DNA from: Candidatus Saccharimonadota bacterium
GTDB lineage: Bacteria > Patescibacteriota > Saccharimonadia > Saccharimonadales > AWTP1-31
Direction of reading: 5' to 3'
DNA: 58,690 nucleotides
NCBI GenBank assembly: GCA_052034955.1
Contig: JBPOHZ010000009.1
Span: 1 to 58,690, forward strand
Shown here: in pieces, positions 1-58,690 of the stretch
How the letters are laid out: each line of letters starts with the position of its first letter
Position numbering within the stretch: the stretch's first letter is position 1
Made by a program: the position numbers and the translations under genes
The notes under the pieces: model-generated
Database searches by the model: none
What the model was told of the DNA's origin: nothing
The model's input: only the letters and a program-made list of their open reading frames with translations

Positions 1-118
1 GGGGTAATTTTCGATAAGGTTCCATCATACGCAGATATCGATTGTGGAACCCTAGAAATAGAAAAAATCCCAGGGGTGAATGAGATATTTAAGCTCGCTC
101 ACTCCCAGGATGTTTCAT

Positions 119-202
119 TGGTGCGCGAGAGAGGACTTGAACCTCCACGCCTTGCGGCACTTGCCCCTCAGACAAGCGTGTCTACCATTCCACCACTCGC
201 GC
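119..202 (-). tRNA. tRNA-Leu (anticodon GAG), type II, CCA encoded
   Basis: Reverse complement folds as a cloverleaf: acceptor GCGCGAG/CTCGCGC, anticodon stem CTTGT/GCAAG with loop CTGAGGG, long variable arm, T-loop TTCAAGT, 3' end ACCA. Confidence 0.9.
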
Positions 203-307
203 ATTAAGATGTATTCTACCATCTTTCTCTCTGTTAGAAAATAATGAGGCTAATGCCGACGACTAGACGGCATGTCCATAAACTGTTATAATATATAACT
301 TATTACT

Positions 308-1594
308 ATGTCAAATTCTCCTGAGTTTTCTACGCCAATACCATTTATTCCTCCCGAACCACGGGGGCCAATAATTGATGAGGTAGTACATGATTATTCC
401 CATTTGCCTCCGATGCCACCAAAACTCCCAGTTGAATTTTCTGAAGATATTAAACACCCAAGGTTAAGAGCGGTTGTAGCAATCGGCGGCGCTTTAGTAG
501 CCACAGCGTGTTTAGGCTTTGGAATTAATATAGTTTTGCCAGCCGCTCCACCCGATAGGTCGGAAGAAGTTTACTGTCCGTCAGACACTACACCCCAAGA
601 GGACGAAACATTAGCAACTATCCGTCATAAGGTGGTTAATATGACCATGGGGGTATCTACAGAACAGGGACAAGTACTAAACGACAGGATAGAGTCTGCC
701 AAAGATTCGGACGCTATCGAGGCGGTAATGAATTCTCATTTAGAGCAGTTTAATCTTACGTACCATGTTAACAAGCTGCCAGAACTGAGGCTTATTGGCT
801 TGCCGATTTCGGATAACTTAAGTCGAGCCAATCTTACGATATCCGACATTAAACAATTGCGTGATGACGCCACTCGGTTTATAAGCGAGCTGAGCCTTAC
901 CCCGCGCACAGTATTAACTGGCCATGAGCAACCAGTAGATATATTCTCGCTTCAAGGATATAGCGACATGTTGCATTCCCTGGAACAAGGCTGGGTCGAG
1001 AATATGGGCGGTGGACGTTCTACGATGGTAATCGATGGAGACTATCCAAATAAGGCCCCAGCTCTACTACTAGAGTTAGCTGGCGAGAAATGTGGCTTCG
1101 AAGTAGGCAAAGAAGGCTTTGGAGCACTTACTAAAACTGACAAAACACCGGCTGATGCTTGGCTTCGTGGTCAAGAACCCAATATCGATGCCCTCAGAGA
1201 ATACCAGGAATATATGGGAGGGGTGGCGTTTGTACCGTTCTGGGCGAGTTTAGATAGCGTGACAACAGAATGCCACATGACCGATATGCCAGAAGATAAG
1301 TTTACTGTGCAAGTAGGGCAGCGCGACGGAGCAAACAGTAATTTAGTAGAGGTGTGGCGACTCAAAGAAAGCCCATTTGGAGAGTCATATCCTACATATA
1401 CATGGGTCTACGGTTATGTTAGTGGGGGTAATATACGTGATAAAAAATTCCAGCTGTCGGTAGAATCTCGCACAAAAGCAGAATATAATTTTGATCTAAG
1501 CAACATTGAAGTAAAGGGATTTGGCTACGAAACTAAGCAAGTTGGATCCACTAAGGTTATGTGCCAAGGTTTCTCATTTGAAATAAATAGCTAA
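308..1594 (+). CDS. hypothetical membrane-anchored protein (Pro-rich N-terminus, one TM segment, large extracytoplasmic part)
   Basis: 428-aa ORF. Hydrophobic stretch AVVAIGGALVATACLGFGINIVL. No recognisable catalytic motif. TGTTATAAT -10-like element at 274-282. Confidence 0.55.
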   Translation: MSNSPEFSTPIPFIPPEPRGPIIDEVVHDYSHLPPMPPKLPVEFSEDIKHPRLRAVVAIGGALVATACLGFGINIVLPAAPPDRSEEVYCPSDTTPQEDETLATIRHKVVNMTMGVSTEQGQVLNDRIESAKDSDAIEAVMNSHLEQFNLTYHVNKLPELRLIGLPISDNLSRANLTISDIKQLRDDATRFISELSLTPRTVLTGHEQPVDIFSLQGYSDMLHSLEQGWVENMGGGRSTMVIDGDYPNKAPALLLELAGEKCGFEVGKEGFGALTKTDKTPADAWLRGQEPNIDALREYQEYMGGVAFVPFWASLDSVTTECHMTDMPEDKFTVQVGQRDGANSNLVEVWRLKESPFGESYPTYTWVYGYVSGGNIRDKKFQLSVESRTKAEYNFDLSNIEVKGFGYETKQVGSTKVMCQGFSFEINS

Positions 1595-1597
1595 GCT

Positions 1598-1606
1598 TGT
1601 TATAAT
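1598..1606 (+). promoter_or_regulatory. extended -10 promoter element (TGTTATAAT) upstream of tRNA-Val
   Basis: TGnTATAAT match about 30 nt before the mature tRNA 5' end. Confidence 0.45.
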
Positions 1607-1636
1607 CACCTCTGTTATCAGATTATTTCAGATAAT

Positions 1637-1713
1637 GGGTGATTAGCTCAGTTGGCTAGAGCACCTCGTTTACACCGAGGGGGTCGGGGGTTCGAGTCCC
1701 TCATCACCCACCA
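1637..1713 (+). tRNA. tRNA-Val (anticodon TAC), CCA encoded
   Basis: Acceptor GGGTGAT/ATCACCC, D-loop AGTTGGCTA, anticodon stem CCTCG/CGAGG with loop TTTACAC, T-loop TTCGAGT, ACCA end. Confidence 0.92.
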
Positions 1714-1721
1714 TATAAACA

Positions 1722-1747
1722 AGCTATCCAAACGGATGGCTTTTTTA
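1722..1747 (+). terminator. rho-independent terminator after tRNA-Val
   Basis: Stem AGCTATCC/GGATGGCT, loop AAAC, followed by a T-run. Confidence 0.7.
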
Positions 1748-1800
1748 TTTCACATTGGTAACATCGGTGCTAACATGAGTTTAGTAATAAGGAGTTTGTC

Positions 1801-2559
1801 GTGGGTCCAGTAATATTCTTTGCAATAGCCGGTATTGTCATTTTCTTTAATGTCGTAAAGGTCATCGACCAATACGAACGGGCAGTAATACTCCGTCTGG
1901 GACGAGTCCAGGAAGCCAAGGGCCCCGGTATTCGGGTCATCATCCCTATAGTCGATCGTTTGATAAAAGTTGGAATGCGGGTCATTACCTTGCCAATCCA
2001 AAGCCAAAAAATCATCACCAAAGATAACGTCTCTATCGATGTTGCAGCCGTCGCTTATTACCATGTTATCGATCCGGTCAAGGCAGTAGTCGAGATCGAA
2101 AACGTCCAATCTGCCATTTATCAGATTGCTCAAACTACTGTGCGAAATGTTGTAGGTCAAAGCAGTCTGGACGAAGTACTAAGCGCTACTGCCAAGATTA
2201 ACGAAGCCATTAAAGTAATCCTAGATAAAACCGGCGAGCAATGGGGTGTATTCGTAGACACCGTTGAGCTAAAAGACATCCAACTGCCGGATAGTATGCA
2301 ACGGGCAATGGCTAAGGAAGCCGAGGCCGAGCGCGAAAAGCGAGCCAAGATTATTGCCGCCGAAGGTGAACAACTTAGTGCCACCAAGCTTGGCGAAGCT
2401 GCCGATATCATTGCCAACCACCCAATCGCCCTGCAACTACGTAACCTCCAGGTTCTCAGCGAAATTGCCGTAGAGAAGAACAGCACTATAATCTTCCCAG
2501 CTCAGATCATGGACTCCATCAGCGACGTTAAGTCGTTCATGGCCAAAGAACACAAGTAG
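1801..2559 (+). CDS. SPFH/band-7 (stomatin-prohibitin-like) membrane protein
   Basis: 252 aa, GTG start. N-terminal TM segment followed by a region typical of stomatin-like proteins ([39 protein letters not shown]) and an Ala/Glu-rich coiled coil. Confidence 0.85.
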
Positions 2560-2564
2560 CCAAT

Positions 2565-3788
2565 TTATTTATAAGCAGGTATTGGGTGGGCCGTGCGATC
2601 TGGGTTACCTATGGAATTTACCAGTCCTGCCATTACGGCTGGCGATATAACGCTATACAAACATAAGGTAGAGAATTGATCCATCCTTATTCCCATTGCT
2701 TTTTCATAATCCATTCGTCTAGTCAGGGAGCCCTGGGGATTGTCGGGGTCGTTAGGCGGAGTACCTTCTAGATTAAAGGTTATGTTATTTCTCTGGGTGA
2801 GTACACCTAGTACTGTATCATCGCTAAGCATCGAAGTCGAGCCGCTCGAGCCATAATTACAAACATCTTCAGAGGGCTCATAAATATCTTTTAATCCTAC
2901 AATATGGTAGGGAATAGTATTTGTGTCGCTACCGGGGAAGAGCCCCAGATACTGGCCTTTAGCGTAAATTTCCGTATTGCCGGATGACTCTGGAGCGCCA
3001 ACCATAAATGCCTCTTGTCCAACCACCGGGCCGATCATTGGGTCGACCGTTTGAGTATCAAGCTGTAAGGTCTGGAGTGCTTCAAATTCTGGACTTGTAG
3101 AGGCAAGTGTCATAAGCGCTGAATCGCTGTATGAGTAATCTACTGCTACGTTACCAACTGTTGCAAGAGGGTTATTCGCACGAGTTGCTAGATAGTCGGT
3201 AGGGTCAACGATTGCATATTCATAATCAAGAATTGGGGTTAAATCATAGGCCGTATCGTCATCTGCCGCACCACCCTTTTGGACTGCTGGGCTTTTAACA
3301 AAACAATGCGCTGCAGATCTAATATAAACCTTACCGCCATAACTTACTTTGTTTCCAGTACAGAGTTCTTCCCAGGCTACATCTGGAGTGCTAGTTTTTA
3401 GACGTTTTAGAATCTTCACTGTGCTATTTGCTAGCAAATTCTGCTGTTCGTAGCTAGTTTCGCTGTCTACGCCTGGCAGTTCTTCGGGGCTAACTAGCCA
3501 AGAATCATCAATCATACTTGGATCTTGGTCGGCACGGATAGCCTCTATCCGCTTGGCACGTTGTAGCTCGTCCTCAATCTGTTCTATGTCGTCATCGTGG
3601 CTAGATTGTTGGTCGGAAAGAGCCTTGCGGGCTGCCGTAAGTTCAGTTTGGGCATCATCAATGGCGTTCTCCTGAGCGATCTCATGTGCAATAAGCCCGC
3701 TAAATGCCAAACTTGCAGCAACTATCGCAACACCTCTAACTAATCGATTAGGTTGATTTTGCACTAACTCCGGTGAAGGACTCGTCAT
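2565..3788 (-). CDS. membrane-anchored trypsin-like (S1 family) serine peptidase with coiled-coil linker
   Basis: His motif SAAHCF, Asp motif DSALMTL and Ser motif GSSGS occur in H-D-S order, and the D-to-S spacing of 93 aa equals that of chymotrypsin. ATG at 3788 is preferred over the TTG at 3836 because a promoter lies inside the longer ORF. Confidence 0.6.
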   Translation of the reverse strand: MTSPSPELVQNQPNRLVRGVAIVAASLAFSGLIAHEIAQENAIDDAQTELTAARKALSDQQSSHDDDIEQIEDELQRAKRIEAIRADQDPSMIDDSWLVSPEELPGVDSETSYEQQNLLANSTVKILKRLKTSTPDVAWEELCTGNKVSYGGKVYIRSAAHCFVKSPAVQKGGAADDDTAYDLTPILDYEYAIVDPTDYLATRANNPLATVGNVAVDYSYSDSALMTLASTSPEFEALQTLQLDTQTVDPMIGPVVGQEAFMVGAPESSGNTEIYAKGQYLGLFPGSDTNTIPYHIVGLKDIYEPSEDVCNYGSSGSTSMLSDDTVLGVLTQRNNITFNLEGTPPNDPDNPQGSLTRRMDYEKAMGIRMDQFSTLCLYSVISPAVMAGLVNSIGNPDRTAHPIPAYK

Positions 3789-3797
3789 ATTACTTAT

Positions 3798-3826
3798 ATA
3801 ATAACAAGAAACACAGGATTTGTCAA
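3798..3826 (-). promoter_or_regulatory. sigma70-type promoter: TTGACA, 17-nt spacer, TATTAT, then 9 nt to ATG 3788
   Basis: Minus strand reads TTGACAaatcctgtgtttcttgtTATTATataagtaatATG. No Shine-Dalgarno, so the leader would be very short or absent. Confidence 0.55.
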
Positions 3827-3880
3827 TATCACTCAATACGCAATTGACTATATGTATTTTTCATGAGATAGTAGACTATT

Positions 3881-4456
3881 ATGTCAGCAAATACACCCGA
3901 GTACCCAAAACAGCCACCTCTATGGCAACCTGAGCAAGAAGTACCAGTTAGTTCACAACCCACAAAATCAGAATCATCTGGTTGCTTAGTTACCTTTGCG
4001 GCATTAGGAACGGCTGCGTTTCTAGTTGCATCCGTACTACCTCAATATCCAGGGACTAGACTGTTCCTAGACGAGATAACACCAACTGGATGGACTATCA
4101 GTGAGTGTGACCCTGGCTGGAATGGGCAGGCAGCTGATCCAATTGAATTCGCAAGAGGTTTTAGAGCCGTCAGCTCTCCGATTCATAAGGAAGATACAAG
4201 TATCCGTGCGGCGGAACTAGCAGGAAGTGCACCAGATTTGGAATACGGTAGTCCTGAATATCAGCGACAAGATAATCTTGGTAGCGCATCGAATGGACTC
4301 GACTACTTTACGGACGAGCCAAGCGAAGTCACTTGTGAGTTACCGGGTGATGGTCGTGATTTTGTGGTCAACGAAGAGGCTACCCGTTTGCTTAAGAAAA
4401 TTGAAGCAGCAGGTTACGGCGTTGATCCAATGACTGGTGAATTTACTACACCGTAG
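3881..4456 (+). CDS. hypothetical membrane-anchored protein
   Basis: 191-aa ORF with a single TM segment (CLVTFAALGTAAFLVASVL). No recognisable domain. Confidence 0.5.
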   Translation: MSANTPEYPKQPPLWQPEQEVPVSSQPTKSESSGCLVTFAALGTAAFLVASVLPQYPGTRLFLDEITPTGWTISECDPGWNGQAADPIEFARGFRAVSSPIHKEDTSIRAAELAGSAPDLEYGSPEYQRQDNLGSASNGLDYFTDEPSEVTCELPGDGRDFVVNEEATRLLKKIEAAGYGVDPMTGEFTTP

Positions 4457-4509
4457 CTGGGTAATTGATAAATTACCCCTGATGCTGTATCCTAAACTGG
4501 TACCAAGAT

Positions 4510-4585
4510 GGCTCTTTAGCTCAGTTGGTAGAGCAGCGGCCTGAAGAGCCGCGTGTCCCCAGTTCGAGTCTGGGAGGAGCCACCA
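4510..4585 (+). tRNA. tRNA-Phe (anticodon GAA), CCA encoded
   Basis: Acceptor GGCTCTT/AGGAGCC, D-loop AGTTGGTA, anticodon stem GCGGC/GCCGC with loop CTGAAGA, T-arm CCCAG-TTCGAGT-CTGGG. Confidence 0.92.
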
Positions 4586-4592
4586 AATTAAA

Positions 4593-4617
4593 GCCCCGAC
4601 ATTTTGTCGGGTTTTTA
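4593..4617 (+). terminator. rho-independent terminator after tRNA-Phe
   Basis: Stem CCCGAC/GTCGGG, loop ATTTT, then TTTTT. Confidence 0.7.
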
Positions 4618-4721
4618 ATTTGGCTAGACACCTGTCTAGGGCGCGAACTGGCCAGTTCGTTCATGACGAACACTCGCAGGTGCTTGCACCGAGAATGTGA
4701 GGAAATGGGTCGAAGACCGCC

Positions 4722-4738
4722 CTGGGAGGAGCCACCAA
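4722..4738 (+). repeat. 17-nt exact direct repeat of the tRNA-Phe 3' end (copy of 4570-4586)
   Basis: CTGGGAGGAGCCACCAA occurs at 4570-4586 (T-stem 3' strand to CCA+A) and again at 4722-4738. The upstream sequence cannot form a T-stem, so this is not a second tRNA. Confidence 0.85.
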
Positions 4739-4745
4739 TAATAAT

Positions 4746-4770
4746 ACCTCAGCAAAGCTGGGGTCTTTTT
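4746..4770 (+). terminator. rho-independent terminator after the duplicated tRNA 3' end
   Basis: Stem ACCTCAGC/GCTGGGGT (one G-U pair), loop AAA, then CTTTTT. Confidence 0.6.
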
Positions 4771-4980
4771 ATTAATGCCAAACCGGAACTCTTTGTTTAA
4801 TACCAAAACATTCAACACAAGTTTGAGAATTAGTAATTTCACCGATCGTTAGGCTCCGCTTCGTGGTAACATATGTGTATGGCAGCAAAATTAGTATTTG
4901 CAAAGAAGACTGACAAAAAAATGGTCAAGAAGTTGGCACAGAGTATGAAGTCAACACTTATTTCTCTTGCAGATAAATAA

Positions 4981-5367
4981 TGCTTATCTATATTCCACAT
5001 AATTGACTCAGCGGTACACAGACCTAAGACATATCTAGCCTATCATGATGGTTGTGACCTTCATACGGTCTGTGCGGTGATACTTGACTCAATAGCGAGG
5101 AACCATGCCTTTGTTGACGGTAATAAACGGACGGGGCTACTTAGTGCCATCCTCACCTACGAGTTGAATGGTATCAGGCTTGGTGGTAGGGCGGATAAGA
5201 CGGGTGAGTTCGAGGAGCTTGTATCATGGGTTGTCACAGAGAAGCCCTCTGTTGAGGAAATTACCCCACGACTTAAAGTTTTGGCTACAAAGTATCAGGT
5301 AAGCGGGATAAGTAAATTCGTAGAGAAGGTGCGAGCCATACTCACGCCTTATGACAGCACCGAGTAA
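4981..5367 (+). pseudogene. doc: Doc (death-on-curing, Fic-fold) toxin gene, N-terminally truncated remnant
   Basis: Fic/Doc motif HAFVDGNKRT. The in-frame upstream extension (IIDSAVHRPKTYLAYHDG..) still looks Doc-like but is cut by a TAA at 4978-4980. About 20-25 N-terminal residues are missing compared with P1 Doc. The only start in the ORF track is a GTG at 5077. Confidence 0.65.
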
Positions 5368-5419
5368 TTACGAGATACACTCTAATTAGTGTCGTCCATA
5401 ATGCAATTCGAGTTTTCCT

Positions 5420-5436
5420 TGGTAGAGGCCACCAAT
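5420..5436 (+). repeat. degenerate (14 of 17) third copy of the tRNA-Phe 3' end core
   Basis: TGGTAGAGGCCACCAAT compared with TGGGAGGAGCCACCAAT. It lies just downstream of the Doc remnant. Confidence 0.3.
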
Positions 5437-5520
5437 TTTCGTAACAGAGGTGGCCCCGATGATATTTAGGAGCGAGTAGCAAGACTTTAAGCAGGCTAGG
5501 TTCTGGTCTAGTTACATGTT

Positions 5521-5529
5521 TGCTATGCT
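5521..5529 (+). promoter_or_regulatory. extended -10 element TGCTATGCT, 6 nt before ATG 5536
   Basis: TGnTAnnnT followed by aggaac and then ATG. No Shine-Dalgarno. Confidence 0.45.
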
Positions 5530-5535
5530 AGGAAC

Positions 5536-5979
5536 ATGGCTAAGGCACCTCGTCACTCGGTAAATGTTGTTGTATTGATGCTCTTGGTAAAATATGACAA
5601 GGTCCTGCTGATGCGTCGGCAGAATACCGGCTGGTCGGATGGTAACTACGACCTAGTGGGCGGTCATCACGATGGACGCGAGACCTTGCGCCAGGCCTTG
5701 GCCCGCGAGGCACATGAAGAAGTTGGGATTACGATTAATCCCGATGATGCAACTTTTATACACTTACTCCAATATGTGGACGACAAAGAATATTTATACG
5801 GCTATTACAAAGTCGAATCGTGGCAGGGGGTGCCCGAAATTAAAGAACCACAAAAGTGTGATGACCTGCAATGGTTCCCCTTGGACAGCTTGCCCCAGAA
5901 CATGGTTCCGGTAACTAAACACGTTATTGATCAATACAAATCTGGTGAAGTATATACTGAATTCATACCGACCCCTTAA
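5536..5979 (+). CDS. NUDIX hydrolase
   Basis: Complete Nudix box GHHDGRETLRQALAREAHEEVGI (Gx5Ex7REUxEExGU). Confidence 0.85.
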   Translation: MAKAPRHSVNVVVLMLLVKYDKVLLMRRQNTGWSDGNYDLVGGHHDGRETLRQALAREAHEEVGITINPDDATFIHLLQYVDDKEYLYGYYKVESWQGVPEIKEPQKCDDLQWFPLDSLPQNMVPVTKHVIDQYKSGEVYTEFIPTP

Positions 5980-5990
5980 CACTCTCTAGT

Positions 5991-6019
5991 TTGACATGTC
6001 AGTGGCAGGGTGTAATAAT
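5991..6019 (+). promoter_or_regulatory. sigma70-type promoter: TTGACA, 17-nt spacer, extended -10 TGTAATAAT
   Basis: TTGACA at 5991-5996, TG at 6011-6012, AATAAT at 6014-6019. Confidence 0.5.
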
Positions 6020-6100
6020 CTAACCCTATGATTAGTACAAAGCGCATTACCAAGGCAAAGATTTCGCTCTAGTCGGCGCGGCCGCGTTTTGCACATAAGG

Positions 6101-6126
6101 TCCCGCTCCGGCGGGATCTTTTCTTT
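6101..6126 (+). terminator. rho-independent terminator or attenuator
   Basis: Stem TCCCGC/GCGGGA, tetraloop TCCG, then TCTTTTCTTT. It lies about 100 nt downstream of the 5991 promoter. Confidence 0.55.
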
Positions 6127-6184
6127 GCCAAAGAATGATTCATGTAGGGCAGCACGGCACTACACACTAAATTATGGAGAAGAC

Positions 6185-6535
6185 ATGTTAGATTTTACAG
6201 ATAGAAAAATGGTATCAAGGGGCGTAGAGGCGCTTATGTGTCCTGACGTTGTCGAGACATTATGCGGAGAGGCGACCAAATATCGTGTTATTGGAAGAGT
6301 TATATTGTGGGAGCAGCCAGACGGGTAAGTTTTGTTCCATCTTCCAGATGTAGTTAGTTTGGATGTCGAGGCTCGCCGACTTTTTCTACGTCCAGCGTTA
6401 GGCCCAGGACATAACCATGTTCCAGAAGAATTTATGGGCGTTCTGCCGGTTCTTGCCGCCCGGACGCTCGACGGTTGTGATGCCTACTTTGACTTGTCGG
6501 TCGGACAAGAACTAGATATTCAGCCTCTGGGCTAG
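6185..6535 (+). pseudogene. hypothetical gene interrupted by an in-frame TAA (6326-6328), or two tiny adjacent ORFs
   Basis: ORFs 6185-6328 and 6332-6535 share one reading frame and are separated by a single stop codon. GGAG-type RBS lies before ATG 6185. The region looks more GC-rich than its neighbours by eye. Confidence 0.35.
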
Positions 6536-6584
6536 ATAACCCTTGAGTAAAACGCATACTTACTATATAATCTTCCTCTGTTAT

Positions 6585-6661
6585 GCGGGTTTAGCTCAGT
6601 TGTTTAGAGCGCGTCCTTGCCAAGGACGAGGCCAGGGGTTAGAGTCCCCTAACCCGCACCA
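6585..6661 (+). tRNA. tRNA-Gly (anticodon GCC), CCA encoded, U19:A56 elbow pair
   Basis: Acceptor GCGGGTT/AACCCGC, anticodon stem CGTCC/GGACG with loop TTGCCAA, D-loop AGTTGTTTA, T-arm AGGGG-TTAGAGT-CCCCT. Confidence 0.88.
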
Positions 6662-6700
6662 ATATAGTCAATCTGTCAAATACGCCTTCTGGCGTATATT

Positions 6701-6709
6701 TGTTATGAT
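6701..6709 (+). promoter_or_regulatory. extended -10 element TGTTATGAT, 6 nt before ATG 6716
   Basis: TGnTAnnnT followed by tgagtt and then ATG. No Shine-Dalgarno. Confidence 0.45.
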
Positions 6710-6715
6710 TGAGTT

Positions 6716-7393
6716 ATGAATAAGGTATATATTCTTCGTGTCTTCTCTGACTCTAACAATAAGTTCGGTGACATCGCTACTGTAGTCATTGACGAAGGTC
6801 GAAAGCTATCTGATGATGAACGACTAGCCATAACAGAAAAACTTGATACGGTGGAGACTGTGTTTGTGAATGACCTGGCAAGTGCCGACATCAGTATTAT
6901 GCATACACAGGGTGAAACAAACTTTGCTGGAGTTGCTGTACTGGGAGCGGCATACCTGTTGAGAAAAATTAGAGGTAGGTCAATTAAGACTATGAATAGC
7001 AAGGGTGGCGATATTGCAGTTTCCCAGGATGGTGAGTTGTTCTGGGTGAGAGCAAATCTGTCTGCAATGCCACCATGGAATCACAAACAGCTTGATAGTG
7101 CCAAGGCTGTTGAGCTAGTAAAGGTTGTAGACACTAAGGACTGGGAGCATACAATGATCTGGGCTTGGATGGATGAAGAAAAGGGACTTATTCGTGCCAG
7201 AACATTTGCTACCGACTGGGATATCCCAGAGGCACAAGGTAATGGCTCGGGTTCTATGTTGCTGGCAGCTCAACTGAATAAGTCCATAGAGATAAAACAT
7301 GGCGACGGTTGCTTGATATATGCAAAGCCAGCACCCAACAACAGTGCAGATATTGGTGGTAGAGTCACTCAAGTGCCGAGCTTAGAGGTATAG
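6716..7393 (+). CDS. PhzF-family-like isomerase/epimerase (short form)
   Basis: The N-terminal pattern FGDIATVVIDEG..LSDDERLAITEKLDTVETVFV..GETNFAGVAVLGAA resembles the PhzF/DAP-epimerase fold. Judged from memory of the family, not from a search. Confidence 0.4.
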   Translation: MNKVYILRVFSDSNNKFGDIATVVIDEGRKLSDDERLAITEKLDTVETVFVNDLASADISIMHTQGETNFAGVAVLGAAYLLRKIRGRSIKTMNSKGGDIAVSQDGELFWVRANLSAMPPWNHKQLDSAKAVELVKVVDTKDWEHTMIWAWMDEEKGLIRARTFATDWDIPEAQGNGSGSMLLAAQLNKSIEIKHGDGCLIYAKPAPNNSADIGGRVTQVPSLEV

Positions 7394-7395
7394 AT

Positions 7396-7884
7396 TTAGA
7401 GTTCGCGAATAAGAAGGGTAGTCAGCACCAGGAACACTAGCAGTTCCACGAATATACCCCACGGTCGCTCGTATCGTTGTATGGCTCGATGGAACTTTAT
7501 ATGCACTAGTTCAACAAAACCATCTGCTTTATTTCCATGCTTCTCATAATTTAAGTAGTTATAAACTCCAAGTCCGTCAGGTGCTATAGCAACTAAGCCT
7601 GTTAGTAATGCTAGCCACGCTCCATTAACACAGAGGATGGCAACTACCATGGCAGTTGTTACGAAACTCACAATACCAACGTAGTAGGAGAGGCGATGCT
7701 TGAGGGCTTCCGAATAGCCTTTATTACCCTCATACCCAAAATGAGGTAAAGCATCCATTACGAAGTGGGACAGGAGTGCAATTGGTAGAGCAAAGGCTGG
7801 TTGTTTGATCGCTATGCCAATCAGTGACCCTGCAAGCAAGTGGTTAGTAATTGTCATTAGCTTAAGTTTATCATTGGTGGTCAT
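7396..7884 (-). CDS. integral membrane protein, possibly DUF457/YdjM-like metal-dependent hydrolase
   Basis: 162 aa with 4-5 TM segments. His-containing motifs HLLAGSLIG and LLSHFVMDALPHFG. Confidence 0.4.
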   Translation of the reverse strand: MTTNDKLKLMTITNHLLAGSLIGIAIKQPAFALPIALLSHFVMDALPHFGYEGNKGYSEALKHRLSYYVGIVSFVTTAMVVAILCVNGAWLALLTGLVAIAPDGLGVYNYLNYEKHGNKADGFVELVHIKFHRAIQRYERPWGIFVELLVFLVLTTLLIREL

Positions 7885-7895
7885 AGGTTTCTTTT

Positions 7896-7904
7896 TGTTA
7901 TAGT
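7896..7904 (+). promoter_or_regulatory. extended -10 element TGTTATAGT, 6 nt before ATG 7911
   Basis: TGnTAnnnT followed by acagtc and then ATG. No Shine-Dalgarno. Confidence 0.45.
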
Positions 7905-7910
7905 ACAGTC

Positions 7911-8360
7911 ATGGCGAAATACAATTTTGACGAGAAAGAAACCGCAGAATGGCTAAGAAAATTACCTAAGAAACCTGTAGCCGTTAAGGTTATATTTAAG
8001 ACTACAGACGGATCTATACTTCTAGTAAAACCAAACTATAAGGATACTTGGCAATTTCCTGGCGGTGGCGTTGAAGCAGTAGAAAGTCCTAAAAGTGCTG
8101 CTGTGAGGGAAGTTACAGAAGAGATTGGACTGACAATCAGCCCCGATAGGCTGAAATTGCTTGATCTGGTTTTTCTTAAGGAACGTGATGAGATAATCCT
8201 TATTTATGAATACACTCAACCAATCGATCAAGATCAAACACTCAGTATTCAGGAAGAGGAGCTAGACGGCTATAAATTTGAGGATGTGTCTGATGTGCTA
8301 GCTCAAATAGGCTCTTATTACGATAGCTTCTGGAGTAGTTACTTAAGTAGTAAAGTCTAG
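7911..8360 (+). CDS. NUDIX hydrolase
   Basis: Nudix box GGVEAVESPKSAAVREVTEEIGL. Confidence 0.85.
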   Translation: MAKYNFDEKETAEWLRKLPKKPVAVKVIFKTTDGSILLVKPNYKDTWQFPGGGVEAVESPKSAAVREVTEEIGLTISPDRLKLLDLVFLKERDEIILIYEYTQPIDQDQTLSIQEEELDGYKFEDVSDVLAQIGSYYDSFWSSYLSSKV

Positions 8361-8518
8361 TAGATAATCTTCTTTGCAGTTGCCCGACTGTTGTGTATTG
8401 GTATAGAAATATTTCCGCCTTCAATCACCCATTCAAAAAGTTTAAGTAGATTCTGTAAATCTGCACCAAAAGAGAGTTTTCGGACAGCGAGAGGTCTTCT
8501 TTATGGGCTATTTGTACA

Positions 8519-8527
8519 TGATATAAT
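8519..8527 (+). promoter_or_regulatory. extended -10 element TGATATAAT, 6 nt before ATG 8534
   Basis: TGnTATAAT followed by ttggat and then ATG. Confidence 0.5.
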
Positions 8528-8533
8528 TTGGAT

Positions 8534-8779
8534 ATGAGTAACGATGAATTCACAAAACTCTTCAACTATATGTCCGAGCGATTTGATCGTTTAGAAAAAG
8601 TCTTAGAGGCCAAGGCTGAATCGAGTGACCTGCAAAAGACGTTAGGACTTCTGGATGCTCTTGCTAAGCGTCAAGAGATATCCGATGACGAGCGACTAGT
8701 TATGAACCATCAACTTACGCGCATTCACGATTGGGTTGAAGAAGCAGCAAAGAGAATTGATCTTAAGTTTGTTCACTAA
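8534..8779 (+). CDS. hypothetical small helical protein
   Basis: 81 aa counted from ATG 8534 (the ORF track starts at a TTG at 8528). Predicted coiled-coil-like sequence with no known motif. Confidence 0.45.
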   Translation: MSNDEFTKLFNYMSERFDRLEKVLEAKAESSDLQKTLGLLDALAKRQEISDDERLVMNHQLTRIHDWVEEAAKRIDLKFVH

Positions 8780-8965
8780 AATATTCCTACTTTAGCAATT
8801 CCTCAAATAGTCCAGATACTCCAACAGGTGTTCGAAAGAAAGTCGGTCAAGGGCACCACATTTGAATAACAGAGAAGACGCATTTTGATGGTTTGTCTTT
8901 TGTTTTACTGTCTATCTGTTGAGCGGGTGAGAGTCTCTTTTTGCATTTTCTGCTATTATTCCATA

Positions 8966-9199
8966 ATGGCTGAACCAGAAAGAACAGAGTCTGTTTCTGA
9001 GATTGCACTAATGGGCGGAGCTGCTTATTACGACGAGTTTGTTAGTGTATTGAAAGCCGAAGCAGCAAAAGTAGTTGACGCACCAACTAACGAAGCTGCA
9101 GTGGTTGCACTTGAAGGGATGTTTAAGACGTTCGAGGCTTGGCGATTGAGCGTCATCTATAGTCAAGGCCAAGAGCCAAGGCCGCCCATAGAATACTAG
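8966..9199 (+). CDS. hypothetical small acidic protein
   Basis: An internal ATG at 8966 gives MAEPERTES... (77 aa). The upstream part of the ORF is Cys/Phe-rich and looks non-coding. Confidence 0.35.
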   Translation: MAEPERTESVSEIALMGGAAYYDEFVSVLKAEAAKVVDAPTNEAAVVALEGMFKTFEAWRLSVIYSQGQEPRPPIEY

Positions 9200-9232
9200 C
9201 CCCAGATCCTTTATTTACTAACACCTCAATTG

Positions 9233-9241
9233 TGATATAAT
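9233..9241 (+). promoter_or_regulatory. extended -10 element TGATATAAT, 7 nt before ATG 9249
   Basis: TGnTATAAT followed by atgcttt and then ATG. Confidence 0.5.
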
Positions 9242-9248
9242 ATGCTTT

Positions 9249-9578
9249 ATGACAATGTTGCTATTTGAAAAAAGTAGAGACGGCGAGGAATGGGCACCGG
9301 TTGGCGAATTGCACCCAGGTGATAAGTATGGATCGATTTCAGATCAACTTGACGATGGATCAAGTGATGCGTACATATTTGGCATTGACCCAATCGAAAA
9401 TGTTGGAGAGATTAAACGCTCTATTGGAGGTATTTGTATAGATACAAGCGAGACTAGAGAGCTTAAATCTATTGGATTGGAGTTGGTCGCTCGCTTAGAT
9501 CCTGGTGAACATCATGAAATGATGATCAAAACTCGTCGATCAGCCGGAACGTTGTTGATTCGTTTTACATATAGCTAG
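9249..9578 (+). CDS. hypothetical protein
   Basis: 109-aa ORF with no recognisable motif. Confidence 0.45.
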   Translation: MTMLLFEKSRDGEEWAPVGELHPGDKYGSISDQLDDGSSDAYIFGIDPIENVGEIKRSIGGICIDTSETRELKSIGLELVARLDPGEHHEMMIKTRRSAGTLLIRFTYS

Positions 9579-9741
9579 TTCTAATAGATAACTTAGTTAC
9601 CGGGGTTCTTTACTTAGCAAATGCGGCAAGAGCTACGATAAGGGTAAGCATAAGGCTTGATATAATCTCCACCCGATTTACTTTTCATTTCTAATCCTGG
9701 CTCTCATCCTCTCAAAGGTGCTCTGGGGATAGACAAACCAA

Positions 9742-10200
9742 TTATAAAGTTGGGGCTGAAGACTGCTCTATGGTTTGTTCGGCTGTCTTTTGGCAGCCTT
9801 CGCAGATGCCTTTAAGTTCGATTGAATGATGCGTTAGTGTAAAGTTATTAGCTTTCTCTAGTACACCCAGCTCATTTTCTAGACCTTCGCTGCGGAGACC
9901 GGTTGTTTTGCCGCATTTGATGCAGGTAAAGTGATGGTGATGAGGAGAGAACGCTTCGCTGAGCTCGACTTTGCTCTTAAAGCCCATCCAGACTCTATGT
10001 ATGATGCCGACTTTTTCAAAAACATCAATAACACGGTATACACTAACTCTATCTACAGCACCCTGGAGCTGGTTAGCAATCTCGACGGTACTGAGCGGAT
10101 CGTGGGTAACAGCTAACGCCTTGAATACCTCTAGCCGTGGTTTGGTTACGCGGTAGTCTTGTTCGGCTAATAGCGACTTGAGTCTTTCTGTCTGTTCCAT
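9742..10200 (-). CDS. Fur-family metalloregulator (Fur/Zur/PerR type)
   Basis: Winged-helix N-terminus (RVTKPRLEVFKAL..STVEIANQL..VSVYRVIDVFEKVGIIHRV), then HHHHFTCIKCGKT and CEGC forming a CxxC...CxxC site. ATG at 10200 is preferred over the TTG at 10236. Confidence 0.85.
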   Translation of the reverse strand: MEQTERLKSLLAEQDYRVTKPRLEVFKALAVTHDPLSTVEIANQLQGAVDRVSVYRVIDVFEKVGIIHRVWMGFKSKVELSEAFSPHHHHFTCIKCGKTTGLRSEGLENELGVLEKANNFTLTHHSIELKGICEGCQKTAEQTIEQSSAPTL

Positions 10201-10237
10201 ATTGCAAAATGTAACACTAATGCAACTATTTTGCAAT
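10201..10237. promoter_or_regulatory. divergent promoter and candidate operator: ATTGCAAAAT, 17 nt, ATTTTGCAAT inverted repeat
   Basis: Perfect 10-nt inverted repeat at 10201-10210 and 10228-10237. The minus-strand promoter TTGCAA (10231-10236), 17-nt spacer, TGTTACATT (10208-10216) and 7 nt to ATG 10200 lies inside it. Confidence 0.55.
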
Positions 10238-10250
10238 AGTTAGATACTTT

Positions 10251-10919
10251 ATGCATAATAATGCAAGAATGAAGATCCATGAGAATTTCCAGTTGTTCTG
10301 GGAAGAATTTAGCCAACAACCAGCCAATAAGTACGGTTTTCACGACTGGCAGGTGGCCGCATTCTTGCATATTGGCGATCAAGAATATGCTCGTCAACGA
10401 CAACTAGGTACGGACGAACTAGGCTTCCAGCCGCTAACAGTCACTTTGGCTAATCCGCTTTCCAAACAAACCGATGAGCATCTAGTAAAACACGTAGACG
10501 ATAGTCTAGCAGAGCGGTTCCTGTCTTTTGCTCGAGATCGTTATATCAGTGAGCTCGCTAATCGATTTGGTAGTTTTACTCCCGACGAAATTCACGCATT
10601 TGCCGAGTATGATACATGGGACAACTTTTATTCACACTGGCTGGAGCGTGATGGAAAGCAGGTGTTTACGAAGAATGTACCGCTGCTTATTGACCACACA
10701 CCAAAGATTGAATACTGGACTCGCAAGCAATCTGGTGCAGAAGTTCTGCCTTATCAACGTCTACTGATTACCACCTACTTCGTATCCAAGAAAAAGTTTT
10801 ACAGTTTCTTTATAAAAGAGATTGACGATGCACAGTTTGAACGTATTAAGTTACTAATGCAGAGTAGGGTAGGCTTGCATATAAACGAATTCTTAAGTAC
10901 CACTAAGGTTGGCGTATGA
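10251..10919 (+). CDS. hypothetical cytoplasmic protein, first gene of the operon divergent from the Fur-like regulator
   Basis: 222-aa ORF. Its stop overlaps the next start (GTATGAGT), which implies translational coupling. Confidence 0.55.
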   Translation: MHNNARMKIHENFQLFWEEFSQQPANKYGFHDWQVAAFLHIGDQEYARQRQLGTDELGFQPLTVTLANPLSKQTDEHLVKHVDDSLAERFLSFARDRYISELANRFGSFTPDEIHAFAEYDTWDNFYSHWLERDGKQVFTKNVPLLIDHTPKIEYWTRKQSGAEVLPYQRLLITTYFVSKKKFYSFFIKEIDDAQFERIKLLMQSRVGLHINEFLSTTKVGV

Positions 10920-12466
10920 GTGCTGGAGCCCAAGAAGCTCTAAGATTTCAGCATGAAGCCACTGCTAGCTTTGAGCAACAGAGCCAAGTTCACAATCATT
11001 ATGAACAGATTCAGCCTGACTTCGATGTGGAACACGGTAATGAAGGACATGTTTGTAATGCGAACTGTGAGCACTCTCAGTCACAAGCAGACATGCTTAG
11101 TGATGATTTATTCGCAGAAGGTGCACATGAACATGTCTGTGGGCCAGACTGCGAACACTCTAGTCATGCGGCAAACGAAATTGCTGATACTTTGTTTGAA
11201 GATTTAGAACAACCGGACTTACAAAAAGTTAAATCCCATATTACGGAGTCGAAAGTAATAACCGATCAAGAAAAGGCTAATGATCAGGCCAAAGACTTGC
11301 AGCATGATCATGAAGGAGAACCACATGTGTGTCATGCGAATTGCGAGCATAACCAAGGCAAGGCTAATAAGCATGCTGATAGCCTCTTCGAAGAATTAGA
11401 CTCGAATGCCAATAAGCAGTCTGATAATATAGCAAACACAGTTAAAAACCTGCTTGAAGAAGTTGCGATTAGTGACGCTCAAGCCGCCGCGCTTCATGCC
11501 TTGCAGCTCGAACAACAGCATCTTACCGATGCTGAACTAAGTGTTCGTCCAGAAGAGCATGATACTAGTGTCATAGAATCTGTGGCCGGCAAAGATATGG
11601 CGGAAAGTGTAAAAGAACTATACGTTCAGAATGAGGCAAAGAGACAAGCCGAAGACGCAGCTATCACTCCTCGTCCTGAAACCGAGACAGAATTAGTGTC
11701 GTCTCTAGGCGAAGAACCCCTTGATATCGAAGAGGCTAGCAGTTACGAGCTTCAGGAAATTGTACCTAATGCCCAGGTCATAGCAGGGCAAGGATTTATG
11801 GACGCGGTTGCTACGCCAGAAGACTATCTAGTCGATGATGCAGAGACTCCAGTAGTAATTGGTCCAGTTGATACCAGTGATTTGTTCGTTTATGATTTGC
11901 CCGAACCTGAAGCCGTGTCATTAAATATTGTTGAGATAGAGAATTCTGATGCGGATTTAGCTAGCTACGTTTTAGAATCCGATCATAGAGAAAATAGTAC
12001 GCCACAGGGACTGGGTATAGAGCATGGCATGCATCAAGACGTGATTTCTGCGCTGCATGAGTCTATTGACAGTGCCAGCTCTGAACGGGTGCAACAACTT
12101 ATTGGTCAAATACTAGAAGTTGCAGAAGGTAGCTTAAGTTCAATAGAAGGGTTCACGATGTATTCACCCGAGCTTCGCGTGAAGCTCTCTGAACTAGCTG
12201 ATTTGCTTTCGATGGATTTTGAAGAGCTAATTGAAGTAATGGATATTACTATTGATAATGAATCTTTGACTTTTGACCAGCAAGCTTACGAGATTCTACT
12301 CGGACTAAAGAAGGATATAAGTATGGAATACAGTCTTGAGTTCACTCAGACTGGTTCTACCCAAAATGCTAGTGCAAAACCAATCATAACTCGCGTACTT
12401 GGTCAGCTAATATTGTTCATTCTTGCTTCAAATAGTGCAAAACGGCCACATGCTCTAGCCGCGTAG
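10916..12466 (+). CDS. acidic protein with three H-V-C-x3-C-E-H repeats and a C-terminal hydrophobic tail
   Basis: 516 aa. Repeats are GHVCNANCEHS (nt 11048-11074), EHVCGPDCEHS (11132-11158) and PHVCHANCEHN (11324-11350). Each is followed by A-x4-D-x-LFE. The protein is very D/E-rich and ends ITRVLGQLILFILASNSA. Confidence 0.6.
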   Translation: MSAGAQEALRFQHEATASFEQQSQVHNHYEQIQPDFDVEHGNEGHVCNANCEHSQSQADMLSDDLFAEGAHEHVCGPDCEHSSHAANEIADTLFEDLEQPDLQKVKSHITESKVITDQEKANDQAKDLQHDHEGEPHVCHANCEHNQGKANKHADSLFEELDSNANKQSDNIANTVKNLLEEVAISDAQAAALHALQLEQQHLTDAELSVRPEEHDTSVIESVAGKDMAESVKELYVQNEAKRQAEDAAITPRPETETELVSSLGEEPLDIEEASSYELQEIVPNAQVIAGQGFMDAVATPEDYLVDDAETPVVIGPVDTSDLFVYDLPEPEAVSLNIVEIENSDADLASYVLESDHRENSTPQGLGIEHGMHQDVISALHESIDSASSERVQQLIGQILEVAEGSLSSIEGFTMYSPELRVKLSELADLLSMDFEELIEVMDITIDNESLTFDQQAYEILLGLKKDISMEYSLEFTQTGSTQNASAKPIITRVLGQLILFILASNSAKRPHALAA

Positions 12467-12856
12467 AACACTCACAGCTGCCGCGCAGGAAGATTTAAGT
12501 GCCTCCTCAAGACCAGCAGGCATACCATGGTGTAGCTCGCTCTCGATAATAGCAAGTCCTGACTCGCGTACTGACAACCTACCGGCAAACTTACCATGTA
12601 CTCCAAACATATCGAGTTCATGGTGTTCGTCATACCCAATTATTTCAGCTGCTCGGTCAGTATATTCGCCGAGTGCTGCGCGGTGACTGTCTCTAAAAAC
12701 ACCAAAGAACTGATTCACGCGCTGGACGGGAAATCGGTCGCTTTCGATTGTATTAGTAATAAATGCTTCGCCTATCATCATATGAGCAAGGCCGTGTTGA
12801 ATATCTGCGTCTGTTTGGATCATAATCTCTCTCAAATTAATATCAAAGCAAACCAT
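12455..12856 (-). CDS. hypothetical small His-rich cytoplasmic protein
   Basis: ORF 12455-12892. The ATG at 12856 sits 8 nt after TGTTACATA (12865-12873) with TTGCAA at 12887-12892. An alternative ATG lies at 12874. Contains DEHHELDMFGVHG and ELHHGMP. The 3' end overlaps the convergent gene by 12 nt. Confidence 0.45.
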   Translation of the reverse strand: MVCFDINLREIMIQTDADIQHGLAHMMIGEAFITNTIESDRFPVQRVNQFFGVFRDSHRAALGEYTDRAAEIIGYDEHHELDMFGVHGKFAGRLSVRESGLAIIESELHHGMPAGLEEALKSSCAAAVSVLRG

Positions 12857-12952
12857 ACCACTTTTATGTAACATAACGCAAAAAAGTTGCAATAAACAAA
12901 GCTATTTGCACCTAACTACTTTGGTACTTCCCCTTGAGGTATAGTTAGTGTA

Positions 12953-13972
12953 ATGGCGCCAACAAAGCACTACCTACATAGTAGTAAAAAGTTACAATCT
13001 CCCATGTGGGGTGTTGCGTTCATTTTGGTGTTGCTGGTTGTCAGGCAATTTAGTAATTCGCAAACATCTGTAGTTCTTCCAAAGATGTTGCAAGACTTTA
13101 TTACACTTTCTGTAAGCGTTATCATAGAGGCTTTGCCGTTTGTACTGTTGGGAATAGTTTTATCTATATTGGTGCAGATTTGGCTGCCTCAATCAGTATT
13201 CTTTCGAATTATTCCAAAACGAAGAGTGCCGCGGCGACTGGTGTTATCTTGTCTAGGTATATTCCTGCCGGTCTGCGAATGTGGCAATGTTCCGCTTGCT
13301 AGGGGTTTGATGATCAGGGGGTTAACGCTTGGCGATTCACTGACTTTTTTGCTGGCAGCTCCGATAATTAATCCGGTCACCATCCTTACTACCCACCAAG
13401 CATTCGGCGGCGATAGTACTATACTAGTATTTCGATTGTTAGGCGGTTTGCTTATTGCAAACATTGTTGGATGGTTGTTTGACAGTCGAAAGAACCAAGA
13501 TGAACTACTCACAGATGAATTTGCCGCGACCTGCCGCGTTGATCATACTCATGAGTCGTCTGGCAGCCGAAGCAAGCTAAGTGAAAGTCTTCGTCTATTT
13601 ATTCGCGAATCAAACGTAATTGTTCCGGCATTGTTTGTTGGTAGTTTTATCGCCGGGCTGGTCCAGGTTGTTATCCCTCGTGATATTCTTCTGTCTTTGG
13701 GCGGTCATGTAGTTCTTTCAATTGTTGTAATGATGCTACTGGCATTCATTGTCTCTATTTGTGCTAATGTTGATGCTTTCTTTGCCCTGGCATTTGCTAA
13801 CACCTTTACGGCAGGTTCGCTGGTAACTTTTTTGATCTTTGGACCAATCATTGATATCAAGATGCTTAATTTAATGCACACAACTTACAAGAAACCAGTG
13901 TTAGTAACAATTACCATAGTCACCATTCTGGTTAGTGGGTTACTTGGTTTGGTGGTGAACTATGCGTTCTAG
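12953..13972 (+). CDS. PF03773/UPF0718-type permease (partner of a TIGR03943 protein)
   Basis: 339 aa, multi-TM, with the conserved PVCECGNVPLARGL motif. TATAGT lies 7 nt before the ATG. Confidence 0.75.
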   Translation: MAPTKHYLHSSKKLQSPMWGVAFILVLLVVRQFSNSQTSVVLPKMLQDFITLSVSVIIEALPFVLLGIVLSILVQIWLPQSVFFRIIPKRRVPRRLVLSCLGIFLPVCECGNVPLARGLMIRGLTLGDSLTFLLAAPIINPVTILTTHQAFGGDSTILVFRLLGGLLIANIVGWLFDSRKNQDELLTDEFAATCRVDHTHESSGSRSKLSESLRLFIRESNVIVPALFVGSFIAGLVQVVIPRDILLSLGGHVVLSIVVMMLLAFIVSICANVDAFFALAFANTFTAGSLVTFLIFGPIIDIKMLNLMHTTYKKPVLVTITIVTILVSGLLGLVVNYAF

Positions 13973-14690
13973 TTTGGCGCGGCTAATAAACAGACGGGGT
14001 ACAGTTTTAACTCTTTTTGGCGTGGTTGCAACCATTTGGTTAAAATTATCAGGCCAACTAAATCTATATATACACCCTAGATACTTTACTTTCAGTGTAG
14101 TTATGGCTGTGGTCGGCGGCTATCTGTGTGTGCAGGATATCCGTCAAAAATCGACGATTAATATCGACCAATTGTCTGAGCGACAATACATTTCACTTGG
14201 TTTAATCTTGCTATCGTTTGTGGCTCTGCTTGTATTAAAGCCATCATCGTTATCAAGCAGTATTGCTATGCAGAGAGGAATTAATAGCGGTAGTAATACT
14301 GAAGTCTTAAGTAAACTGACAAACTTTGATGTTATCTCGCCATTCGGCAATACTGGAACATCACAACTGACCGTTAAGGATTGGGCGAATTTGCTCAGTC
14401 AGACCTCAGATCAGACTTTTTTTGCCGGGAAGAAAGCCAAAGTATCTGGTTTTGTGACCGCGGACTCCAACAATAACATCTTTTTTGTGTCTCGATTTGT
14501 CGTGTCTTGTTGTGCCGTAGACGCTCGACCCATTGGCGTACCCGTCTATAAAGCAAACTGGCAAGCTACCTACCAAAAAGATGAATGGGTTGAGGTGTCT
14601 GGAGTCTTCGGAGTATATGATGGTCAAATTTCTCTTAAGCCCGAAACGATTACTCCAATTTCGCAACCGGAGAGTCCATATGTTTACTAA
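13962..14690 (+). CDS. TIGR03943/DUF1980-family membrane protein (two-component permease partner)
   Basis: 242 aa. Two N-terminal TM segments and a C-terminal domain with the SRFVVSCCAVDARPIGVPV motif. It overlaps the permease gene by 11 nt. Confidence 0.7.
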   Translation: MRSSLARLINRRGTVLTLFGVVATIWLKLSGQLNLYIHPRYFTFSVVMAVVGGYLCVQDIRQKSTINIDQLSERQYISLGLILLSFVALLVLKPSSLSSSIAMQRGINSGSNTEVLSKLTNFDVISPFGNTGTSQLTVKDWANLLSQTSDQTFFAGKKAKVSGFVTADSNNNIFFVSRFVVSCCAVDARPIGVPVYKANWQATYQKDEWVEVSGVFGVYDGQISLKPETITPISQPESPYVY

Positions 14691-16095
14691 ATCACTGAGT
14701 AAACTTTCGGGAAATAAGCTTTGGGCTGTAAGTCTGGGGCTAGGCGGGCTTGCTCTGATTTTCTGCATACTGCTACTTTTCAGTGGTCCAAGAATCCGCC
14801 GAGTGGTTTACGATGCTGATAAATTGCCGCGAGAAGTAAACCAAACCATTGTACTAAGAAGTAATCAACCGTTAGCTAATATTGATAAAGCACAGGTTAC
14901 AATAGACCCGAAAGTAGAGTTTAACCTCACCACAAGTGGTGAGGCGGCAATTATCCAACTCAAGCAACGGCTGAGCTATGATACTAAATACAAGGTGACC
15001 ATTAAGGACTTTGCTGCAAAGTCTGGCCGTAAAGCTTCGTACGAAACTACTATCCATACCGGTAAGGCTTCATATTTTTATCTTAAGCGCAGCCAAAATA
15101 TATCCCTTGAGTCCTTATATGGTGACAAAATTCCCGACACCATATATAGCGGAAGTATAGATGACAAAGATCAAGTAGTATATCAAGCATACAAGATTTT
15201 GGAGTTCGCGCCGCTCGGAAGTCGACTAGTTATACACCACGAAGACGAGGACGAGAGACAATATCTAACAATTTATAACCCTAAAGATAAAACTGAAGAA
15301 GATGTAAATTTGCCAGAAGACAATGGCACGATAGATCAGTTACGGGTATCATCGACAAATGAGTTAGTGGGCTTCCTGTTCTCTAGCAAGTTTGATCCAA
15401 AAAAAGATAATAAGTATAACTCAACACTCTTTGCCTATGACACGGGAAGTAAATTTGTATTTCCACAATACGGTTTGGAGCGGGGCAAATTATTATCAGT
15501 CAGTTCATGGCGATTCCACCCTGACGGAACTAGTATGATCATTCAAACTTTTGATAATACGCTACTGCTAGTGGACTACTACTCCAATCAGAAACCTGTG
15601 CCGTTGGGTTCATACTTTAGTATTGGTACTTTCTCACGTGACGGAAGAAAAGTGGTAGTGGGCGACAATGACAATGGTCCGGTGATACTTGAGCTAGAAG
15701 GCCAAAAGAAAGTAGTGCCCGAGGCAGGCATAATTAACGGTATCGAATCAGATGCCTCCGAGATTATACTGCTCCAAAATAGTGATGATTATATTCTTAT
15801 CAAAGAAGCCTACAGAGAATCAGATGGCGCATACACTCGTGTTGCAGAAGTAACACGTGGGGCGCAGAAACAGGTAATATATTCCTCGAATCAAAGACAA
15901 GAGCAGCTCTTCGAGCTCAACAGCTCGCCCAATGAACAGATGGCGTCCATTGAGCTCTCGGATGTATTCAAAAACAGGAAGTTTGATGGATACGGAACAA
16001 TTTCGAGGCCAACTAATATGCGAACACGCATAGTAGATATAAATACAGGTAAAACTATTAAAGATTTCGACGGTTTTCAGCTCCACTGGTATTAA
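14680..16095 (+). CDS. secreted or membrane-anchored protein with an Ig-like N-domain and a TolB-like beta-propeller region
   Basis: The ATG at 14680 overlaps the upstream stop (ATGTTTACTAA). A signal-anchor (LWAVSLGLGGLALIFCILLLF) is followed by repetitive beta-strand-rich sequence. The ORF track start at 14533 lies inside the upstream gene. Confidence 0.55.
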   Translation: MFTKSLSKLSGNKLWAVSLGLGGLALIFCILLLFSGPRIRRVVYDADKLPREVNQTIVLRSNQPLANIDKAQVTIDPKVEFNLTTSGEAAIIQLKQRLSYDTKYKVTIKDFAAKSGRKASYETTIHTGKASYFYLKRSQNISLESLYGDKIPDTIYSGSIDDKDQVVYQAYKILEFAPLGSRLVIHHEDEDERQYLTIYNPKDKTEEDVNLPEDNGTIDQLRVSSTNELVGFLFSSKFDPKKDNKYNSTLFAYDTGSKFVFPQYGLERGKLLSVSSWRFHPDGTSMIIQTFDNTLLLVDYYSNQKPVPLGSYFSIGTFSRDGRKVVVGDNDNGPVILELEGQKKVVPEAGIINGIESDASEIILLQNSDDYILIKEAYRESDGAYTRVAEVTRGAQKQVIYSSNQRQEQLFELNSSPNEQMASIELSDVFKNRKFDGYGTISRPTNMRTRIVDINTGKTIKDFDGFQLHWY

Positions 16096-16243
16096 TCATT
16101 AACTACGCTACCAGCTAGCTACATTATAGTTCACTGACGTTACGGCATCTGTATATGGCTTCCGGTTGGCATACTTTTGAAAGAACTGATTAGATATCGA
16201 CAATTCTACAATTCGCACTACAGATGGACGAGTACTGACAGGA

Positions 16244-16624
16244 ATGCGAACTCTTAAGAGTCTAGGCACCAAAGGATCTGATGTTGAACAGGCAGAGAAT
16301 CCTTTTTTAAGGGAGGGCGCTATTTATACAGCTCGTGTTGGAGCGCCAATATTAGGAAGTCTTGCAATAAGGCGTTCTCCAGATTTGGTAGGTGGTTTTT
16401 ATCCACCGGAGTTTTATTACTATACACAAAAGGATTTGCAGGTGAATCAGACCGTACTTAATGTGACACCTGATGATGCTTTTGCAGCAGCTAAGCTTTA
16501 TGATGATTTATTCTTTCCAGAAATAGGTGAAGTTAATTTGCTAGGAATCTCCGAGGACACAGTCTCTGAAATTCGTTCATTAGAAGCACAAGCATTTGCA
16601 ACGGCTCAAGGACTTCGTAGTTAG
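16244..16624 (+). CDS. hypothetical protein
   Basis: 126-aa ORF with no recognisable motif. Confidence 0.4.
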   Translation: MRTLKSLGTKGSDVEQAENPFLREGAIYTARVGAPILGSLAIRRSPDLVGGFYPPEFYYYTQKDLQVNQTVLNVTPDDAFAAAKLYDDLFFPEIGEVNLLGISEDTVSEIRSLEAQAFATAQGLRS

Positions 16625-16784
16625 TAACTCACCCCTTTAAGATAAATTAACTTAATCCTTCGGGTAATTTGTCTGAAGATAAAAAAATATAGATTCATAA
16701 TCAAACTACGATATGTAAATTTTCTAACATCGATCTTTATGTCTCGGTGATAGAATTAGGGCATATGTAAATAGGAGACTTGTT

Positions 16785-17165
16785 ATGGCAAAATACGTAG
16801 ACGGATTTGTGCTAGTAGTACCAAAAGATAAAGAAGCAGAGTATCAAAAAATGGCCGAAGATGGTCGTGACTCCTGGATGAAACACGGCGCACTTCAGTA
16901 TTTTGAATGTCGAGGCGATGACCTTAAACAACAAGAAATGGGTGACGAGAAATCTCGTTCAATTATCGAAATGACTGGGGCTAAGGCCGAAGAGAATGTT
17001 TGGTTTTCCTTTATTGTTTTTGAATCTAGAGAGCACCGAGAGAAAGTCAATGCAGCTGTCATGAAAGAGATGGGCGAAACTTACGACGAAAACAGCGATT
17101 TTGTGTCACCTGTAGATATGACCAAGATGACTTACGGTGGATTCGAAGTAGCTGTCGAAGCCTAG
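16785..17165 (+). CDS. DUF1428-family protein
   Basis: MAKYVDGFVLVVPKDK...WFSFIVFESREHRD-like pattern ending GGFEVAV. AGGAG RBS 6 nt upstream. Confidence 0.7.
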   Translation: MAKYVDGFVLVVPKDKEAEYQKMAEDGRDSWMKHGALQYFECRGDDLKQQEMGDEKSRSIIEMTGAKAEENVWFSFIVFESREHREKVNAAVMKEMGETYDENSDFVSPVDMTKMTYGGFEVAVEA

Positions 17166-17174
17166 GATATTTAT

Positions 17175-17567
17175 ATGCAAGAGCAAAACTGGTACAGACA
17201 GTTAAATAAACCCCAGTGGGCACCAGATGAAAAAGTGTTTGGTCAGGTTTGGTCAAAGCTTTATGTAATAATTGCCGCAGTAAACATTTGGGTAGTAGTT
17301 TTGCTTATACAAAACAAGATTAGCTGGAAGGTAGCACTACCTTTTTGGGTTAACTTGTTTTTCAACGCAATATTTACACCTATTCAGTTTGGATTAAAGA
17401 ATAATCTATTAGCAACTCTAGATATTTTTATAGTTTTGGGCACCATTATTTGGGCGATGTGGTCTATCTGGCCTTATGCCTATTGGCTTGCTTTAGCCTA
17501 TATCCCCTACTTAGTTTGGGTCATTATTGCTACAGTTCTACAGATATCAATCACCATTAAAAACTAA
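17175..17567 (+). CDS. TspO/MBR-family tryptophan-rich membrane protein, short form apparently lacking TM1
   Basis: WYRQLNKPQWAPDEKVFGQVWSKLY matches the loop region of TspO that normally follows TM1. Here it is at the extreme N-terminus (130 aa). Confidence 0.65.
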   Translation: MQEQNWYRQLNKPQWAPDEKVFGQVWSKLYVIIAAVNIWVVVLLIQNKISWKVALPFWVNLFFNAIFTPIQFGLKNNLLATLDIFIVLGTIIWAMWSIWPYAYWLALAYIPYLVWVIIATVLQISITIKN

Positions 17568-17647
17568 AAGCTTAACATTTAAGTAGTAAATATCCTGCAT
17601 AGGCACTATACTCTTACAAGTAATAAAAATAACTAGAAGGATTATAA

Positions 17648-17836
17648 ATGGTTACAGGTTACAGTGTTAAGGCAAAGAAAAAAGTAGAAATCGTAGACCC
17701 AGTAATTTCGAAGACTGCACGAGGCGGATATATTGCTAAAGGAAAATGCCCAGAAACTGGCATAACTGTTTGCGCAATGATGTCTAAAGAAAATGCCGAA
17801 AAAGCAATCGAAGAAGGTGCTACTAAAGCTTACTAA
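17648..17836 (+). CDS. small basic protein (62 aa), monocistronic
   Basis: GAAGGA RBS. About 11 Lys/Arg against 7 Asp/Glu. Hairpin downstream at about 17858-17880. Confidence 0.5.
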   Translation: MVTGYSVKAKKKVEIVDPVISKTARGGYIAKGKCPETGITVCAMMSKENAEKAIEEGATKAY

Positions 17837-17881
17837 ATCAGCTTAGTGCATTATTAAAGGGGCCTGTACTGGCCTCTTTAT

Positions 17882-17890
17882 TGTTATCAT
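17882..17890 (+). promoter_or_regulatory. extended -10 element TGTTATCAT, 6 nt before ATG 17897
   Basis: TGnTAnnnT followed by aacttt and then ATG. Confidence 0.45.
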
Positions 17891-17896
17891 AACTTT

Positions 17897-18418
17897 ATGG
17901 AAGTAATATTATCGATGGCTGTTTCGCTAAATGGGATGGTCGCCCGTGAAGATGGTCAAGAGGATTGGTTGCCAGCTGCTGGCTGGGATGACTTCTTAGC
18001 TGATGTTCATAGTTTCGGTAACTTTATCATGGGACGCGAAACATATGAACTAGTAAACCAACTTTATCCTGATCATAACTTTAACGACATAACAGATTCC
18101 CTAAAGGTAATAGTTACCCGTAACAAAGACTACAAAGCGGACTCAGGGTACACCGTTGTTCATAGTCCAGAAGAAGCTTTAAAAATTGTAAAAGATAAAG
18201 GTTGTGAAACAGCACTTCTGATTGGTGGCGGTAAAATCAATAGCCATTTCTTATCCCAAGGATTGGTAGACAAAGTTTGGCTAACTTACAACCCTCACAT
18301 TCTGGGTAAGGGCAGGCCGTTCATCAGCCCTGAAGATTTAGATATTAGTTTGACTCTTCTAGAATCTAAACAATTATCACTTGGAAGAATTCAAGCACAT
18401 TACAAGGTAAATAAATGA
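17897..18418 (+). CDS. dihydrofolate reductase-family protein (RibD C-terminal domain type)
   Basis: SMAVSLNGMVA..EDW......FIMGRETYE...LIGGGKIN pattern. Confidence 0.7.
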   Translation: MEVILSMAVSLNGMVAREDGQEDWLPAAGWDDFLADVHSFGNFIMGRETYELVNQLYPDHNFNDITDSLKVIVTRNKDYKADSGYTVVHSPEEALKIVKDKGCETALLIGGGKINSHFLSQGLVDKVWLTYNPHILGKGRPFISPEDLDISLTLLESKQLSLGRIQAHYKVNK

Positions 18419-18852
18419 AAACTACTTATCAAACGACAGTTATTGGCCACGGAAATCATGCCTCAATTGAGATACCAGATATAAATCTTAAAGAAATAGG
18501 TGGCAATAAACGTGCTCCCCTCAAGATCACAGTCAATGGATATACATATCAGAGCACTGCAACGGGAGTGGATGGTAAATGCATGGTAGTTTTTCCGACA
18601 AAGGACCGTCATGCATCTGGAGCAAAAGCAGGTGATATAATATCGGTCACTTTAGAGCTAGATTCTGGCTATCGTGAAGTATCTATTCCACCTGAACTTC
18701 AAAGTGCATTAGCGACGAGTGGATTAGGTAAAATTTTCGAAGATCTAGCATACTCAAAACGAAAAGAATTTGCTCGGCAAGTCACAGATGCAAAAGCCGA
18801 AGATACTAAAAATCGACGTATTGAAAAAATTATACAAAGCATAAAGTCCTGA
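18415..18852 (+). CDS. DUF1905 / YdeI-OmpD-associated family protein
   Basis: N-terminal DUF1905-like beta domain and a C-terminal LAYSKRKEFARQVTDAKAEDTKNRRIEK motif. ATGA start-stop overlap with the upstream gene. Confidence 0.6.
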   Translation: MKTTYQTTVIGHGNHASIEIPDINLKEIGGNKRAPLKITVNGYTYQSTATGVDGKCMVVFPTKDRHASGAKAGDIISVTLELDSGYREVSIPPELQSALATSGLGKIFEDLAYSKRKEFARQVTDAKAEDTKNRRIEKIIQSIKS

Positions 18853-18864
18853 TAACATAAATCT

Positions 18865-19317
18865 ATGAGCAAGGCCGACGAACGAAACGACATAACAGTA
18901 GAAGAGTATATTCAAACTCTCCAGGACGGAACACTTCAAAGTGACGCAATAAAAATAGCAGATATGATGCAACGCATCAGTGGGCAAAAGCCTCAGCTAT
19001 ATGGCTTTGGAACAATTGGTTTTGGTGTCTACGAATATCATTACAAAAGTGGACGAAAGGGCGATGCCCATACTATCGCCTTCTACCCTCGTAAGGGGAA
19101 GATCACTGTATACATATCAGATGGTACTAATCGCTATTCTGATTTACTAGACAAACTTGGAAAACACACTATTACTGGATACTGCGTTTACATAAAACAA
19201 CTCAGCGACATTGATTTTAAGGTTCTCGAACAAATAGTTCAAAAATCTTACGACAATATTGCCGAACTATCCAAAGACGGCCCCATCGATCACATACTCT
19301 GGCAAGACGAGAAATAA
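18865..19317 (+). CDS. DUF1801 (YdhG-like) domain protein
   Basis: VEEYIQTL...IADMMQRISGQKPQLYGFGTIGFG.YEYHYKSGRKGDAHTIAFYPRKGKITVY pattern. Confidence 0.6.
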   Translation: MSKADERNDITVEEYIQTLQDGTLQSDAIKIADMMQRISGQKPQLYGFGTIGFGVYEYHYKSGRKGDAHTIAFYPRKGKITVYISDGTNRYSDLLDKLGKHTITGYCVYIKQLSDIDFKVLEQIVQKSYDNIAELSKDGPIDHILWQDEK

Positions 19318-19321
19318 TATT

Positions 19322-19330
19322 TGGTATGAT
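19322..19330 (+). promoter_or_regulatory. extended -10 element TGGTATGAT, 6 nt before ATG 19337
   Basis: TGnTAnnnT followed by tagtaa and then ATG. Confidence 0.45.
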
Positions 19331-19336
19331 TAGTAA

Positions 19337-19756
19337 ATGAATAAAACACCGATTACCGTTAGCGTGAATGTTAAATCAAGTTTAGATAAAGTTTGGGACG
19401 CCTGGACATTACCCAGGCACATAACTGGCTGGGCATTCGCCTCCGACGACTGGGAAGCTCCTAGTGCACAGAACGACCTTAGGGTAGGCGGTAAATTTGT
19501 AACGGTTATGGCAGCAAAAGATGGAAGTGCAAAGTTTGATTTCGATGGCCAATACACTGAAGTTGATGACAAAAAATTGATCGCTTACAACATGACTGAT
19601 GGTCGGAAAGTCAAAATCGAATTTACAGAAAACCCCGATGGCGTACAAATTTCAGAAACATTTGATCCAGAACAAGAGAACTCAGCAGAACAACAAAGAC
19701 AAGGTTGGCAGGCAATCCTAGAAAACTTTAAGATCTACGCTGAACGCCAGAACTAA
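19337..19756 (+). CDS. SRPBCC-superfamily protein (AHSA1/START-like)
   Basis: ITVSVNVKSSLDKVWDAWT.P..I..W......W.......DLRVGGKF...........F.F.G.Y.EV pattern and a C-terminal GWQAILENFK. Confidence 0.7.
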   Translation: MNKTPITVSVNVKSSLDKVWDAWTLPRHITGWAFASDDWEAPSAQNDLRVGGKFVTVMAAKDGSAKFDFDGQYTEVDDKKLIAYNMTDGRKVKIEFTENPDGVQISETFDPEQENSAEQQRQGWQAILENFKIYAERQN

Positions 19757-22089
19757 ATTCGGGTACCAGTAAAGATCCAAAGAAGATCTTCTTCGCTAGG
19801 TACAGGTGTGTTTCGAGCTTTCTCGGCGATAGGGTACAAGTGAGACTCGTTTAATGGCACAAATACATCTGTCCATTGACGTCGTGCAGCAGATTCTGGA
19901 GAAAACTCTACAAAATCAGCATCAGGGTTTGATCCCCAATCAGCTGTAATTAGCTTGTGCATAGACTTAGAAGCGTTGTAGCCCTGTGCATAGCCATTTC
20001 GACCTTGTACTCTGTTGGCTCGAGCTTCTGGTTCCTCGCTGAAAGATGCTCTAATTCCAGTCAATATGTTAGCTGCAGCTTCAGCCCAATGTTCAGCGGC
20101 ATTTGTTCGTGCATATTGGCTCATAAATCTACCGATTCGGGCAAAAACAGCTTCGGTTAATCTAGGGTCTGTAGTCTTAACATTTTCTACACGAGGTTCT
20201 ATTTGACCATTAACCATTTGGGTTCCACGCTTAATATCCCATTTAAGGTCAGTGTCATATGGACGTCGTAGAAGTTTTTGCCAGAAGGTACGTGTATCTT
20301 GACCACGTTCTTCAGCTGTAACTCTATCGTAGTCAGACTGAGCTTTATCGGCAAAGCGTCCGTTGGTAAAGTACACCTTATGACCCCATGCCTCACCAGT
20401 TGACATCAATTTATTCTTTTCATTATTTAGGTCTGTAAAGTGACCAGCTATCTCGTGAGCGGCAACCCATAATGGACCCATGCGATCTTGCATTTCTTCT
20501 TCTGTAGGATCTGTCGGCATGTGCATTTCTACAAGTCCAAAACTTCCATAGGCAAGTCCTAAGATGCCGCTTTCACGCTGGATATCAAGTCCAAGTCCAA
20601 CTTTCTTTGGATTCTGATGTCTGGTTCCGGCGTTTTCACTTGGGTAGATTGCGACCATGTTTAGCTCACTTCCAACACGTCCGGCTTGTAGCTGGCTAAC
20701 GTTTCGGAAAAGATCTTTAATCATTTCTTTACTTCGTTCAGTAGGTTTGTGGTCAATAAAGATGGCATTCAAGCTCTTTCGATCGCCATTGTCATCAGTG
20801 TATTCAAGCTGATATGTATCTTGGATACGATCATCTTCGCGGAACAAATCCTGATATTTACGAGCATATACCCAAGCTTCAGCTACAAGCTCATCAGTAG
20901 CTGTTTTCGCTTCTGGGTAAAGCTTTAGGAATTCTGGTTCTGGCATCTCAGCAGGTACGTCTACATACTGTTTGCGTACATACTCATACATCTTTTTTCG
21001 GAAGCGAGGAAGTGGAGGAATTGGTACTATCAAACCCGTTAGATCATAGTCGTGATTCTCGTTTGGATCACCATCGGGCTCACAGATTTCCTCGGGTTTA
21101 CCAGGGTTGACTGTTACAGTAGTAGTTTCGAAATCTATTGTGGCTTGTAAGCCTCTCTTACTTCCAATGTGCTTATCAAAAACATCTTTTACTCTTGAGT
21201 CAAGAGAATCTGGGAATATATTGTAAGTACTTAGGAAATATTCAAGACTTCCCACGCCTTCCTCGGCAATCCCATTATTTGCCTCGATAATGGCATCAGT
21301 AATTTCTTTTAGCTCTTCAGGTTTAAGAACAACTTCTTTAGCTTCAATCTTTGCGCCACTAATATCAATTCCACGTTCGGCAGCAACAGCGTTAACTGCT
21401 TGCATAAATTTCAACGCTCTAGCTGGAGCTAGTACGTCAGCGTTTTCTGGGTTTGGATGTTCGAATCCTACATTATCATCATCTCCACGGTAATCGTCGG
21501 AAGCTAAGAATACAAAAGTTAATTCTGCTTTTGTGTCCTGTGATTTAGCGTTTGCTATTGTGGCAAGTAGCTCGTCAACCTCTGCCAAATTTGGTTCAGA
21601 TGACCCAACACTTTGAAGTGAAACAAACTTCTCAACTCTTTGCTTTGTTGTTTCTTTAGTTGTAGATTCGGCTTCTCCTGGTTTGCAGACTTCGCCAATA
21701 TGGAAGTGATCTTCGATGCTATCTTTGACACCTTGAATAACTTCAATACCGTCTTCTCCTGCAGTTGCAATATCATCAATGTTGGCAATAACATTGGCAG
21801 CACCAGTTAGTACTAACGATGCAATTAGAGCATTACGAGGTGTTATTAACCAACCGTTTCGTGCTAATCCAGGTATAAGAACAGTTTCACCCTCTACCGC
21901 AACACGGTGTGCACGTCGGAAGCGACTTTGGGGACGGAATCTGTCGATCAAGAATGCTTCCATTCGTTCAGTTGATACGTAGTCTGGTTTAGGCTGTTGA
22001 TCTGGATCATTAGGCTGAACAGGCAAAGGATAGACGTTCTCGACTATCTCATGAGGGTGTTGTTCGATTGGCTGGGTTAATTCGGGCAT
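19753..22089 (-). CDS. large membrane-anchored protein with an HExxH zinc-peptidase motif (possible gluzincin)
   Basis: 778 aa. One TM segment (ALIASLVLTGAANVIANI). WVAAHEIAGHFTD, and about 120 aa further on NAAEHWAEAAANI. GGAG RBS. Promoter TTGCAT (22140-22145), 17-nt spacer, TAAACT (22117-22122). Confidence 0.6.
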   Translation of the reverse strand: MPELTQPIEQHPHEIVENVYPLPVQPNDPDQQPKPDYVSTERMEAFLIDRFRPQSRFRRAHRVAVEGETVLIPGLARNGWLITPRNALIASLVLTGAANVIANIDDIATAGEDGIEVIQGVKDSIEDHFHIGEVCKPGEAESTTKETTKQRVEKFVSLQSVGSSEPNLAEVDELLATIANAKSQDTKAELTFVFLASDDYRGDDDNVGFEHPNPENADVLAPARALKFMQAVNAVAAERGIDISGAKIEAKEVVLKPEELKEITDAIIEANNGIAEEGVGSLEYFLSTYNIFPDSLDSRVKDVFDKHIGSKRGLQATIDFETTTVTVNPGKPEEICEPDGDPNENHDYDLTGLIVPIPPLPRFRKKMYEYVRKQYVDVPAEMPEPEFLKLYPEAKTATDELVAEAWVYARKYQDLFREDDRIQDTYQLEYTDDNGDRKSLNAIFIDHKPTERSKEMIKDLFRNVSQLQAGRVGSELNMVAIYPSENAGTRHQNPKKVGLGLDIQRESGILGLAYGSFGLVEMHMPTDPTEEEMQDRMGPLWVAAHEIAGHFTDLNNEKNKLMSTGEAWGHKVYFTNGRFADKAQSDYDRVTAEERGQDTRTFWQKLLRRPYDTDLKWDIKRGTQMVNGQIEPRVENVKTTDPRLTEAVFARIGRFMSQYARTNAAEHWAEAAANILTGIRASFSEEPEARANRVQGRNGYAQGYNASKSMHKLITADWGSNPDADFVEFSPESAARRQWTDVFVPLNESHLYPIAEKARNTPVPSEEDLLWIFTGTRI

Positions 22090-22165
22090 TACATCTCCAA
22101 AAATTTATCAAGTCATAGTTTAACACAAAAGTGTAAAAAATGCAACTATATTTTGGAGATATACT

Positions 22166-22681
22166 CTAGTGAAGAAGTTTGTTTACTCTGCGTGTACTAA
22201 CGTAAAACAGTGCTAGTAAGATTATTAATCCAGCTGCAAACTCTTTGCTAAGATCAAGGATTATTAAAACTGGTATAGCTAAACCACTTACAGTAATCGG
22301 TAGTCCTATCAAATAGCCCTTTGTGAGGTGACGATTAATGTTATGCCTAGCCAATCTTAAGGCTCCACAAACGGGGATAAGAATAGCCAGTAACGATAAC
22401 CAGTTTGTATTGTAGTAGGCAGTAACTAGTACCATTGGTGCCACGCCAAATGTCACTAAATCGGCTAAAGAATCTAGCTCTGCACCAAACTTTGACTCCT
22501 GGTGAAGCCGTCGCGCTACTGCGCCGTCAATGGCGTCAAAAAAGACACCTGCAAGCAGTAGTAGGGCGGCAATTGTAAAGCGATGATGTATTGCCGAATA
22601 TATGGCCAGTAGGCCAGACACCAGATTTAATAGGGTAATGTAATCTGGAAGTTTCATTATCTTAGGAATTGATTTTTGCAA
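22166..22681 (-). CDS. pssA: CDP-alcohol phosphatidyltransferase, probably phosphatidylserine synthase
   Basis: Motif DAIDGAVARRLHQESKFGAELDSLADLV (DGx2ARx8Gx3Dx3D). It overlaps psd by 20 nt. Confidence 0.8.
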   Translation of the reverse strand: MQKSIPKIMKLPDYITLLNLVSGLLAIYSAIHHRFTIAALLLLAGVFFDAIDGAVARRLHQESKFGAELDSLADLVTFGVAPMVLVTAYYNTNWLSLLAILIPVCGALRLARHNINRHLTKGYLIGLPITVSGLAIPVLIILDLSKEFAAGLIILLALFYVSTRRVNKLLH

Positions 22682-23282
22682 GGATTGTTTCTCCTGCGAC
22701 CGTACGGTCGCCTTTATTTACTTTAAGCATAACAGATTTGGGCATTATAACTGTCACCTGTGAACCAAGGTTAATTAACCCAACTTCTTGGCCGGCTTTG
22801 ACTTCCTGACCAGGCTTAACATTAGTAACAACTCTTCGGGCTAAAAAGCCGGCAATCTGGATCATTTTTACTTTTATCTTACCTTCGATCAGTGTTTCAG
22901 ACTTCTCGTTTACTAGTCCAGCTTCGAAGGTGTTAACCGCTAAGAACTTTCCTTTGCTATGTTTTACTCGCTTAACTTTGCCATCTATCGGTGCTCTATT
23001 TATGTGAACATCCATCGGAGACATAAAGATAGATACAATATAGCCTTCATTGGCGACGTCACTTGTCATAGTGTTTATTAGCCCAAGTAGTCGGTGACTG
23101 CCTTTAAATAAAGTTACTTCTTTGTCTTTAAACTCAAACGCTTCGATTACTACACCGTCAGCCGGTGATATGACGTTGTTGCCAACAGGTGTGGTGCGTG
23201 CAGGATTTCGCAGGAAAACAATCTTCCAGAACCCTAGAAGTAGGATTGCCAAGAGAATAAAGATGTAGCCAACAATCAGCAT
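22662..23282 (-). CDS. psd: phosphatidylserine decarboxylase proenzyme (short type)
   Basis: 206 aa with an N-terminal TM segment, HINRAPIDG, and the LGSQV self-cleavage-type motif near the C-terminus. Confidence 0.8.
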   Translation of the reverse strand: MLIVGYIFILLAILLLGFWKIVFLRNPARTTPVGNNVISPADGVVIEAFEFKDKEVTLFKGSHRLLGLINTMTSDVANEGYIVSIFMSPMDVHINRAPIDGKVKRVKHSKGKFLAVNTFEAGLVNEKSETLIEGKIKVKMIQIAGFLARRVVTNVKPGQEVKAGQEVGLINLGSQVTVIMPKSVMLKVNKGDRTVAGETILAKINS

Positions 23283-23410
23283 ATGATTATCCTTTAAGTT
23301 ATTCCTAAGTATAGCACTTTATAATGGAGAAAATGACAGAGGTAATCCCTTGACAGAAATTAGCATAAGTGATAATATAATAACTTTGCATATAACCATT
23401 AGGAGCGATT

Positions 23411-23953
23411 TTGACATACATTCCAGAGCAGTTAGGTACTCCAGATTTTGAAGGCGGATACGTTCCGTTTGTTGTTGCTGCCGAATCTGGTGTGTTAGAT
23501 CTAGACAATCTAGAGCTTCATACTCCTAAGGAAGCAGCTGAAGCGGTATCGGATTGTCGAATTCCTAAGCATGGCGGTGCTGTCTATTATCCGGGACAGG
23601 GTATTGGCGGAGTCGATCATCAGGCTTTTAGGACTGACGGAAGGACCATTCATATATTACCCGCCGGTAAGGACGCGGTAGACGGCGAAACACACAGGAT
23701 CGTCGGAGAAGGCGGTACGGTATTTACGATGCCTGACGGTAGAATTAAAATCGCTGCCCTGGCAGTTACAGGAAACTTAAGTGGCTGGTCTAGGGGAAGA
23801 AATACTAGAATCTTAGGTGGAGTTGCTGTAACACCCTTAGGTCTAGATTCTATTGAGGGCGAAATGACTGATTTCGATACAGAATCAGGCATAGTAGTTG
23901 TTAAGCGAAGAAACCCTATCTTCTCTTTTACTTCCCATAATCGACACCGATAA
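23411..23953 (+). CDS. hypothetical Gly-rich protein
   Basis: 180-aa ORF. TTG start 6 nt after an AGGAG RBS. Confidence 0.45.
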   Translation: MTYIPEQLGTPDFEGGYVPFVVAAESGVLDLDNLELHTPKEAAEAVSDCRIPKHGGAVYYPGQGIGGVDHQAFRTDGRTIHILPAGKDAVDGETHRIVGEGGTVFTMPDGRIKIAALAVTGNLSGWSRGRNTRILGGVAVTPLGLDSIEGEMTDFDTESGIVVVKRRNPIFSFTSHNRHR

Positions 23954-23986
23954 TTGTTCCGACTTTCGGTTGGTCGCTAAATAAAG

Positions 23987-23992
23987 TATAAT
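23987..23992 (+). promoter_or_regulatory. -10 hexamer TATAAT upstream of the tRNA-Cys / tRNA-Leu pair
   Basis: Perfect TATAAT 13 nt before the tRNA-Cys 5' end. Confidence 0.4.
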
Positions 23993-24005
23993 TGCAATCT
24001 GTAAT

Positions 24006-24079
24006 GGCGCGTTGGCCGAGAAGTTAGGCACTGGTCTGCAAAACCAGTTAGACGGGGGCGGTACCCGTACGTGCCTCCA
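24006..24079 (+). tRNA. tRNA-Cys (anticodon GCA), CCA encoded, non-canonical T-loop
   Basis: Acceptor GGCGCGT/ACGTGCC, discriminator U73 (a Cys identity element), anticodon stem CTGGT/ACCAG with loop CTGCAAA, T-arm ACGGG-GGCGGTA-CCCGT, 3-bp D-stem. Confidence 0.75.
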
Positions 24080-24091
24080 TGATATATCCGC

Positions 24092-24178
24092 GGGCGAGTG
24101 GCGGAATTGGTATACGCGACAGACTTAAAATCTGTTGGTTTCACGACCTTGTGGGTTCAAGTCCCACCTCGCCCACCA
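24092..24178 (+). tRNA. tRNA-Leu (anticodon TAA), type II, CCA encoded
   Basis: Acceptor GGGCGAG/CTCGCCC, anticodon stem ACAGA/TCTGT with loop CTTAAAA, long variable arm, T-arm GTGGG-TTCAAGT-CCCAC. Confidence 0.9.
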
Positions 24179-24267
24179 GAATATAAAGTAGTCCAGAACT
24201 GGGCTATTTTTTACTTTTAAAGACCCTAAGAGTGGTATAATTAAAGTACTAACTTAGGGAGATCAAA

Positions 24268-24825
24268 ATGCTTTATATTGTCCTAATTATCTTGGCTGTA
24301 CTGGTTGTTATCGGTATTGCTATGTACAACGGCTTGGTACGTGCCAATGTCCGTGTCGACGAAGCTTGGAGCGACATTACGGTTCAGCTTAAGCGTCGTG
24401 CCGACCTTATCCCAAATCTTGTAGAAACTGTTAAGGGCTATGCCAAGCAAGAAAAAGAAGTATTCGAGAATGTAACTAAAGCTCGTTCTGCAATTATGAA
24501 TGCCAATGGCGTTCAAGAGACTGCCGAAGCTGACAATATGTTTACCAGCGCTCTAAAAAGCGTTTTTGCGGTTGCCGAGGCTTATCCAGAGCTAAAATCT
24601 AACGAGAACTTTGCTCAGTTACAGGCTGAACTTACAGATACGGAAGATAAGATTCAAGCATCTCGACGATTCTACAATGGTTCTGCTAGGGACCTAAACA
24701 TTAAAGTACAGACTTTCCCAACAAGCATTTTTGCTGGAATGCTTGGATTTAAAAAGCGTGACTTCTTCGAGCTAGAAGAAGCTGAGCGAGCAACCGCCGA
24801 GAAGCCTACAGAAGTAAAGTTCTAA
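24268..24825 (+). CDS. lemA: LemA-family membrane protein
   Basis: N-terminal TM segment followed by [47 protein letters not shown] and [20 protein letters not shown]. Confidence 0.9.
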
Positions 24826-24843
24826 GACTGCGGGCTATTATTG

Positions 24844-25721
24844 ATGTACGACCAGATAGCTTCAAATAAGCGAAAAAGTGCCATTATTATGGTCTTTTTT
24901 GCTGTATTTGCATCTGTCATGGCTTACATTGGTGGATTCTATGTTGGGGGTAAGAGCTTTGCACCATTCGCAATAGCTGCAGCTCTGATATACACAGTAG
25001 TTTCTTACTATGCCGGAACCAAGATGACCTTGGCGATTAATGGTGCTCACGAGGTGACCAAGCGCCAGGAGCCTCGACTTTACCGTACTGTCGAGAATCT
25101 AACCATTGCCACTGGTATGCCGATGCCCAAGGTATATGTTATGGAAGACCCCGGCTTAAATGCCTTTGCTACTGGCCGCGACCCTCATCACTCTGTGGTC
25201 TGTGCCACTCGTGGACTGTTAGACGCCATGACCGATACCGAACTAGAAGGTGTTATGGCCCACGAACTTGGACATGTTCAGAACTATGACATCAGAGTTA
25301 GTCTGGTGGCTTTTGCTCTAGCTTCTATCATCAGTATCATTAGTGACTTTGTACTTAGGGCATGGTTTTGGGGTGGTGGTGATGACGACGATGCTACCAG
25401 TAACCCAGTATTTATGGCTATCGGGGTGCTTGCCATAATCCTTTCGCCAATCGTAGCGGCGCTTATCCAAACGGCAATATCTAGGCAACGAGAATACTTG
25501 GCCGACTCAACTGGCGCTTTAACCACCAGATACCCAGAAGGTCTAGCTAGTGCTCTCGAAAAAATCAGTCAAAGCGGAAGTATACTGCGTAAACAGAATA
25601 CTAGTACCGCACATTTATTTATTGCGAACCCATTAAAGGGTAAGTCGTTATCGAATCTGTTTAGTACTCACCCTCCAGTTCAAGAACGCGTTCGACGTCT
25701 CCGACAGATGGAGAAAGCGTA

Positions 25722-25722
<1 letters not shown>
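24844..25722 (+). CDS. htpX: M48-family zinc metalloprotease HtpX
   Basis: HELGHV zinc motif, multi-TM, and the conserved REYLAD and THPP..ER motifs. ATG at 24844 follows the TTG at 24841. Confidence 0.9.
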
Positions 25723-28764
<3,042 letters not shown>

Positions 28765-28825
28765 CTGATATGCTACAATTTATACATAAGCAGATTCACT
28801 AATGTATTAATCTGAGAGTCCAATC

Positions 28826-31123
28826 ATGAGTTTTCAAGGCGATGTTAGAGCAAGACAGTTTATTCTTAGAATAAGCTTAGCAGTAATGGTTTTACTTGGT
28901 GGTGTATGGATCCGAATGCCGGACATCGTACACGCCAACGATGTTAACTTTAATAATGGCATTACTGTTGACTCAGTACTAGACGTACCCGACGATAACA
29001 TCAGTGATAGCATTTGTGACGACGGGGCCGGGAACTGTACGCTCCGCGCGGCCATTGAAGAGTCGAATGATACCGCCGGTACACAGACTATTAATTTTAA
29101 CATTAGCAGCGGTACAAGCTTTACGAACGACGGACAGACTGGCTATACCATTACTCCATTTACGAATCTGCCAAATATTACTGATCAGGTGGTCATTAAT
29201 GGTTACTCTCAACCAAATGCCCAGACCAATACTGCTCAGAGTCCGAACCCATTGAATGGTCGGCTACTGATTGAAATTGATGGAACAAATGTCTCGGTTG
29301 GCTCAAAAAACTGTTTTGAGCTGGATAACGGAAGCGACAACGCGATAATAAAAGGACTTGTTATTAATCGCTGCCAAGGAAGTGCAATAAGCATTGCAGA
29401 TATTGATTCAGCAAAGATCGAAGGCAACTATATTGGCACAGATCCGACTGGGCTGACTGCTCGCTCCAACGGTGCACCTTCTGGCGGGTCATCAGTCGCT
29501 GTAGGAGTAGGTGCCAACTGTAACACGTCAACAGATACAAACACGACAAATACGGTTTTGGGCGGAAGCACTGCAGCAGCTCGTAATCTGATTTCTGGTA
29601 ACAGGGGTGCCGGTATGGGTATTTGCGCCGTCGATACTACTGTTCAGGGGAACTATGTTGGCTTGGCATCCGACGGACTAACAGCAATGGGTAATAGTGT
29701 TAATGTCGGTGATGGTTCGGGTGGCGCCACCATTGACTATGCAGACGGCGTGCTGATTGGTGGGGTTAATACAGGCGAAATGAACATCTTCTCTGGCAAC
29801 TACAACGCCGGTGTCAGCCCATACCGCTCAGAGAACATGACTGTTCAGGGAAACTATTTTGGCCTAGGCTACGACGGATCAACAATGGTGCCAAATGACA
29901 GCGGCTTTAACTGCGGTGAGTGCGATAACGTGCTAATAGGCGGAACTGTTCCAGCAGCTCGTAATATATTCTCTGGCAATACTAATAGCGGGTTAAATTC
30001 TGATACAAATAACACAAACATGACCGTTTATGGGAACTATATGGGAACCGACAAAACCGGTATGTTGGCTCGGCCAAATAAAGTCGGGTTAGCATTAGTT
30101 GACTCTTCTAACATAACTGTTGGTGGTGCGGGCTCGCAGTACCGTAATGTTATAGCGGGCAATACTGTTAAGAACGTACAACTTGGATTGCTTGATAGCA
30201 TCGCAGGGGTAACAGATTCGACAATTCAAGGTAACTATATTGGTGTGGACGCCTCTGGAACTATCAATGGTAGCTTTGATAACGGGGCTGGCATGCTTAT
30301 TGAAGGGCCGTCACACGATAACCGTATTGGCGGCAAGAATTCCGGAGAGGGCAATATAATCGCCGGTAACCGGGGCGGCATACTGGTGTCCAATTACGTA
30401 CTTACCGGCTTTGGAATCTTTGCTGCCACAAATAACGCTATTATTGGTAATTCTATCTACGCCAATGACGGCATTCCTCCTTATCCAGACTTTAGTGTTG
30501 GTATCGGTATAGATAATCTAGAGATGACCGAGAACGACTTCCCGCCGGATGGCTTTGACTCATCTGATATGAGCGGTCCTAACACAAACTCAGTTGCTGG
30601 ATGGACATCTGGCGAAGCAAATGATTATCTCAACCACCCCGTAATTACCAAAGTACAACAAACTGGCATTACACTGGACGTTGATTTTAGTCTGGTTGCC
30701 GCAGGAAGTACTAGTGGCCAATATAGAGTTGAGTTCTTTGCCAACGATGACAATACGCCCGGGCAGGGCAAGCAGTATCTTGGCTTCAAAGACGTCGCTC
30801 CTGGAACGGCTTTGAACGCTAATTTTACCACCAGTAGTAGTGGTGACATGGCTGGCAAATACATTACTGCAACCACTACCATGTTAAATAGCCCCGGGAC
30901 TAACGACGGATTCGGATCGACAAGTGAGTTTAGTACGGCATTGGCTGCAGAAGTTCTAGCTGCCGAATCTACGGAGCCGCAAGAACCCGATACCTCCGAT
31001 AAGCTTGCCCAGACCGGACAATATACCAGAACTTTGCTGCTGTTTGGTGTTGCATCGACAGCCATTGTTGCCTTTGTAGTACTTTCAAGAAGAAGGTACA
31101 TATATAAGGCTGAGAAGCATTAG
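28826..31123 (+). CDS. surface protein with parallel beta-helix repeats and an LPXTG-like (LAQTG) sorting signal
   Basis: 765 aa. N-terminal signal-like segment. Many (V/I)xGNY(I/V/M/F)G(T/L)D..G repeat units. C-terminus KLAQTG followed by a TM segment and RRR. Confidence 0.7.
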   Translation: MSFQGDVRARQFILRISLAVMVLLGGVWIRMPDIVHANDVNFNNGITVDSVLDVPDDNISDSICDDGAGNCTLRAAIEESNDTAGTQTINFNISSGTSFTNDGQTGYTITPFTNLPNITDQVVINGYSQPNAQTNTAQSPNPLNGRLLIEIDGTNVSVGSKNCFELDNGSDNAIIKGLVINRCQGSAISIADIDSAKIEGNYIGTDPTGLTARSNGAPSGGSSVAVGVGANCNTSTDTNTTNTVLGGSTAAARNLISGNRGAGMGICAVDTTVQGNYVGLASDGLTAMGNSVNVGDGSGGATIDYADGVLIGGVNTGEMNIFSGNYNAGVSPYRSENMTVQGNYFGLGYDGSTMVPNDSGFNCGECDNVLIGGTVPAARNIFSGNTNSGLNSDTNNTNMTVYGNYMGTDKTGMLARPNKVGLALVDSSNITVGGAGSQYRNVIAGNTVKNVQLGLLDSIAGVTDSTIQGNYIGVDASGTINGSFDNGAGMLIEGPSHDNRIGGKNSGEGNIIAGNRGGILVSNYVLTGFGIFAATNNAIIGNSIYANDGIPPYPDFSVGIGIDNLEMTENDFPPDGFDSSDMSGPNTNSVAGWTSGEANDYLNHPVITKVQQTGITLDVDFSLVAAGSTSGQYRVEFFANDDNTPGQGKQYLGFKDVAPGTALNANFTTSSSGDMAGKYITATTTMLNSPGTNDGFGSTSEFSTALAAEVLAAESTEPQEPDTSDKLAQTGQYTRTLLLFGVASTAIVAFVVLSRRRYIYKAEKH

Positions 31124-31257
31124 TCATAAACATATCTTGACATCTTGCTGAAAAGGCTTATGATTACTGCATATCGTGCGTACTAAGCGGCGCGTTCCAA
31201 AACAAACAAATGTGAAACAAAAAAATCTCACCCGCCGCGGGTGGGCACGCACGAATA

Positions 31258-31290
31258 GAAAAAGGCCTGTCGATTGACAAGCCTTTTTCT
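31258..31290. terminator. long hairpin, bidirectional terminator next to the tRNA-Ala 3' end
   Basis: GAAAAAGGC...GCCTTTTTC 9-bp stem with an inner TGTC/GACA stem. A second hairpin CACCCG-CCG-CGGGTG at 31229-31243 is followed on the minus strand by a T-run. Confidence 0.6.
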
Positions 31291-31291
31291 A

Positions 31292-31368
31292 TGGTGGAGA
31301 TACGGGGATTCAAACCCCGGACCTCTTCGCTGCCAGCGAAGCGCTCTAATCAGCTGAGCTATATCCCC
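31292..31368 (-). tRNA. tRNA-Ala (anticodon GGC), CCA encoded, A19:U56 elbow pair
   Basis: Reverse complement: acceptor GGGGATA/TATCTCC with G3:U70, D-loop AGCTGATTA, anticodon stem CTTCG/CGAAG with loop CTGGCAG, T-arm CGGGG-TTTGAAT-CCCCG. Confidence 0.9.
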
Positions 31369-31497
31369 ATGATACGTTGGTCGAAGATAACTGATTGATT
31401 TTACACTATATTTTGCCATCTGCCAATCTGTTAGGGTGTGCATCTATGGTGGTATATAATAAATTGAAAGTTAACATAAGAGTATTCAAAGGAACAT

Positions 31498-32757
31498 ATG
31501 GATCAACAGCCCTTAACACCCCAACAGCCAACACAACCGCAACCGATAGATCCTAATTTGCCTTCGGCATCATCCCCGCAGCCTGAACAGGTGCCTGTAC
31601 AATCCGTTCCTTCATCCGAGCCAACTGCAGCTCCCGCACCACAAATATTTGGCCTTCAGAATAGCCCTACGCCACCTAGTGGAGAAGTGGGTGCCCCTGT
31701 TCTATCAGCTAACTCCGCCACAGTAATGCAGGCCTCTAAGCCGCGCAGGAAGCTAAAGGCGGCACTGCTTACGCTTGTTGGCCTGGTTGTTATCGGAGGT
31801 GGCTCTGCGGCAGCATATTTTGGTATTGTGGTACCAAATAAACCCGAGAATGTACTTAAGACAGCCGTCTTTAACTCTTTTGATCAGCAGAATATATCGG
31901 CAAAAGTTTTGGCCGAAGGTAAATCTGGTGGTGCAGGCTTTAAGGCTGATATGACAATGAAGGCTAATGTTGCCGATAAGTCATCTGCAATGGACGCCAA
32001 GTTCACCGTTAGTGGACTTACATTTTCCGGTGAGGCTCGGATGGTTGGCGGATCGGCATTCATGAAGGTCGGAGACCTGTCTAATGTCACTAGCCTAATC
32101 GAAGCATTCTCTCCAGATTACGCAACTCAAATTAAAGCTGTAACCGACAAAGTGTCAGACCAATGGTTCGAAATTGACAGCACTATACTAAAAACAGCCG
32201 GTGCAGACTGTGTGTTAAATACAGAGACTAAATTAAGCGAAGCTGATTTAAAGATACTCTCCGATAAATATACAGAAAACCCTTTCGTGACTATCAAGAA
32301 CACTTCTAACGAGGATATTAGCGGCAAAGCTGCAATCAAGTATGATCTTTCCATCAACAACAAAAAAGCGGCTCAGTTCTTGACATCACTTGAGCAGACC
32401 TCGCTTTTCAAAAAGCTAGATAGCTGCGCTAAGCAATCAGAGACAACTAGCTTGACTGGCGATCAAGACATTAGCAATACCGTTAACACAGACGGTATAA
32501 AAGACACCGATAACACCGAGCTAACTGTCTGGGTAGATAAGTCGACGAAACAGTTTAGCAAGGTTGCCTATGAGGCTAGCGCCGAGATGAAGAAGAATGG
32601 TAACGATTTAAAGATTGAGGCTACCATGGACTACGCGCCCGTGAAGATCGACAAACCCGAAGGTTCAATGCCAATTACAGACCTTATTGCAGAGCTGGGA
32701 AAGGCATTTAATGGGCAGCCAGTACTAGGCGCTAAAATAGAGGACTTATTACCCTAG
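31498..32757 (+). CDS. hypothetical membrane-anchored protein (Pro/Gln-rich N-terminus)
   Basis: 419 aa with a single TM segment (ALLTLVGLVVIGGGSAAAYFGIVV). No known motif. Confidence 0.55.
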   Translation: MDQQPLTPQQPTQPQPIDPNLPSASSPQPEQVPVQSVPSSEPTAAPAPQIFGLQNSPTPPSGEVGAPVLSANSATVMQASKPRRKLKAALLTLVGLVVIGGGSAAAYFGIVVPNKPENVLKTAVFNSFDQQNISAKVLAEGKSGGAGFKADMTMKANVADKSSAMDAKFTVSGLTFSGEARMVGGSAFMKVGDLSNVTSLIEAFSPDYATQIKAVTDKVSDQWFEIDSTILKTAGADCVLNTETKLSEADLKILSDKYTENPFVTIKNTSNEDISGKAAIKYDLSINNKKAAQFLTSLEQTSLFKKLDSCAKQSETTSLTGDQDISNTVNTDGIKDTDNTELTVWVDKSTKQFSKVAYEASAEMKKNGNDLKIEATMDYAPVKIDKPEGSMPITDLIAELGKAFNGQPVLGAKIEDLLP

Positions 32758-32789
32758 GGCAGAGCTAGACGCTGCGGTACAATACAAAC

Positions 32790-33698
32790 ATGCCAAAAAC
32801 CAGTAACAAGTCATCATCAGATCAACCGTTTGTAGTTTCTCATCCTGCCCTGGCACTCAGCCTGGTCGCAGTAATCCTAGTTTGTATATTCAGCTCACTT
32901 TGGTGGACAAAGGTTCACGACAGCCCAAGACGAGTATTTATGGGCATGATTAAAAATAACCTTTCGACACCAAGTGTTACCAGGCAAACAGTTGCCGGTC
33001 AGGATTCTTCTGTAGATAAGCTAGAACAGCTTAGTTTTGTTCCGCCTTATGCCACTAGGTCCTTAATATCAATCACTCAAGACTCTCCGGAGGGAAGCAA
33101 CAAGGTTGTCACCGAAACGGTTGGAACGCTTTCGACAGACTATAGTCGCTACATCAGTATCGAGACCAGTCAGAAGGGTAAGTCAGGGAAGTCACTAGAT
33201 TATTCGTCAGTTCAGAACCTTTGGGGCGCTACCGATCCTACTGTTGGCCCGGCCGATTACCATAGTCAATCGATACTTGGATTAGTACCATTCGGAAATA
33301 TCAACTCAATAGCACAGCAAGAGATTATAAGTAAGTTGATTGATGGTAAGGCCTATACGGTAGATTACTCGGCAGTAAAGCCATTTCGTACAGCTGGTAA
33401 ATCGGCATTAGTATTTCCGGTCCAGATTGATGCCGAAAAGTACATTCAGGTTCTCAAAGATCTTTCTAAAGTGTCAGGAAATGGCGATCTATCAGATCTT
33501 AACCCTAAAGACTACGCCGGACAGCAGCCAATTACAGTGTCGATCATGGTCGACAAGAAATCACGACATATCTTAGAGGTTAGTTATGGCCAGCAGAAAG
33601 AAGTCTATTCTTCCTACGGGCTCAGCACTCCAGTCCAAACTCCCAATAAAACCATTCCTGTAAATGAGCTTCAGCAAAAAATCCAAGAGATAAAATAA
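32790..33698 (+). CDS. hypothetical membrane-anchored protein
   Basis: 302 aa with a single TM segment. TACAAT lies 6 nt before the ATG. The stop overlaps the murF-like start. Confidence 0.55.
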   Translation: MPKTSNKSSSDQPFVVSHPALALSLVAVILVCIFSSLWWTKVHDSPRRVFMGMIKNNLSTPSVTRQTVAGQDSSVDKLEQLSFVPPYATRSLISITQDSPEGSNKVVTETVGTLSTDYSRYISIETSQKGKSGKSLDYSSVQNLWGATDPTVGPADYHSQSILGLVPFGNINSIAQQEIISKLIDGKAYTVDYSAVKPFRTAGKSALVFPVQIDAEKYIQVLKDLSKVSGNGDLSDLNPKDYAGQQPITVSIMVDKKSRHILEVSYGQQKEVYSSYGLSTPVQTPNKTIPVNELQQKIQEIK

Positions 33699-34954
33699 TG
33701 CTAAAGAAATTTGCTCGTCGAGTTATCGTTTCGATAAATTGGAAGCTCGCTAGCTTATATCAAAGTAAGTTCAATCCTACTATTATTGGTGTTGCTGGAA
33801 GTGTTGGAAAGTCAGGCACCAAACGCGCTATTGCACATGTCATCGGTTCCTCGAAGCGAGTTGCCTGGCAGGATGGTAACTACAACGATTTAGTAACGGT
33901 ACCCCTTATTTATTTTGGTCTTTCGGAGCCTTCCTTATTCAATCCATTAGCCTGGTTTCTTACTCACTTAAGGATGCTAAAATCTATCCTTTCTAGAGTG
34001 GGTGCGGAGGTTGTTGTTTTAGAGCTTGGCACCGATGGCAAGGGGCAGATTAAGGAGTTTGGTAAATATCTAGAACTAGATATTGCAATAGTCACGGCAG
34101 TAACCCATGAACATATGGAGTTTTTTGGAAGTCTGGAAGAGGTTGCCAAAGAAGAGCTATCGATATCAGGGTTTGCCAAGCAACTATTTATTCAGGAAGA
34201 TGTTGTCAAAGCTGGCTACGCTGGCGGTCTTAAGAGCTACAAGACTTACGGATCAGGTCGCAATTGCGATATAGTTCAGAGTACCATCGGTGGTCAGCTT
34301 AGCATTAAGTCTGATCTGCTAAATATCAAGACAAATCCTATATTAGCCGGCAGACATCAGCACAACGGACTTACGGTCGCAGGTTACATAGCAGCCAAAT
34401 TGGGAATAAACAGCCAAGAGATCGCTAAGGCAATTGAGTCTCTGCCAAGCATGCCAGGCAGAATGAATATACTTGATGGATTACAGGGCAGTATTGTTGT
34501 TGATGATACTTATAATTCTAGCCCGGCCGCTGTATACGAGGCCTTGGAATATCTTTATAATCTACCAACTAAACACAAAATCGCAGTCCTAGGTAATATG
34601 AACGAAATGGGTGAAATGTCTAAAGAGTTGCATATCCAGGTGGGTCAGAAGTGTGATCCAAAAAAACTCGACAAACTTATTACTATTGGTCAAGATGCCA
34701 ATCTGTATTTAGCAGAGGCGGCTGCTCAAGCGGGATGTCAGGTAGCTAGTTTCCAAAGCCCTTTCGAAATAGGTGAGCATCTTTTGCACATGGACCTTGC
34801 CGATACCGCAATCTTGTTTAAAGGGTCACAAAATGGTGTGTTTCTGGAAGAAGCTATCAAACCGATACTGGCAAACAAAAATGACAGTAAACGACTAGTT
34901 AGACAAAGCAAAGATTGGATGCAGAAAAAACTTAATCAATTTGGAACTAGCTAA
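33698..34954 (+). CDS. murF: Mur ligase family protein, probably UDP-MurNAc-tripeptide--D-Ala-D-Ala ligase
   Basis: P-loop GVAGSVGKSGTKRA, then TAVTHEHMEFFGS and DDTYNSSP motifs. Directly followed by ddl. Confidence 0.65.
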   Translation: MLKKFARRVIVSINWKLASLYQSKFNPTIIGVAGSVGKSGTKRAIAHVIGSSKRVAWQDGNYNDLVTVPLIYFGLSEPSLFNPLAWFLTHLRMLKSILSRVGAEVVVLELGTDGKGQIKEFGKYLELDIAIVTAVTHEHMEFFGSLEEVAKEELSISGFAKQLFIQEDVVKAGYAGGLKSYKTYGSGRNCDIVQSTIGGQLSIKSDLLNIKTNPILAGRHQHNGLTVAGYIAAKLGINSQEIAKAIESLPSMPGRMNILDGLQGSIVVDDTYNSSPAAVYEALEYLYNLPTKHKIAVLGNMNEMGEMSKELHIQVGQKCDPKKLDKLITIGQDANLYLAEAAAQAGCQVASFQSPFEIGEHLLHMDLADTAILFKGSQNGVFLEEAIKPILANKNDSKRLVRQSKDWMQKKLNQFGTS

Positions 34955-35862
34955 TGGATATATTAGTTATTGGCGGTGGTATATCTGATGAACGCAGCGT
35001 ATCTTTAAGATCCGCAAAATCAGTTGCCGTATCGCTCGAGCAATCCGGGCATAAAGTTAAGCTGTACGACTGGGATGGGAGCCAAGGGTGGTTACGAGAC
35101 AATCTGGATAAGTTCGATGTTGTATTCCCGGTCCTTCACGGAGTTGGTGGTGAGGACGGACAGATCCAGTCTATTATCGAGGATTATTCCGTCGCTTATG
35201 TCGGAACAAGATCACAAGCATCAGCAAACTGTATGTCAAAAAGAATAACTCAAGCTACGCTAACCAGTAATGGTGTTTTGGTCCCAGATGGGTTAGTCGT
35301 AGATCTTGCGCAGTATAAGACTCACTCTTTACGACTTAAACCCCATGTACTTAAGCCAGTGAACGGTGGATCTAGTATAGACACATTGCTTATTGATGAT
35401 AGCTCTAAAATAAATGCCGATGACTTAGATAAACTATTTAACAAACACCAATCTATGTTGTTAGAAGAGCAGATAGTTGGGCAGGAGATCACGGTTCCAT
35501 ATTTACAGGGTAAGGAGTTGCCAGTGATAGAAATAATTCCGCCCGACGGTCAGGACTTTGATTTCGATAATAAATATAATGGCAAGACCCAAGAGTTATG
35601 TCCTCCCAAGAATATACCTAGTGACGTCCAGCAGAAGGCATCCAAACTGGCTAAACAAGTTCATCATATTATGGATTGTCGCCATTTTTCTAGAACAGAT
35701 ATGATAGTTAAAGACGGCCAGATTTATGTGCTGGAAATTAATACTATTCCAGGGATGACCGATCAAAGCCTGTTTCCAAAGGCGGCCAGTGTAGCCGGCA
35801 TGACAATGCCTCAATTAACAGACTATTTGGTAATAATAGCGAAGGAGGATGACAATGAATGA
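34954..35862 (+). CDS. ddl: D-alanine--D-alanine ligase
   Basis: GGISDERSVSLRSA, FPVLHGVGGEDGQIQ, ATP-grasp core and C-terminal LEINTIPGMTDQSLFPK. Confidence 0.9.
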   Translation: MDILVIGGGISDERSVSLRSAKSVAVSLEQSGHKVKLYDWDGSQGWLRDNLDKFDVVFPVLHGVGGEDGQIQSIIEDYSVAYVGTRSQASANCMSKRITQATLTSNGVLVPDGLVVDLAQYKTHSLRLKPHVLKPVNGGSSIDTLLIDDSSKINADDLDKLFNKHQSMLLEEQIVGQEITVPYLQGKELPVIEIIPPDGQDFDFDNKYNGKTQELCPPKNIPSDVQQKASKLAKQVHHIMDCRHFSRTDMIVKDGQIYVLEINTIPGMTDQSLFPKAASVAGMTMPQLTDYLVIIAKEDDNE

Positions 35863-36775
35863 TTATACCCAGATGAAAGTATTCTTTGGGAATGAACTTG
35901 TTGATTTTGGCGACGCGAATCTAAGTATAGCTAGCTCGGCCGTGTTATATGGACTTAGTGTATACACCGTTTTTTCGGTCAATAAAACCGAATCTGGGTT
36001 AGCCGGGTTTCGTTTACAAGAACATTACAAAAGGTTGGTCGAATCCTCGCACATTATCGGTATCGACACCTTTGCCAAAGAATGGACATACGATAAGTTT
36101 TTGGATGCCGTAACTAACTTAATAAAGACAAATAACGTAGACCAAGACGTCTTGGTTAGGGCAACGGTGCATGTTACCGAAATTGTGCCAGGCACCCGCT
36201 CCAGAGGCCTGCATACAAAGCTAAGTATGTTTATTTATCCGGCAAATTCGATACTTCCCAAGGACGGGTCTAGGCTTAAAAGCAGTGTCTGGAGAAGGGT
36301 TCCAGACAATGCCATTCCTGCCAGAGCTAAGGTAAACGGAGCTTATGTAAACTCGGTCCTTGCCAAGCAAGACGCCATAGATAGCGGATACGACGACTGC
36401 ATTTTCTTAGACGCCGCTGGGCACGTGTGTGAACTCTCGGCTGCCAATATCTTTATTGTGCGTGACAACAAGCTGATTACCCCAGACACCACCAGCGATC
36501 TTCTAGAAGGGATCAACCGGCGGACAATTATCGAAATCTGTAAGTCAGAAGGAATTGAAATTGTCGAAAGAACCGTCGACCTTACGGAGGTCTACATTGC
36601 CGACGAGGTTTTTGCCTGCGGGACATCTGCCTTTATAGCGCCAATTATTGAGGTTGATGCCCGCCAAATCAGCCAAGGTAAGACCGGTCCAATCACGGAG
36701 CAGATTGCTAAACTTCACGACGACATGCTGCATGGCAGAAATAAATACTCCGAGAAATACCTGAACTATCTTTAA
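35849..36775 (+). CDS. class IV PLP aminotransferase (branched-chain or D-amino-acid aminotransferase)
   Basis: Fold-type IV pattern: AKVNGAYVNSVLAKQDA...GYDDCIFLDAAGHVCELSAANIFIV...LITP....LLEGINRR. Overlaps the ddl 3' end by 14 nt. Confidence 0.8.
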   Translation: MTMNDYTQMKVFFGNELVDFGDANLSIASSAVLYGLSVYTVFSVNKTESGLAGFRLQEHYKRLVESSHIIGIDTFAKEWTYDKFLDAVTNLIKTNNVDQDVLVRATVHVTEIVPGTRSRGLHTKLSMFIYPANSILPKDGSRLKSSVWRRVPDNAIPARAKVNGAYVNSVLAKQDAIDSGYDDCIFLDAAGHVCELSAANIFIVRDNKLITPDTTSDLLEGINRRTIIEICKSEGIEIVERTVDLTEVYIADEVFACGTSAFIAPIIEVDARQISQGKTGPITEQIAKLHDDMLHGRNKYSEKYLNYL

Positions 36776-37644
36776 GCAGCAGCTTCCATTAATTGTAGGG
36801 GCCTGGTGTCTTCTATACTTGGATCAGTATTAAAGTGAAGCGAGTTAGCAAACATAACTAAAGCACGTCTAACAATTGGACTTGCTGAAGTTCTTTCTAA
36901 GTTTGGATTATTCACCCTGTGGTATCCGGGTCGGATAAAGGAGTAGGCGTCTTGATACTCTTTGGGCATGTATGACCAACCTTTTCCTGCAAAAAACTTT
37001 GCCTTACCTTCGCTGTGGCTTACAGGCACCAGGTCGGATCCATCCGTATTAGCGCCTATCTCGAGTCCTGGTTCTGTTTCGGCTAAAGCTAGTGTAAAGA
37101 CTGATCTATCAAAGTGACCTTTGGCTACTGGCTCGTTAGGATCCTTAGGTAACTCATACGCTAGAAGTCGTAGATGCACATTCAAAAGCTGTAGTGGGTC
37201 AAGAAAGGCTGGGGTCAATTGTGGATTTGTATGTTTCTGGGCAAACGTAAGATCTTCGTAAATACTATCCAAGGTCCGTTTTAAACAAGCTACACCCAGC
37301 CAGTAAACTGGTTCAACTCGGTCGCAGAATTCTCTTACCTCACTCGGGAGCCTATTCCAGCCATAGGCTTCAAAGGCTTGTCTGGTGTTAGTACCAAAGT
37401 GGTAAATATGTTTAGTGTCTGCGGCCGCACGACGACCATTCATTTCAGATCCCTCTACTCGGCGGAAGTATCCAAACTTACCAGTTGTCGATTGGTTGAT
37501 AATGTAGTCGCCCGCTATTTTATAGTCCATTGGAAGCGATAAAAATCCGTCGTAGGCTCCTAATGATAAATCAAGCTCCTGTTGCGTAGCTTCAAATCCT
37601 ACTTCGGCGAACCTTCTTTGGCTTAATTGTTCTTGAACTTGCAC
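36772..37644 (-). CDS. 2-oxoglutarate/Fe(II)-dependent oxygenase-superfamily-like protein
   Basis: Candidate facial triad HFD (AKGHFDRSVFTL) plus a distal His (GYHRV) and Arg (RRALVMF), in the order and spacing typical of the DSBH fold. Motif-level call only. Confidence 0.45.
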   Translation of the reverse strand: MQVQEQLSQRRFAEVGFEATQQELDLSLGAYDGFLSLPMDYKIAGDYIINQSTTGKFGYFRRVEGSEMNGRRAAADTKHIYHFGTNTRQAFEAYGWNRLPSEVREFCDRVEPVYWLGVACLKRTLDSIYEDLTFAQKHTNPQLTPAFLDPLQLLNVHLRLLAYELPKDPNEPVAKGHFDRSVFTLALAETEPGLEIGANTDGSDLVPVSHSEGKAKFFAGKGWSYMPKEYQDAYSFIRPGYHRVNNPNLERTSASPIVRRALVMFANSLHFNTDPSIEDTRPLQLMEAAA

Positions 37645-37734
37645 CTCTGCCTCCTATTTGTGTTGGTAGACATATTCTCGCGCTACATGTAGTGTTAATC
37701 TAGACACGGAGATTTTACTAAAAAATTCTTTACT

Positions 37735-38424
37735 ATGACTGTTCAGGGATTTGACCACTATATTCAACGAGAAATTTTTCTTAAGCTCAGGCAACATGAT
37801 GTTGCTCGTTATTCCGAATTAAATATTAAATCTATCGAATCCAGTCAGTTTATGTACCACTTAAAAGAGCTAATTCGTGCTGGTTTGGTTGAAAAGATTG
37901 GTAAAGGCCAATATCGGCTAACAGCAAAGGGGATAACATATAGTCAGAACTTTTCTACTGAGCAGAAGAACATTACTATTTCTCCGCTTACTTATAGCTT
38001 GATTTTCGCAAGATCGAATAAAGGCAATTGGCTTATCCTAAAGCGTAACAAACAGCCCTACATTAATCTGCTAGGCTGCCTTTCCGGAAAGGTTCACATG
38101 GAAGAGACTTTAACCGATGCCGCCAAACGGGAATGGGATACTAGCTATAATTCAAAGACTAATCCTGAAATGATCTACAAAGGCATGGTTTCTGTTTTGC
38201 TTAGAGATAATGAAAGAGTACTGACACATATTACGGGCCCAGTATGGTTTATAGATAATCTAAACGAAGATTGGCAGGAGTATGAGGCACCAAATGGAAC
38301 GCTTCTATGGGCCGACTGGACAAAAATACCATACGATCAATTTATTCCGGGTTGGAAAGAAATAATAGAAGCTATCGAAATCAGCAAACAACCGTTTTTG
38401 TTAGACCTAAGCTTTACCCTGTAA
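37735..38424 (+). CDS. winged-helix regulator fused to a degenerate Nudix-fold domain
   Basis: N-terminus YSELNIKSIESSQFMYHLKELIRAGLVEKIGKGQYRLT (wHTH). C-terminal region GKVHMEETLTDAAKREWDTS fits Gx5Ex7RE, but the catalytic EE is replaced by TS. Confidence 0.55.
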   Translation: MTVQGFDHYIQREIFLKLRQHDVARYSELNIKSIESSQFMYHLKELIRAGLVEKIGKGQYRLTAKGITYSQNFSTEQKNITISPLTYSLIFARSNKGNWLILKRNKQPYINLLGCLSGKVHMEETLTDAAKREWDTSYNSKTNPEMIYKGMVSVLLRDNERVLTHITGPVWFIDNLNEDWQEYEAPNGTLLWADWTKIPYDQFIPGWKEIIEAIEISKQPFLLDLSFTL

Positions 38425-38455
38425 AAACATCGGTGAATTCGGTATAATCAGTCAG

Positions 38456-40945
38456 ATGCAGCGATACAATCCAAAAGAGATCGAACCTAAATGGCAAAAG
38501 ATCTGGCAAGAAACTAACCTTTATACCGCTAACCTAAATAGCGACAAGCCTAAATACTTTGCTTTTAGCATGTTTAATTACCCGAGCGGTGATCTTCATG
38601 TTGGTCATGCCATGAACTACACCATTAGTGACGTCAAGGCTCGTTTTAAGAGGCAGCAAGGCTATGAGAGCTATCATCCGGTGGGCTGGGACTCATTTGG
38701 TTTGCCAGCCGAAAACTACGCTATTAAAAAAGAGATATCTCCTCAAGAGAGTATGGCCGTTCTGATTCCAGGCTATCGTACAAAATATCAAGCCATGGGC
38801 TGGAGCAACGACTGGGAAAAAGAAATCACTACCAGCGAGCCAGAATACTATAAGTGGACTCAATGGATATTTATCAAAATGCACGAGCAAGGGCTAGCTT
38901 ACCAAGATAGCCGATGGCAGTGGTGGTGTACTATGTGTCAAACAGTGTTAGCTAACGAACAAGTTATTGATGGCAAGTGCTGGCGCCATGACGGTCTGGA
39001 CGATCCAATTGTCGAAAAGAAAGAAGTTAAGCAATGGTTCTTTAAGATCACCGATTACGCCGATGAATTGCTGGAAGCCACCGATAGCTTAGACTGGACG
39101 GAGAGTGTTAAGCTGGCTCAGAAAAACTGGATCGGACGAAGTGAGGGAATAAATATTGAATACGAAGTAGTGGGTACTGATAAAAAAGTCACTTGCTTTA
39201 CTACAACACCTGTTAACTACGGTATGACATTCATTGTGATTGCTCCAGAGCACGATATGGTGCCCGTACTAACAACGCCAGATCAAAAAAAATCTGTTGA
39301 AGACTACGTCAGCCAAAGTATTAAAAAGACAAGTGTTGAGAGACAACAAGAGGGCAAAGAAAAAACAGGTGTATTTACTGGCTCGTATGCACTAAATCAG
39401 GTCACAGGAGAGAATGTCCCTATCTGGGTAGCTGATTTCGTTCTAGCTGAATTTGGTACCGGTGCCGTGCAGGGTTGTCCAGCGCATGATGAACGTGATT
39501 TTGAGTTTGCCAAAAAGTTTGGATTGCCAATTATACGCGTTGTCGAAGGACCCAATGGAGAGTCAGAGAGAGTAGTTGATCCTCAGAAAGAATCCGTTGA
39601 TCAGGTTAAGCTGAATAAAGGTATCAAAAGAAAGATGGTTAACTCGGAGCAGTTTAACGGCCTTATATTCGACGATGCTATGCAAAAGACCATGGACTAC
39701 TTCCATGATCAAGGCTGGGGTAAACGCATCGTCAACTATCGTATGCGCGACTGGAGTATCAGCCGGCAACGCTACTGGGGTGCGCCAATTCCGGTAGTTA
39801 ACTGTCCAGATTGTGGCCCGGTGGTCCTAAAGGAAGATCAGCTACCGGTTGTATTGCCAGAACTAACCGATTTCAAACCAAGTGGAGATGGTCGAAGTGC
39901 ATTGGCTAGGGCCAAGGACTGGCTGTTAACCACCTGTCCGGAGTGTGATGGCCCCGCCGAACGAGAGACCGATACCATGGATACGTACGTTGATAGTGCT
40001 TGGTATATGATGCGCTATGTCGATCCGCATAATCAATCGAAGATATTTGATACGGACCTTGTTAATAAGTGGTTGCCGGCAGATTTCTATAATGGCGGCG
40101 ATCATGCTACGGCTCATTTACTGTATGCCAGGTTCCTGGCTCGGTTCTTTACCAAGATAGGTCTTATGGATAATCCTGAGCCATTCAAACAGATGTTATA
40201 TAACGGTAAGGTTGCAGCCAAAGATGGCAGCAAGTTTAGTAAAACACTAGGCAATGGACCCGACCCCTTAAAGATAATCGAGCAAGGCTATGGTGCTGAT
40301 GCACTAAGAACCTATCTGATGTTTGCCGCGCCACTAGAGCTGGGTGCACGTTGGGATGAGCAGGGTGTTCCGGGAACGCACCGATTTTTAGCAAGAACAT
40401 GGAATATAACTCAGGAATATCTTGAAAACAAACCAGTAGAAGAAAACAAAGACCAGGCTAAGCAAGTCCTATCGGTGGTTCATAAGGCAACAAAAAAGAT
40501 TACCGACGATCTAGAAGAGAGTCGTTATAATACTGCAATTGCTGCCTCCATGGAAGCCGTTAATAAGTTGTATCTACTTAAAACAAAGATACCTTTCGGC
40601 AAGAGTTCTCATTGGCAAGAAGCACTAGAATCAATTGCCATGCTGATTGCCCCATTTGCTCCACACACCGCCGAAGAACTCTGGCAGCAACTTGGTCATA
40701 GCGACAGTGTAAATAAAGATCATTGGCCAGAAGTTAAGGACGAGTTTTTACAAGACGAAACAATCACCATAGTCGTGCAAGTTAATGGTAAGATTAGGGC
40801 GCAGTTGCAGGTTGCTAGTGATTACTCTAAAGAGGTTATTATAGAGCTGGCCAAGAATGATGAACACGTTAAGTCATTTATTGACGGCAAAGATACCAAA
40901 AAAGAAATATTTGTCCCCGGTAAACTCGTTAACTTGGTAGTGTAG
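38456..40945 (+). CDS. leuS: leucyl-tRNA synthetase
   Basis: HIGH-type motif (PSGDLHVGHAMNY), CP1 editing domain and KMSKS-type motif (KFSKTLGN). 829 aa. Confidence 0.95.
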   Translation: MQRYNPKEIEPKWQKIWQETNLYTANLNSDKPKYFAFSMFNYPSGDLHVGHAMNYTISDVKARFKRQQGYESYHPVGWDSFGLPAENYAIKKEISPQESMAVLIPGYRTKYQAMGWSNDWEKEITTSEPEYYKWTQWIFIKMHEQGLAYQDSRWQWWCTMCQTVLANEQVIDGKCWRHDGLDDPIVEKKEVKQWFFKITDYADELLEATDSLDWTESVKLAQKNWIGRSEGINIEYEVVGTDKKVTCFTTTPVNYGMTFIVIAPEHDMVPVLTTPDQKKSVEDYVSQSIKKTSVERQQEGKEKTGVFTGSYALNQVTGENVPIWVADFVLAEFGTGAVQGCPAHDERDFEFAKKFGLPIIRVVEGPNGESERVVDPQKESVDQVKLNKGIKRKMVNSEQFNGLIFDDAMQKTMDYFHDQGWGKRIVNYRMRDWSISRQRYWGAPIPVVNCPDCGPVVLKEDQLPVVLPELTDFKPSGDGRSALARAKDWLLTTCPECDGPAERETDTMDTYVDSAWYMMRYVDPHNQSKIFDTDLVNKWLPADFYNGGDHATAHLLYARFLARFFTKIGLMDNPEPFKQMLYNGKVAAKDGSKFSKTLGNGPDPLKIIEQGYGADALRTYLMFAAPLELGARWDEQGVPGTHRFLARTWNITQEYLENKPVEENKDQAKQVLSVVHKATKKITDDLEESRYNTAIAASMEAVNKLYLLKTKIPFGKSSHWQEALESIAMLIAPFAPHTAEELWQQLGHSDSVNKDHWPEVKDEFLQDETITIVVQVNGKIRAQLQVASDYSKEVIIELAKNDEHVKSFIDGKDTKKEIFVPGKLVNLVV

Positions 40946-41414
40946 TCGTAGTTGTTGGGATTGTCCTCTGCTCTAGCTCAAACTCTTTTTTTAAAAATTC
41001 TAATTTCATAAAAGTGTCATATCCACACGGTTCAAGGGTGCCACCCTGGCTTATGTGAATAACTTGCTCGTCGCTAAGTACGCCGGTAAGTTTATAAGCT
41101 GCTTCAATTGGGTCATCATCAAAGTCACGGTAATCGTATTCACTGCAATACTCGTCAGGTGCGTTTGATCGATTAATGGCGCAACTTATTACTCCAACCG
41201 GCAAGGCGGTTAGCGCGACAACCGCAAATCCGCACTTGATAATTGCTTTTCTGCCGACAGATCGCCATCTATCGTGATGTTCGTCGGTAATCCTTCCAGG
41301 TAGATGTTCTCGTTTAATTGTGGTGCACCACCAGCTTCCGACTCGAACATCAAAAGAGTTGGTATTCCCAGTGAGGCTGGTGCCTATATTTTCTAAGTCT
41401 TTGTTTCTGGGCAT
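40929..41414 (-). CDS. hypothetical membrane-anchored protein
   Basis: 161 aa with one TM segment (FAVVALTALPVGVISCAI). The 3' end overlaps leuS by 17 nt. Confidence 0.45.
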   Translation of the reverse strand: MPRNKDLENIGTSLTGNTNSFDVRVGSWWCTTIKREHLPGRITDEHHDRWRSVGRKAIIKCGFAVVALTALPVGVISCAINRSNAPDEYCSEYDYRDFDDDPIEAAYKLTGVLSDEQVIHISQGGTLEPCGYDTFMKLEFLKKEFELEQRTIPTTTTTLPS

Positions 41415-41460
41415 TAGGCTAGGCTAACTAAAAACTTTAGCTTCGTCAATTAACTAAGCT

Positions 41461-41904
41461 TTAGATATAACGACAATTAGGTTCGGTGATTGGTCGATCT
41501 ACCAAAGTAGTAAGTCTGGCATTTCTAGAAGCGTCTCCAACTACATCAGATACTTTTCCGCCACTTAAAGTTGCAAAAGCATCAAGCAGTAAATCTTGAT
41601 CTTTATTATTCTCGTCATAGCGACCTAGATCATAGGCTAGAGTAAAATCATCAAGACCGTGACCATAAGGTAAGGTCATAGTTTCTACTACTGAAGATCC
41701 ATCAGGCATGACTGTTGTTTTTGGTACAAAAGAGCCACCAAGTGTATCTGTTGCGCAGGCATATACTGGCCCAGGCTTTGCTTCGACAACTTTATCATTC
41801 TGACATGAATTTATAGCCAAAAAGGAAATTGCAGTAGTAAGAACTGCTAAACCTAGGCGTTGTCTAGGGCTTCGGTCATAAAAACCAGGACTACGAATTT
41901 TCAT
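41461..41904 (-). CDS. hypothetical lipoprotein-like secreted protein
   Basis: 147 aa. Signal sequence ending in the lipobox-like LAINSC. Confidence 0.5.
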   Translation of the reverse strand: MKIRSPGFYDRSPRQRLGLAVLTTAISFLAINSCQNDKVVEAKPGPVYACATDTLGGSFVPKTTVMPDGSSVVETMTLPYGHGLDDFTLAYDLGRYDENNKDQDLLLDAFATLSGGKVSDVVGDASRNARLTTLVDRPITEPNCRYI

Positions 41905-42024
41905 ACAAAGATAATATCAGATTTATAACATGTTGTCAAGCACGGGTAATGCTTGTCATCAGAGGTGATCTGGGGTATACTTGGTTTAACTTTATTAACT
42001 AATAAACCAGGAGTCCTGTTTTCT

Positions 42025-42174
42025 ATGGGTAAACCAAAGAAGCGAACCAGTCCCCGTCGAACCGGCACCCGTCGAAGTCATCTTGTTCTAAAGTTGGCTC
42101 GTAAGGTTAATGGCAAATCGCCTGTTAAAATTTTCACGACCCGTCGTGAAAGTGCCAAAGTCCTCAGCAAATAA
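42025..42174 (+). CDS. rpmF: 50S ribosomal protein L32
   Basis: MGKPKKRTSPRRTGTRRSH matches the L32 N-terminal signature. AGGAG RBS at 42009-42013. The ORF track start at 41953 is upstream and unlikely. Confidence 0.85.
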   Translation: MGKPKKRTSPRRTGTRRSHLVLKLARKVNGKSPVKIFTTRRESAKVLSK

Positions 42175-42237
42175 CAAGCTGAGAGGGTTATAATGGTAAT
42201 GTCTACGACATGTGTAGACAGTTAGGATTTAACATAT

Positions 42238-42729
42238 ATGGCATCAAACCGTCATCTTGGCCGTATCTTGGCACTACAAACTCTTTACGAGTACGATTTT
42301 CGTAGTGACTGTAATGACACCGGCTTAGATCTTGCAGAAATCCTAGCCCGAAACCTAGATCGTTACAGTGAAACTGTCGAAGATCAGTCATTTGTCGCTA
42401 ATCTTGTTAATGGCGTAGCAAAACTTGGCGATAAACTAGACGCTGTTCTTCAACCTGTTGCTCCAGAGTGGCCACTAGACCAGATCGCACGGATGGATCG
42501 TCTAGTCCTACGGATGAGCTTATTCGAGCTTGTTAACGGCAGTGATGTACCACCAAAGGTAGTGATTAATGAAGCTGTTGAGCTCTCCAAAGCTTTTGGT
42601 GGCGAAAACAGCTCCAAATTTATTAATGGTGTGCTTGGAACAATCATGCGTAGCATAGAAGATAAATCGATAGATCTTCCTAAAGAGCTGCAATTCAAAC
42701 AAGTCGTACCAGTTGAGGCAAAATCATGA
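42238..42729 (+). CDS. nusB: transcription antitermination factor NusB
   Basis: R.LALQ.LYE..F pattern at the N-terminus and DRLVLRMSLFEL....VP.KVVINEAVELSKAFG...SSKFINGVLG. Confidence 0.9.
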   Translation: MASNRHLGRILALQTLYEYDFRSDCNDTGLDLAEILARNLDRYSETVEDQSFVANLVNGVAKLGDKLDAVLQPVAPEWPLDQIARMDRLVLRMSLFELVNGSDVPPKVVINEAVELSKAFGGENSSKFINGVLGTIMRSIEDKSIDLPKELQFKQVVPVEAKS

Positions 42730-43262
42730 AAAGACCTGCAAATCCAATCAAAGGCCCAATAAAGGGTCCATTCAATAAACCCTTCGACACATTTAAGAAG
42801 TATGTAAAAAGACGCCCTGCAATCAGTGAAGTTCTTAGGGAGCCAACTGCTGGTGGAGTAGTATTTAGGCGCACCAAGAATGATCAAATCGAGATCTTAA
42901 TGATCCAGGACGCCAAAGACCGTTGGACTATTCCCAAAGGTCATATGGAAGAGGGCGAAGACGCCAAAACTACAGCTCAAAGAGAAGTTGGCGAAGAGAC
43001 AGGCCTTAAAGAAGTAAAAGTGATCAGCTGGTTGGGGAAGATTAACTTTCGATATCGTCGAACCAATAGTTTGGTACTTATATCTCAAGAGATTTTTCTA
43101 ATTCAGGCTCTTGGGGATACCGACGACATTACCCCAGAAGATTGGATGAATGGCATTAAGTGGTTTCCGGCCAGTGAGGCGTTGGACAAAATAGAGTATG
43201 ATGACATACAAAAGTTAATACTATTAGCACTAAAGAAGATAAGGGACGAAAAACTAGGTTAA
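42726..43262 (+). CDS. NUDIX hydrolase
   Basis: Nudix box GHMEEGEDAKTTAQREVGEETGL. ATGA overlap with nusB. Confidence 0.85.
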   Translation: MKRPANPIKGPIKGPFNKPFDTFKKYVKRRPAISEVLREPTAGGVVFRRTKNDQIEILMIQDAKDRWTIPKGHMEEGEDAKTTAQREVGEETGLKEVKVISWLGKINFRYRRTNSLVLISQEIFLIQALGDTDDITPEDWMNGIKWFPASEALDKIEYDDIQKLILLALKKIRDEKLG

Positions 43263-43264
43263 AC

Positions 43265-43969
43265 ATGGACTATTCTGCATACAAAACATTTGCCCAAGAG
43301 GTCTTAGGCGTTGAATTTAAAGATATAGATTTGTTGGTCTGTGCATTTACGCACCGATCATATGTAAACGAGCATCGCAAGACAGCAACAAGTCATAATG
43401 AGAGACTTGAGTTTTTAGGTGATGCAGTGCTGGAGCTAGTAGTTACAAGCTATCTATACTCAAACTTTGATGAGCCGGAGGGCGTTCTTACAAACTGGAG
43501 GAGTGCTTTGGTTAGAACCGAGAGTATTGGAGCTGCGGCTGCCAAGGCCAACTTCGAACCATTGCTACGCCTTAGTCGAGGCGAAAAGCGCGGTACCGAC
43601 CGGGCTCGTGCTCAAATATTGGCTAATAGCTTCGAAGCAGTGGTTGGTGCACTTTACTTAGACCAGGGTTATGATGCTGCTAAAGATTTTATTCATAACA
43701 ACCTCATCACTACTTTCCAAGAGATTCTAGACACTGGTTCATGGATGGATCCTAAATCTCATTTCCAGGAAGCTGCCCAAAGTAAAGAAGGGGCAACCCC
43801 CGTTTATAAGGTTATCAGCGAAGAGGGACCGGATCACGACAAGGTTTTTACGGTTGGAGTCTATGTTAACGGTAAACTCAAAGGTCAGGGAACAGGGCCA
43901 AGCAAGCAAGCTGGCCAGCAGAAAGCCGCCGAAATCGGTCTAGCCTCATACCAAAACATCTCAGGTTGA
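43265..43969 (+). CDS. rnc: ribonuclease III
   Basis: Signature ERLEFLGDAVLELVV and a C-terminal dsRBD (PVYKVISEEGPDHDKVFTVGVYVNG). Confidence 0.95.
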   Translation: MDYSAYKTFAQEVLGVEFKDIDLLVCAFTHRSYVNEHRKTATSHNERLEFLGDAVLELVVTSYLYSNFDEPEGVLTNWRSALVRTESIGAAAAKANFEPLLRLSRGEKRGTDRARAQILANSFEAVVGALYLDQGYDAAKDFIHNNLITTFQEILDTGSWMDPKSHFQEAAQSKEGATPVYKVISEEGPDHDKVFTVGVYVNGKLKGQGTGPSKQAGQQKAAEIGLASYQNISG

Positions 43970-44062
43970 CAATAGGGGTCGTAATCTGTAAAATAGGTTT
44001 AAGAGTTTTTATTAATATAAAAGTTTTATAGAAATTTAGAAGAAAGAAAAGATAACTTACAC

Positions 44063-44497
44063 ATGCTAGCTATTCGAATGCAACGAACCGGACGTAAAGG
44101 ACACGCGATGTATCGCGTTGTAGTTCAGGAAAGCCGATTAACACCTACCAGTGGTAGGGTTGTGGCTCAACTAGGACATTACGACCCACATGCCAAGACT
44201 GTTGTTATTGATAAGGAAAAAGCTGCTACATACCTTAGCAATGGTGCTCAACCTTCAGAACGTGTTGCTGCTATGCTTAAGAAAGAAGGCGTTAAGTTAC
44301 CAGACTGGGTTGTAACTGCTGACAAAAAGACCAAAACCACCAAGAACGCCGAAAAACTTCGTAAGAACCAGCCAAAAGAAGAAAAAGTAGAAGAGCCAGC
44401 TGCAGAAGAGCCAGCTGAAGAAGTATCAGCCGAAGAACCTGCTACAGAAGAATCAACAGATACAGAAGCTGCTACCGAAGAAGAGACCAAAGAGTAG
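44063..44497 (+). CDS. rpsP: 30S ribosomal protein S16 with an acidic C-terminal extension
   Basis: MLAIRMQRTGRKGHAMYRVVV...GHYDP signature. About 55 extra Glu/Ala/Pro-rich residues. Confidence 0.9.
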   Translation: MLAIRMQRTGRKGHAMYRVVVQESRLTPTSGRVVAQLGHYDPHAKTVVIDKEKAATYLSNGAQPSERVAAMLKKEGVKLPDWVVTADKKTKTTKNAEKLRKNQPKEEKVEEPAAEEPAEEVSAEEPATEESTDTEAATEEETKE

Positions 44498-44584
44498 AAA
44501 TCTTTGTCCAAAACATAGAACCCTGGAGTGATCCAGGGTTTTTGCTATAATAATACCTATACCGTATAAACAGGAGTTTCCGAA

Positions 44585-45151
44585 ATGAGCAGTAATATTG
44601 ACCAAGACTTTGTAGAATACATCGTCAAATCCCTTGTGGGACAGCCAGACAAAGTAATTATCGAACGTCGAATCGACGAAAAGGGAGTTCTGTTAGAGCT
44701 AACCGTTGATCCAGAAGATTTGGGTCGAATAATTGGTAAGCGTGGTGCAACCGCACAAAGCTTACGTACCCTACTTAGAGCACTTGGAACTAAGAATGAT
44801 GCCCGATATAACCTAAAGATCGTAGATAACGGACCAGAAGACTACCAGCGCCCTGCACGTGACGACAAGCCAGCCCAAGCGCAAACTAGCCAATCCGATG
44901 ATACTCAGTCGGACGAAGAAGTTGCTACCCAAGCCCCTAAGCCGGCACCAGCTCCAAAAGAGCAAGCTAAGCGGCCAACTAAGGACCGATCACGTATGTC
45001 TTACAAAGAACGTGCCGAAGATAAACTTCTCGGTACAATCGAAGAACATGGTGAAGAACCAGAAGAAGTTGCTAGCGAAGAAGACACATCTAGCGAACGA
45101 GCACGACGAACTCGTCAAGAACTAGAAGATCTAGACGACCTAGACATCTAA
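44585..45151 (+). CDS. KH-domain RNA-binding protein (YlqC/UPF0109 type) with a long acidic tail
   Basis: GRIIGKRGATAQSLRTLL KH motif. AGGAG RBS. About 110-aa low-complexity C-terminal extension. Confidence 0.85.
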   Translation: MSSNIDQDFVEYIVKSLVGQPDKVIIERRIDEKGVLLELTVDPEDLGRIIGKRGATAQSLRTLLRALGTKNDARYNLKIVDNGPEDYQRPARDDKPAQAQTSQSDDTQSDEEVATQAPKPAPAPKEQAKRPTKDRSRMSYKERAEDKLLGTIEEHGEEPEEVASEEDTSSERARRTRQELEDLDDLDI

Positions 45152-45261
45152 CAATTCTTTTGTTAGAATCAATATGTCTAATCAAAGACAAAAATTTACG
45201 AATAGTAAATAAGCTCTTGCGAGCCAGTGGTAAAACCATTGGGAGCTTTATGTGACAGACG

Positions 45262-45285
45262 GAACCCGGAAACGGGTTCTTTTTG
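45262..45285. terminator. bidirectional rho-independent terminator
   Basis: Stem GAACCCG/CGGGTTC, loop GAAA, then TTTTTG. It lies between two convergent units. Confidence 0.7.
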
Positions 45286-45286
45286 T

Positions 45287-45823
45287 TTATTGTTTGTAAA
45301 GATTATTGTCTGACTTTGAAGTCTGAATGATTGCATTTCTAAGCGCCTCATGGAGACTGACGACTCGACTAAGGTTACCGCCTGTATATCGCGACCAGGT
45401 GTCGCGGTTACCTTCTGGTAAATTTAATCTTGCATCGAGGTCCTTCATTATCTCGTTGTGTAGCTCTCCATCGTCCATCCTGTTTGATACTTGATTTGGA
45501 AGCATTAATCCACTGGAGTATCCAACCAGCTTATTACCGTGGTTGTCGATTATCACCGCCCATGCCTCTTCAAAATTGAGTCCATATCTTTTAACTAAGC
45601 CACTCTCTATTCCAATGTAGTAATCTGCATTTCCAATCTCGTAACATTCATTTGCTCGATTAAGCGCTCCCTGGTAAGTCTCTCTCCCGTGTGGCGCTTC
45701 AGGAACGCCCGACTGGGCATCGTGAGATACGACATCGATTTGCGGACTTCCATGGATGTCTTGGAAGACTTGCTTAACGACTTCAACTTTAGAATTATTC
45801 TTTGTGCCAATAATAATTTTCAT
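45287..45823 (-). CDS. inosine/xanthosine triphosphatase (YjjX/DUF84 family)
   Basis: MKIIIGTKNNSKVEVVKQVF....V.....QSGVPEAP.G.ET..GA.NRA....IGIESGL pattern. Confidence 0.7.
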   Translation of the reverse strand: MKIIIGTKNNSKVEVVKQVFQDIHGSPQIDVVSHDAQSGVPEAPHGRETYQGALNRANECYEIGNADYYIGIESGLVKRYGLNFEEAWAVIIDNHGNKLVGYSSGLMLPNQVSNRMDDGELHNEIMKDLDARLNLPEGNRDTWSRYTGGNLSRVVSLHEALRNAIIQTSKSDNNLYKQ

Positions 45824-45885
45824 TCAAAGATTATCTCATGTTTAGGGATAACTAACCATGGATAGGTGACGATGTGATACAAATG

Positions 45886-45894
45886 TGGTAAAAT
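45886..45894 (+). promoter_or_regulatory. extended -10 element TGGTAAAAT, 7 nt before the trmD ATG
   Basis: TGnTAnnnT followed by atacata and then ATG 45902. Confidence 0.45.
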
Positions 45895-45901
45895 ATACAT
45901 A

Positions 45902-46552
45902 ATGAAGATTCAAGTTATAACCCTTTTCCCGGACATGTTTCCGGGAGTAATGAATGCCAGCATGCTTTGGAAAGCCCAAGACAAAAAGCATCTAGATATT
46001 AGTTATATTGATCTGCGTGAGTTTGGCATTGGTCCACGTAAGACCGTAGACGATACTCCATACGGTGGCGGTGACGGAATGTTACTAAAGCCAGAGCCCT
46101 TATTCGCAGCGGTTGAGGCAGCAAAAAAGAACGATCCAGAAGCTCTGGTGCTGCTTATGACCGCACGTGGCCAACGTTGGGTTCAGTCTAAGGCTCAAGA
46201 ACTTGCTGATGCAGCAAATGGACTAATTATCATTTGTGGACGCTACGAGGGCTACGATGAGCGCATTACATCGGTTGTGGATATGCAAATATCTGTTGGC
46301 GACTACGTGCTAACTGGTGGCGAGCTACCAGCTATGACCGTTATCGACAGCATCGTACGTTTAATACCGGGCGTACTTGGTGGCGATAAAAGTGCCGAAA
46401 TCGAAAGTTTTAGCGACGGAAAGACTTTGGAGTTTCCTCAGTACACTCGACCAGAAGAATTCCGGGATATGAAAGTTCCCGAAGTGCTACTTAGCGGAAA
46501 TCACGCCGAAATCGCTAAGTGGCGATCAGCTAATAGCCAACAAGCTGAATAA
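45902..46552 (+). CDS. trmD: tRNA (guanine37-N1)-methyltransferase
   Basis: ITLFPDMF, DDTPYGGGDGMLLKPEP, ICGRYEGYDER, SVGDYVLTGGELPAM and LLSGNHAEIAKWR. Confidence 0.95.
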   Translation: MKIQVITLFPDMFPGVMNASMLWKAQDKKHLDISYIDLREFGIGPRKTVDDTPYGGGDGMLLKPEPLFAAVEAAKKNDPEALVLLMTARGQRWVQSKAQELADAANGLIIICGRYEGYDERITSVVDMQISVGDYVLTGGELPAMTVIDSIVRLIPGVLGGDKSAEIESFSDGKTLEFPQYTRPEEFRDMKVPEVLLSGNHAEIAKWRSANSQQAE

Positions 46553-46554
46553 CT

Positions 46555-47055
46555 ATGTCTTTTGGTCTAAATCCAGAACAGAAGCAGGGTTATGATGACC
46601 TGCTGAGTTCAACCGAATCCGCCATCAAAAGCTATATATTCTTTAAAGGGTTAATTAGCAAACAGCGTGGCAATCCGAGCACTCCAAGACTAGAACAGAT
46701 TGAACGTGGCCGAGCTGTAGCGGGATTGACTCAAATGATTTGTCGGGCAATATCTATTGGTAGGCCAATTATACTTACTGTTGGCTCCTCGCCCGTAGTG
46801 GTATGTACTGTGGACAGGCCACTTGGTGGCGGATTGACGCATGTACTCCCTACGGGCGCGAACACAGTGCCATTTGGACACGTTGAGCCAGGTCAGAAAT
46901 TGGCTATTGATGACTATTTTTATCATCGAACACCAGACTCTGATTCACCTCAAATTCATGTAGGCAGTAGTTTAGATAGATCATATGCAACAATTGATGA
47001 CATCGGTCCAGCACTGGAAGCATCGACTCCAAGTACCTTTAGCTGGCAAATATAA
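46555..47055 (+). CDS. hypothetical protein in the position usually held by rplS
   Basis: 166-aa ORF starting 2 nt after the trmD stop. No known motif. Confidence 0.45.
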   Translation: MSFGLNPEQKQGYDDLLSSTESAIKSYIFFKGLISKQRGNPSTPRLEQIERGRAVAGLTQMICRAISIGRPIILTVGSSPVVVCTVDRPLGGGLTHVLPTGANTVPFGHVEPGQKLAIDDYFYHRTPDSDSPQIHVGSSLDRSYATIDDIGPALEASTPSTFSWQI

Positions 47056-47086
47056 TCTTAGCTATCTGATTGTTTAACAACTACGT

Positions 47087-48334
47087 TTAGTAATGAGAAA
47101 CAAAGGTGTAGGCTTGGCCAGTTTTACCAGCACGGCCAGTTCGACCAATACGGTGAACATAGTCGGCATAGCTATTAGGCTGGTCGTAGTTGATGACATG
47201 GCTAACATCAGGGATGTCTAGTCCACGAGCAGCAACGTCTGTCGCAACGAGTACCTTAACGCGGTCTCGTTTGAAGGCATCAAGCGCACGCTGTCGTTGA
47301 GGCTGGCTTTTGTTGCCGTGAATAGCTTCGGACTTGTGGCCGATGCTATTAAGGTGATCGGCGAGCTTCTGTACGCCCCATTTGGTTTCGCCAAACACTA
47401 ATACTTTCTCGAACTTAGGATCGGCAAGCATTTCAGCAAGCATAGCTACTCGTTCATCTTTGGTAGAGCGGATAATGTCCTGAGCAATGTGCTCGCTGGT
47501 TACAGGAGAAACAACCGAGATTGTCTCTGGCTCTTTAAGCAAACGGTGAATTAGGCTGCTAATAGCAGGAGTCATGGTTGCACTAAAGCAAAGACCTTGA
47601 CGTTCGGTTGGCAACTGATCGATTAAGAACTCGATGTCACCAATGAAGCCCATGTCTAGCATCTGGTCGGCTTCATCCAAAACTACAATATGAGTTTTGT
47701 TAAGCTTTAGAACACCACGTTCAAATAAGTCCTTTAGTCGTCCGGGTGTACCGATGATAACTTCCGGGTTCTGTTTGAAGGTTCGGATTTGAGGAACGAT
47801 ATTCATTCCGCCGACACATACAACACTTAAGAAGCCAGATCCACGACTAAAAATTTTGAACTCTTGGTCGATCTGCTGTGCTAGCTCACGTGTTGGAGCC
47901 ACGATTAAAGCAGTGGTTCCCTTGGGCATGTCTAGAAGACGCTGGATGGTTGGAAGTACAAAAGCAGCAGTTTTACCGGTACCAGTGTTAGCAAGACCAA
48001 TAACATCCTTACCAGACAAGACGTGCTTGATAGCTTGGTCCTGAATCGCAGTTGGGTTTACGTAGCCAGCAGCTGTAATGTTCTTTTTTAGACCATCATG
48101 GAATGGAAAGTCGGCAAAAGTATGTTCTGGAACATAAGCTACTTCCTCGGCACGAGGTTTAGGCTTGTTAATAAAACGTTTTGGATCGATGTATGCTCCA
48201 CCGCGTCGGTTTCCACCGCTTCGCTGAGGTTTGTGTTTGTAGGCAAAAGAACCACCTCCGTTACCAGAGCGTTTTTGTGTTGAATAAGATTTTTTGTACA
48301 AGATGTACCTTTCGTTTGGGCACGCCACATGCAA
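47087..48334 (-). CDS. DEAD-box ATP-dependent RNA helicase with a Gly/Arg-rich N-terminus
   Basis: Q motif, AxTGTGKT, DEAD (VVLDEADQML), SAT and HRIGRTGRAG. The start is uncertain: the TTG at 48334 or the TTG at 48301 preceded by GAAAGG. Confidence 0.9.
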   Translation of the reverse strand: MHVACPNERYILYKKSYSTQKRSGNGGGSFAYKHKPQRSGGNRRGGAYIDPKRFINKPKPRAEEVAYVPEHTFADFPFHDGLKKNITAAGYVNPTAIQDQAIKHVLSGKDVIGLANTGTGKTAAFVLPTIQRLLDMPKGTTALIVAPTRELAQQIDQEFKIFSRGSGFLSVVCVGGMNIVPQIRTFKQNPEVIIGTPGRLKDLFERGVLKLNKTHIVVLDEADQMLDMGFIGDIEFLIDQLPTERQGLCFSATMTPAISSLIHRLLKEPETISVVSPVTSEHIAQDIIRSTKDERVAMLAEMLADPKFEKVLVFGETKWGVQKLADHLNSIGHKSEAIHGNKSQPQRQRALDAFKRDRVKVLVATDVAARGLDIPDVSHVINYDQPNSYADYVHRIGRTGRAGKTGQAYTFVSHY

Positions 48335-48571
48335 TAGCCCTTGAGGGCAATGAGGATGTGAATGGTGCGATTTATATTCTCTAACTGCGAGAGTTTGAAC
48401 AGCGAGAATAAAAACTTTTTTAGAACTAATTTACTCGATATTCGAATATCACAATTAGAATAATGATAACACGAATATTACCTATTGTCTAGCTCGATTA
48501 TACTAATGTTTATAATTGGAAGAACTAAGCATAAACAGTTATTATATCTACATAAACAATAGAAACTAACT

Positions 48572-50956
48572 ATGACCCATTCCGGAAATACACTATCACA
48601 AGAAATGCTAAGTAAAATTGATGCCTATTGGCGGGCTGCCAATTATCTGTCGGTTGGTCAAATCTATCTTCGTGATAACCCGTTGTTGCGTCGCCCCTTA
48701 GAACTAACCGATATAAAGAACATGCTACTGGGTCACTGGGGGACTACACCTGGCCAAAACTTCATTTACGTGCATCTTAACCGTATTATCAATAAGTACG
48801 ACGCAAATATAATCTATATCTCTGGTCCTGGACACGGTGGTCCGGCACTATTTGGAAACGTTTATCTAGAGGGCACCTTTAGTGAGTATTACCCGGATAT
48901 AACTCAGGACCAAAATGGTCTGAGGGAGCTATTTAAGCGATTTTCTTTCCCGGGTGGCTTATCAAGTCACGTTTCACCTCAAGTACCTGGCTCGATTCAC
49001 GAAGGAGGCGAGCTGGGCTATTCGCTCAGCCATGCCTTCGGAGCGGTTTTTGATAATCCAGATCTTATAACCGCTTGTGTAGTAGGAGATGGAGAGGCCG
49101 AGACTGGCCCATTGGCTACGGCCTGGCACTCCAATAAGTTCTTGAACCCCAAGACAGACGGCGCTGTTTTACCGATTCTACACCTTAATGGATATAAGAT
49201 TAGTAATCCTACTGTCTTAGCCAGGATCGACCGTCAAGAACTGGAACAATTATTCTACGGCTACGGATGGACTCCGTATTTTGTGGAGGGTGATGATCCG
49301 GCACACATGCATGAGCTTATGGCCACTACCCTAGACAAAGCACTCGAAAAGATTAAGAAGATTCAACAGAATGCCCGAGAAAACGACGATACAACAAGAC
49401 CTCGTTGGCCAATGATCATACTAAACTCACCAAAAGGGTGGACTGGGCCTAAGACAGTTGATGGTCGAGCTAACGAAGGCAACTTTAGGTCACATCAGGT
49501 TCCGCTTTTAGTCGACGATAACCACCAACAGAACCTGCCATTATTAGAGAGGTGGATGAAGAGCTACAAGCCTCACGAGTTGTTCGATGAATCCGGAAAG
49601 TTAATTCCTGAGCTTGCTGAGCTTGCACCCAAAGGTCTCAAGCGAATGGGTTCAAATCCACACGCAAACGGTGGACAGCTAAAGTTAGAGTTGATACTCC
49701 CAGAATTTAGAAATTATGCTGTTGATGTAAAGAAGCCAAGCGCAAAGGGTATAGGAAATACCAAAGCTCTTGGGCCGTATCTTCGAGACGTTATTACGCT
49801 CAATAAAGACCATCATAACTTTAGAATTTTCGGTCCAGACGAAACAGTATCTAACCGTCTCGAAGATGTCTTTGAGTCAACAGATCGGCAATGGGTCGGT
49901 GAAATCAGGGAAAACGACGAGTTTCTGGCACCTAGCGGAGCGGTTCTGGACTCTATGCTCAGCGAGCATCAGTCTCAAGGCTGGCTAGAAGGCTATCTAT
50001 TAACCGGAAGGCATGGAATACTCAACAGTTACGAAGCATTTATTAGAATTGTTGATTCGATGGTAAACCAACATGCTAAATGGATAAAGATGTCTAACGA
50101 GATAGCTTGGCGTAAGTCGATACCTTCTCTTAACTATCTGTTAACGTCTCATGTTTGGCGGCAAGACCACAACGGCTTTACTCATCAAGACCCTGGCTTT
50201 ATTGACCACTTAGTAAACAAAAAGGCAGAGGTTGCTAGAATCTACTTGCCACCGGACGCCAACTGTTTATTGTCAGTTATGGATCACTGCCTTCGTAGTG
50301 AGAATTATATAAACCTTACAATCTGCGGCAAGCACGAGAGTAATCAGTGGCTGACAATGGAACTGGCTGTCGAACACTGTACAATAGGTATTGGAGTCTG
50401 GGAGTGGGCCAGTAACTGTGGTGATGAAGAGCCGGATGTAGTAATGGCATGCGCTGGAGATATTCCGACCCTCGAGACATTGGCGGCGGTATCGATTTTA
50501 CGTAAGTACTTGCCCGAACTAAAGATTAGGGTAGTTAATGTGGTAGACCTAATGCGCTTGCAGCCCAATACTGAACATCCGCACGGACTGAGCGACATGG
50601 ATTATGACACGCTGTTTACTAAAGATAAAGAAATCATCTTTGCCTTTCATGGCTATCCGTGGCTAGTTCACAGATTGACTTATAGGCGAAATAATAGGAA
50701 GTTGCACGTTCGGGGTTATAAAGAAGAGGGAACAATTACTACGGCATTTGATATGACAGTCCTAAACAGCCTTGATCGTTTCCACTTGGTTATAGATGTA
50801 ATTGAACGGACGCCGCTAACTTCGCCAGAGGCAATTAAGCTCCAGAACCTCATGGAAGAGAAACTAGTCGAACACACTAACTATATTGCTCAGCACGGAG
50901 CAGATCTGCCTGAAATACGTAACTGGAAATGGCAGGATACAAACAATGTCAGCTAG
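48572..50956 (+). CDS. xfp: xylulose-5-phosphate/fructose-6-phosphate phosphoketolase
   Basis: 794 aa. The [12 protein letters not shown] and [11 protein letters not shown] signatures are typical of phosphoketolases. Confidence 0.95.
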
Positions 50957-52133
50957 ATCACTGATACTGGTATCTAATCCTGGCAGCCAGAGTCGCAAAT
51001 ACGCCTTGTACTTAGGCGAGGTTTGTCTGGCACGGCTTCATTTTGAGCTAGTTGGTAAGCAGATATACTGCAGCCTAGTGGCCCACAACCAACCTCAGGT
51101 TTCACAAAAAGCTGATATTGCCCACATCGCTTTTGCTGCTACCAAAGTGATTGATATCTTAAAATCCAAAAAAATTATCCAAGACGACGACCAGATATCG
51201 GCCATCGGACTGAGGATTGTGGCGCCGTCTTCATTTTTCCAGACACATAGAGTAATTGACAAACAAGCCATAGAGCACCTAAAAAGCATTGGCAGTAGGG
51301 CGGTGATCCATATCAATTCGACTCTACAGGAAATTGAGTTACTCAAAATTAGTCTTCCAAAGTGCCCAATAATAGGAGTTTCGGACAGTGCCTTCACGGC
51401 AACAGAGGAAAGTTATATTCGGTCGTATGCAATACCGCAAACAGACGCCAAAAAATTTGATGTCTGGCGTTTTGGCTATCATGGCCTATCGGTTAATTCG
51501 GTAGTCGATGTGCTGACCAAGAAGCACCGTTTAGCTGATAAGGTGATAGTTTGTCACTTGGGTGGAGGCGCTAGTATTACGGCTCTTAGGAAGGGACTGG
51601 TCGCTGATAACAGCATGGGCTACTCCCCGCTAGAAGGACTAATGATGGCTACACGCAGTGGCAATATCGACCCTGTAGCCGTCGAAACCCTCAAACATGG
51701 GCTTGGTCTTACTGCCGATAAAATGCAAGAATACTTAAGTCTCAGGTCTGGATTACTGGGTGTTAGTGGCATCTCCGATGATATTAGGGAACTCCTGGCC
51801 GCCGAAGCCGAACACCCAACCGCTAAACTTGCCCTAGATATGTATGTCTCGCGAATTCAGCAGACCATTGGACAGATGGTGGCGGTAATAGGCGGCATAG
51901 ACTGCCTGGTCTTCACTGGAACTGTAGGTGAACGGTCGGCTATTATTAGGCAAAGAATTCTATCTAAAATGAACTACTTGCATCTGTCGGTAGATAAAGA
52001 AAAGAACAGTCAAGCTATTCAGCCACAAGCCATTACATCTATAAGCCCTGTTTATGCTACCCGAAAAGTCTTGGTTGTACCGTGTGACGAGTCTACCCAG
52101 ATTGCCAAAGAAGTTGCCCGATTTAAGTATTGA
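50946..52133 (+). CDS. ackA: acetate kinase
   Basis: The ATG at 50946 overlaps the xfp stop. [32 protein letters not shown] and [20 protein letters not shown]. Confidence 0.9.
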
Positions 52134-52158
52134 CAAAAATTAGATTTAGTACTATAAT
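52130..52158 (+). promoter_or_regulatory. consensus sigma70 promoter: TTGACA, 17-nt spacer, TATAAT
   Basis: TTGACA at 52130-52135 and TATAAT at 52153-52158, both perfect hexamers with optimal spacing. Confidence 0.7.
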
Positions 52159-52287
52159 ACAGAGGTTAAATTGGACAGTGAAACGTAGCTTGTATTTGGT
52201 CGCTTGAGCTACGCGGAGTCAATAGCGAAACCGCACAATCTCTTTTGAATTTTGGCGTTTCCTGTCCTGTCGGTGATAGGAGAAGAC

Positions 52288-52788
52288 ATGAAGAAAATTA
52301 ATCCCGAAGCTGTAATTTCGACGCCAGGCTATATTGTTGGCCTATTACGCGGTGATGCTGCCGTATCTTGTGAGCCTCCAATTACATTTAAAAGCTACCT
52401 AGAAATGGCAGAGGCGCCAATTGGTCAAGATGAGTTCTCAAACCTAACTGGCTGGGGTGCTCGCGCAACTGCGTTGGAGCACTATTCTAGGGTTGCTAAA
52501 GTTCGAGCTGGCGAAGATGCGGACTCAAGAGTAACCGTAGGTGTTTGCATTACACCTGACTACATTACGCATCCAAAAGAGAGATTCCGCCGAAGACTAT
52601 TTGTTAATTCTGTAAAACTCGGCAACTTGGTTGGTATAAATAACTTTGAAATTATCGAGGGGACAACCGGCCCCATAGTAGAGTTTATGGAGGGTTACAC
52701 CGAGTGGGGTGGAACATATGCTAGCTATGTCAGGCAACTACATGGCGAGGTTGTACCTGATCTTTATCTAGACGACTATAAGATTTAA
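52288..52788 (+). CDS. hypothetical protein
   Basis: 166 aa from the ATG at 52288, preceded by an AGGAG RBS. The ORF track TTG at 52252 is unlikely. Confidence 0.5.
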   Translation: MKKINPEAVISTPGYIVGLLRGDAAVSCEPPITFKSYLEMAEAPIGQDEFSNLTGWGARATALEHYSRVAKVRAGEDADSRVTVGVCITPDYITHPKERFRRRLFVNSVKLGNLVGINNFEIIEGTTGPIVEFMEGYTEWGGTYASYVRQLHGEVVPDLYLDDYKI

Positions 52789-52796
52789 TATCCGTG

Positions 52797-54620
52797 CTAG
52801 GCGTTGCTTTTTTGCCGTTTGCGCTTGTTGGGGTCGAGTTCGCGCTTACGAAGTCTAAGGCTCTTGGGGGTTACTTCTAGTAATTCGTCGTTCTCTAGGA
52901 AGTCTAGACACTGCTCAAGACTAAAGATAACTGGTGGAGTTAGCTGTACGACACCGTCGCTGCTGCTGCTTCGCATGTTAGTTAGGTGTTTTTCTTTGGC
53001 TACGTTAATTTCCATGTCGTCACCACGAGTGTTGAGGCCAATAATCTGACCAGCATAAACTTGAGTTCCGGGACCTACAAAACAGGTACCACGTTCTTCT
53101 ACGGTTTGTAGAGCATAAGGTGTTGTTGCTCCAGTTTGGAAGGCAATAAGTACGCCATTACGCTGTTGATCGAGTGCAGAACCAAGCTCTTGATAGCCAA
53201 TAATTAGGCTGTTCATGATGGCCGTACCTTTGGTAGCGGTCATAAGAGTGTTTCGAAGACCAAGCAGTGTCCGGGTGGGCATTTCGTAAATTAGCTTGGT
53301 CACACCTTTATTAGTGGTGAACTGGTCCTTTAGTTCGGCCCGTCTTTTACCAAGTTCGGCTTGTACTGCACCAACTTGTTCGGCACCGACTTCGATGATG
53401 ACTTCCTCGAGTGGTTCCATGGTCTTGCCGTCTTCCACGCGGGTAACAACTTGTGGCCGTCCAACTTCAAACTCAAAGCCCTCGCGTCGCATAGTTTCGA
53501 TTAAAACTCCAAGGTGTAATTCGCCGCGTCCAGATACCAAGAAGCCAATTCCGTCTTGTTCTACCTGAAGTCCAATGTTTGTTTCGAGCTCTTTATTCAG
53601 GCGGTCAGAGATCTGACGGCTGGTGTTGAACTCGGCTTCTTTACCCTTGAACGGAGAAGTGTTGGGCCCCAGGTAAATCTTTAGAGTTGGTGCCTCAACT
53701 TCTAAGACTGGTAAGGCTTCTGGTTTATCTGGGTCGGCTATAGTTTCGCCGATCTGGATATCACCCATTCCTGTGACACTTACGATGTCACCAGCGATTG
53801 CAGTTGGAGTTTCGATTTTAGCAAGACCTTGGTGATTGTAGATTCGATCTATCTTGGCTTTAGCAAACGTTCCGTCTTTTTTGCAGACAACAACCTGGCT
53901 ACCAGATTTGATGCTACCTCGGCTAATTCGTCCAACGGCATATTTACCCTGGAAGCTATCCCAAGAAAGGGCTGTAACAAGCATCTGGAATGGCATATCT
54001 GGTTCAACATCTGGGGCGGAAACATCATTGATGATTCCATCAAAGATAACACTTAGATCGCCATCGGCGGTTGGGTCGGCAGGCATTTCTTTCCAGGCTT
54101 TGCCTTCACGACCAATTGCATAATAGATTGGGTAGTGCAGCTGGTCTTCGTGAACAGCAAGTTCAAGGAATAGGTCGGCAAGTTCATCCTCGACATCCTT
54201 GATGCGGCTTCCTGGTTTGTCGATCTTGTTAATGACTACGATTGGCTTAAGGTTAAGGGCTAGGGCTTTTGTAAGTACAAACTTGGTCTGAGGCATAGGA
54301 CCTTCTTGGGCATCAACAATTAGCAGACAACCATCGGCCATGTTTAGAGTTCTTTCTACTTCGCCACCAAAATCGGCGTGTCCAGGAGTGTCGATAATGT
54401 TGATGTGATAGTCATCGTGTTGTACTGCAGTGATTTTGGCGGTAATGGTAATGCCACGTTCTTTTTCTTGGTCTCCGCTGTCCATTATCAGATCTTGGCT
54501 CATTTCGGCCTGGTTATCGCGGAAAGTATTAGACTGCTTTAAAAGTCCGTCAACTAGTGTTGTTTTACCGTGGTCAACGTGTGCAATAATTGCCACATTT
54601 CGTATCTTCTTAAAATCCAT
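52797..54620 (-). CDS. typA: translational GTPase TypA/BipA
   Basis: [27 protein letters not shown] and NKID. 607 aa with an EF-G-like domain order. Confidence 0.95.
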
Positions 54621-54628
54621 TATAAATC

Positions 54629-55006
54629 CTAAAGCCTTATTTTAATAAAAGAACCGCTATTAACAGCGGCTTGATCAGTTAATTGTACCATATCTGGTCT
54701 TAATTCACTAGCTTGCTGACAGTTATGCTCTTGCTGTGTCTTGGCATTTCTAAATTCCTGCAACTCTTTATCCCGAATTATTCCCTCTCGAAAGAACATA
54801 GCACTAAAAGCGGCACTCCCTAGACATAGAGCAATATCTTTTCCTTCGACTCCATTAGGATTTGATTGTACAAATTCTTGGTAACAAGTCCCAACAAAAA
54901 CAGCAATTGATGCAGTACCGACAATAAAATCGAGTGCTAGTTCGGCTACTATGCGAGCTTGTCGTAAGTTATGTCTATTTAAAAATGAAGGACGAGCTTC
55001 GTTCAT
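54629..55006 (-). CDS. hypothetical small membrane protein
   Basis: ATG at 55006 (MNEARPS...) is preferred because it avoids overlap with the upstream gene. Two TM segments. Confidence 0.4.
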   Translation of the reverse strand: MNEARPSFLNRHNLRQARIVAELALDFIVGTASIAVFVGTCYQEFVQSNPNGVEGKDIALCLGSAAFSAMFFREGIIRDKELQEFRNAKTQQEHNCQQASELRPDMVQLTDQAAVNSGSFIKIRL

Positions 55007-55038
55007 TAGTATATTATAACATAAAATATATAATGTGG

Positions 55039-55839
55039 CTATTTCTGCTGCTTTGGGTTCCAAGGGAAGAACTTATTAGTCTTGGTGGCGTACTTCTTGT
55101 AATCTGGGTTCTTGGCATACTTCTTTTCTAGCATCGGCACACCCGAGACAAAAAGTATTAAGGTAGTGATGACTAACGGTCCAATAAGCCCCAGAAGTTT
55201 GTAGCTAGTAGGTAGGGTTGTTGCACATAGAATAATCCATAATCCCCACCACTGAGTGACCTCGCCAAAGTAGTTGGGGTGTCGAGTGTACCGCCAAAGT
55301 CCGGACTGCATGACTTTGCCTTTATTTTTAGGATTAGAAATAAATGCGCTGAGCTGCCAATCGCCTACCGCTTCAAAGAAGAATCCAAACAACCAAGTTA
55401 TCACTCCTGCCGCAGCCCAGACACTTAGGTCGGTTTTGTGTGGAATACCAACGGTGATGATAACTGGAAGTACGACAGCCAAAAGAAGTAGTCCCTGGAG
55501 GATAAATACTTGCAGGAAGCTGCGCACAAAGAAGTACTTCCCCCAATCGTGTCGCCACTTGGCATAACGAAAATCCTCATCCTTATTCCGGTTTCGTAGA
55601 TATATATGACTGGCTAAGCGTAGTCCCCAGATAGTTGTTAAAGTTAGGCTAAGCGGTGCCAGGCTACCAAGTTCACTAGATGCCGTCGACGCCACAACGG
55701 CTACAAATACAAATCCAAGTCCCCAGGCGACGTCTGCAACGTCGTTTCTTTTTCGTAAGACCGACACAATAAACCAGAATGTCATGTAGCTAAATACTGA
55801 TAATGAACACGTAATAAGTAAAGTTTTTATATCGTTCAT
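55039..55839 (-). CDS. DUF1295 / steroid 5-alpha-reductase-like membrane protein
   Basis: Start at ATG 55839 (MNDIKT). YLRNRNKDEDFRYAKWR and RHPNYFGEVTQWWGLW motifs. Multi-TM. Confidence 0.75.
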   Translation of the reverse strand: MNDIKTLLITCSLSVFSYMTFWFIVSVLRKRNDVADVAWGLGFVFVAVVASTASSELGSLAPLSLTLTTIWGLRLASHIYLRNRNKDEDFRYAKWRHDWGKYFFVRSFLQVFILQGLLLLAVVLPVIITVGIPHKTDLSVWAAAGVITWLFGFFFEAVGDWQLSAFISNPKNKGKVMQSGLWRYTRHPNYFGEVTQWWGLWIILCATTLPTSYKLLGLIGPLVITTLILFVSGVPMLEKKYAKNPDYKKYATKTNKFFPWNPKQQK

Positions 55840-55897
55840 GCTTAATTTAATATTACCACAGTCCTGTTTGGGCGAGTTACGGTAGAATGGGTAAAGC

Positions 55898-57232
55898 ATG
55901 ACGCAGAAACAAGCTCTCAACATACTAAAACTTGGTAGAAATGTCTTTTTAACCGGAGCTGCCGGTAGTGGTAAAACATATGTACTTAATAAATACATTA
56001 AGTACCTAAAGAAGAACCACATACCAGTCGCTGTTACGGCCTCTACAGGTATTGCGGCAACTCATATGAATGGCAAGACTAGTCATTCTTGGGCCCATAT
56101 TGGAATTAAAGATTACCTTACGGCTGTCGATCTAGAACATATGTTTAAGCGAAAAGAATATCGAGAAGCTATTTCTGAAGCTAAAGTCTTGATAATCGAT
56201 GAGGTGTCGATGCTCCATCACTTTCGACTGGATATGGTTGACGCTGTCCTGCGCAAGATGCACGGTAAGAAAGACGAGCCTTTTGGCGGTATTCAGGTAG
56301 TGCTATGCGGTGACCTCTTCCAGCTGCCACCGGTGACCAGGACTGGACGTGCCGAGTATATTACAGCCTCCAATGCCTGGGAGCAGATGGATATCCATAT
56401 CTGCTATCTAACCGAGCAGCATAGACATGACGACGACGAGCTTAGTCAGCTACTAAACGAAATGCGATCTGGTGAAATTAGCGATCAATCCCTCGAAAAA
56501 TTACACGCCCGCAAGGATGCCAAGCTGAAGGGCAAGATTATTCCGACAAAGCTTTACACACACAATGTAGATGTCGATCAGATAAACAATGCCGAGCTAG
56601 ATAAGCTTCTTAGCGAAGAACACGAATATAAGATGACCCACAAAGGAGATAGGGCGGTCGCTAAGGCTCTAATGGCTAGCTGTTTATCACCAGAGGTACT
56701 GAAGCTCAAAAAGGGTGCTGCGGTTATGTTTGTGCAAAACAACTATGCCAAAGGCTACGTCAACGGTACCTTGGGTGTGGTAAAGGAATTTGATGGCGAT
56801 GGGCTGCCGATCGTTAAAACTGCAGAAGGCAAGAACATTACAGCGGCTATGGGGAGCTGGAGGGTAGAAGAAGGTGACGACGTGGTCGCCGAGATAAATC
56901 AATTACCGCTTCGCCTGGCCTGGGCAATCACAGTTCATAAAAGCCAAGGTATGACGCTTGATGCCGCCCAGATTGATCTTAGCAAATCGTTTGTTCCGGG
57001 GATGGGCTATGTCGCCCTGTCGAGGGTTAGAAGTCTAGATACACTTTGCTTACTTGGCTTAAACGGCCGCGCCTTGCAAGTCGACCCCCGTGTTATCGAG
57101 CTTAACCTGCATCTCGTCAAAGAGTCTAATCGACGCAGTAACAGTGTAGACTCTTATAATCCAGAAGAACTGGTTGAGGCTCAAGAATTGTTTATCAAGG
57201 AGCTAACCTACAGAGGAACCTTGTTTAGCTAG
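55898..57232 (+). CDS. Pif1/RecD-family (SF1B) ATP-dependent DNA helicase
   Basis: Walker A GAAGSGKTYVL, DEVSM, CGDLFQLPPV and TVHKSQGMTLD. Confidence 0.85.
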   Translation: MTQKQALNILKLGRNVFLTGAAGSGKTYVLNKYIKYLKKNHIPVAVTASTGIAATHMNGKTSHSWAHIGIKDYLTAVDLEHMFKRKEYREAISEAKVLIIDEVSMLHHFRLDMVDAVLRKMHGKKDEPFGGIQVVLCGDLFQLPPVTRTGRAEYITASNAWEQMDIHICYLTEQHRHDDDELSQLLNEMRSGEISDQSLEKLHARKDAKLKGKIIPTKLYTHNVDVDQINNAELDKLLSEEHEYKMTHKGDRAVAKALMASCLSPEVLKLKKGAAVMFVQNNYAKGYVNGTLGVVKEFDGDGLPIVKTAEGKNITAAMGSWRVEEGDDVVAEINQLPLRLAWAITVHKSQGMTLDAAQIDLSKSFVPGMGYVALSRVRSLDTLCLLGLNGRALQVDPRVIELNLHLVKESNRRSNSVDSYNPEELVEAQELFIKELTYRGTLFS

Positions 57233-57780
57233 CGGGCAACTGTCATGACACGGTTCATGGCAGAATACAGCCTTAGATCATGTTCCTTCAATGCTTTCTG
57301 ATAGAACTGCCACAACACATCGGCGTCATCTAGGGCTCGATGTCGATCCTGGACAGTAAAACCATGAGAGGTGATTAGCGTATCCAGGTTATGCCTACGT
57401 TGCTCAGGGTACAGTACTCTTGATAATCGGACGGTACAGAGTCGGTCCATATTAAACTTTATTCCCATTCTCGAGAACTCCATTTTAATGAAGTTATAGT
57501 CAAAACTTACGTTATGGGCAACAAAGATTGAACCCTCCAGCATGTCCAATAAATCTTGGGCAACTTCAGAAAAACTCGGGGCACTGGTTACCATACGGTC
57601 ATTGATACCGGTTAATTGAGTGATAAACGTTGGGATAGTTTCCTGGGGGTGAATTAACTGGCTCATTTTTCTGACCACTTTGCCATTTTCAACTCGTATT
57701 GCACCAAGTTCTAATACCCTAGAGTTAAGGTGACTTCCTCCGGTGGTCTCGATGTCCAAAAAAACAAGCGGTTTATGCAT
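57229..57780 (-). CDS. DnaQ-like 3'-5' exonuclease (DEDDh)
   Basis: Exo I FLDIETTG, Exo II VAHNVSFDYNF, Exo III HRALDDA. Confidence 0.85.
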   Translation of the reverse strand: MHKPLVFLDIETTGGSHLNSRVLELGAIRVENGKVVRKMSQLIHPQETIPTFITQLTGINDRMVTSAPSFSEVAQDLLDMLEGSIFVAHNVSFDYNFIKMEFSRMGIKFNMDRLCTVRLSRVLYPEQRRHNLDTLITSHGFTVQDRHRALDDADVLWQFYQKALKEHDLRLYSAMNRVMTVAR

Positions 57781-57865
57781 TACTCTATAATACAGAGGTT
57801 TGACGCTAGATGTCCCAATGTTATACTAAACTAGATATCAATCAACGTAGTGGAGGGAAACACTA

Positions 57866-58147
57866 ATGGATCCAGTAACAGACGATCAGACTAATTTATC
57901 AACCGATGCCGCAGCCGTGGTACCTCAAGATCCAACTGCTCCAGTTGATCCAGTGGCTCCAGCAGCCGACCCAGTTGTAGAAGCACCAGCACCAGAGAGC
58001 GTCATTAGCCCTGATGGCGGCGAAGCAGTCTTGCCACGGCCAGACATGTCAGAACCAATGGACATCCCAGCCGTAGATCCAGTTGACCCAACAGCTACCG
58101 GTGGCACAGATCAAGTACCACCAGCACCAACAGCTGGCGCCTTTTAG
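57866..58147 (+). CDS. hypothetical Pro/Asp/Ala-rich small protein
   Basis: 93 aa with repeated DPV(A/D)P units. GGAGGG RBS. Confidence 0.4.
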   Translation: MDPVTDDQTNLSTDAAAVVPQDPTAPVDPVAPAADPVVEAPAPESVISPDGGEAVLPRPDMSEPMDIPAVDPVDPTATGGTDQVPPAPTAGAF

Positions 58148-58159
58148 ATAGGGAATCTG

Positions 58160-58435
58160 GTGGAAAAGTCTAAACAAAAACATTTTGATAGAGTTTTTCA
58201 CGATAAAGATGGTCGACTATCGCTATTTCAAAAGCCAAACCCACCTTTAATAGGGTGGGTTTTGTTTTTGGTTGCCAGCAAACTCACTTCTGGAACACCG
58301 GAGGCCGCATTTAGCATTTTGTCATTTGGTGCATTATTTACATGGGCTTGGTTGGAGCTATTTCAGGGAAGCTGTTATATGCGCAGGGCACTAGGCTTAT
58401 TGATACTAATTGCAATAACTACTAGCAGGATATGA
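58160..58435 (+). CDS. hypothetical small membrane protein
   Basis: 91 aa, GTG start after AGGGAA, 2-3 TM segments. Confidence 0.45.
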   Translation: MEKSKQKHFDRVFHDKDGRLSLFQKPNPPLIGWVLFLVASKLTSGTPEAAFSILSFGALFTWAWLELFQGSCYMRRALGLLILIAITTSRI

Positions 58436-58690
58436 GTAGAAAGAAGATCATGATATTTATTCTAGCTATAATTGGGCTACTAGTTTTATTTGAGGTACTG
58501 GCTTTGCTTATGCTGTACCGAGACATTGCCGGATTCGATAAATATTGGAAACAACGAAACAAGCAGCCAGGACAGTTTGTTTATGTAGCACTTGGAGACT
58601 CTGCGGCCCAGGGTCTGGGTGCAAGCAGTCCAGAAAAGGGGTATGTTGGCCTGATTGCCAAGCGAATCGAACAACAATCTGGCAAAAGCA
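58432..58690 (+). CDS. SGNH/GDSL-family hydrolase, 5' partial (runs off the window end)
   Basis: Open frame from ATG 58432 (ATGA overlap with the upstream stop). A signal-anchor is followed by the block I motif YVALGDSAAQG. Confidence 0.6.
   Translation, partial: MSRKKIMIFILAIIGLLVLFEVLALLMLYRDIAGFDKYWKQRNKQPGQFVYVALGDSAAQGLGASSPEKGYVGLIAKRIEQQSGKS

Follow-up and report, generated by a model that had tools for sequence, protein, structure and literature searches.

Known members of the PF03773 permease superfamily, such as ArsP, are exporters, and iron or manganese can be the substrate of ZIP transporters and of ABC transporters of cluster A-I. In Bacillus anthracis, EMSA showed binding of Zur to the DNA that separates yciC from BAS1632, an ArsP_1 permease gene, and the boxes upstream of BAS1632 were interpreted by the authors as activating (PMC6336718). 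For the ScfA/ScfB-type homologues, only phenotypes have been described, namely fitness of GAS in tissue and blood and acid tolerance of S. mutans, and their substrate is not established (PMC5584981).

The window analyzed here, which is the whole stretch of 58.7 kb, is a piece of the chromosome of a Saccharimonadales (Patescibacteria/CPR) bacterium. All seven open reading frames of a preliminary description were found, with the same coordinates and strands. Profile searches assigned the Fur-family regulator, the PF03773 permease and its TIGR03943 partner, and three other proteins, termed p2, p3 and p4, had no match in Pfam, NCBIfam or PDB sequences, in agreement with the suggestion that several of the proteins are novel. 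Conservation of the neighborhood had been proposed as a check, and the gene set was found in ~14 independent Saccharimonadales-type loci. The conserved core is p2-p3, usually together with p4 and Fur. The p2 and p3 genes were adjacent in all 12 p2-carrying loci, with start and stop codons that overlapped or abutted in 8 of 9 comparable loci; p4 was convergent behind p3 in 10 loci and adjoined p3 or Fur in 12 related loci; and Fur orthologues adjoined p2 or p4 in 12 related loci and were within 3 kb in 12 loci. The variable part, made up of the permease pair and the protein p7, accompanies the core in most loci. The gene cluster of this ultrasmall Saccharibacteria bacterium is thus real and conserved, and it is probably the core of a zinc-starvation (Zur-type) regulon.

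The regulator (9742..10200, minus strand, 152 aa) belongs to the Fur family as claimed (PF01475, E 2e-18) and carries the structural-zinc signature HHHH-x2-CxxC ... CxxC. The NCBIfam Fur (57 and 54 bits), Zur (48.5 bits) and PerR (47 bits) models all scored far under their cut-offs, in the range of 47-57 bits, and Zur, Fur and PerR are not separable from the regulator sequence alone. The slightly higher scores of the Fur models run counter to the zinc reading. So does the position at which several Zur proteins have their sensing-site Cys, since the regulator presumably has Glu there, as in Fur/PerR.

A 21-bp palindrome with the consensus TATTGCAAATTATTTGCAATA and the core TGCAA-N5-TTGCA is a newly recognized candidate operator of the regulator; to our knowledge, the published boxes for Zur, Fur and PerR have other sequences. 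The window holds just two sites, both in the locus, and the next best PWM score in the 58.7 kb was 10.7 bits. Operator 1 (TAATGCAACTATTTTGCAATA, 10218..10238), a palindrome of the 7-1-7 type between Fur and p2, matches the core exactly and scored 29.0 bits. Its right half doubles as the -35 hexamer of the predicted p2 promoter, which consists of TTGCAA, a 17-nt spacer and CATAAT ending at 10259, 9 nt ahead of the ATG at 10269. Operator 2 (TAACGCAAAAAAGTTGCAATA, 12874..12894), in the divergent p4/permease intergenic region, has one core mismatch and scored 22.5 bits as a site outside the training set. It precedes both genes, at a distance of ~50 nt from the p4 start and 59 nt from that of the permease, and control of the permease operon is less certain because this position suits p4.

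In 196 kb from 10 non-redundant related loci, the core occurred 16 times, versus 0.2 expected and a maximum of 2 in 200 shuffles, and every occurrence was in a promoter region of the gene set. The PWM detected 24 sites of at least 18 bits in ~196 kb, all of them in promoter regions of the gene set, and the best score outside the gene set was 11.8 bits; an extra weak site (12.4 bits) was present upstream of p4 in L012. Sites outside the training set scored 14.6-28.3 bits in five further loci. Orthologous sites were found upstream of p2 in every related locus with that upstream DNA covered, and at ~30-90 nt upstream of p4 in all p4-carrying loci, so that each promoter region of the gene set has a palindrome, the two divergent intergenic regions of the window among them. 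At p2, the right half-site TTGCA(A/G) was followed after 17-18 nt by a good -10 hexamer, ending 7-17 nt ahead of the p2 start, in 9 of the 10 loci. That TTGCAA resembles a -35 hexamer and acts as one in the predicted p2 promoter, together with the small, gene-dense genomes of Saccharibacteria, would also fit a reading in which the genes are mere neighbors in a compact genome and the repeat is a lineage-typical promoter element. We consider this extremely improbable: none of the >150 other genes in the ~196 kb has a palindrome of comparable score, the palindrome stays with the gene set despite changed gene order (L004, L006, L010, L012 and L016-L018), and the Fur gene is almost always adjacent.

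The zinc-type transporters associated with the operator sit in relatives, not in the window. ZIP genes, whose products have ZupT as their best NCBIfam match, lie directly downstream of the operator in L005, L006 and L009, and in L012 the operator precedes the genes of an ABC transporter, the binding protein of which scored 223 bits against B. subtilis YcdH and 208 bits against S. pneumoniae AdcA. The operator is upstream of ZIP and YcdH/AdcA-like ABC genes in relatives, and therefore the regulator is best read as most likely a Zur-type zinc sensor and the cluster as a putative zinc-starvation regulon. The preliminary description had placed a metal uptake, buffering or delivery system around the regulator, with zinc as its first guess; the conserved neighborhood, the shared operator and the metal transporters of relatives support the former, and the operator-linked zinc-type transporters lend comparative evidence to the latter.

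Alternatively, the regulator could be an Fe- or Mn-sensing Fur/Mur, with the cluster serving Fe(II)/Mn(II) acquisition and the p3 modules binding iron or an Fe-S cluster. The top-scoring models on the regulator are those of Fur, its best PDB sequence matches are Fur proteins, ZIP and cluster A-I binding proteins include Fe/Mn carriers, and the MntC model scored 173 bits on the L012 binding protein, versus 185 bits for AztC. This protein is, however, far nearer YcdH and AdcA than the Mn/Fe binders YfeA, MntA, MntC and PsaA (at most 130 bits), and it shares three aligned His positions with these two solved zinc proteins. Moreover, no Feo, siderophore, ferritin or haem gene with the operator was found in ~250 kb of loci, and Cys2His2-type sites and the Cys-pair motifs of the permease fit a soft metal better than Mn. 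An iron or manganese system is therefore unlikely. A PerR-like peroxide sensor controlling a redox/thiol-stress response would accord with the PerR score, which is similar to that of Zur, and with Cys pairs in p3, the permease and the DUF1980 protein that could be redox-active. However, the operator was found at no catalase, peroxiredoxin, Dps or thioredoxin gene, the genes linked to the operator in relatives encode metal transporters, and every p3 Cys pair is flanked by His residues, as is usual in metal sites, which makes a peroxide response very improbable.

The translationally coupled pair p2/p3 was confirmed, with an ATGA overlap. p2 (10251..10919, plus strand) is a cytoplasmic protein of unassigned fold. 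Comparison with homologues moved its probable start from 10251 to the ATG at 10269 (MKIHENF...), giving 216 aa. Its family of 43 homologues, all of ~215 aa, is confined to Saccharimonadales-type contigs and, homologues included, has no Pfam match. The AF2 model (pLDDT 94.2, pTM 0.88) suggests an internally duplicated alpha/beta domain, and hhalign aligned the N-half with the C-half (probability 92.5%, E 4.8e-7); against PDB folds the model had no match (best E 0.011, TM <0.3). The invariant residues include H149, D148 and LGFQP, and H40 is nearly invariant. Candidate metal ligands in p2 are few, which counts against the metal-handling reading.

p3 (10916..12466, plus strand) is a 516-aa acidic protein (pI 4.3, D+E 20%) without a Pfam match or a convincing transmembrane segment (maximum KD19 1.56). 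It contains exactly the three H-V-C-x3-C-E-H motifs that had been described, at residues 45, 73 and 137 (11048-11074, 11132-11158 and 11324-11350), which hold all 6 Cys of the protein. The N-terminal region with these modules is His-rich, and an acidic ADxLxDxLF helix motif follows each module; a long acidic low-complexity linker, probably disordered, leads to a conserved C-terminal helical region. This architecture, with 2-4 H-x-C-x3-C-x-H modules, was kept in all 8 orthologues. p4 (12455..12856, minus strand), a predicted helical protein, is convergent with p3 and shares 12 nt with its 3' end, as claimed. The homologues place its probable true start at the ATG at 12823 (MIQTDADIQHG...) rather than at 12856. 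The resulting 122 aa bear out its description as small, but with 8 His it is only moderately His-rich. H10, H14, D71, E87, E94 and H98 are invariant in the alignment, and E66 and H67 are nearly so. p4 had no Pfam or PDB match, and its all-helical AF2 model, of low confidence (pLDDT 64), gave no fold match.

The permease operon begins with the PF03773 (ArsP_1) permease (12953..13972, plus strand; E 3e-58), whose reported CECG motif lies within PVCECGN, which is predicted to be intramembrane. Its partner (13962..14690, plus strand), the gene of which overlaps that of the permease by 11 nt, was likewise as described: it matches TIGR03943 (144.9 bits; cut-off 88.8), has DUF1980 N- and C-domains, with hits to PF09323 (E 5e-7) and PF21537 (E 5e-17), and carries the CC motif as SCCAVDA. 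The permease CEC motif and the partner C-terminal motif (S/T)CC(A/T)(V/I)DA were each kept in 6 of 6 loci, and we propose that the permease transports a thiophilic metal. The third gene, found behind DUF1980 in 7 loci, encodes p7 (14680..16095, plus strand), a membrane-anchored extracytoplasmic protein with an N-terminal hydrophobic anchor. Its overlap with the preceding gene was confirmed, but the ATG (14680) does not lie on the DUF1980 stop (14688-14690), the overlap being 11 nt. The beta-propeller assignment was upheld, since the family profile matches WD40-type beta-propellers (2ymu, E 8.5e-16), but the match of the Ig-like segment is sub-threshold (Big_5, E 0.007). The p7 family comprises 1,212 representatives at E <=1e-3, mostly full length, and has no conserved His or Cys, which likewise speaks against metal handling by this protein.

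These permease data bear on the possibility of a metal-excess system, in which PF03773/TIGR03943 would pump out toxic thiophilic metals or metalloids (Zn, Cu, Cd or As), p3 would soak up the excess in the manner of a metallothionein, and high metal levels would trigger activation or derepression by the regulator. The best NCBIfam models of the permease, SaoE (91 bits) and SO_0444 Cu/Zn efflux (78 bits), belong, like ArsP, to exporters, and genes for efflux or metallothioneins are under positive control by some Zur proteins. That NCBI names SO_0444 members Cu/Zn efflux transporters runs counter to import. The activating boxes proposed upstream of BAS1632 also favor detoxification (PMC6336718). 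However, both efflux scores are far under the NCBIfam cut-offs of 325 and 300 bits, and ArsP-type exporters have neither a TIGR03943 partner nor an outward-facing propeller protein. In addition, relatives carry the same operator at genes for uptake-type ZIP and an AdcA/YcdH-like ABC importer, and at p2-p3 the operator covers the -35 hexamer, a position suited to repression. Detoxification is therefore improbable.

For the zinc-starvation regulon, we infer that zinc is the effector, that the regulator represses, that the permease works inward, and that p2, p3 and p4 bind metal. A metal-loaded dimer of the Fur-family protein would bind the palindrome in the promoter regions of the Fur gene, p2-p3 and p4, and also in the divergent region leading into the permease operon. 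Since the p2 half-site is the -35 hexamer, the bound regulator would block RNA polymerase at p2, and metal shortage would turn the genes on. The permease (membrane C-E-C), the TIGR03943 partner (outward-facing C-C) and the anchored propeller protein may then bring in a thiophilic cation, with Zn(II) the likeliest, and acidic p3 would capture or buffer scarce cytoplasmic metal on its 2-4 His/Cys modules, with p2 and p4 as putative partners. The cluster gives a starting point, open to testing, in the search for new zinc-handling proteins.

Compared with known systems, the permease shares its superfamily and a vicinal Cys pair in a membrane segment with ArsP and SO_0444-type Cu/Zn efflux proteins. 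Those act alone as exporters, whereas the permease here has a TIGR03943 partner and an uptake-type regulatory context, and it scores far below their models' cut-offs. The proposed role of p3 resembles that of the streptococcal Pht proteins with AdcAII, in which zinc-regulated, repeated short metal-binding modules feed an importer; Pht proteins, however, are secreted, carry HxxHxH triads and are controlled by AdcR, whereas p3 has His/Cys modules and no signal peptide. In p2, p3 and p4, the proposed role is shared with COG0523 metallochaperones (YciC/ZagA, ZigA, YeiR and Zng1), which act in the cytoplasm under Zur control and use Cys/His motifs in allocating zinc when it is scarce, and p2 and p4 may replace these chaperones, known from other Zur regulons. 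The likeness is one of function, as the three proteins have no GTPase or CobW domains and no sequence or domain relation to COG0523, and p3 is an acidic multi-module protein.

The permease pair resembles ScfA/ScfB (YcgR/YcgQ, SMU_746c/747c) in its adjacent, overlapping PF03773 and TIGR03943/DUF1980 genes with conserved Cys motifs, but differs in its third, propeller-containing gene and in its position in or beside putative operator-controlled units of a zinc-type regulon. With the Gram-positive Zur regulons (B. subtilis, B. anthracis and actinobacterial), the locus shares a repressor (putative here) that belongs to the Fur family and has a Cys4 structural site, a 7-1-7 or 9-1-9 palindrome that is AT-rich and overlaps promoters, autoregulation (predicted here), and control of ZIP or AdcA/ZnuA-type importers (here in relatives, as judged by operator position). 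A site beside a PF03773 permease operon is shared with B. anthracis Zur (PMC6336718). In contrast to those regulons, the loci examined showed no COG0523 GTPase, alternative ribosomal protein or FolE2, and the invariant core here consists of the lineage-restricted proteins p2, p3 and p4.

All seven open reading frames named in the preliminary description were found in the sequence. The Fur-family regulator is encoded on the minus strand at 9742-10200, and p2 (10251-10919, plus strand; probable true start 10269, from homologue alignment) runs into p3 (10916-12466, plus strand) through an ATGA overlap. p4 is encoded on the minus strand at 12455-12856, overlapping the end of p3 by 12 nt, with a probable true start at 12823, also from homologue alignment. 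p3 and p4 shared 4-12 nt at their convergent 3' ends in six loci, namely the window (at 12455-12466) and the related loci L002, L004, L008, L009 and L020; this conserved overlap could mean transcriptional interference or antisense pairing. The start codon of p7, the third gene of the permease operon, had been placed on the stop codon of the preceding gene; this is not so, since p7 and the DUF1980 gene overlap by 11 nt.

Outside the locus the window contained ordinary chromosomal genes, including those for LigA, LeuRS, phosphoketolase, BipA and tRNAs. Homologues of p2 came from sources including Candidatus Mycosynbacter amalyticus and Candidatus Saccharibacteria, and a search of 185,579 species genomes with p2 gave four matches, three in Saccharibacteria/Saccharimonadales MAGs and one in an 'uncultured bacterium' MAG; a p2 profile scan of metagenomes found nothing. 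Together, the chromosomal genes and the origin of the p2 homologues indicate that the window is a fragment of a Saccharimonadales (Patescibacteria/CPR) chromosome. Four further ORFs of the window, of 423-778 aa (308-1594, 2565-3836, 19753-22089 and 28826-31123), had no Pfam match at E values up to 1e-5 and are typical CPR 'dark matter'.

The neighbourhood proved to be conserved: when the seven locus proteins were mapped onto about 14 independent related loci, the gene set recurred. p2 and p3 were adjacent in every locus bearing p2, usually with overlapping start and stop codons; p4 was convergent behind p3 in most loci, and the Fur gene lay within 3 kb in almost all. The operon of permease, DUF1980 protein and p7 was present in seven loci, in varying positions, and the cluster also held genes for ZIP-family transporters in three loci (L005, L006 and L009) and a three-gene metal ABC transporter in one (L012). 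The core therefore consists of p2-p3, in most cases together with p4 and Fur, to which transporters are added variably. All of p2, p3, p4 and Fur were present in the cultivated Ca. Mycosynbacter amalyticus.

Residues 14-129 of the regulator form a PF01475 domain (E 2e-18), the Fur domain with its winged-helix N-terminus and dimerisation domain, and PDB chains of Fur, Zur and PerR matched it with E values of 5e-12 to 1e-6. The two CxxC pairs of the structural zinc site, C93-x2-C96 and C133-x2-C136, were present and were kept in nine orthologues. NCBIfam models for Fur (57.4 and 53.7 bits), Zur (48.5 bits) and PerR (47.2 bits) all scored far below their cut-offs of 146-220.

The Fur/p2 intergenic regions had in common a palindrome with the core TGCAA-N5-TTGCA, and a weight matrix (PWM) gave the 21-bp consensus TATTGCAAATTATTTGCAATA. 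The exact core occurred 16 times in the 196 kb of ten non-redundant loci, against 0.2 expected, and shuffled sequences never gave more than two. Every one of the 24 PWM sites of at least 18 bits in the ten loci lay in promoter regions of the locus gene set, and the best score outside those promoters was 11.8 bits; one further, weak site (12.4 bits) was located upstream of p4 in L012. The putative operators stood in the gap between Fur and p2, 5' of p4 (often common with the permease operon or Fur), 5' of ZIP genes and 5' of the ABC transporter. The promoters that carried one were those of Fur itself, p2, p4, ZIP and the znuA-like gene. Five loci added later carried sites of 14.6-28.3 bits in matching places. 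The window held exactly two operators, one between Fur and p2 (10218-10238, 29.0 bits) and one between p4 and the permease gene (12874-12894, 22.5 bits, outside the training set of the matrix), and the rest of its 58.7 kb scored 10.7 bits or less. Directly downstream of the locus, a run of small same-strand genes (16244-19756; annotation from the identical contig L001) encoded DUF1428, TspO/MBR, DUF5679 (weak), RibD_C/DHFR-like, DUF1905/OmdA, DUF1801 and AHSA1 proteins and was without an operator.

In nine of the ten loci, a good -10 hexamer stood 17-18 nt beyond the right half-site of the p2 promoter and ended 7-17 nt short of the p2 start, so that operator and -35 element overlap, as is usual where Fur-family proteins repress. 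Consensus scanning found no convincing promoter for the permease operon. Hexamers resembling -10 elements lay 7-10 nt before the likely starts of p2 (window 10254-10269) and the permease gene (12940-12953), which suggests that mRNAs of this organism are leaderless or nearly so.

A TerC/DUF475 membrane-protein gene, of a family linked to metal (Mn) export, was rejected as a cluster member, having no operator though it lies beside Fur in five loci (L004 11801-12877; L010 11613-12686; L016-L018). A P-type ATPase gene (E1-E2_ATPase; L020 4426-6273), about 4 kb upstream of p2, had no operator detected nearby. In L008 a third operator copy of 23.7 bits lay downstream of p7 (13964-13984, equivalent to L014 16072-16092), in a region without an Rfam match. 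It was followed by an apparent HxlR-type regulator with an intact C-terminal part (...GIVERTHYPVVPPQVEYKLTPIGFELL...) and an N-terminal part out of frame, so that the gene may be a pseudogene or contain a sequencing frameshift. L009 held DUF1980 and p7-like genes a second time, in a divergent copy (15209-16657) convergent with the ZIP gene under operator control; this copy is probably part of another permease operon, whose promoter lies past the end of the locus. In L012 the AdcA/Znu-like transporter under operator control has an ATPase (10180-10998) with a His-rich C-terminal tail (HHQHEGHSEAHDPNNRQAHDA). There the permease operon follows the ABC transporter on the same strand and lacks its own operator, which may mean that the two are co-transcribed.

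The operator targets in relatives were of the zinc-uptake type, namely ZIP, in three loci, and, in one, a YcdH/AdcA-like ABC transporter; the window's own candidate uptake target is the uncharacterised permease only. The best NCBIfam match of the ZIP proteins was ZupT. The ABC binding protein of L012, encoded directly downstream of an operator, scored 223 bits against YcdH of B. subtilis and 208 bits against AdcA of S. pneumoniae, and at most 130 bits against the Mn/Fe binders YfeA, MntA, MntC and PsaA. Purified Zur of B. anthracis is reported to bind a region that yciC has in common with the PF03773 permease gene BAS1632 (PMC6336718). Taken together, the ZupT-like ZIPs, the YcdH/AdcA-like binding protein and the B. 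anthracis precedent suggest that the effector is most likely zinc and that Zur is the best name for the regulator. An iron- or manganese-responsive Fur and a PerR-type redox response would each leave these operator-linked zinc-type importers less well explained than Zur does, and so would mere adjacency of the genes in a compact genome. The same importers weigh against a detoxification or export system, which would fit the known PF03773 members, these being exporters, and which likewise explains the locus less well than zinc-responsive control by Zur.

No match to p2, p3 or p4 was found in Pfam, NCBIfam or PDB sequences. The p2 family comprised 43 detected members of uniform length. The AlphaFold model of p2 was confident (pLDDT 94.2, pTM 0.88) and contained a beta-alpha-beta-alpha-beta-beta-alpha unit occurring twice; profile alignment of the two halves (92.5% probability, E 4.8e-7) paired H40 with H149, Y46 with Y155 and Q60 with Q169. 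Foldseek searches of the PDB and viral models with this model gave no convincing relative, and a profile search of the PDB gave nothing. HPPD/VOC, Whirly and kinesin folds were rejected as PDB noise (TM of 0.27 or less), and weak half-domain matches among viral models, to uncharacterised phage proteins only, were also set aside.

p3 is an acidic protein of 516 aa (pI 4.3, 20% Asp+Glu), and the three repeats that had been noticed in it are indeed there, as three H-V-C-x3-C-E-H motifs holding all six of its Cys. A word-based search gave only two relatives because of low complexity; orthologues were collected via synteny. They had one architecture, in which a His-rich start and two to four modules are joined by a long acidic linker to a conserved helical C-terminal region, the module being HG-x-E-G-H-[VI]-C-x3-C-E-H-x-Q-x2-A-[DN]-x-L-A-[DE]-[DE]-L-F. 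p3 lacked a signal peptide and any convincing membrane segment; a tail-anchored membrane protein was rejected, since the hydrophobic stretch at its C-terminus reaches only a marginal KD19 of 1.56 and is not conserved. A bacterial metallothionein (SmtA/BmtA) was likewise rejected on the length of p3, its few Cys and the lack of a Pfam family. In p4 the alignment revealed invariant His, Glu and Asp positions. An AF2 model from five sequences was of low confidence (pLDDT 64), and p4 is predicted to be helical; fold matches of such a model, to globins and others, were considered meaningless, and a hemerythrin/HHE-like protein, considered for the His/Glu/Asp pattern, found no support in Pfam.

The PF03773 permease (E 3e-58, 197.8 bits against a Pfam gathering score of 32.3) is followed directly, with an 11-nt overlap, by the TIGR03943/DUF1980 partner (144.9 bits against a curated cut-off of 88.8). 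The pair with Cys motifs recognised in the preliminary description was thus borne out, with both families above cut-off and both motifs, PVCECGN in the permease and (S/T)CC(A/T)(V/I)DA in the partner, kept in six of six loci. We found almost nothing on function in the literature on DUF1980, TIGR03943 and PF03773; phenotypes, but no substrate, are described for the pair, called ScfAB in group A Streptococcus and, in Bacillus, YcgRQ (PMC5584981). p7 has 471 aa and a sub-threshold Big_5 match, and its family profile matched WD40-type propellers (2ymu, E 8.5e-16). No His or Cys is conserved in the family, and a structural role as an outward-facing partner is likelier for p7 than metal binding. The exoprotein of the ZepA zinc system, a small protein of two domains, has a signal peptide, is anchored by a PEP-CTERM and bears an H-x(2-9)-H-[FY]-H site (PMC10957091). 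A ZepA relative was rejected, since p7, a propeller of that length lacking conserved His, differs in size, domains and metal site; inspection of its C-terminus revealed no PEP-CTERM.

We propose that, when zinc is sufficient, the metal-loaded regulator would occupy the operators and keep its own gene, p2-p3 and p4 off, and probably the permease operon too, together with the ZIP and AdcA-type importers in relatives. When zinc falls, the regulon genes would be expressed. Zinc would then be taken up by the permease with its C-E-C pair in the membrane, the DUF1980 protein with its outward-facing C-C pair and p7 anchored outside the cell, acting together; the His/Cys modules of p3 would bind the incoming zinc, and p2 and p4 would be partners that hold or pass on the metal. 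The regulatory wiring is suggested by sequence evidence from many loci; the direction of transport and the roles of p2, p3 and p4 we infer. Tentatively, and with some doubt about the whole, p2, p3 and p4 might constitute a new Saccharibacteria-specific cytoplasmic module for zinc capture and allocation, with p3 a new class of acidic metallochaperone or buffer with multiple His/Cys modules and p2 a new duplicated fold working with p3, and the PF03773/TIGR03943/propeller operon might encode a zinc importer of high affinity and of a new type. If so, the ScfAB/YcgRQ family would finally have a substrate.

Patescibacteria have tiny genomes and live on host cells, and little is known of their gene regulation or metal supply; how these bacteria regulate zinc, or use Fur, is the subject of no paper that we found. 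For a CPR lineage the locus offers a defined regulon with a concrete, putative pair of regulator and operator, and it would link a widespread permease, a streptococcal fitness/virulence factor, to zinc limitation. Three uncharacterised families also emerge from the locus as candidates for new chemistry of metal handling; one has a confident model without structural match and another a distinctive, repeated H-x-C-x3-C-x-H module. These readings are testable by standard biochemistry and in the few cultivated Saccharibacteria.

In its overall logic the locus follows the already well-known Zur regulon. New are the operator sequence and the setting in Patescibacteria. Also new is the invariant core of three uncharacterised families, in the place where a COG0523 chaperone and alternative ribosomal proteins are usual; COG0523 zinc chaperones carry a G3E GTPase (CobW) domain and a CxCC motif, whereas p2, p3 and p4 fall in no Pfam or NCBIfam family. 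The PF03773/TIGR03943 pair is, finally, newly found with a propeller protein, in or beside transcription units that appear to be zinc regulated.

Follow-up and report, generated by a model that had tools for sequence, protein, structure and literature searches.

Within the Fur family, the described systems closest to the one reported here are Zur, classical Fur and Nur. Zur regulons include metal importers such as ZIP/ZupT-type transporters, and Zur boxes are of the n-1-n type, being A/T-rich with a 7-1-7 arrangement. For Nur of Streptomyces coelicolor the box tTGCaa-N5-ttGCAA was defined by footprinting as a 6-5-6 motif, and 6-5-6 recognition was linked to the nickel site H70, H72 and H126 that defines Nur orthologues (PMC2691836).

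The window analysed in this work is a stretch of 58,690 nt, namely contig C17 of the genome G000 (0.99 Mb, 26 contigs, 44% G+C) from Candidatus Saccharimonadales. It carries a Fur-family regulator gene (fur), and an initial annotation had linked site A at this gene, site B at a permease operon and site C at the gene of a 778-aa HExxH protein to one autoregulated regulon. We arrive at a modified picture, to which we assign a probability of roughly 80%: sites A and B are predicted to be operators of the Fur-family repressor of the window and to belong to the same regulon as a ZIP transporter gene, with site C excluded, and the predicted recognition unit is a 17-bp 6-5-6 palindrome, TTGCAA-N5-T(T/C)GCAA, usually followed by a third TTGCAA-like hexamer 12-13 nt on. 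The host belongs to the Saccharibacteria, which are ultra-small epibiotic bacteria and for which, to our knowledge, hardly any gene regulation has been characterised.

Methods

For the collection of Fur homologues 61 genomes were searched, namely G000 and 60 relatives. Fur promoters were read at 36 loci, comprising 30 loci fetched from the 61-genome set and 6 further Saccharimonadales loci, 2 of which are the G040 and G041 loci again. A weight matrix with a 21-nt frame was derived from 27 boxes of orthologous Fur promoters, with G000 left out, and used to scan all 0.99 Mb. Furthermore, 32 non-redundant Fur promoters were aligned without gaps in the fixed register 6-5-6-12-6-(0-2)-ATG. Leaderless promoters of G000 were collected as TGnTAnnnT-N5-8-ATG followed by an ORF, yielding 152 candidates.

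The Fur-family regulator

9742-10200, minus strand: gene of the Fur-family regulator, 152 aa, PF01475; ATG at 10200

The Fur-like nature of this gene, already recognised in the initial annotation, was corroborated by a match to PF01475 over residues 14-129 (2e-18, 67.1 bits, cut-off 23.1). The N-terminus lines up with orthologues starting at the same ATG, and the genome search returned this single match, making it the only Fur-family gene in G000. Fur, Zur and PerR structures in the PDB were matched at 5e-12 to 7e-10, and the NCBIfam equivalog models for Fur, Zur and PerR all gave scores far below their cut-offs for the regulator. The protein contains H33, E79, H87-H90, C93/C96, E108, H124/H125 and C133/C136, and both CxxC pairs (C93/C96 and C133/C136) as well as the E-L and HHH-H motifs align with solved Fur structures. 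Presumably H33, E79, H87-H90, E108, H124/H125 and the CxxC pairs can be assigned to specific ligand sites, and the ligand set (H33, E79, H87-H90, E108, H125) looks Fur-like. Zur regulatory sites typically contain a certain Cys ligand, which is absent from the regulator.

Site A and the fur promoter

10201-10237: perfect 10-17-10 inverted repeat, ATTGCAAAAT-N17-ATTTTGCAAT, read from the sequence
10220-10236: predicted core operator of site A, a 17-bp 6-5-6 palindrome (26.0 bits, frame 10218-10238)
10231-10236: box 1
10220-10225: box 2
10202-10207: box 3 (TTGCAA), separated from box 2 by 12 nt and from the fur ATG by 1 nt
10208-10216, minus strand: putative extended -10 of fur, TGTTACATT, 7 nt upstream of the ATG, assigned from the sequence
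10231-10259, plus strand: putative divergent promoter of the 222-aa/516-aa operon, TTGCAA, 17 nt, CATAAT, from a consensus scan
10251-12466, plus strand: divergent operon next to fur, consisting of a 222-aa ORF and the gene of a 516-aa protein

Site A had been described as a perfect inverted repeat spanning the -35, the spacer, the -10 and the start-codon neighbourhood of the regulator gene, and these sequence statements hold. From the positions of the three boxes, however, it follows that the 10-17-10 repeat consists of box 1 and box 3, while the 11-mer AATGCAACTAT at 10219-10229, which had been emphasised as well, is box 2 plus flank. The proposal of an operator at site A is therefore retained, but neither the 11-mer nor the 10-17-10 repeat is the probable unit; the 6-5-6 palindrome with the third hexamer takes their place. 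The core reads TTGCAA-AATAG-TTGCAT on the minus strand and ATGCAA-CTATT-TTGCAA on the plus strand.

With the extended -10 only 7 nt before the ATG, the fur mRNA would be leaderless, and the palindrome covers the -35/spacer region of this putative leaderless promoter. On the other side, box 1 would double as the -35 for the divergent 222-aa/516-aa operon. The probable start of the 222-aa ORF is position 10269 (MKIHENFQLFW), corresponding to the starts of its G040 and G041 orthologues. The 516-aa protein is acidic and contains HVCx3CEH repeats; neither protein had a match in Pfam or NCBIfam, and the gene pair also adjoins fur in G040 and G041.

An inverted repeat of this length might also act in RNA, as a hairpin of an attenuator or terminator, and not as a DNA site; if transcribed, it would fold with -12.8 kcal/mol (z = -3.1). 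Nevertheless, with the promoters proposed above both transcripts would begin beyond the repeat and lead away from it, and a T-run is missing. Pairing of the hexamers follows by construction, as TTGCAA boxes are self-complementary, and conservation in orthologues does not extend to the flanks of the repeat. Consequently, a hairpin function is hardly conceivable, and we continue with site A as a candidate DNA operator.

Conservation of the palindrome

The TTGCAA-N5-TYGCAA palindrome was found upstream of every Fur orthologue examined (36 loci, Candidatus Saccharimonadales). The consensus of the 27 orthologous boxes is TATTGCAAATTTGTCGCAATT, and that of the 32 aligned Fur promoters is tTATTGCAAaTTTGTCGCAATtt.t.ttaa.tTTGCAa.ATG, corresponding to a layout of a hexamer, 5 nt, a hexamer, 12 nt holding an A/T-rich -10, and the third hexamer. 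The latter begins with TTG in 23 and with TTGC in 17 of the 32 promoters, and the ATG follows it after 0-2 nt in 27 of them; the arrangement N12-TTGCAA-N0-2-ATG is also kept at most Fur orthologue loci.

Such a conserved box could be real and yet be bound by another transcription factor. A hint of another role could come from four relatives with many strict matches within genes. On the other hand, none of the fur promoters examined lacks the box, its register relative to the start codon is fixed, it co-occurs with fur (see below), and it equals the footprinted box of a Fur-family member (PMC2691836). We grant another factor only a small chance and regard the Fur-family regulator as the probable ligand of the box.

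At Fur homologues of the other candidate-phyla-radiation classes examined (Parcubacteria and Paceibacteria) no TTGCAA box was observed. As a separate observation, fur homologues in MAGs of these two classes (L086, L088, L090, L091; also L087 and L089) are located directly 3' of a conserved tRNA-like 3' end (...GGTTCGATTCCTACTGTGCCTGC), and this tRNA-fur synteny looks conserved across the classes.

Genome scan and motif counts

C3:11586-11602: predicted ZIP operator, 20.6 bits, about 40 nt upstream of the ZIP gene, outside the window
C3:11644-12537: ZIP transporter gene, 297 aa (PF02535, 1.7e-35)

A scan of the genome for the motif, suggested in the initial annotation as a check, yielded site A (26.0 bits), C3:11584 at the ZIP gene (20.6 bits) and site B (17.8 bits) as the three highest matrix scores in G000. 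All three are located in promoter regions, compared with an intergenic share of 8.8% of the genome, and the next matches reach at most 14.4 bits and lie nearly all within ORFs. Thereby the ZIP gene, located outside the window and missed in the initial annotation, was added as a predicted member of the regulon. Markov-2 simulated genomes contained 0.56 matches of at least 17.8 bits per genome on both strands, so that the score of site B is by itself not decisive.

Counting the strict N5 palindrome across the 61 genomes gave 80 matches, as compared to 10 for the reversed control and 52 for the control with N6 spacing. In G054, G058, G051 and G052, most of the strict matches lie inside housekeeping genes, and a motif match alone therefore proves nothing. 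Genome-wide enrichment of the strict palindrome was considered as proof and set aside, since it is weakened by the N6 control and by the intragenic matches; our argument rests on position and co-occurrence, not on motif counts.

In the same four relatives (L093-L111) there are 5-7 strict TTGCRA-N5-TYGCAA palindromes per genome, a number far above the reversed control, mostly within conserved-looking long ORFs, several of which read by eye as UvrA-, LeuRS- and UvrC-like. Several of these palindromes are read in one and the same frame, as (I/L/F)-A-(T/K)-x-S-Q. Furthermore, an N6-spaced palindrome, TTGCAAACCAGTTTGCAA, was noticed at C3:11016-11033 of G000; it is nearly unchanged in at least 8 other genomes (among them G054, G036, G057, G009, G035, G012 and G031) and could represent either a hairpin conserved in RNA or part of a conserved gene in the vicinity of a tRNA gene.

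Site B and the permease cassette

12865-12873, minus strand: TGTTACATA, putative extended -10 for the small gene at 12455-12823 on this strand, read from the sequence
12876-12892: predicted core operator of site B, ACGCAA-AAAAG-TTGCAA on the plus strand and TTGCAA-CTTTT-TTGCGT on the minus strand (17.8 bits, frame 12874-12894)
12906-12911, plus strand: third hexamer of site B (TTGCAC), 13 nt past the palindrome towards the permease operon
12953-16095, plus strand: permease operon with ArsP_1 permease, DUF1980/TIGR03943 subunit and 520-aa protein
12953-13972, plus strand: ArsP_1 permease (PF03773, 3e-58)
13962-14690, plus strand: DUF1980/TIGR03943 subunit (PF21537, PF09323; TIGR03943 2e-42)
14533-16095, plus strand: ORF as listed for the 520-aa protein

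For site B (12865-12911), which separates the permease operon from the small minus-strand gene, the sequence is as given in the initial annotation. The predicted operator covers the -35/spacer region of the putative promoter of the small gene and lies upstream of the permease operon, where a Shine-Dalgarno sequence at a usable distance from the permease start at 12953 was not found. A literature search on the function of DUF1980, TIGR03943 or COG3689 gave nothing useful.

The permease operon is present in only 7 of the 61 genomes (G000 and six relatives), and in the five closest relatives a Fur-family gene is found within 3-6 kb of it. Four of these five have a box some 60 nt before the permease start (G040 19.7, G041 21.7, G018 31.8 and G021 18.2 bits), and in the permease promoters of G018, G040 and G041 the palindrome is followed, 12-13 nt downstream, by TTGCAA or TCGCAA. 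No box was seen in the G031 island. Phylogenetic footprinting, likewise suggested as a check in the initial annotation, is thus favourable for the fur and permease promoters, and the part of the autoregulated regulon that had been built on sites A and B is supported by the box conserved upstream of Fur and permease-operon orthologues.

The stretch 12795-16160 of the window, comprising operator B and the permease operon, is 94% DNA-identical to G021:C6:5888-9253 (L078). G021 belongs to another genus, its Fur is 39% identical, and of the small divergent gene only the first codons are left. As 94% identity over 3.4 kb stands against unrelated flanks in the two genomes, a recent horizontal transfer is indicated, and the comparison points to a permease cassette that moved together with its operator.

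The ZIP transporter gene and co-occurrence with fur

Of the 61 genomes, 60 have the ZIP gene, which mostly adjoins fur in divergent orientation, with a box common to both. In G000 the proximal hexamer at the ZIP gene is located 17 nt from a putative TAGGCT -10. Among 30 genomes examined, 23 have a box scoring 17-33 bits at most 70 nt from the ZIP gene, including 8 with fur on another contig as well as G003, where the search recovered no more than a fur fragment at the edge of a contig. The four of these 30 genomes that lack fur have no ZIP box (best scores below 4), as compared to 23 of the 26 others; in G018 and G004 fur is present and the ZIP box is absent.

These data also bear on the possibility that the sequences common to the sites are ordinary promoter elements, i.e. 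a TTGCAA-type -35 with an extended -10. Box 1 is indeed at the -35 position for both divergent promoters, and the extended -10 TGTTACAT is common to sites A and B. However, TTGCA occurs in the -35/spacer region of only 8 of the 152 leaderless extended -10 promoter candidates of G000, and no -35 consensus emerged among them, hence the TTGCA hexamer is not a general promoter element in this genome. Furthermore, the palindrome accompanies fur, ZIP and the permease in different genomes, and it is gone from ZIP promoters in genomes without fur. Plain promoter elements are highly improbable as the explanation, and the palindrome is best understood as the predicted operator of the Fur-family repressor.

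The Fur of the window groups with those of G040 (65% identity) and G041 (57% identity), outside the main clade of 25 sequences, and the Fur of G001, a member of the same genus, is only 35% identical. A Fur homologue is present in 48 of the 61 genomes searched, G000 included. In G001 (L025 from contig C11, positions 1400-1900 of L025) a main-type fur with its box is flanked by a histidine kinase gene on one side and a 400-aa gene on the other. The same neighbours occur at C16:5609-8141 of G000 with a 39-nt gap (6915-6954) that contains neither fur nor box. With the main-type fur missing at this position, the island-borne paralogue of the window is the sole Fur-family gene left in G000, and the ZIP promoter keeps a full box.

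Many relatives have, adjacent to fur or ZIP loci, a conserved hairpin, GGAAGTGTGAGGCTTCC, with a terminator-like hairpin and a T-run behind it (in G000 at C3:11490-11545, i.e. L079:2490-2545; furthermore in L013, L014, L019, L022, L023, L026, L029 and L030). It usually stands directly after a gene ending in ...GCATAAGC, and an Rfam search of this hairpin gave no match even at E<=1.

Site C and the HExxH gene

22139-22149: site C, second copy of the 11-mer AATGCAACTAT, upstream of the 778-aa HExxH gene (19753-22089)

The initial annotation had treated sites A, B and C as three operators of one regulon, with the HExxH gene co-regulated through the shared 11-mer. The identity of the 11-mer at sites A and C was confirmed: it is present exactly twice in the 0.99-Mb genome, at 10219-10229 and 22139-22149, in two promoter regions 12 kb apart, and site C retains one perfect half-site with flank (ATAGTTGCATT). 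The claim that such sharing would be expected by chance in a few percent of cases did not withstand our control, in which 13.9% of random intergenic 37-mers of G000 have an 11-mer in common with another intergenic stretch at most 30 kb away; every random intergenic 37-mer tested has an 11-mer match elsewhere in the genome. The alignment of the two regions, which had been pointed out as well, is equally ordinary, since the site A region and site C reach a best local score of 18, as compared to a median of 17 (range 13-30) for 60 random intergenic 56-mers, and another intergenic segment, C1:7882-8117, aligns better (21).

The half-site at C is TTGCAT, and a second half-site at N5 spacing is absent; over the 77 nt preceding the HExxH gene (22090-22166) the matrix reaches -1.3 bits at most. 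HExxH orthologues were found in five relatives, two of them full-length (G057, 49% identity; G029, 41%), and in these two no site of at least 9 bits occurs within 1.5 kb, so that phylogenetic footprinting is negative here. Moreover, G057 has the HExxH gene but no fur. Site C is thus not an operator of the 6-5-6 class and not part of the system, and its likeness to site A is due to chance. Three operators including site C are accordingly very unlikely, and the regulon is reduced to sites A and B together with the ZIP operator: sites A and B go beyond chance, the A-C link does not. Site C probably overlaps a promoter hexamer, with TTGCAT as -35 or TATAGT as -10. For annotation this means that the HExxH protein is removed from the metal regulon.

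Discussion

By analogy with the Fur family, a metal-loaded dimer of the regulator would bind the palindrome and occlude RNA polymerase, leading to repression; under metal shortage the dimer would be released and the uptake genes turned on. Since box 1 would double as the divergent -35 and the palindrome lies over the putative fur promoter, one dimer bound at site A would shut both the fur and the 222-aa/516-aa promoters, and fur would be autoregulated. At site B the same module occupies the region that separates the ArsP_1/DUF1980 permease operon from the small minus-strand gene. Box 3, positioned between the -10 and the putative start point, may serve as an extra half-site.

With respect to the sensed metal, zinc is our best guess at about even odds, the alternatives being iron/manganese or nickel/cobalt. 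Zinc is favoured because the conserved partner gene across the order encodes a ZIP transporter and because the accessory genes are Cys/His-rich, and with the Zur-type Cys ligand absent and a Fur-like ligand set, this argument is drawn entirely from the regulon content. ZIP transporters as such are not restricted to zinc. Further genes linked to a box (in G054, G058, G051, G052, G037, G036, G040 and others) were tried as indicators of the metal and rejected, as these boxes are mostly intragenic and the few intergenic ones flank genes of no known function.

The predicted regulon comprises fur and ZIP as core, and the ArsP_1/DUF1980 cassette together with several uncharacterised Cys/His-rich proteins as accessory part; the box would thereby tie the uncharacterised Cys/His-rich genes to metal supply. 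Our literature search yielded no paper describing a Fur, Zur or Nur regulon for Saccharibacteria. The regulon is undescribed but of conventional Fur-family kind.

Its features can be compared with the three known systems. Classical Fur at divergent promoters is alike in the palindromic operator over the -35/-10, in its own promoter as a target and in the ligand set. In contrast, the 19-bp Fur box differs from the box of the window in sequence and spacing, the predicted regulon of the window contains no iron-uptake or iron-storage genes, and its promoters appear leaderless. Zur is alike in being an autoregulated or target-adjacent Fur-family repressor of metal importers with an operator over the promoter, features which are predicted on the side of the window; the 7-1-7 box of Zur, however, differs from the 6-5-6 box of the window. 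Genes of ribosomal-protein paralogues, COG0523 and znuABC were looked for and none adjoins the boxes.

The closest likeness in the operator is to Nur, whose box consensus is identical to the Saccharimonadales box. Nur also belongs to the Fur family, and its numbering of H33, H86-H90 and C133/C136 is matched by the protein of the window. At the nickel-site positions H70, H72 and H126, however, the window protein has V70, M72 and S126, a comparison by raw numbering only; its histidines are at 68, 124 and 125. The protein is furthermore closer to the structures of Fur, Zur and PerR (5e-12 to 7e-10) than to 3eyy (2e-4), which we take to be the Nur chain. Nur controls genes of nickel transport (nik) and superoxide dismutase (sod), whereas the predicted targets in G000 are fur, ZIP, the ArsP_1/DUF1980 permease and uncharacterised genes. 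In addition, the system of the window has a third hexamer at fixed spacing, and its host belongs to the Patescibacteria, whereas that of Nur belongs to the Actinomycetota. The window protein probably works like a Fur/Zur/Nur-type repressor with a Nur-type box; an assignment as Nur orthologue is not evident, and we do not file it as such.

Taken together, the comparison leads us to a joint reading that we offer tentatively, at slightly less than even odds: a Saccharimonadales-wide Fur-family regulator may read a Nur-type 6-5-6 box without the nickel site proposed to cause that mode, with a third hexamer strictly spaced at the leaderless start point; the operator may travel with the transporter cassette between genera; and in G000 the island paralogue may have replaced the ancestral regulator and now run the ancestral ZIP operator. 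The most interesting aspects are the mobile operator-bearing cassette and the Nur-type box without an evident nickel site, the latter of which bears on how Fur-family proteins choose the spacing of their operators.

Follow-up and report, generated by a model that had tools for sequence, protein, structure and literature searches.

We report here a gene for an acidic protein of 516 aa (positions 10916-12466, forward strand) that carries three copies of a compact H-V-C-x3-C-E-H motif, and we refer to its product as the HVC protein; the window is the whole stretch of DNA analysed, 58,690 nt in length. The gene, its repeat and the conservation of that repeat, the architecture of the protein family, the conserved three-gene cassette of X222, HVC and Y122, and the recurrent operator sequence are established in this work. 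With regard to function, we give about an even chance to the HVC protein being a cytoplasmic, multivalent metal-binding chaperone or buffer, most probably for Zn(II), that is made under zinc limitation. To our knowledge metal handling is nearly undescribed in Saccharibacteria and other CPR bacteria, whose tiny genomes hold many unannotated genes. For Saccharibacteria the locus yields an operator and regulon predicted to be of the Fur/Zur type, an undescribed compact Cys/His repeat, predicted to bind metal, with a number of copies that shifts rapidly from relative to relative, and two tightly linked conserved proteins, X222 and Y122, without detectable relatives of known fold.

The Cys/His repeat and the HVC family

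The three motifs of the HVC protein are HVCNANCEH (nt 11048-11074, residues 45-53), HVCGPDCEH (nt 11132-11158, residues 73-81) and HVCHANCEH (nt 11324-11350, residues 137-145), and the positions given for them in a preliminary description of this DNA proved exact, as did the extent of the reading frame. Six-frame translation of the 58.7-kb window gives three matches to H.C...C.H against 0.076 expected, all of them inside the HVC reading frame, and when the protein is shuffled 20,000 times only 2 of the resulting sequences contain at least one copy; the triplication is non-random, far beyond chance. All six Cys residues of the protein are motif Cys. Each motif is followed by A-x4-D-x-L-F (A58-F66, A86-F94 and A150-F158), and the final Glu that the preliminary description had placed after every copy is present in units 2 and 3, with unit 1 reading LFA. 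Its portrayal of the protein as strongly acidic agrees with a count of 103 Asp and Glu (20%) against 26 Lys and Arg. At the DNA level the three units are just 53-58% identical and are thus long-standing duplicates, maintained by selection acting on the protein.

In the AlphaFold2 model, for which 23 sequences served as input, each unit takes the form of a loop and then a helix, the motif loops being of low confidence (pLDDT about 50). Predicted metal-binding unit 1 (residues 40-66, nt 11033-11113, forward strand) comprises HGNEGHVCNANCEH, with the motif in the loop, and the helix SQSQADMLSDDLF, modelled at residues 55-69. Predicted unit 2 (residues 71-94, nt 11126-11197, forward strand) comprises HEHVCGPDCEH and the helix SSHAANEIADTLF, modelled at residues 83-98, and predicted unit 3 (residues 130-158, nt 11303-11389, forward strand) comprises HDHEGEPHVCHANCEH and the helix NQGKANKHADSLF, modelled from residue 147.

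An HMM search run exhaustively against 1.84 billion representatives, using a profile from a chimeric N- plus C-terminal alignment with the full-length P0002, recovered 24 relatives of the HVC protein; in word-indexed searches the full protein as query found two relatives only and a 42-residue profile of the repeat unit found no matches. A Saccharibacterium is the one organism named among the relatives of the HVC protein or of X222, and the family, as so far seen, is restricted to Saccharibacteria. It is an undescribed family of very acidic proteins, and we found no description of it or of its motif in the literature. Its members are 440-660 aa long and have a common layout: one to five N-terminal units, an acidic linker that varies, a C-terminal domain that is helical and conserved and, at the very end, a short hydrophobic helix. 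Across the family the unit reads (E/A)HGxxGH[VI]-C-x3-C-x-H and continues into the helix A[DN]xxA[DE]xLF, so that it exceeds the nine residues of the motif: the upstream HG-x-x-G and the downstream amphipathic helix belong to it. Unit copy number ranges from 1 to 5, with ready duplication in P0047, P0052 and P0066.

Conservation of the motif residues was the check that the preliminary description had asked of homologues, and in every homologue found the motif Cys is either kept or swapped for His, as in the variants HVHTAHCEH and HVHGPNCGH, where His replaces the first Cys. Other units read CxC, CGC or CxCxxC, and in some HGHEG-x-C stands in place of GH-x-C. Because these variants preserve ligands, the motif Cys and His are more readily understood as metal ligands than as disulfide partners. 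The HVC protein has no Pfam or NCBIfam match, and hence no nucleotide-binding domain among such matches; the sole hit to Pfam at E <= 1, PMC2NT, is at chance level (E = 0.28), and across 23 family members Pfam shows no recurrent family at E <= 1. The PDB, searched with the HVC protein by sequence and by fold (fold cut-off E <= 1e-3), gave no match, and its sequence-profile searches with Y122, X222 and the repeat unit returned either nothing or chance-level matches. The earlier view that the repeat is no described domain thus holds across Pfam, NCBIfam and the PDB. A scan of a genome collection with the motif peptides matched only Thioalkalivibrio substrate-binding proteins, each of which has one look-alike motif and is not a member of the family.

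Beyond the units, the protein had been described as disordered and tail-anchored. The acidic linker (residues about 160-369, nt 11393-12022, forward strand) is variable in length and sequence and poorly alignable across the family. AlphaFold2 places long helices at residues 147-247, disorder (pLDDT below 50) at residues 249-370 and a conserved helical C-terminal domain at residues 370-481 (nt 12023-12358, forward strand; pLDDT about 80-93), and the claim of disorder is therefore retained for about 249-370 and dropped for the two modelled parts on either side. The C-terminal domain is kept in all relatives, even in fragments lacking the N-terminus, and contains an HTH-like segment, L..LA..L.I...EL..LL, and the signature YEIL.GLKK.LS.EYS.EF; its Foldseek matches to MarR-type winged helices are weak, non-significant and too weak for use. 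It is followed by a short hydrophobic helix (LGQLILFILA) and a basic tail ending -ALAA (nt 12380-12439, forward strand). To cross the bilayer, a tail anchor would need some 18-20 apolar residues, and homologues should keep them. Within the last 40 residues, uncharged apolar runs reach at most 8 residues in the HVC protein and 4-11 in 23 relatives, the Kyte-Doolittle 19-residue mean is 1.56 and mostly below 1.3 in the relatives, and no span-length segment is conserved among them; by these two measures the segment is too short for a tail anchor or transmembrane span and we have discarded that label. Having neither an N-terminal signal peptide nor a membrane span, the HVC protein is most likely cytoplasmic, with its thiolates reduced. 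Ala is the C-terminal residue in 13 of the 23 family members, several of which end -ALAA or -LAA.

Partner genes, operator and transporter neighbours

The gene upstream, X222 (222 aa, 10251-10919, forward strand), overlaps the HVC gene through ATGA, confirming the reported overlap of start and stop, and the two genes are probably translationally coupled through it. M7 of the X222 reading frame is the conserved start among homologues, and translation probably begins at the ATG at 10269. X222 has 43 homologues at 47-76% identity and belongs to no Pfam family; its AlphaFold2 model (pLDDT 94) shows an alpha/beta module duplicated internally and matches no PDB fold at E <= 1e-3, and a metagenome scan with the X222 alignment gave no matches. 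The X222 and HVC genes are adjacent in all 10 loci examined, mostly overlapping, with X222 upstream. On the other side lies the convergent gene Y122 (122 aa, 12455-12823, reverse strand), whose 3' end and that of the HVC gene overlap tail to tail by 12 nt. Its His-rich product is conserved in 7 loci, with H10, H14, H67, D71, E87 and H98 invariant, and searches of Pfam and the PDB gave no match.

Divergent from X222 is a gene (9742-10236, reverse strand, probable start 10200) whose product, as had been recognised previously, belongs to the Fur family of regulators (Pfam FUR, E = 1.5e-18). It carries HHHH-x2-CxxC and a second CxxC, and by homology is equidistant from Fur, Zur and PerR, scoring slightly better on Fur than on Zur models. 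A palindromic predicted operator, TTGCAA-N5-TTGCAA, precedes X222, FUR, ArsP_1, ZIP and Y122 genes in nine loci. Exact TGCAA-N6-TGCAA occurs 18 times in 150 kb against 0.235 expected, and 17 of these 18 matches are intergenic, before X222, the regulator, ArsP_1, ZIP or Y122. The only exact match in the window is predicted operator 1, aTGCAACTATTTTGCAAt (10220-10237), in the divergent regulator/X222 promoter, the second hexamer of which coincides with the -35 of a TTGCAA-17-CATAAT promoter-like site; its equivalent sits at the identical place in related loci. Predicted operator 2, CGCAAAAAAGTTGCAA (12877-12892), has one mismatch and lies between Y122 and the permease operon; in L004 and L009 the corresponding place carries exact sites. 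We predict that the genes with this operator form the regulon of the adjacent Fur-family repressor, membership being read from the common palindrome before the regulator gene and the candidate targets, and the ZIP genes that carry it would be targets of the zinc-uptake type.

Downstream of operator 2 stands an ArsP_1-family permease (12953-13972, forward strand; Pfam PF03773, 3e-58), whose NCBIfam matches to the SO_0444 Cu/Zn efflux family and to SaoE are weak, then a TIGR03943/DUF1980 putative permease subunit with a Cys-Cys motif (13962-14690, forward strand; NCBIfam TIGR03943, 2.2e-42; Pfam DUF1980 N- and C-terminal domains). The nearest named relatives of this pair are efflux systems, and our literature searches found no description of its substrate. 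An open reading frame for a 471-aa protein with an N-terminal membrane anchor and no Pfam match follows (14680-16095, forward strand), and a counterpart comes after the permease pair in L006, L008 and L009 as well. Among the 10 loci a Fur-family gene is adjacent in 8, while ArsP_1 with DUF1980 is present in 4 and ZIP in 3; the 10 contexts contain neither enzymes nor transporters for iron, nickel or copper, and there is no P-type ATPase in the contexts examined. None of the locus genes is involved in the zinc system of the ZepA paper. The Fur-family regulator, ZIP, ArsP_1/DUF1980 and the common operator support a setting in metal homeostasis.

A model for the HVC protein and its alternatives

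In the model that we favour, each unit would be a miniature knuckle plus helix, in which the loop bears H-x-C, the second pair C-x-H caps the N-terminus of the short amphipathic helix A[DN]xxA[DE]xLF and the upstream HG provides a further His. One metal ion would be held per unit by two Cys and two His, and the protein, having three units, would thus bind three. The C-terminal domain and the short hydrophobic helix would serve as docking elements tied to the units by the acidic linker, with co-translated X222, the inner membrane face or a transporter as likely docking partners. The adjacent Fur-family repressor would act on the HVC gene through TTGCAA-N5-TTGCAA, within a regulon that would also take in the gene of the repressor itself and those of the ZIP and ArsP_1/DUF1980 transporters, and since the HVC gene falls in such a regulon, its product is most likely made when zinc is scarce. 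It would then capture incoming Zn(II) and buffer it or pass it on, a chaperone-type role comparable to those of COG0523 and Pht proteins, although a high-affinity Cys2His2 protein could, under zinc starvation, compete with client proteins. Zinc is favoured over copper because of the Fur-type regulation and the ZIP genes of the regulon. That the units bind metal, that this metal is zinc, that high zinc brings repression and that the protein hands zinc on are all inferred.

We consider it possible, if doubtful, that X222, HVC and Y122 together form a Saccharibacteria-specific zinc-trafficking module built around a new knuckle-plus-helix unit of about 30 residues and two proteins that lack detectable fold relatives, working with the ZIP and ArsP_1/DUF1980 importers and filling the role of the COG0523 chaperones of other bacteria. 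Such a module would mean GTP-independent zinc allocation in ultrasmall, host-dependent cells. If zinc is indeed the metal, the locus would give a function to the widespread, uncharacterised ArsP_1 and TIGR03943/DUF1980 permease pair and reveal a route of zinc allocation without COG0523 GTPases; should it not be, the HVC family would still mark a lineage-specific metal-responsive cassette.

An unlikely alternative is that the HVC protein is a zinc-sensing regulator or scaffold, in which unit occupancy would switch binding of a partner at the C-terminus (X222, the permease, ZIP or the Fur-family regulator) and so exert post-translational feedback on uptake, with turnover that might run via the -LAA-like C-terminus. 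The folded C-terminal domain, winged-helix-like by its weak Foldseek matches, the sensor-like N-terminus on a long linker, the Ala-terminal ends that resemble ClpXP C-terminal degrons and the precedent of PacL1, a disordered metal-binding protein acting mainly as a transporter scaffold (PMC9374683), are all consistent with this. The degron is nevertheless a matter of resemblance alone, and because unit number varies from 1 to 5 and units duplicate readily, a role in capacity fits better than a switch.

We likewise judge it improbable that the regulon and protein are as proposed while iron, nickel, cobalt or copper takes the place of zinc, the regulator being a true Fur or Nur-like protein and the HVC protein buffering or trafficking that other metal. 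The slightly better score of the regulator on Fur models points this way, binding by His/Cys-rich motifs extends to Ni, Co and Cu(I), and ZIP/ZupT-type transporters are not strictly zinc-specific and can carry Fe(II) or other cations too. Against this, Cys2His2-type sites in a compact unit are the textbook arrangement for Zn(II), the usual copper sensors are of the CsoR, CueR or CopY type and not of the Fur family, and the 10 contexts contain ZIP in three but no enzymes or transporters for iron, nickel or copper.

Repeated Cys/His clusters, and Cx3C pairs that can form disulfides, would also suit a metallothionein-like sink for metal excess or a Cx3C thiol-disulfide redox sensor, both of which we hold to be very improbable. 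Under Fur-family control, with the operator covering the -35, expression would be expected at low metal and not at high, importer genes (ZIP) would be co-regulated, and a sink would have just 6 Cys in 516 residues, while a disulfide switch is not compatible with the Cys-to-His swaps. The same swaps, the varying number of Cys pairs and the absence of CxxCH led us to reject ligation of heme c or Fe-S. Slightly less probable still is a precursor of a Cys-modified product (a RiPP-like chalkophore or zincophore, as for MNIO/DUF692 substrates) with X222 and/or Y122 as modifying enzymes, which would account for the repeated short Cys motif and the tight linkage to two conserved uncharacterised proteins, and for which repeat-containing precursors are known among Cys-modified RiPPs, but the protein is 440-660 aa long in the family (516 aa here) with a conserved folded C-terminal domain and no signal peptide, the contexts examined hold no leader, protease, exporter or known modifying-enzyme family, X222 and Y122, where a DUF692-type or other known modifying enzyme would be expected, belong to no Pfam family, and X222 has no fold relative among known enzymes in the PDB search.

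Relation to known metal-binding systems

The preliminary description had set the repeat apart from the ZAS, heme c and MxCxxC motifs, and rightly so: the HVC protein has no CxxC, all of its Cys lying in Cx3C pairs, and no Pfam match, which excludes the ZAS anti-sigma motif H-x3-C-x2-C (Pfam zf-HC2), heme c CxxCH and the HMA/MxCxxC copper-zinc domains. The COG0523 metallochaperones (ZagA/YciC, ZigA, YeiR) are cytoplasmic, belong to Zur regulons and are thought, in the cited account, to allocate zinc under starvation (PMC2770081). The HVC protein would resemble them in its cytoplasmic location and its predicted Cys/His metal sites, but COG0523/G3E proteins are P-loop GTPases with CxCC, and in the HVC protein neither Pfam nor NCBIfam finds any domain.

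The genes of the streptococcal Pht proteins are, in the work cited, linked to a zinc uptake component, and the proteins hand zinc to AdcAII (PMC3842936). Pht and HVC proteins have in common a short zinc-binding motif, predicted in the latter, in several copies per protein, whereas Pht proteins are surface-exposed, unrelated in sequence and use HxxHxH triads without Cys, and the HVC protein lacks a signal peptide and uses Cys2His2-type units. Pht expression is controlled by the zinc-responsive repressor AdcR. PacL1 (Rv3269, DUF1490) of Mycobacterium tuberculosis is a disordered, Glu/Ala-rich protein with a short zinc-binding motif that acts as chaperone or scaffold of a neighbouring metal transporter (PMC9374683), and shares with the HVC protein a largely disordered cytoplasmic character and a gene beside a metal transporter. 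It differs in being small, with a true N-terminal transmembrane helix, one His/Asp motif (DLHDHDH) of micromolar Kd and a role in efflux under zinc excess, while the HVC protein has 516 aa, no membrane span, three Cys/His units and a gene in a predicted starvation regulon. Membership of PacL/DUF1490 was rejected on the missing Pfam match and membrane span, and on the lack of a P-type ATPase in the contexts.

Small Cys/His clusters for binding or buffering metals are also found in the bacterial metallothioneins SmtA/BmtA, in Hpn and in the HypB N-terminus, but these are short, Cys-dense and either induced by excess or devoted to nickel enzymes, whereas the HVC protein has its 6 Cys per 516 residues in discrete repeated units and no sequence match to them. 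Finally, the NF-X1-type finger, with the pattern C-X(1-6)-H-X-C-X3-C(H/C)-X(3-4)-(H/C)-X(1-10)-C (PMC3207813), has an H-x-C-x3-C core in common with the HVC unit. The HVC protein lacks the flanking Cys, as all six of its Cys form Cx3C pairs, and has Glu rather than His/Cys after the second Cys; zf-NF-X1 is not among the Pfam families listed for other HVC family members. Furthermore, the NF-X1 finger is eukaryotic and DNA-binding.

A family of acidic proteins with a compact Cys/His repeat

The ORF at 10916-12466 (+) translates to a 516-aa acidic protein, here the HVC protein, whose family is real, conserved and undescribed and carries a new compact Cys/His repeat. The three nine-residue H-V-C-x3-C-E-H motifs of the preliminary description lie at precisely the nucleotides it assigned them; H.C...C.H occurs three times in this ORF and nowhere else in the window, with 0.076 occurrences expected in a six-frame translation of the whole window, and when the protein was shuffled 20,000 times, just 2 of the outcomes held even a single copy. 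Its six Cys form exactly three Cx3C pairs. An A-x4-D-x-L-F-E was said to follow each motif: A-x4-D-x-L-F is present in all three units, the terminal Glu in units 2 and 3 only. DNA identity among the units is just 53-58%, which argues that they are old copies maintained by selection at the protein level. Other features first noted there were borne out, namely the strong richness in Asp and Glu (103, against 26 Lys and Arg), the overlap of the ATG with the stop of the upstream gene, X222 (ATGA), and the Fur-family regulator gene (9742-10236, -), which flanks X222 on the side away from the HVC gene.

A word-indexed search with the HVC protein returned two relatives only, a 98% twin and one at 34%, and when 1.84 billion cluster representatives were searched exhaustively by HMM, using a profile of the conserved N-terminal and C-terminal parts, the family came to 24 proteins in total. 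All relatives with any name are called "hypothetical protein", and the one organism to be named is the Saccharibacterium Candidatus Mycosynbacter amalyticus; the window itself is cellular chromosome, with LigA, LeuRS, phosphoketolase, BipA and seven tRNAs. The relatives have a single architecture in common, in which one to five N-terminal copies of (E/A)HGxxGH[VI]-C-x3-C-x-H-x-Q-x2-A[DN]xxA[DE]xLF are followed by an acidic linker of greatly varying length and sequence and by a C-terminal domain of ~110 conserved residues terminating YEIL.GLKK.LS.EYS.EF, beyond which a polar spacer leads to a short LGQLIL-type helix and then to a basic tail. The motif Cys and His positions, on whose conservation the preliminary description had made its reading depend, are conserved in these relatives. 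Where units vary, His stands in place of the first Cys in two (HVHTAHCEH and HVHGPNCGH), some proteins have GLCGPNCEH or GPCGPSCSH with the His relocated into HGHEG, and others have HGPGCECPAH, HGPGCGC or HGAGCACPNC. This is the pattern of evolving metal ligands, unlike that of disulfides or structural Cys. Units are near-identical copies in several proteins, so that copy number changes quickly. The most His-rich relative (locus L007, 6645-8354) begins MHEHTHTPHHHEHDHTLEPYEHEGHSHEHHTH, has the degenerate units CLSVCGC, HHCTSTCETH and HACHAECSAN and adjoins a divergently transcribed ZIP gene.

The window protein has no Pfam or NCBIfam match, no Pfam family recurs among 23 members of the family, even with the cut-off relaxed to E <= 1, and neither the whole protein nor a profile of the repeat unit drew more than chance-level matches from PDB sequences. 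In the literature on the motif we found the eukaryotic NF-X1 zinc finger alone; H-x-C-x3-C is part of its pattern and common to the HVC units, but NF-X1 requires Cys on the flanks and, directly after the second Cys, a His or Cys, and the units have neither. The core idea of the preliminary description, an unrecognised metal-binding repeat, holds up and emerges strengthened. An AlphaFold2 model from a 23-sequence alignment, of low overall confidence (mean pLDDT 60), depicts every motif as a loop into a helix (55-69, 83-98 and from 147), residues 249-370 as disordered, 370-481 as a helical domain, predicted with confidence (pLDDT ~80-93), whose core is helix-helix-hairpin-helix, and a final helix at 489-508. 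Foldseek gave no significant match to this model; MarR-type winged helices came top at E = 0.1-0.5, and we treat the similarity as a lead only. The proposed tail anchor has to be abandoned: over the final 40 residues no uncharged apolar run exceeds 8 (family maxima are 4-11), peak hydropathy in 19-residue windows is mostly < 1.3 at the family's C-termini, and the hydrophobic stretch there is no membrane span. As no family sequence has an N-terminal signal peptide, we take the protein to be cytoplasmic. The final residue is Ala in 13 of 23 family C-termini, several ending -ALAA, -LAA or -HAA, and residues 509-516 in the window are KRPHALAA; these ends resemble an ssrA-type ClpXP degron and may reflect regulated turnover, or be meaningless.

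Partner genes and a candidate operator

The HVC gene and its neighbours make up a conserved gene cassette. X222 (222 aa; 10251-10919, +) has 43 homologues at 47-76% identity, named from Saccharibacteria only, bar one 'Minisyncoccia' record. In all contexts examined (the window and related loci L004-L012) an HVC-type gene lies directly 3' of it, usually with stop and start overlapping. X222 is far better conserved than its partner, since beside the most divergent family member (P0066, with CGC-type units) it is still 51% identical. Its AlphaFold2 model, of very high confidence (pLDDT 94), comprises two copies of a beta-alpha-beta-alpha-beta-beta-alpha module, an internal duplication; neither a fold search of the PDB (E <= 1e-3) nor a sequence search yielded a match. 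Convergent to the HVC gene, and overlapping its last 12 nt, is Y122 (122 aa; 12455-12823, -), which in the window resembles a spurious ORF, yet seven loci conserve it at the protein level, with H10, H14, H67, D71, E87 and H98 invariant; neither Pfam nor the PDB has a relative of it. Most loci with Y122 also keep the tail-to-tail overlap, which measures 12 nt in both the window and L004 and 4 nt in both L005 and L009.

In the window and in L004-L011, a pair of TTGCAA hexamers, 11 bp apart, is found in the intergenic regions ahead of X222, the Fur-family gene, ArsP_1, ZIP and Y122. The arrangement may be written TTGCAA-N5-TTGCAA or TGCAA-N6-TGCAA, and also forms a 7-3-7 palindrome, TTGCAAA-nnn-TTTGCAA. 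The window and related loci, 150 kb together, contain 18 exact matches, against 0.235 expected from shuffles, and all bar one fall within those regions. Candidate operator 1 (10220-10237; exact match 10221-10236), in the regulator/X222 divergent promoter, is the sole exact site in 58.7 kb; operator 2 (12877-12892, one mismatch) lies between Y122 and the permease operon. Y122 has its own copy in L008; in the window and in L011 the intergenic region, shared or upstream, has a one-mismatch site. X222 probably starts at the conserved ATG at 10269 and the regulator probably at 10200, leaving a 68-bp divergent promoter between them. The second hexamer of operator 1 is the -35 of a promoter-like element, TTGCAA-17-CATAAT, which fits the start at 10269 and repression via promoter occlusion. 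We regard TTGCAA-N5-TTGCAA as a candidate Fur-family operator for Saccharibacteria; the HVC gene would belong to the regulon predicted for the adjacent Fur-family protein, and the cassette to a predicted metal-starvation regulon.

The Fur-family gene adjoins the cassette in 8 of 10 contexts, and a ZIP transporter is present in L007, L008 and L009. Downstream in the window, an overlapping operon with the candidate operator (12953-16095, +) encodes an ArsP_1 permease, a TIGR03943/DUF1980 subunit and a 471-aa, N-terminally anchored protein without a Pfam match (14680-16095); it recurs, the anchored protein being of ~460 aa, in L006, L008 and L009. Through this operator ArsP_1/DUF1980, a pair so far uncharacterised, would belong to a regulon for metal uptake.

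A proposed role in zinc handling

We propose a model in which a Fur/Zur-type repressor would lose its metal, leading to joint production of the HVC protein and X222, whereupon the HVC protein would capture, buffer or hand on zinc from ZIP and possibly ArsP_1/DUF1980. The best-supported view of the protein is of a cytoplasmic one, with several independent Zn(II) sites that a long acidic tether links to a folded domain for docking. The gene, the repeat, the conserved ligand positions, the architecture, the cassette and the recurrent operator sequence are shown by the analysis, whereas metal binding, zinc as the metal, the direction of regulation and the chaperone or buffer role are inferred from them. 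That the protein instead senses zinc, as a scaffold or regulator whose turnover is controlled, is unlikely, though foremost among the alternatives; the -LAA-like C-termini, though frequent, no more than hint at this. A metal other than zinc ranks just behind and is also improbable: the regulator is equidistant from Fur, Zur and PerR, so homology does not give the sensed metal, and zinc is favoured by the ZIP genes and by units of Cys2His2 type. A metallothionein-like sink or redox switch is very improbable, and a precursor of a modified peptide is the least credible of all.

As a zinc buffer or chaperone, the HVC protein would by analogy most resemble streptococcal Pht proteins, which have multiple short Zn motifs and pass zinc to a component of uptake (PMC3842936), PacL1, which is disordered, binds Zn and partners a transporter (PMC9374683), and the COG0523 proteins, described as chaperones within Zur regulons (PMC2770081). 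It lacks the defining features of these groups and is a member of none; it would be a variant on the metal-binding or chaperone proteins of Fur/Zur regulons.

Outside the family, Thioalkalivibrio MAGs (L001 9917-11407; also L002 and L003) encode an NMT1_2-family ABC substrate-binding protein, clustered with cyanase, that has a cytoplasmic-side N-terminal extension, HGAEGHVCGPGCQHHH, before a twin-arginine signal (RRRFLKLIG). The extension is nearly identical to one Saccharibacteria HVC unit without the downstream helix, a resemblance that may have arisen by convergence or be a chance match to the pattern.
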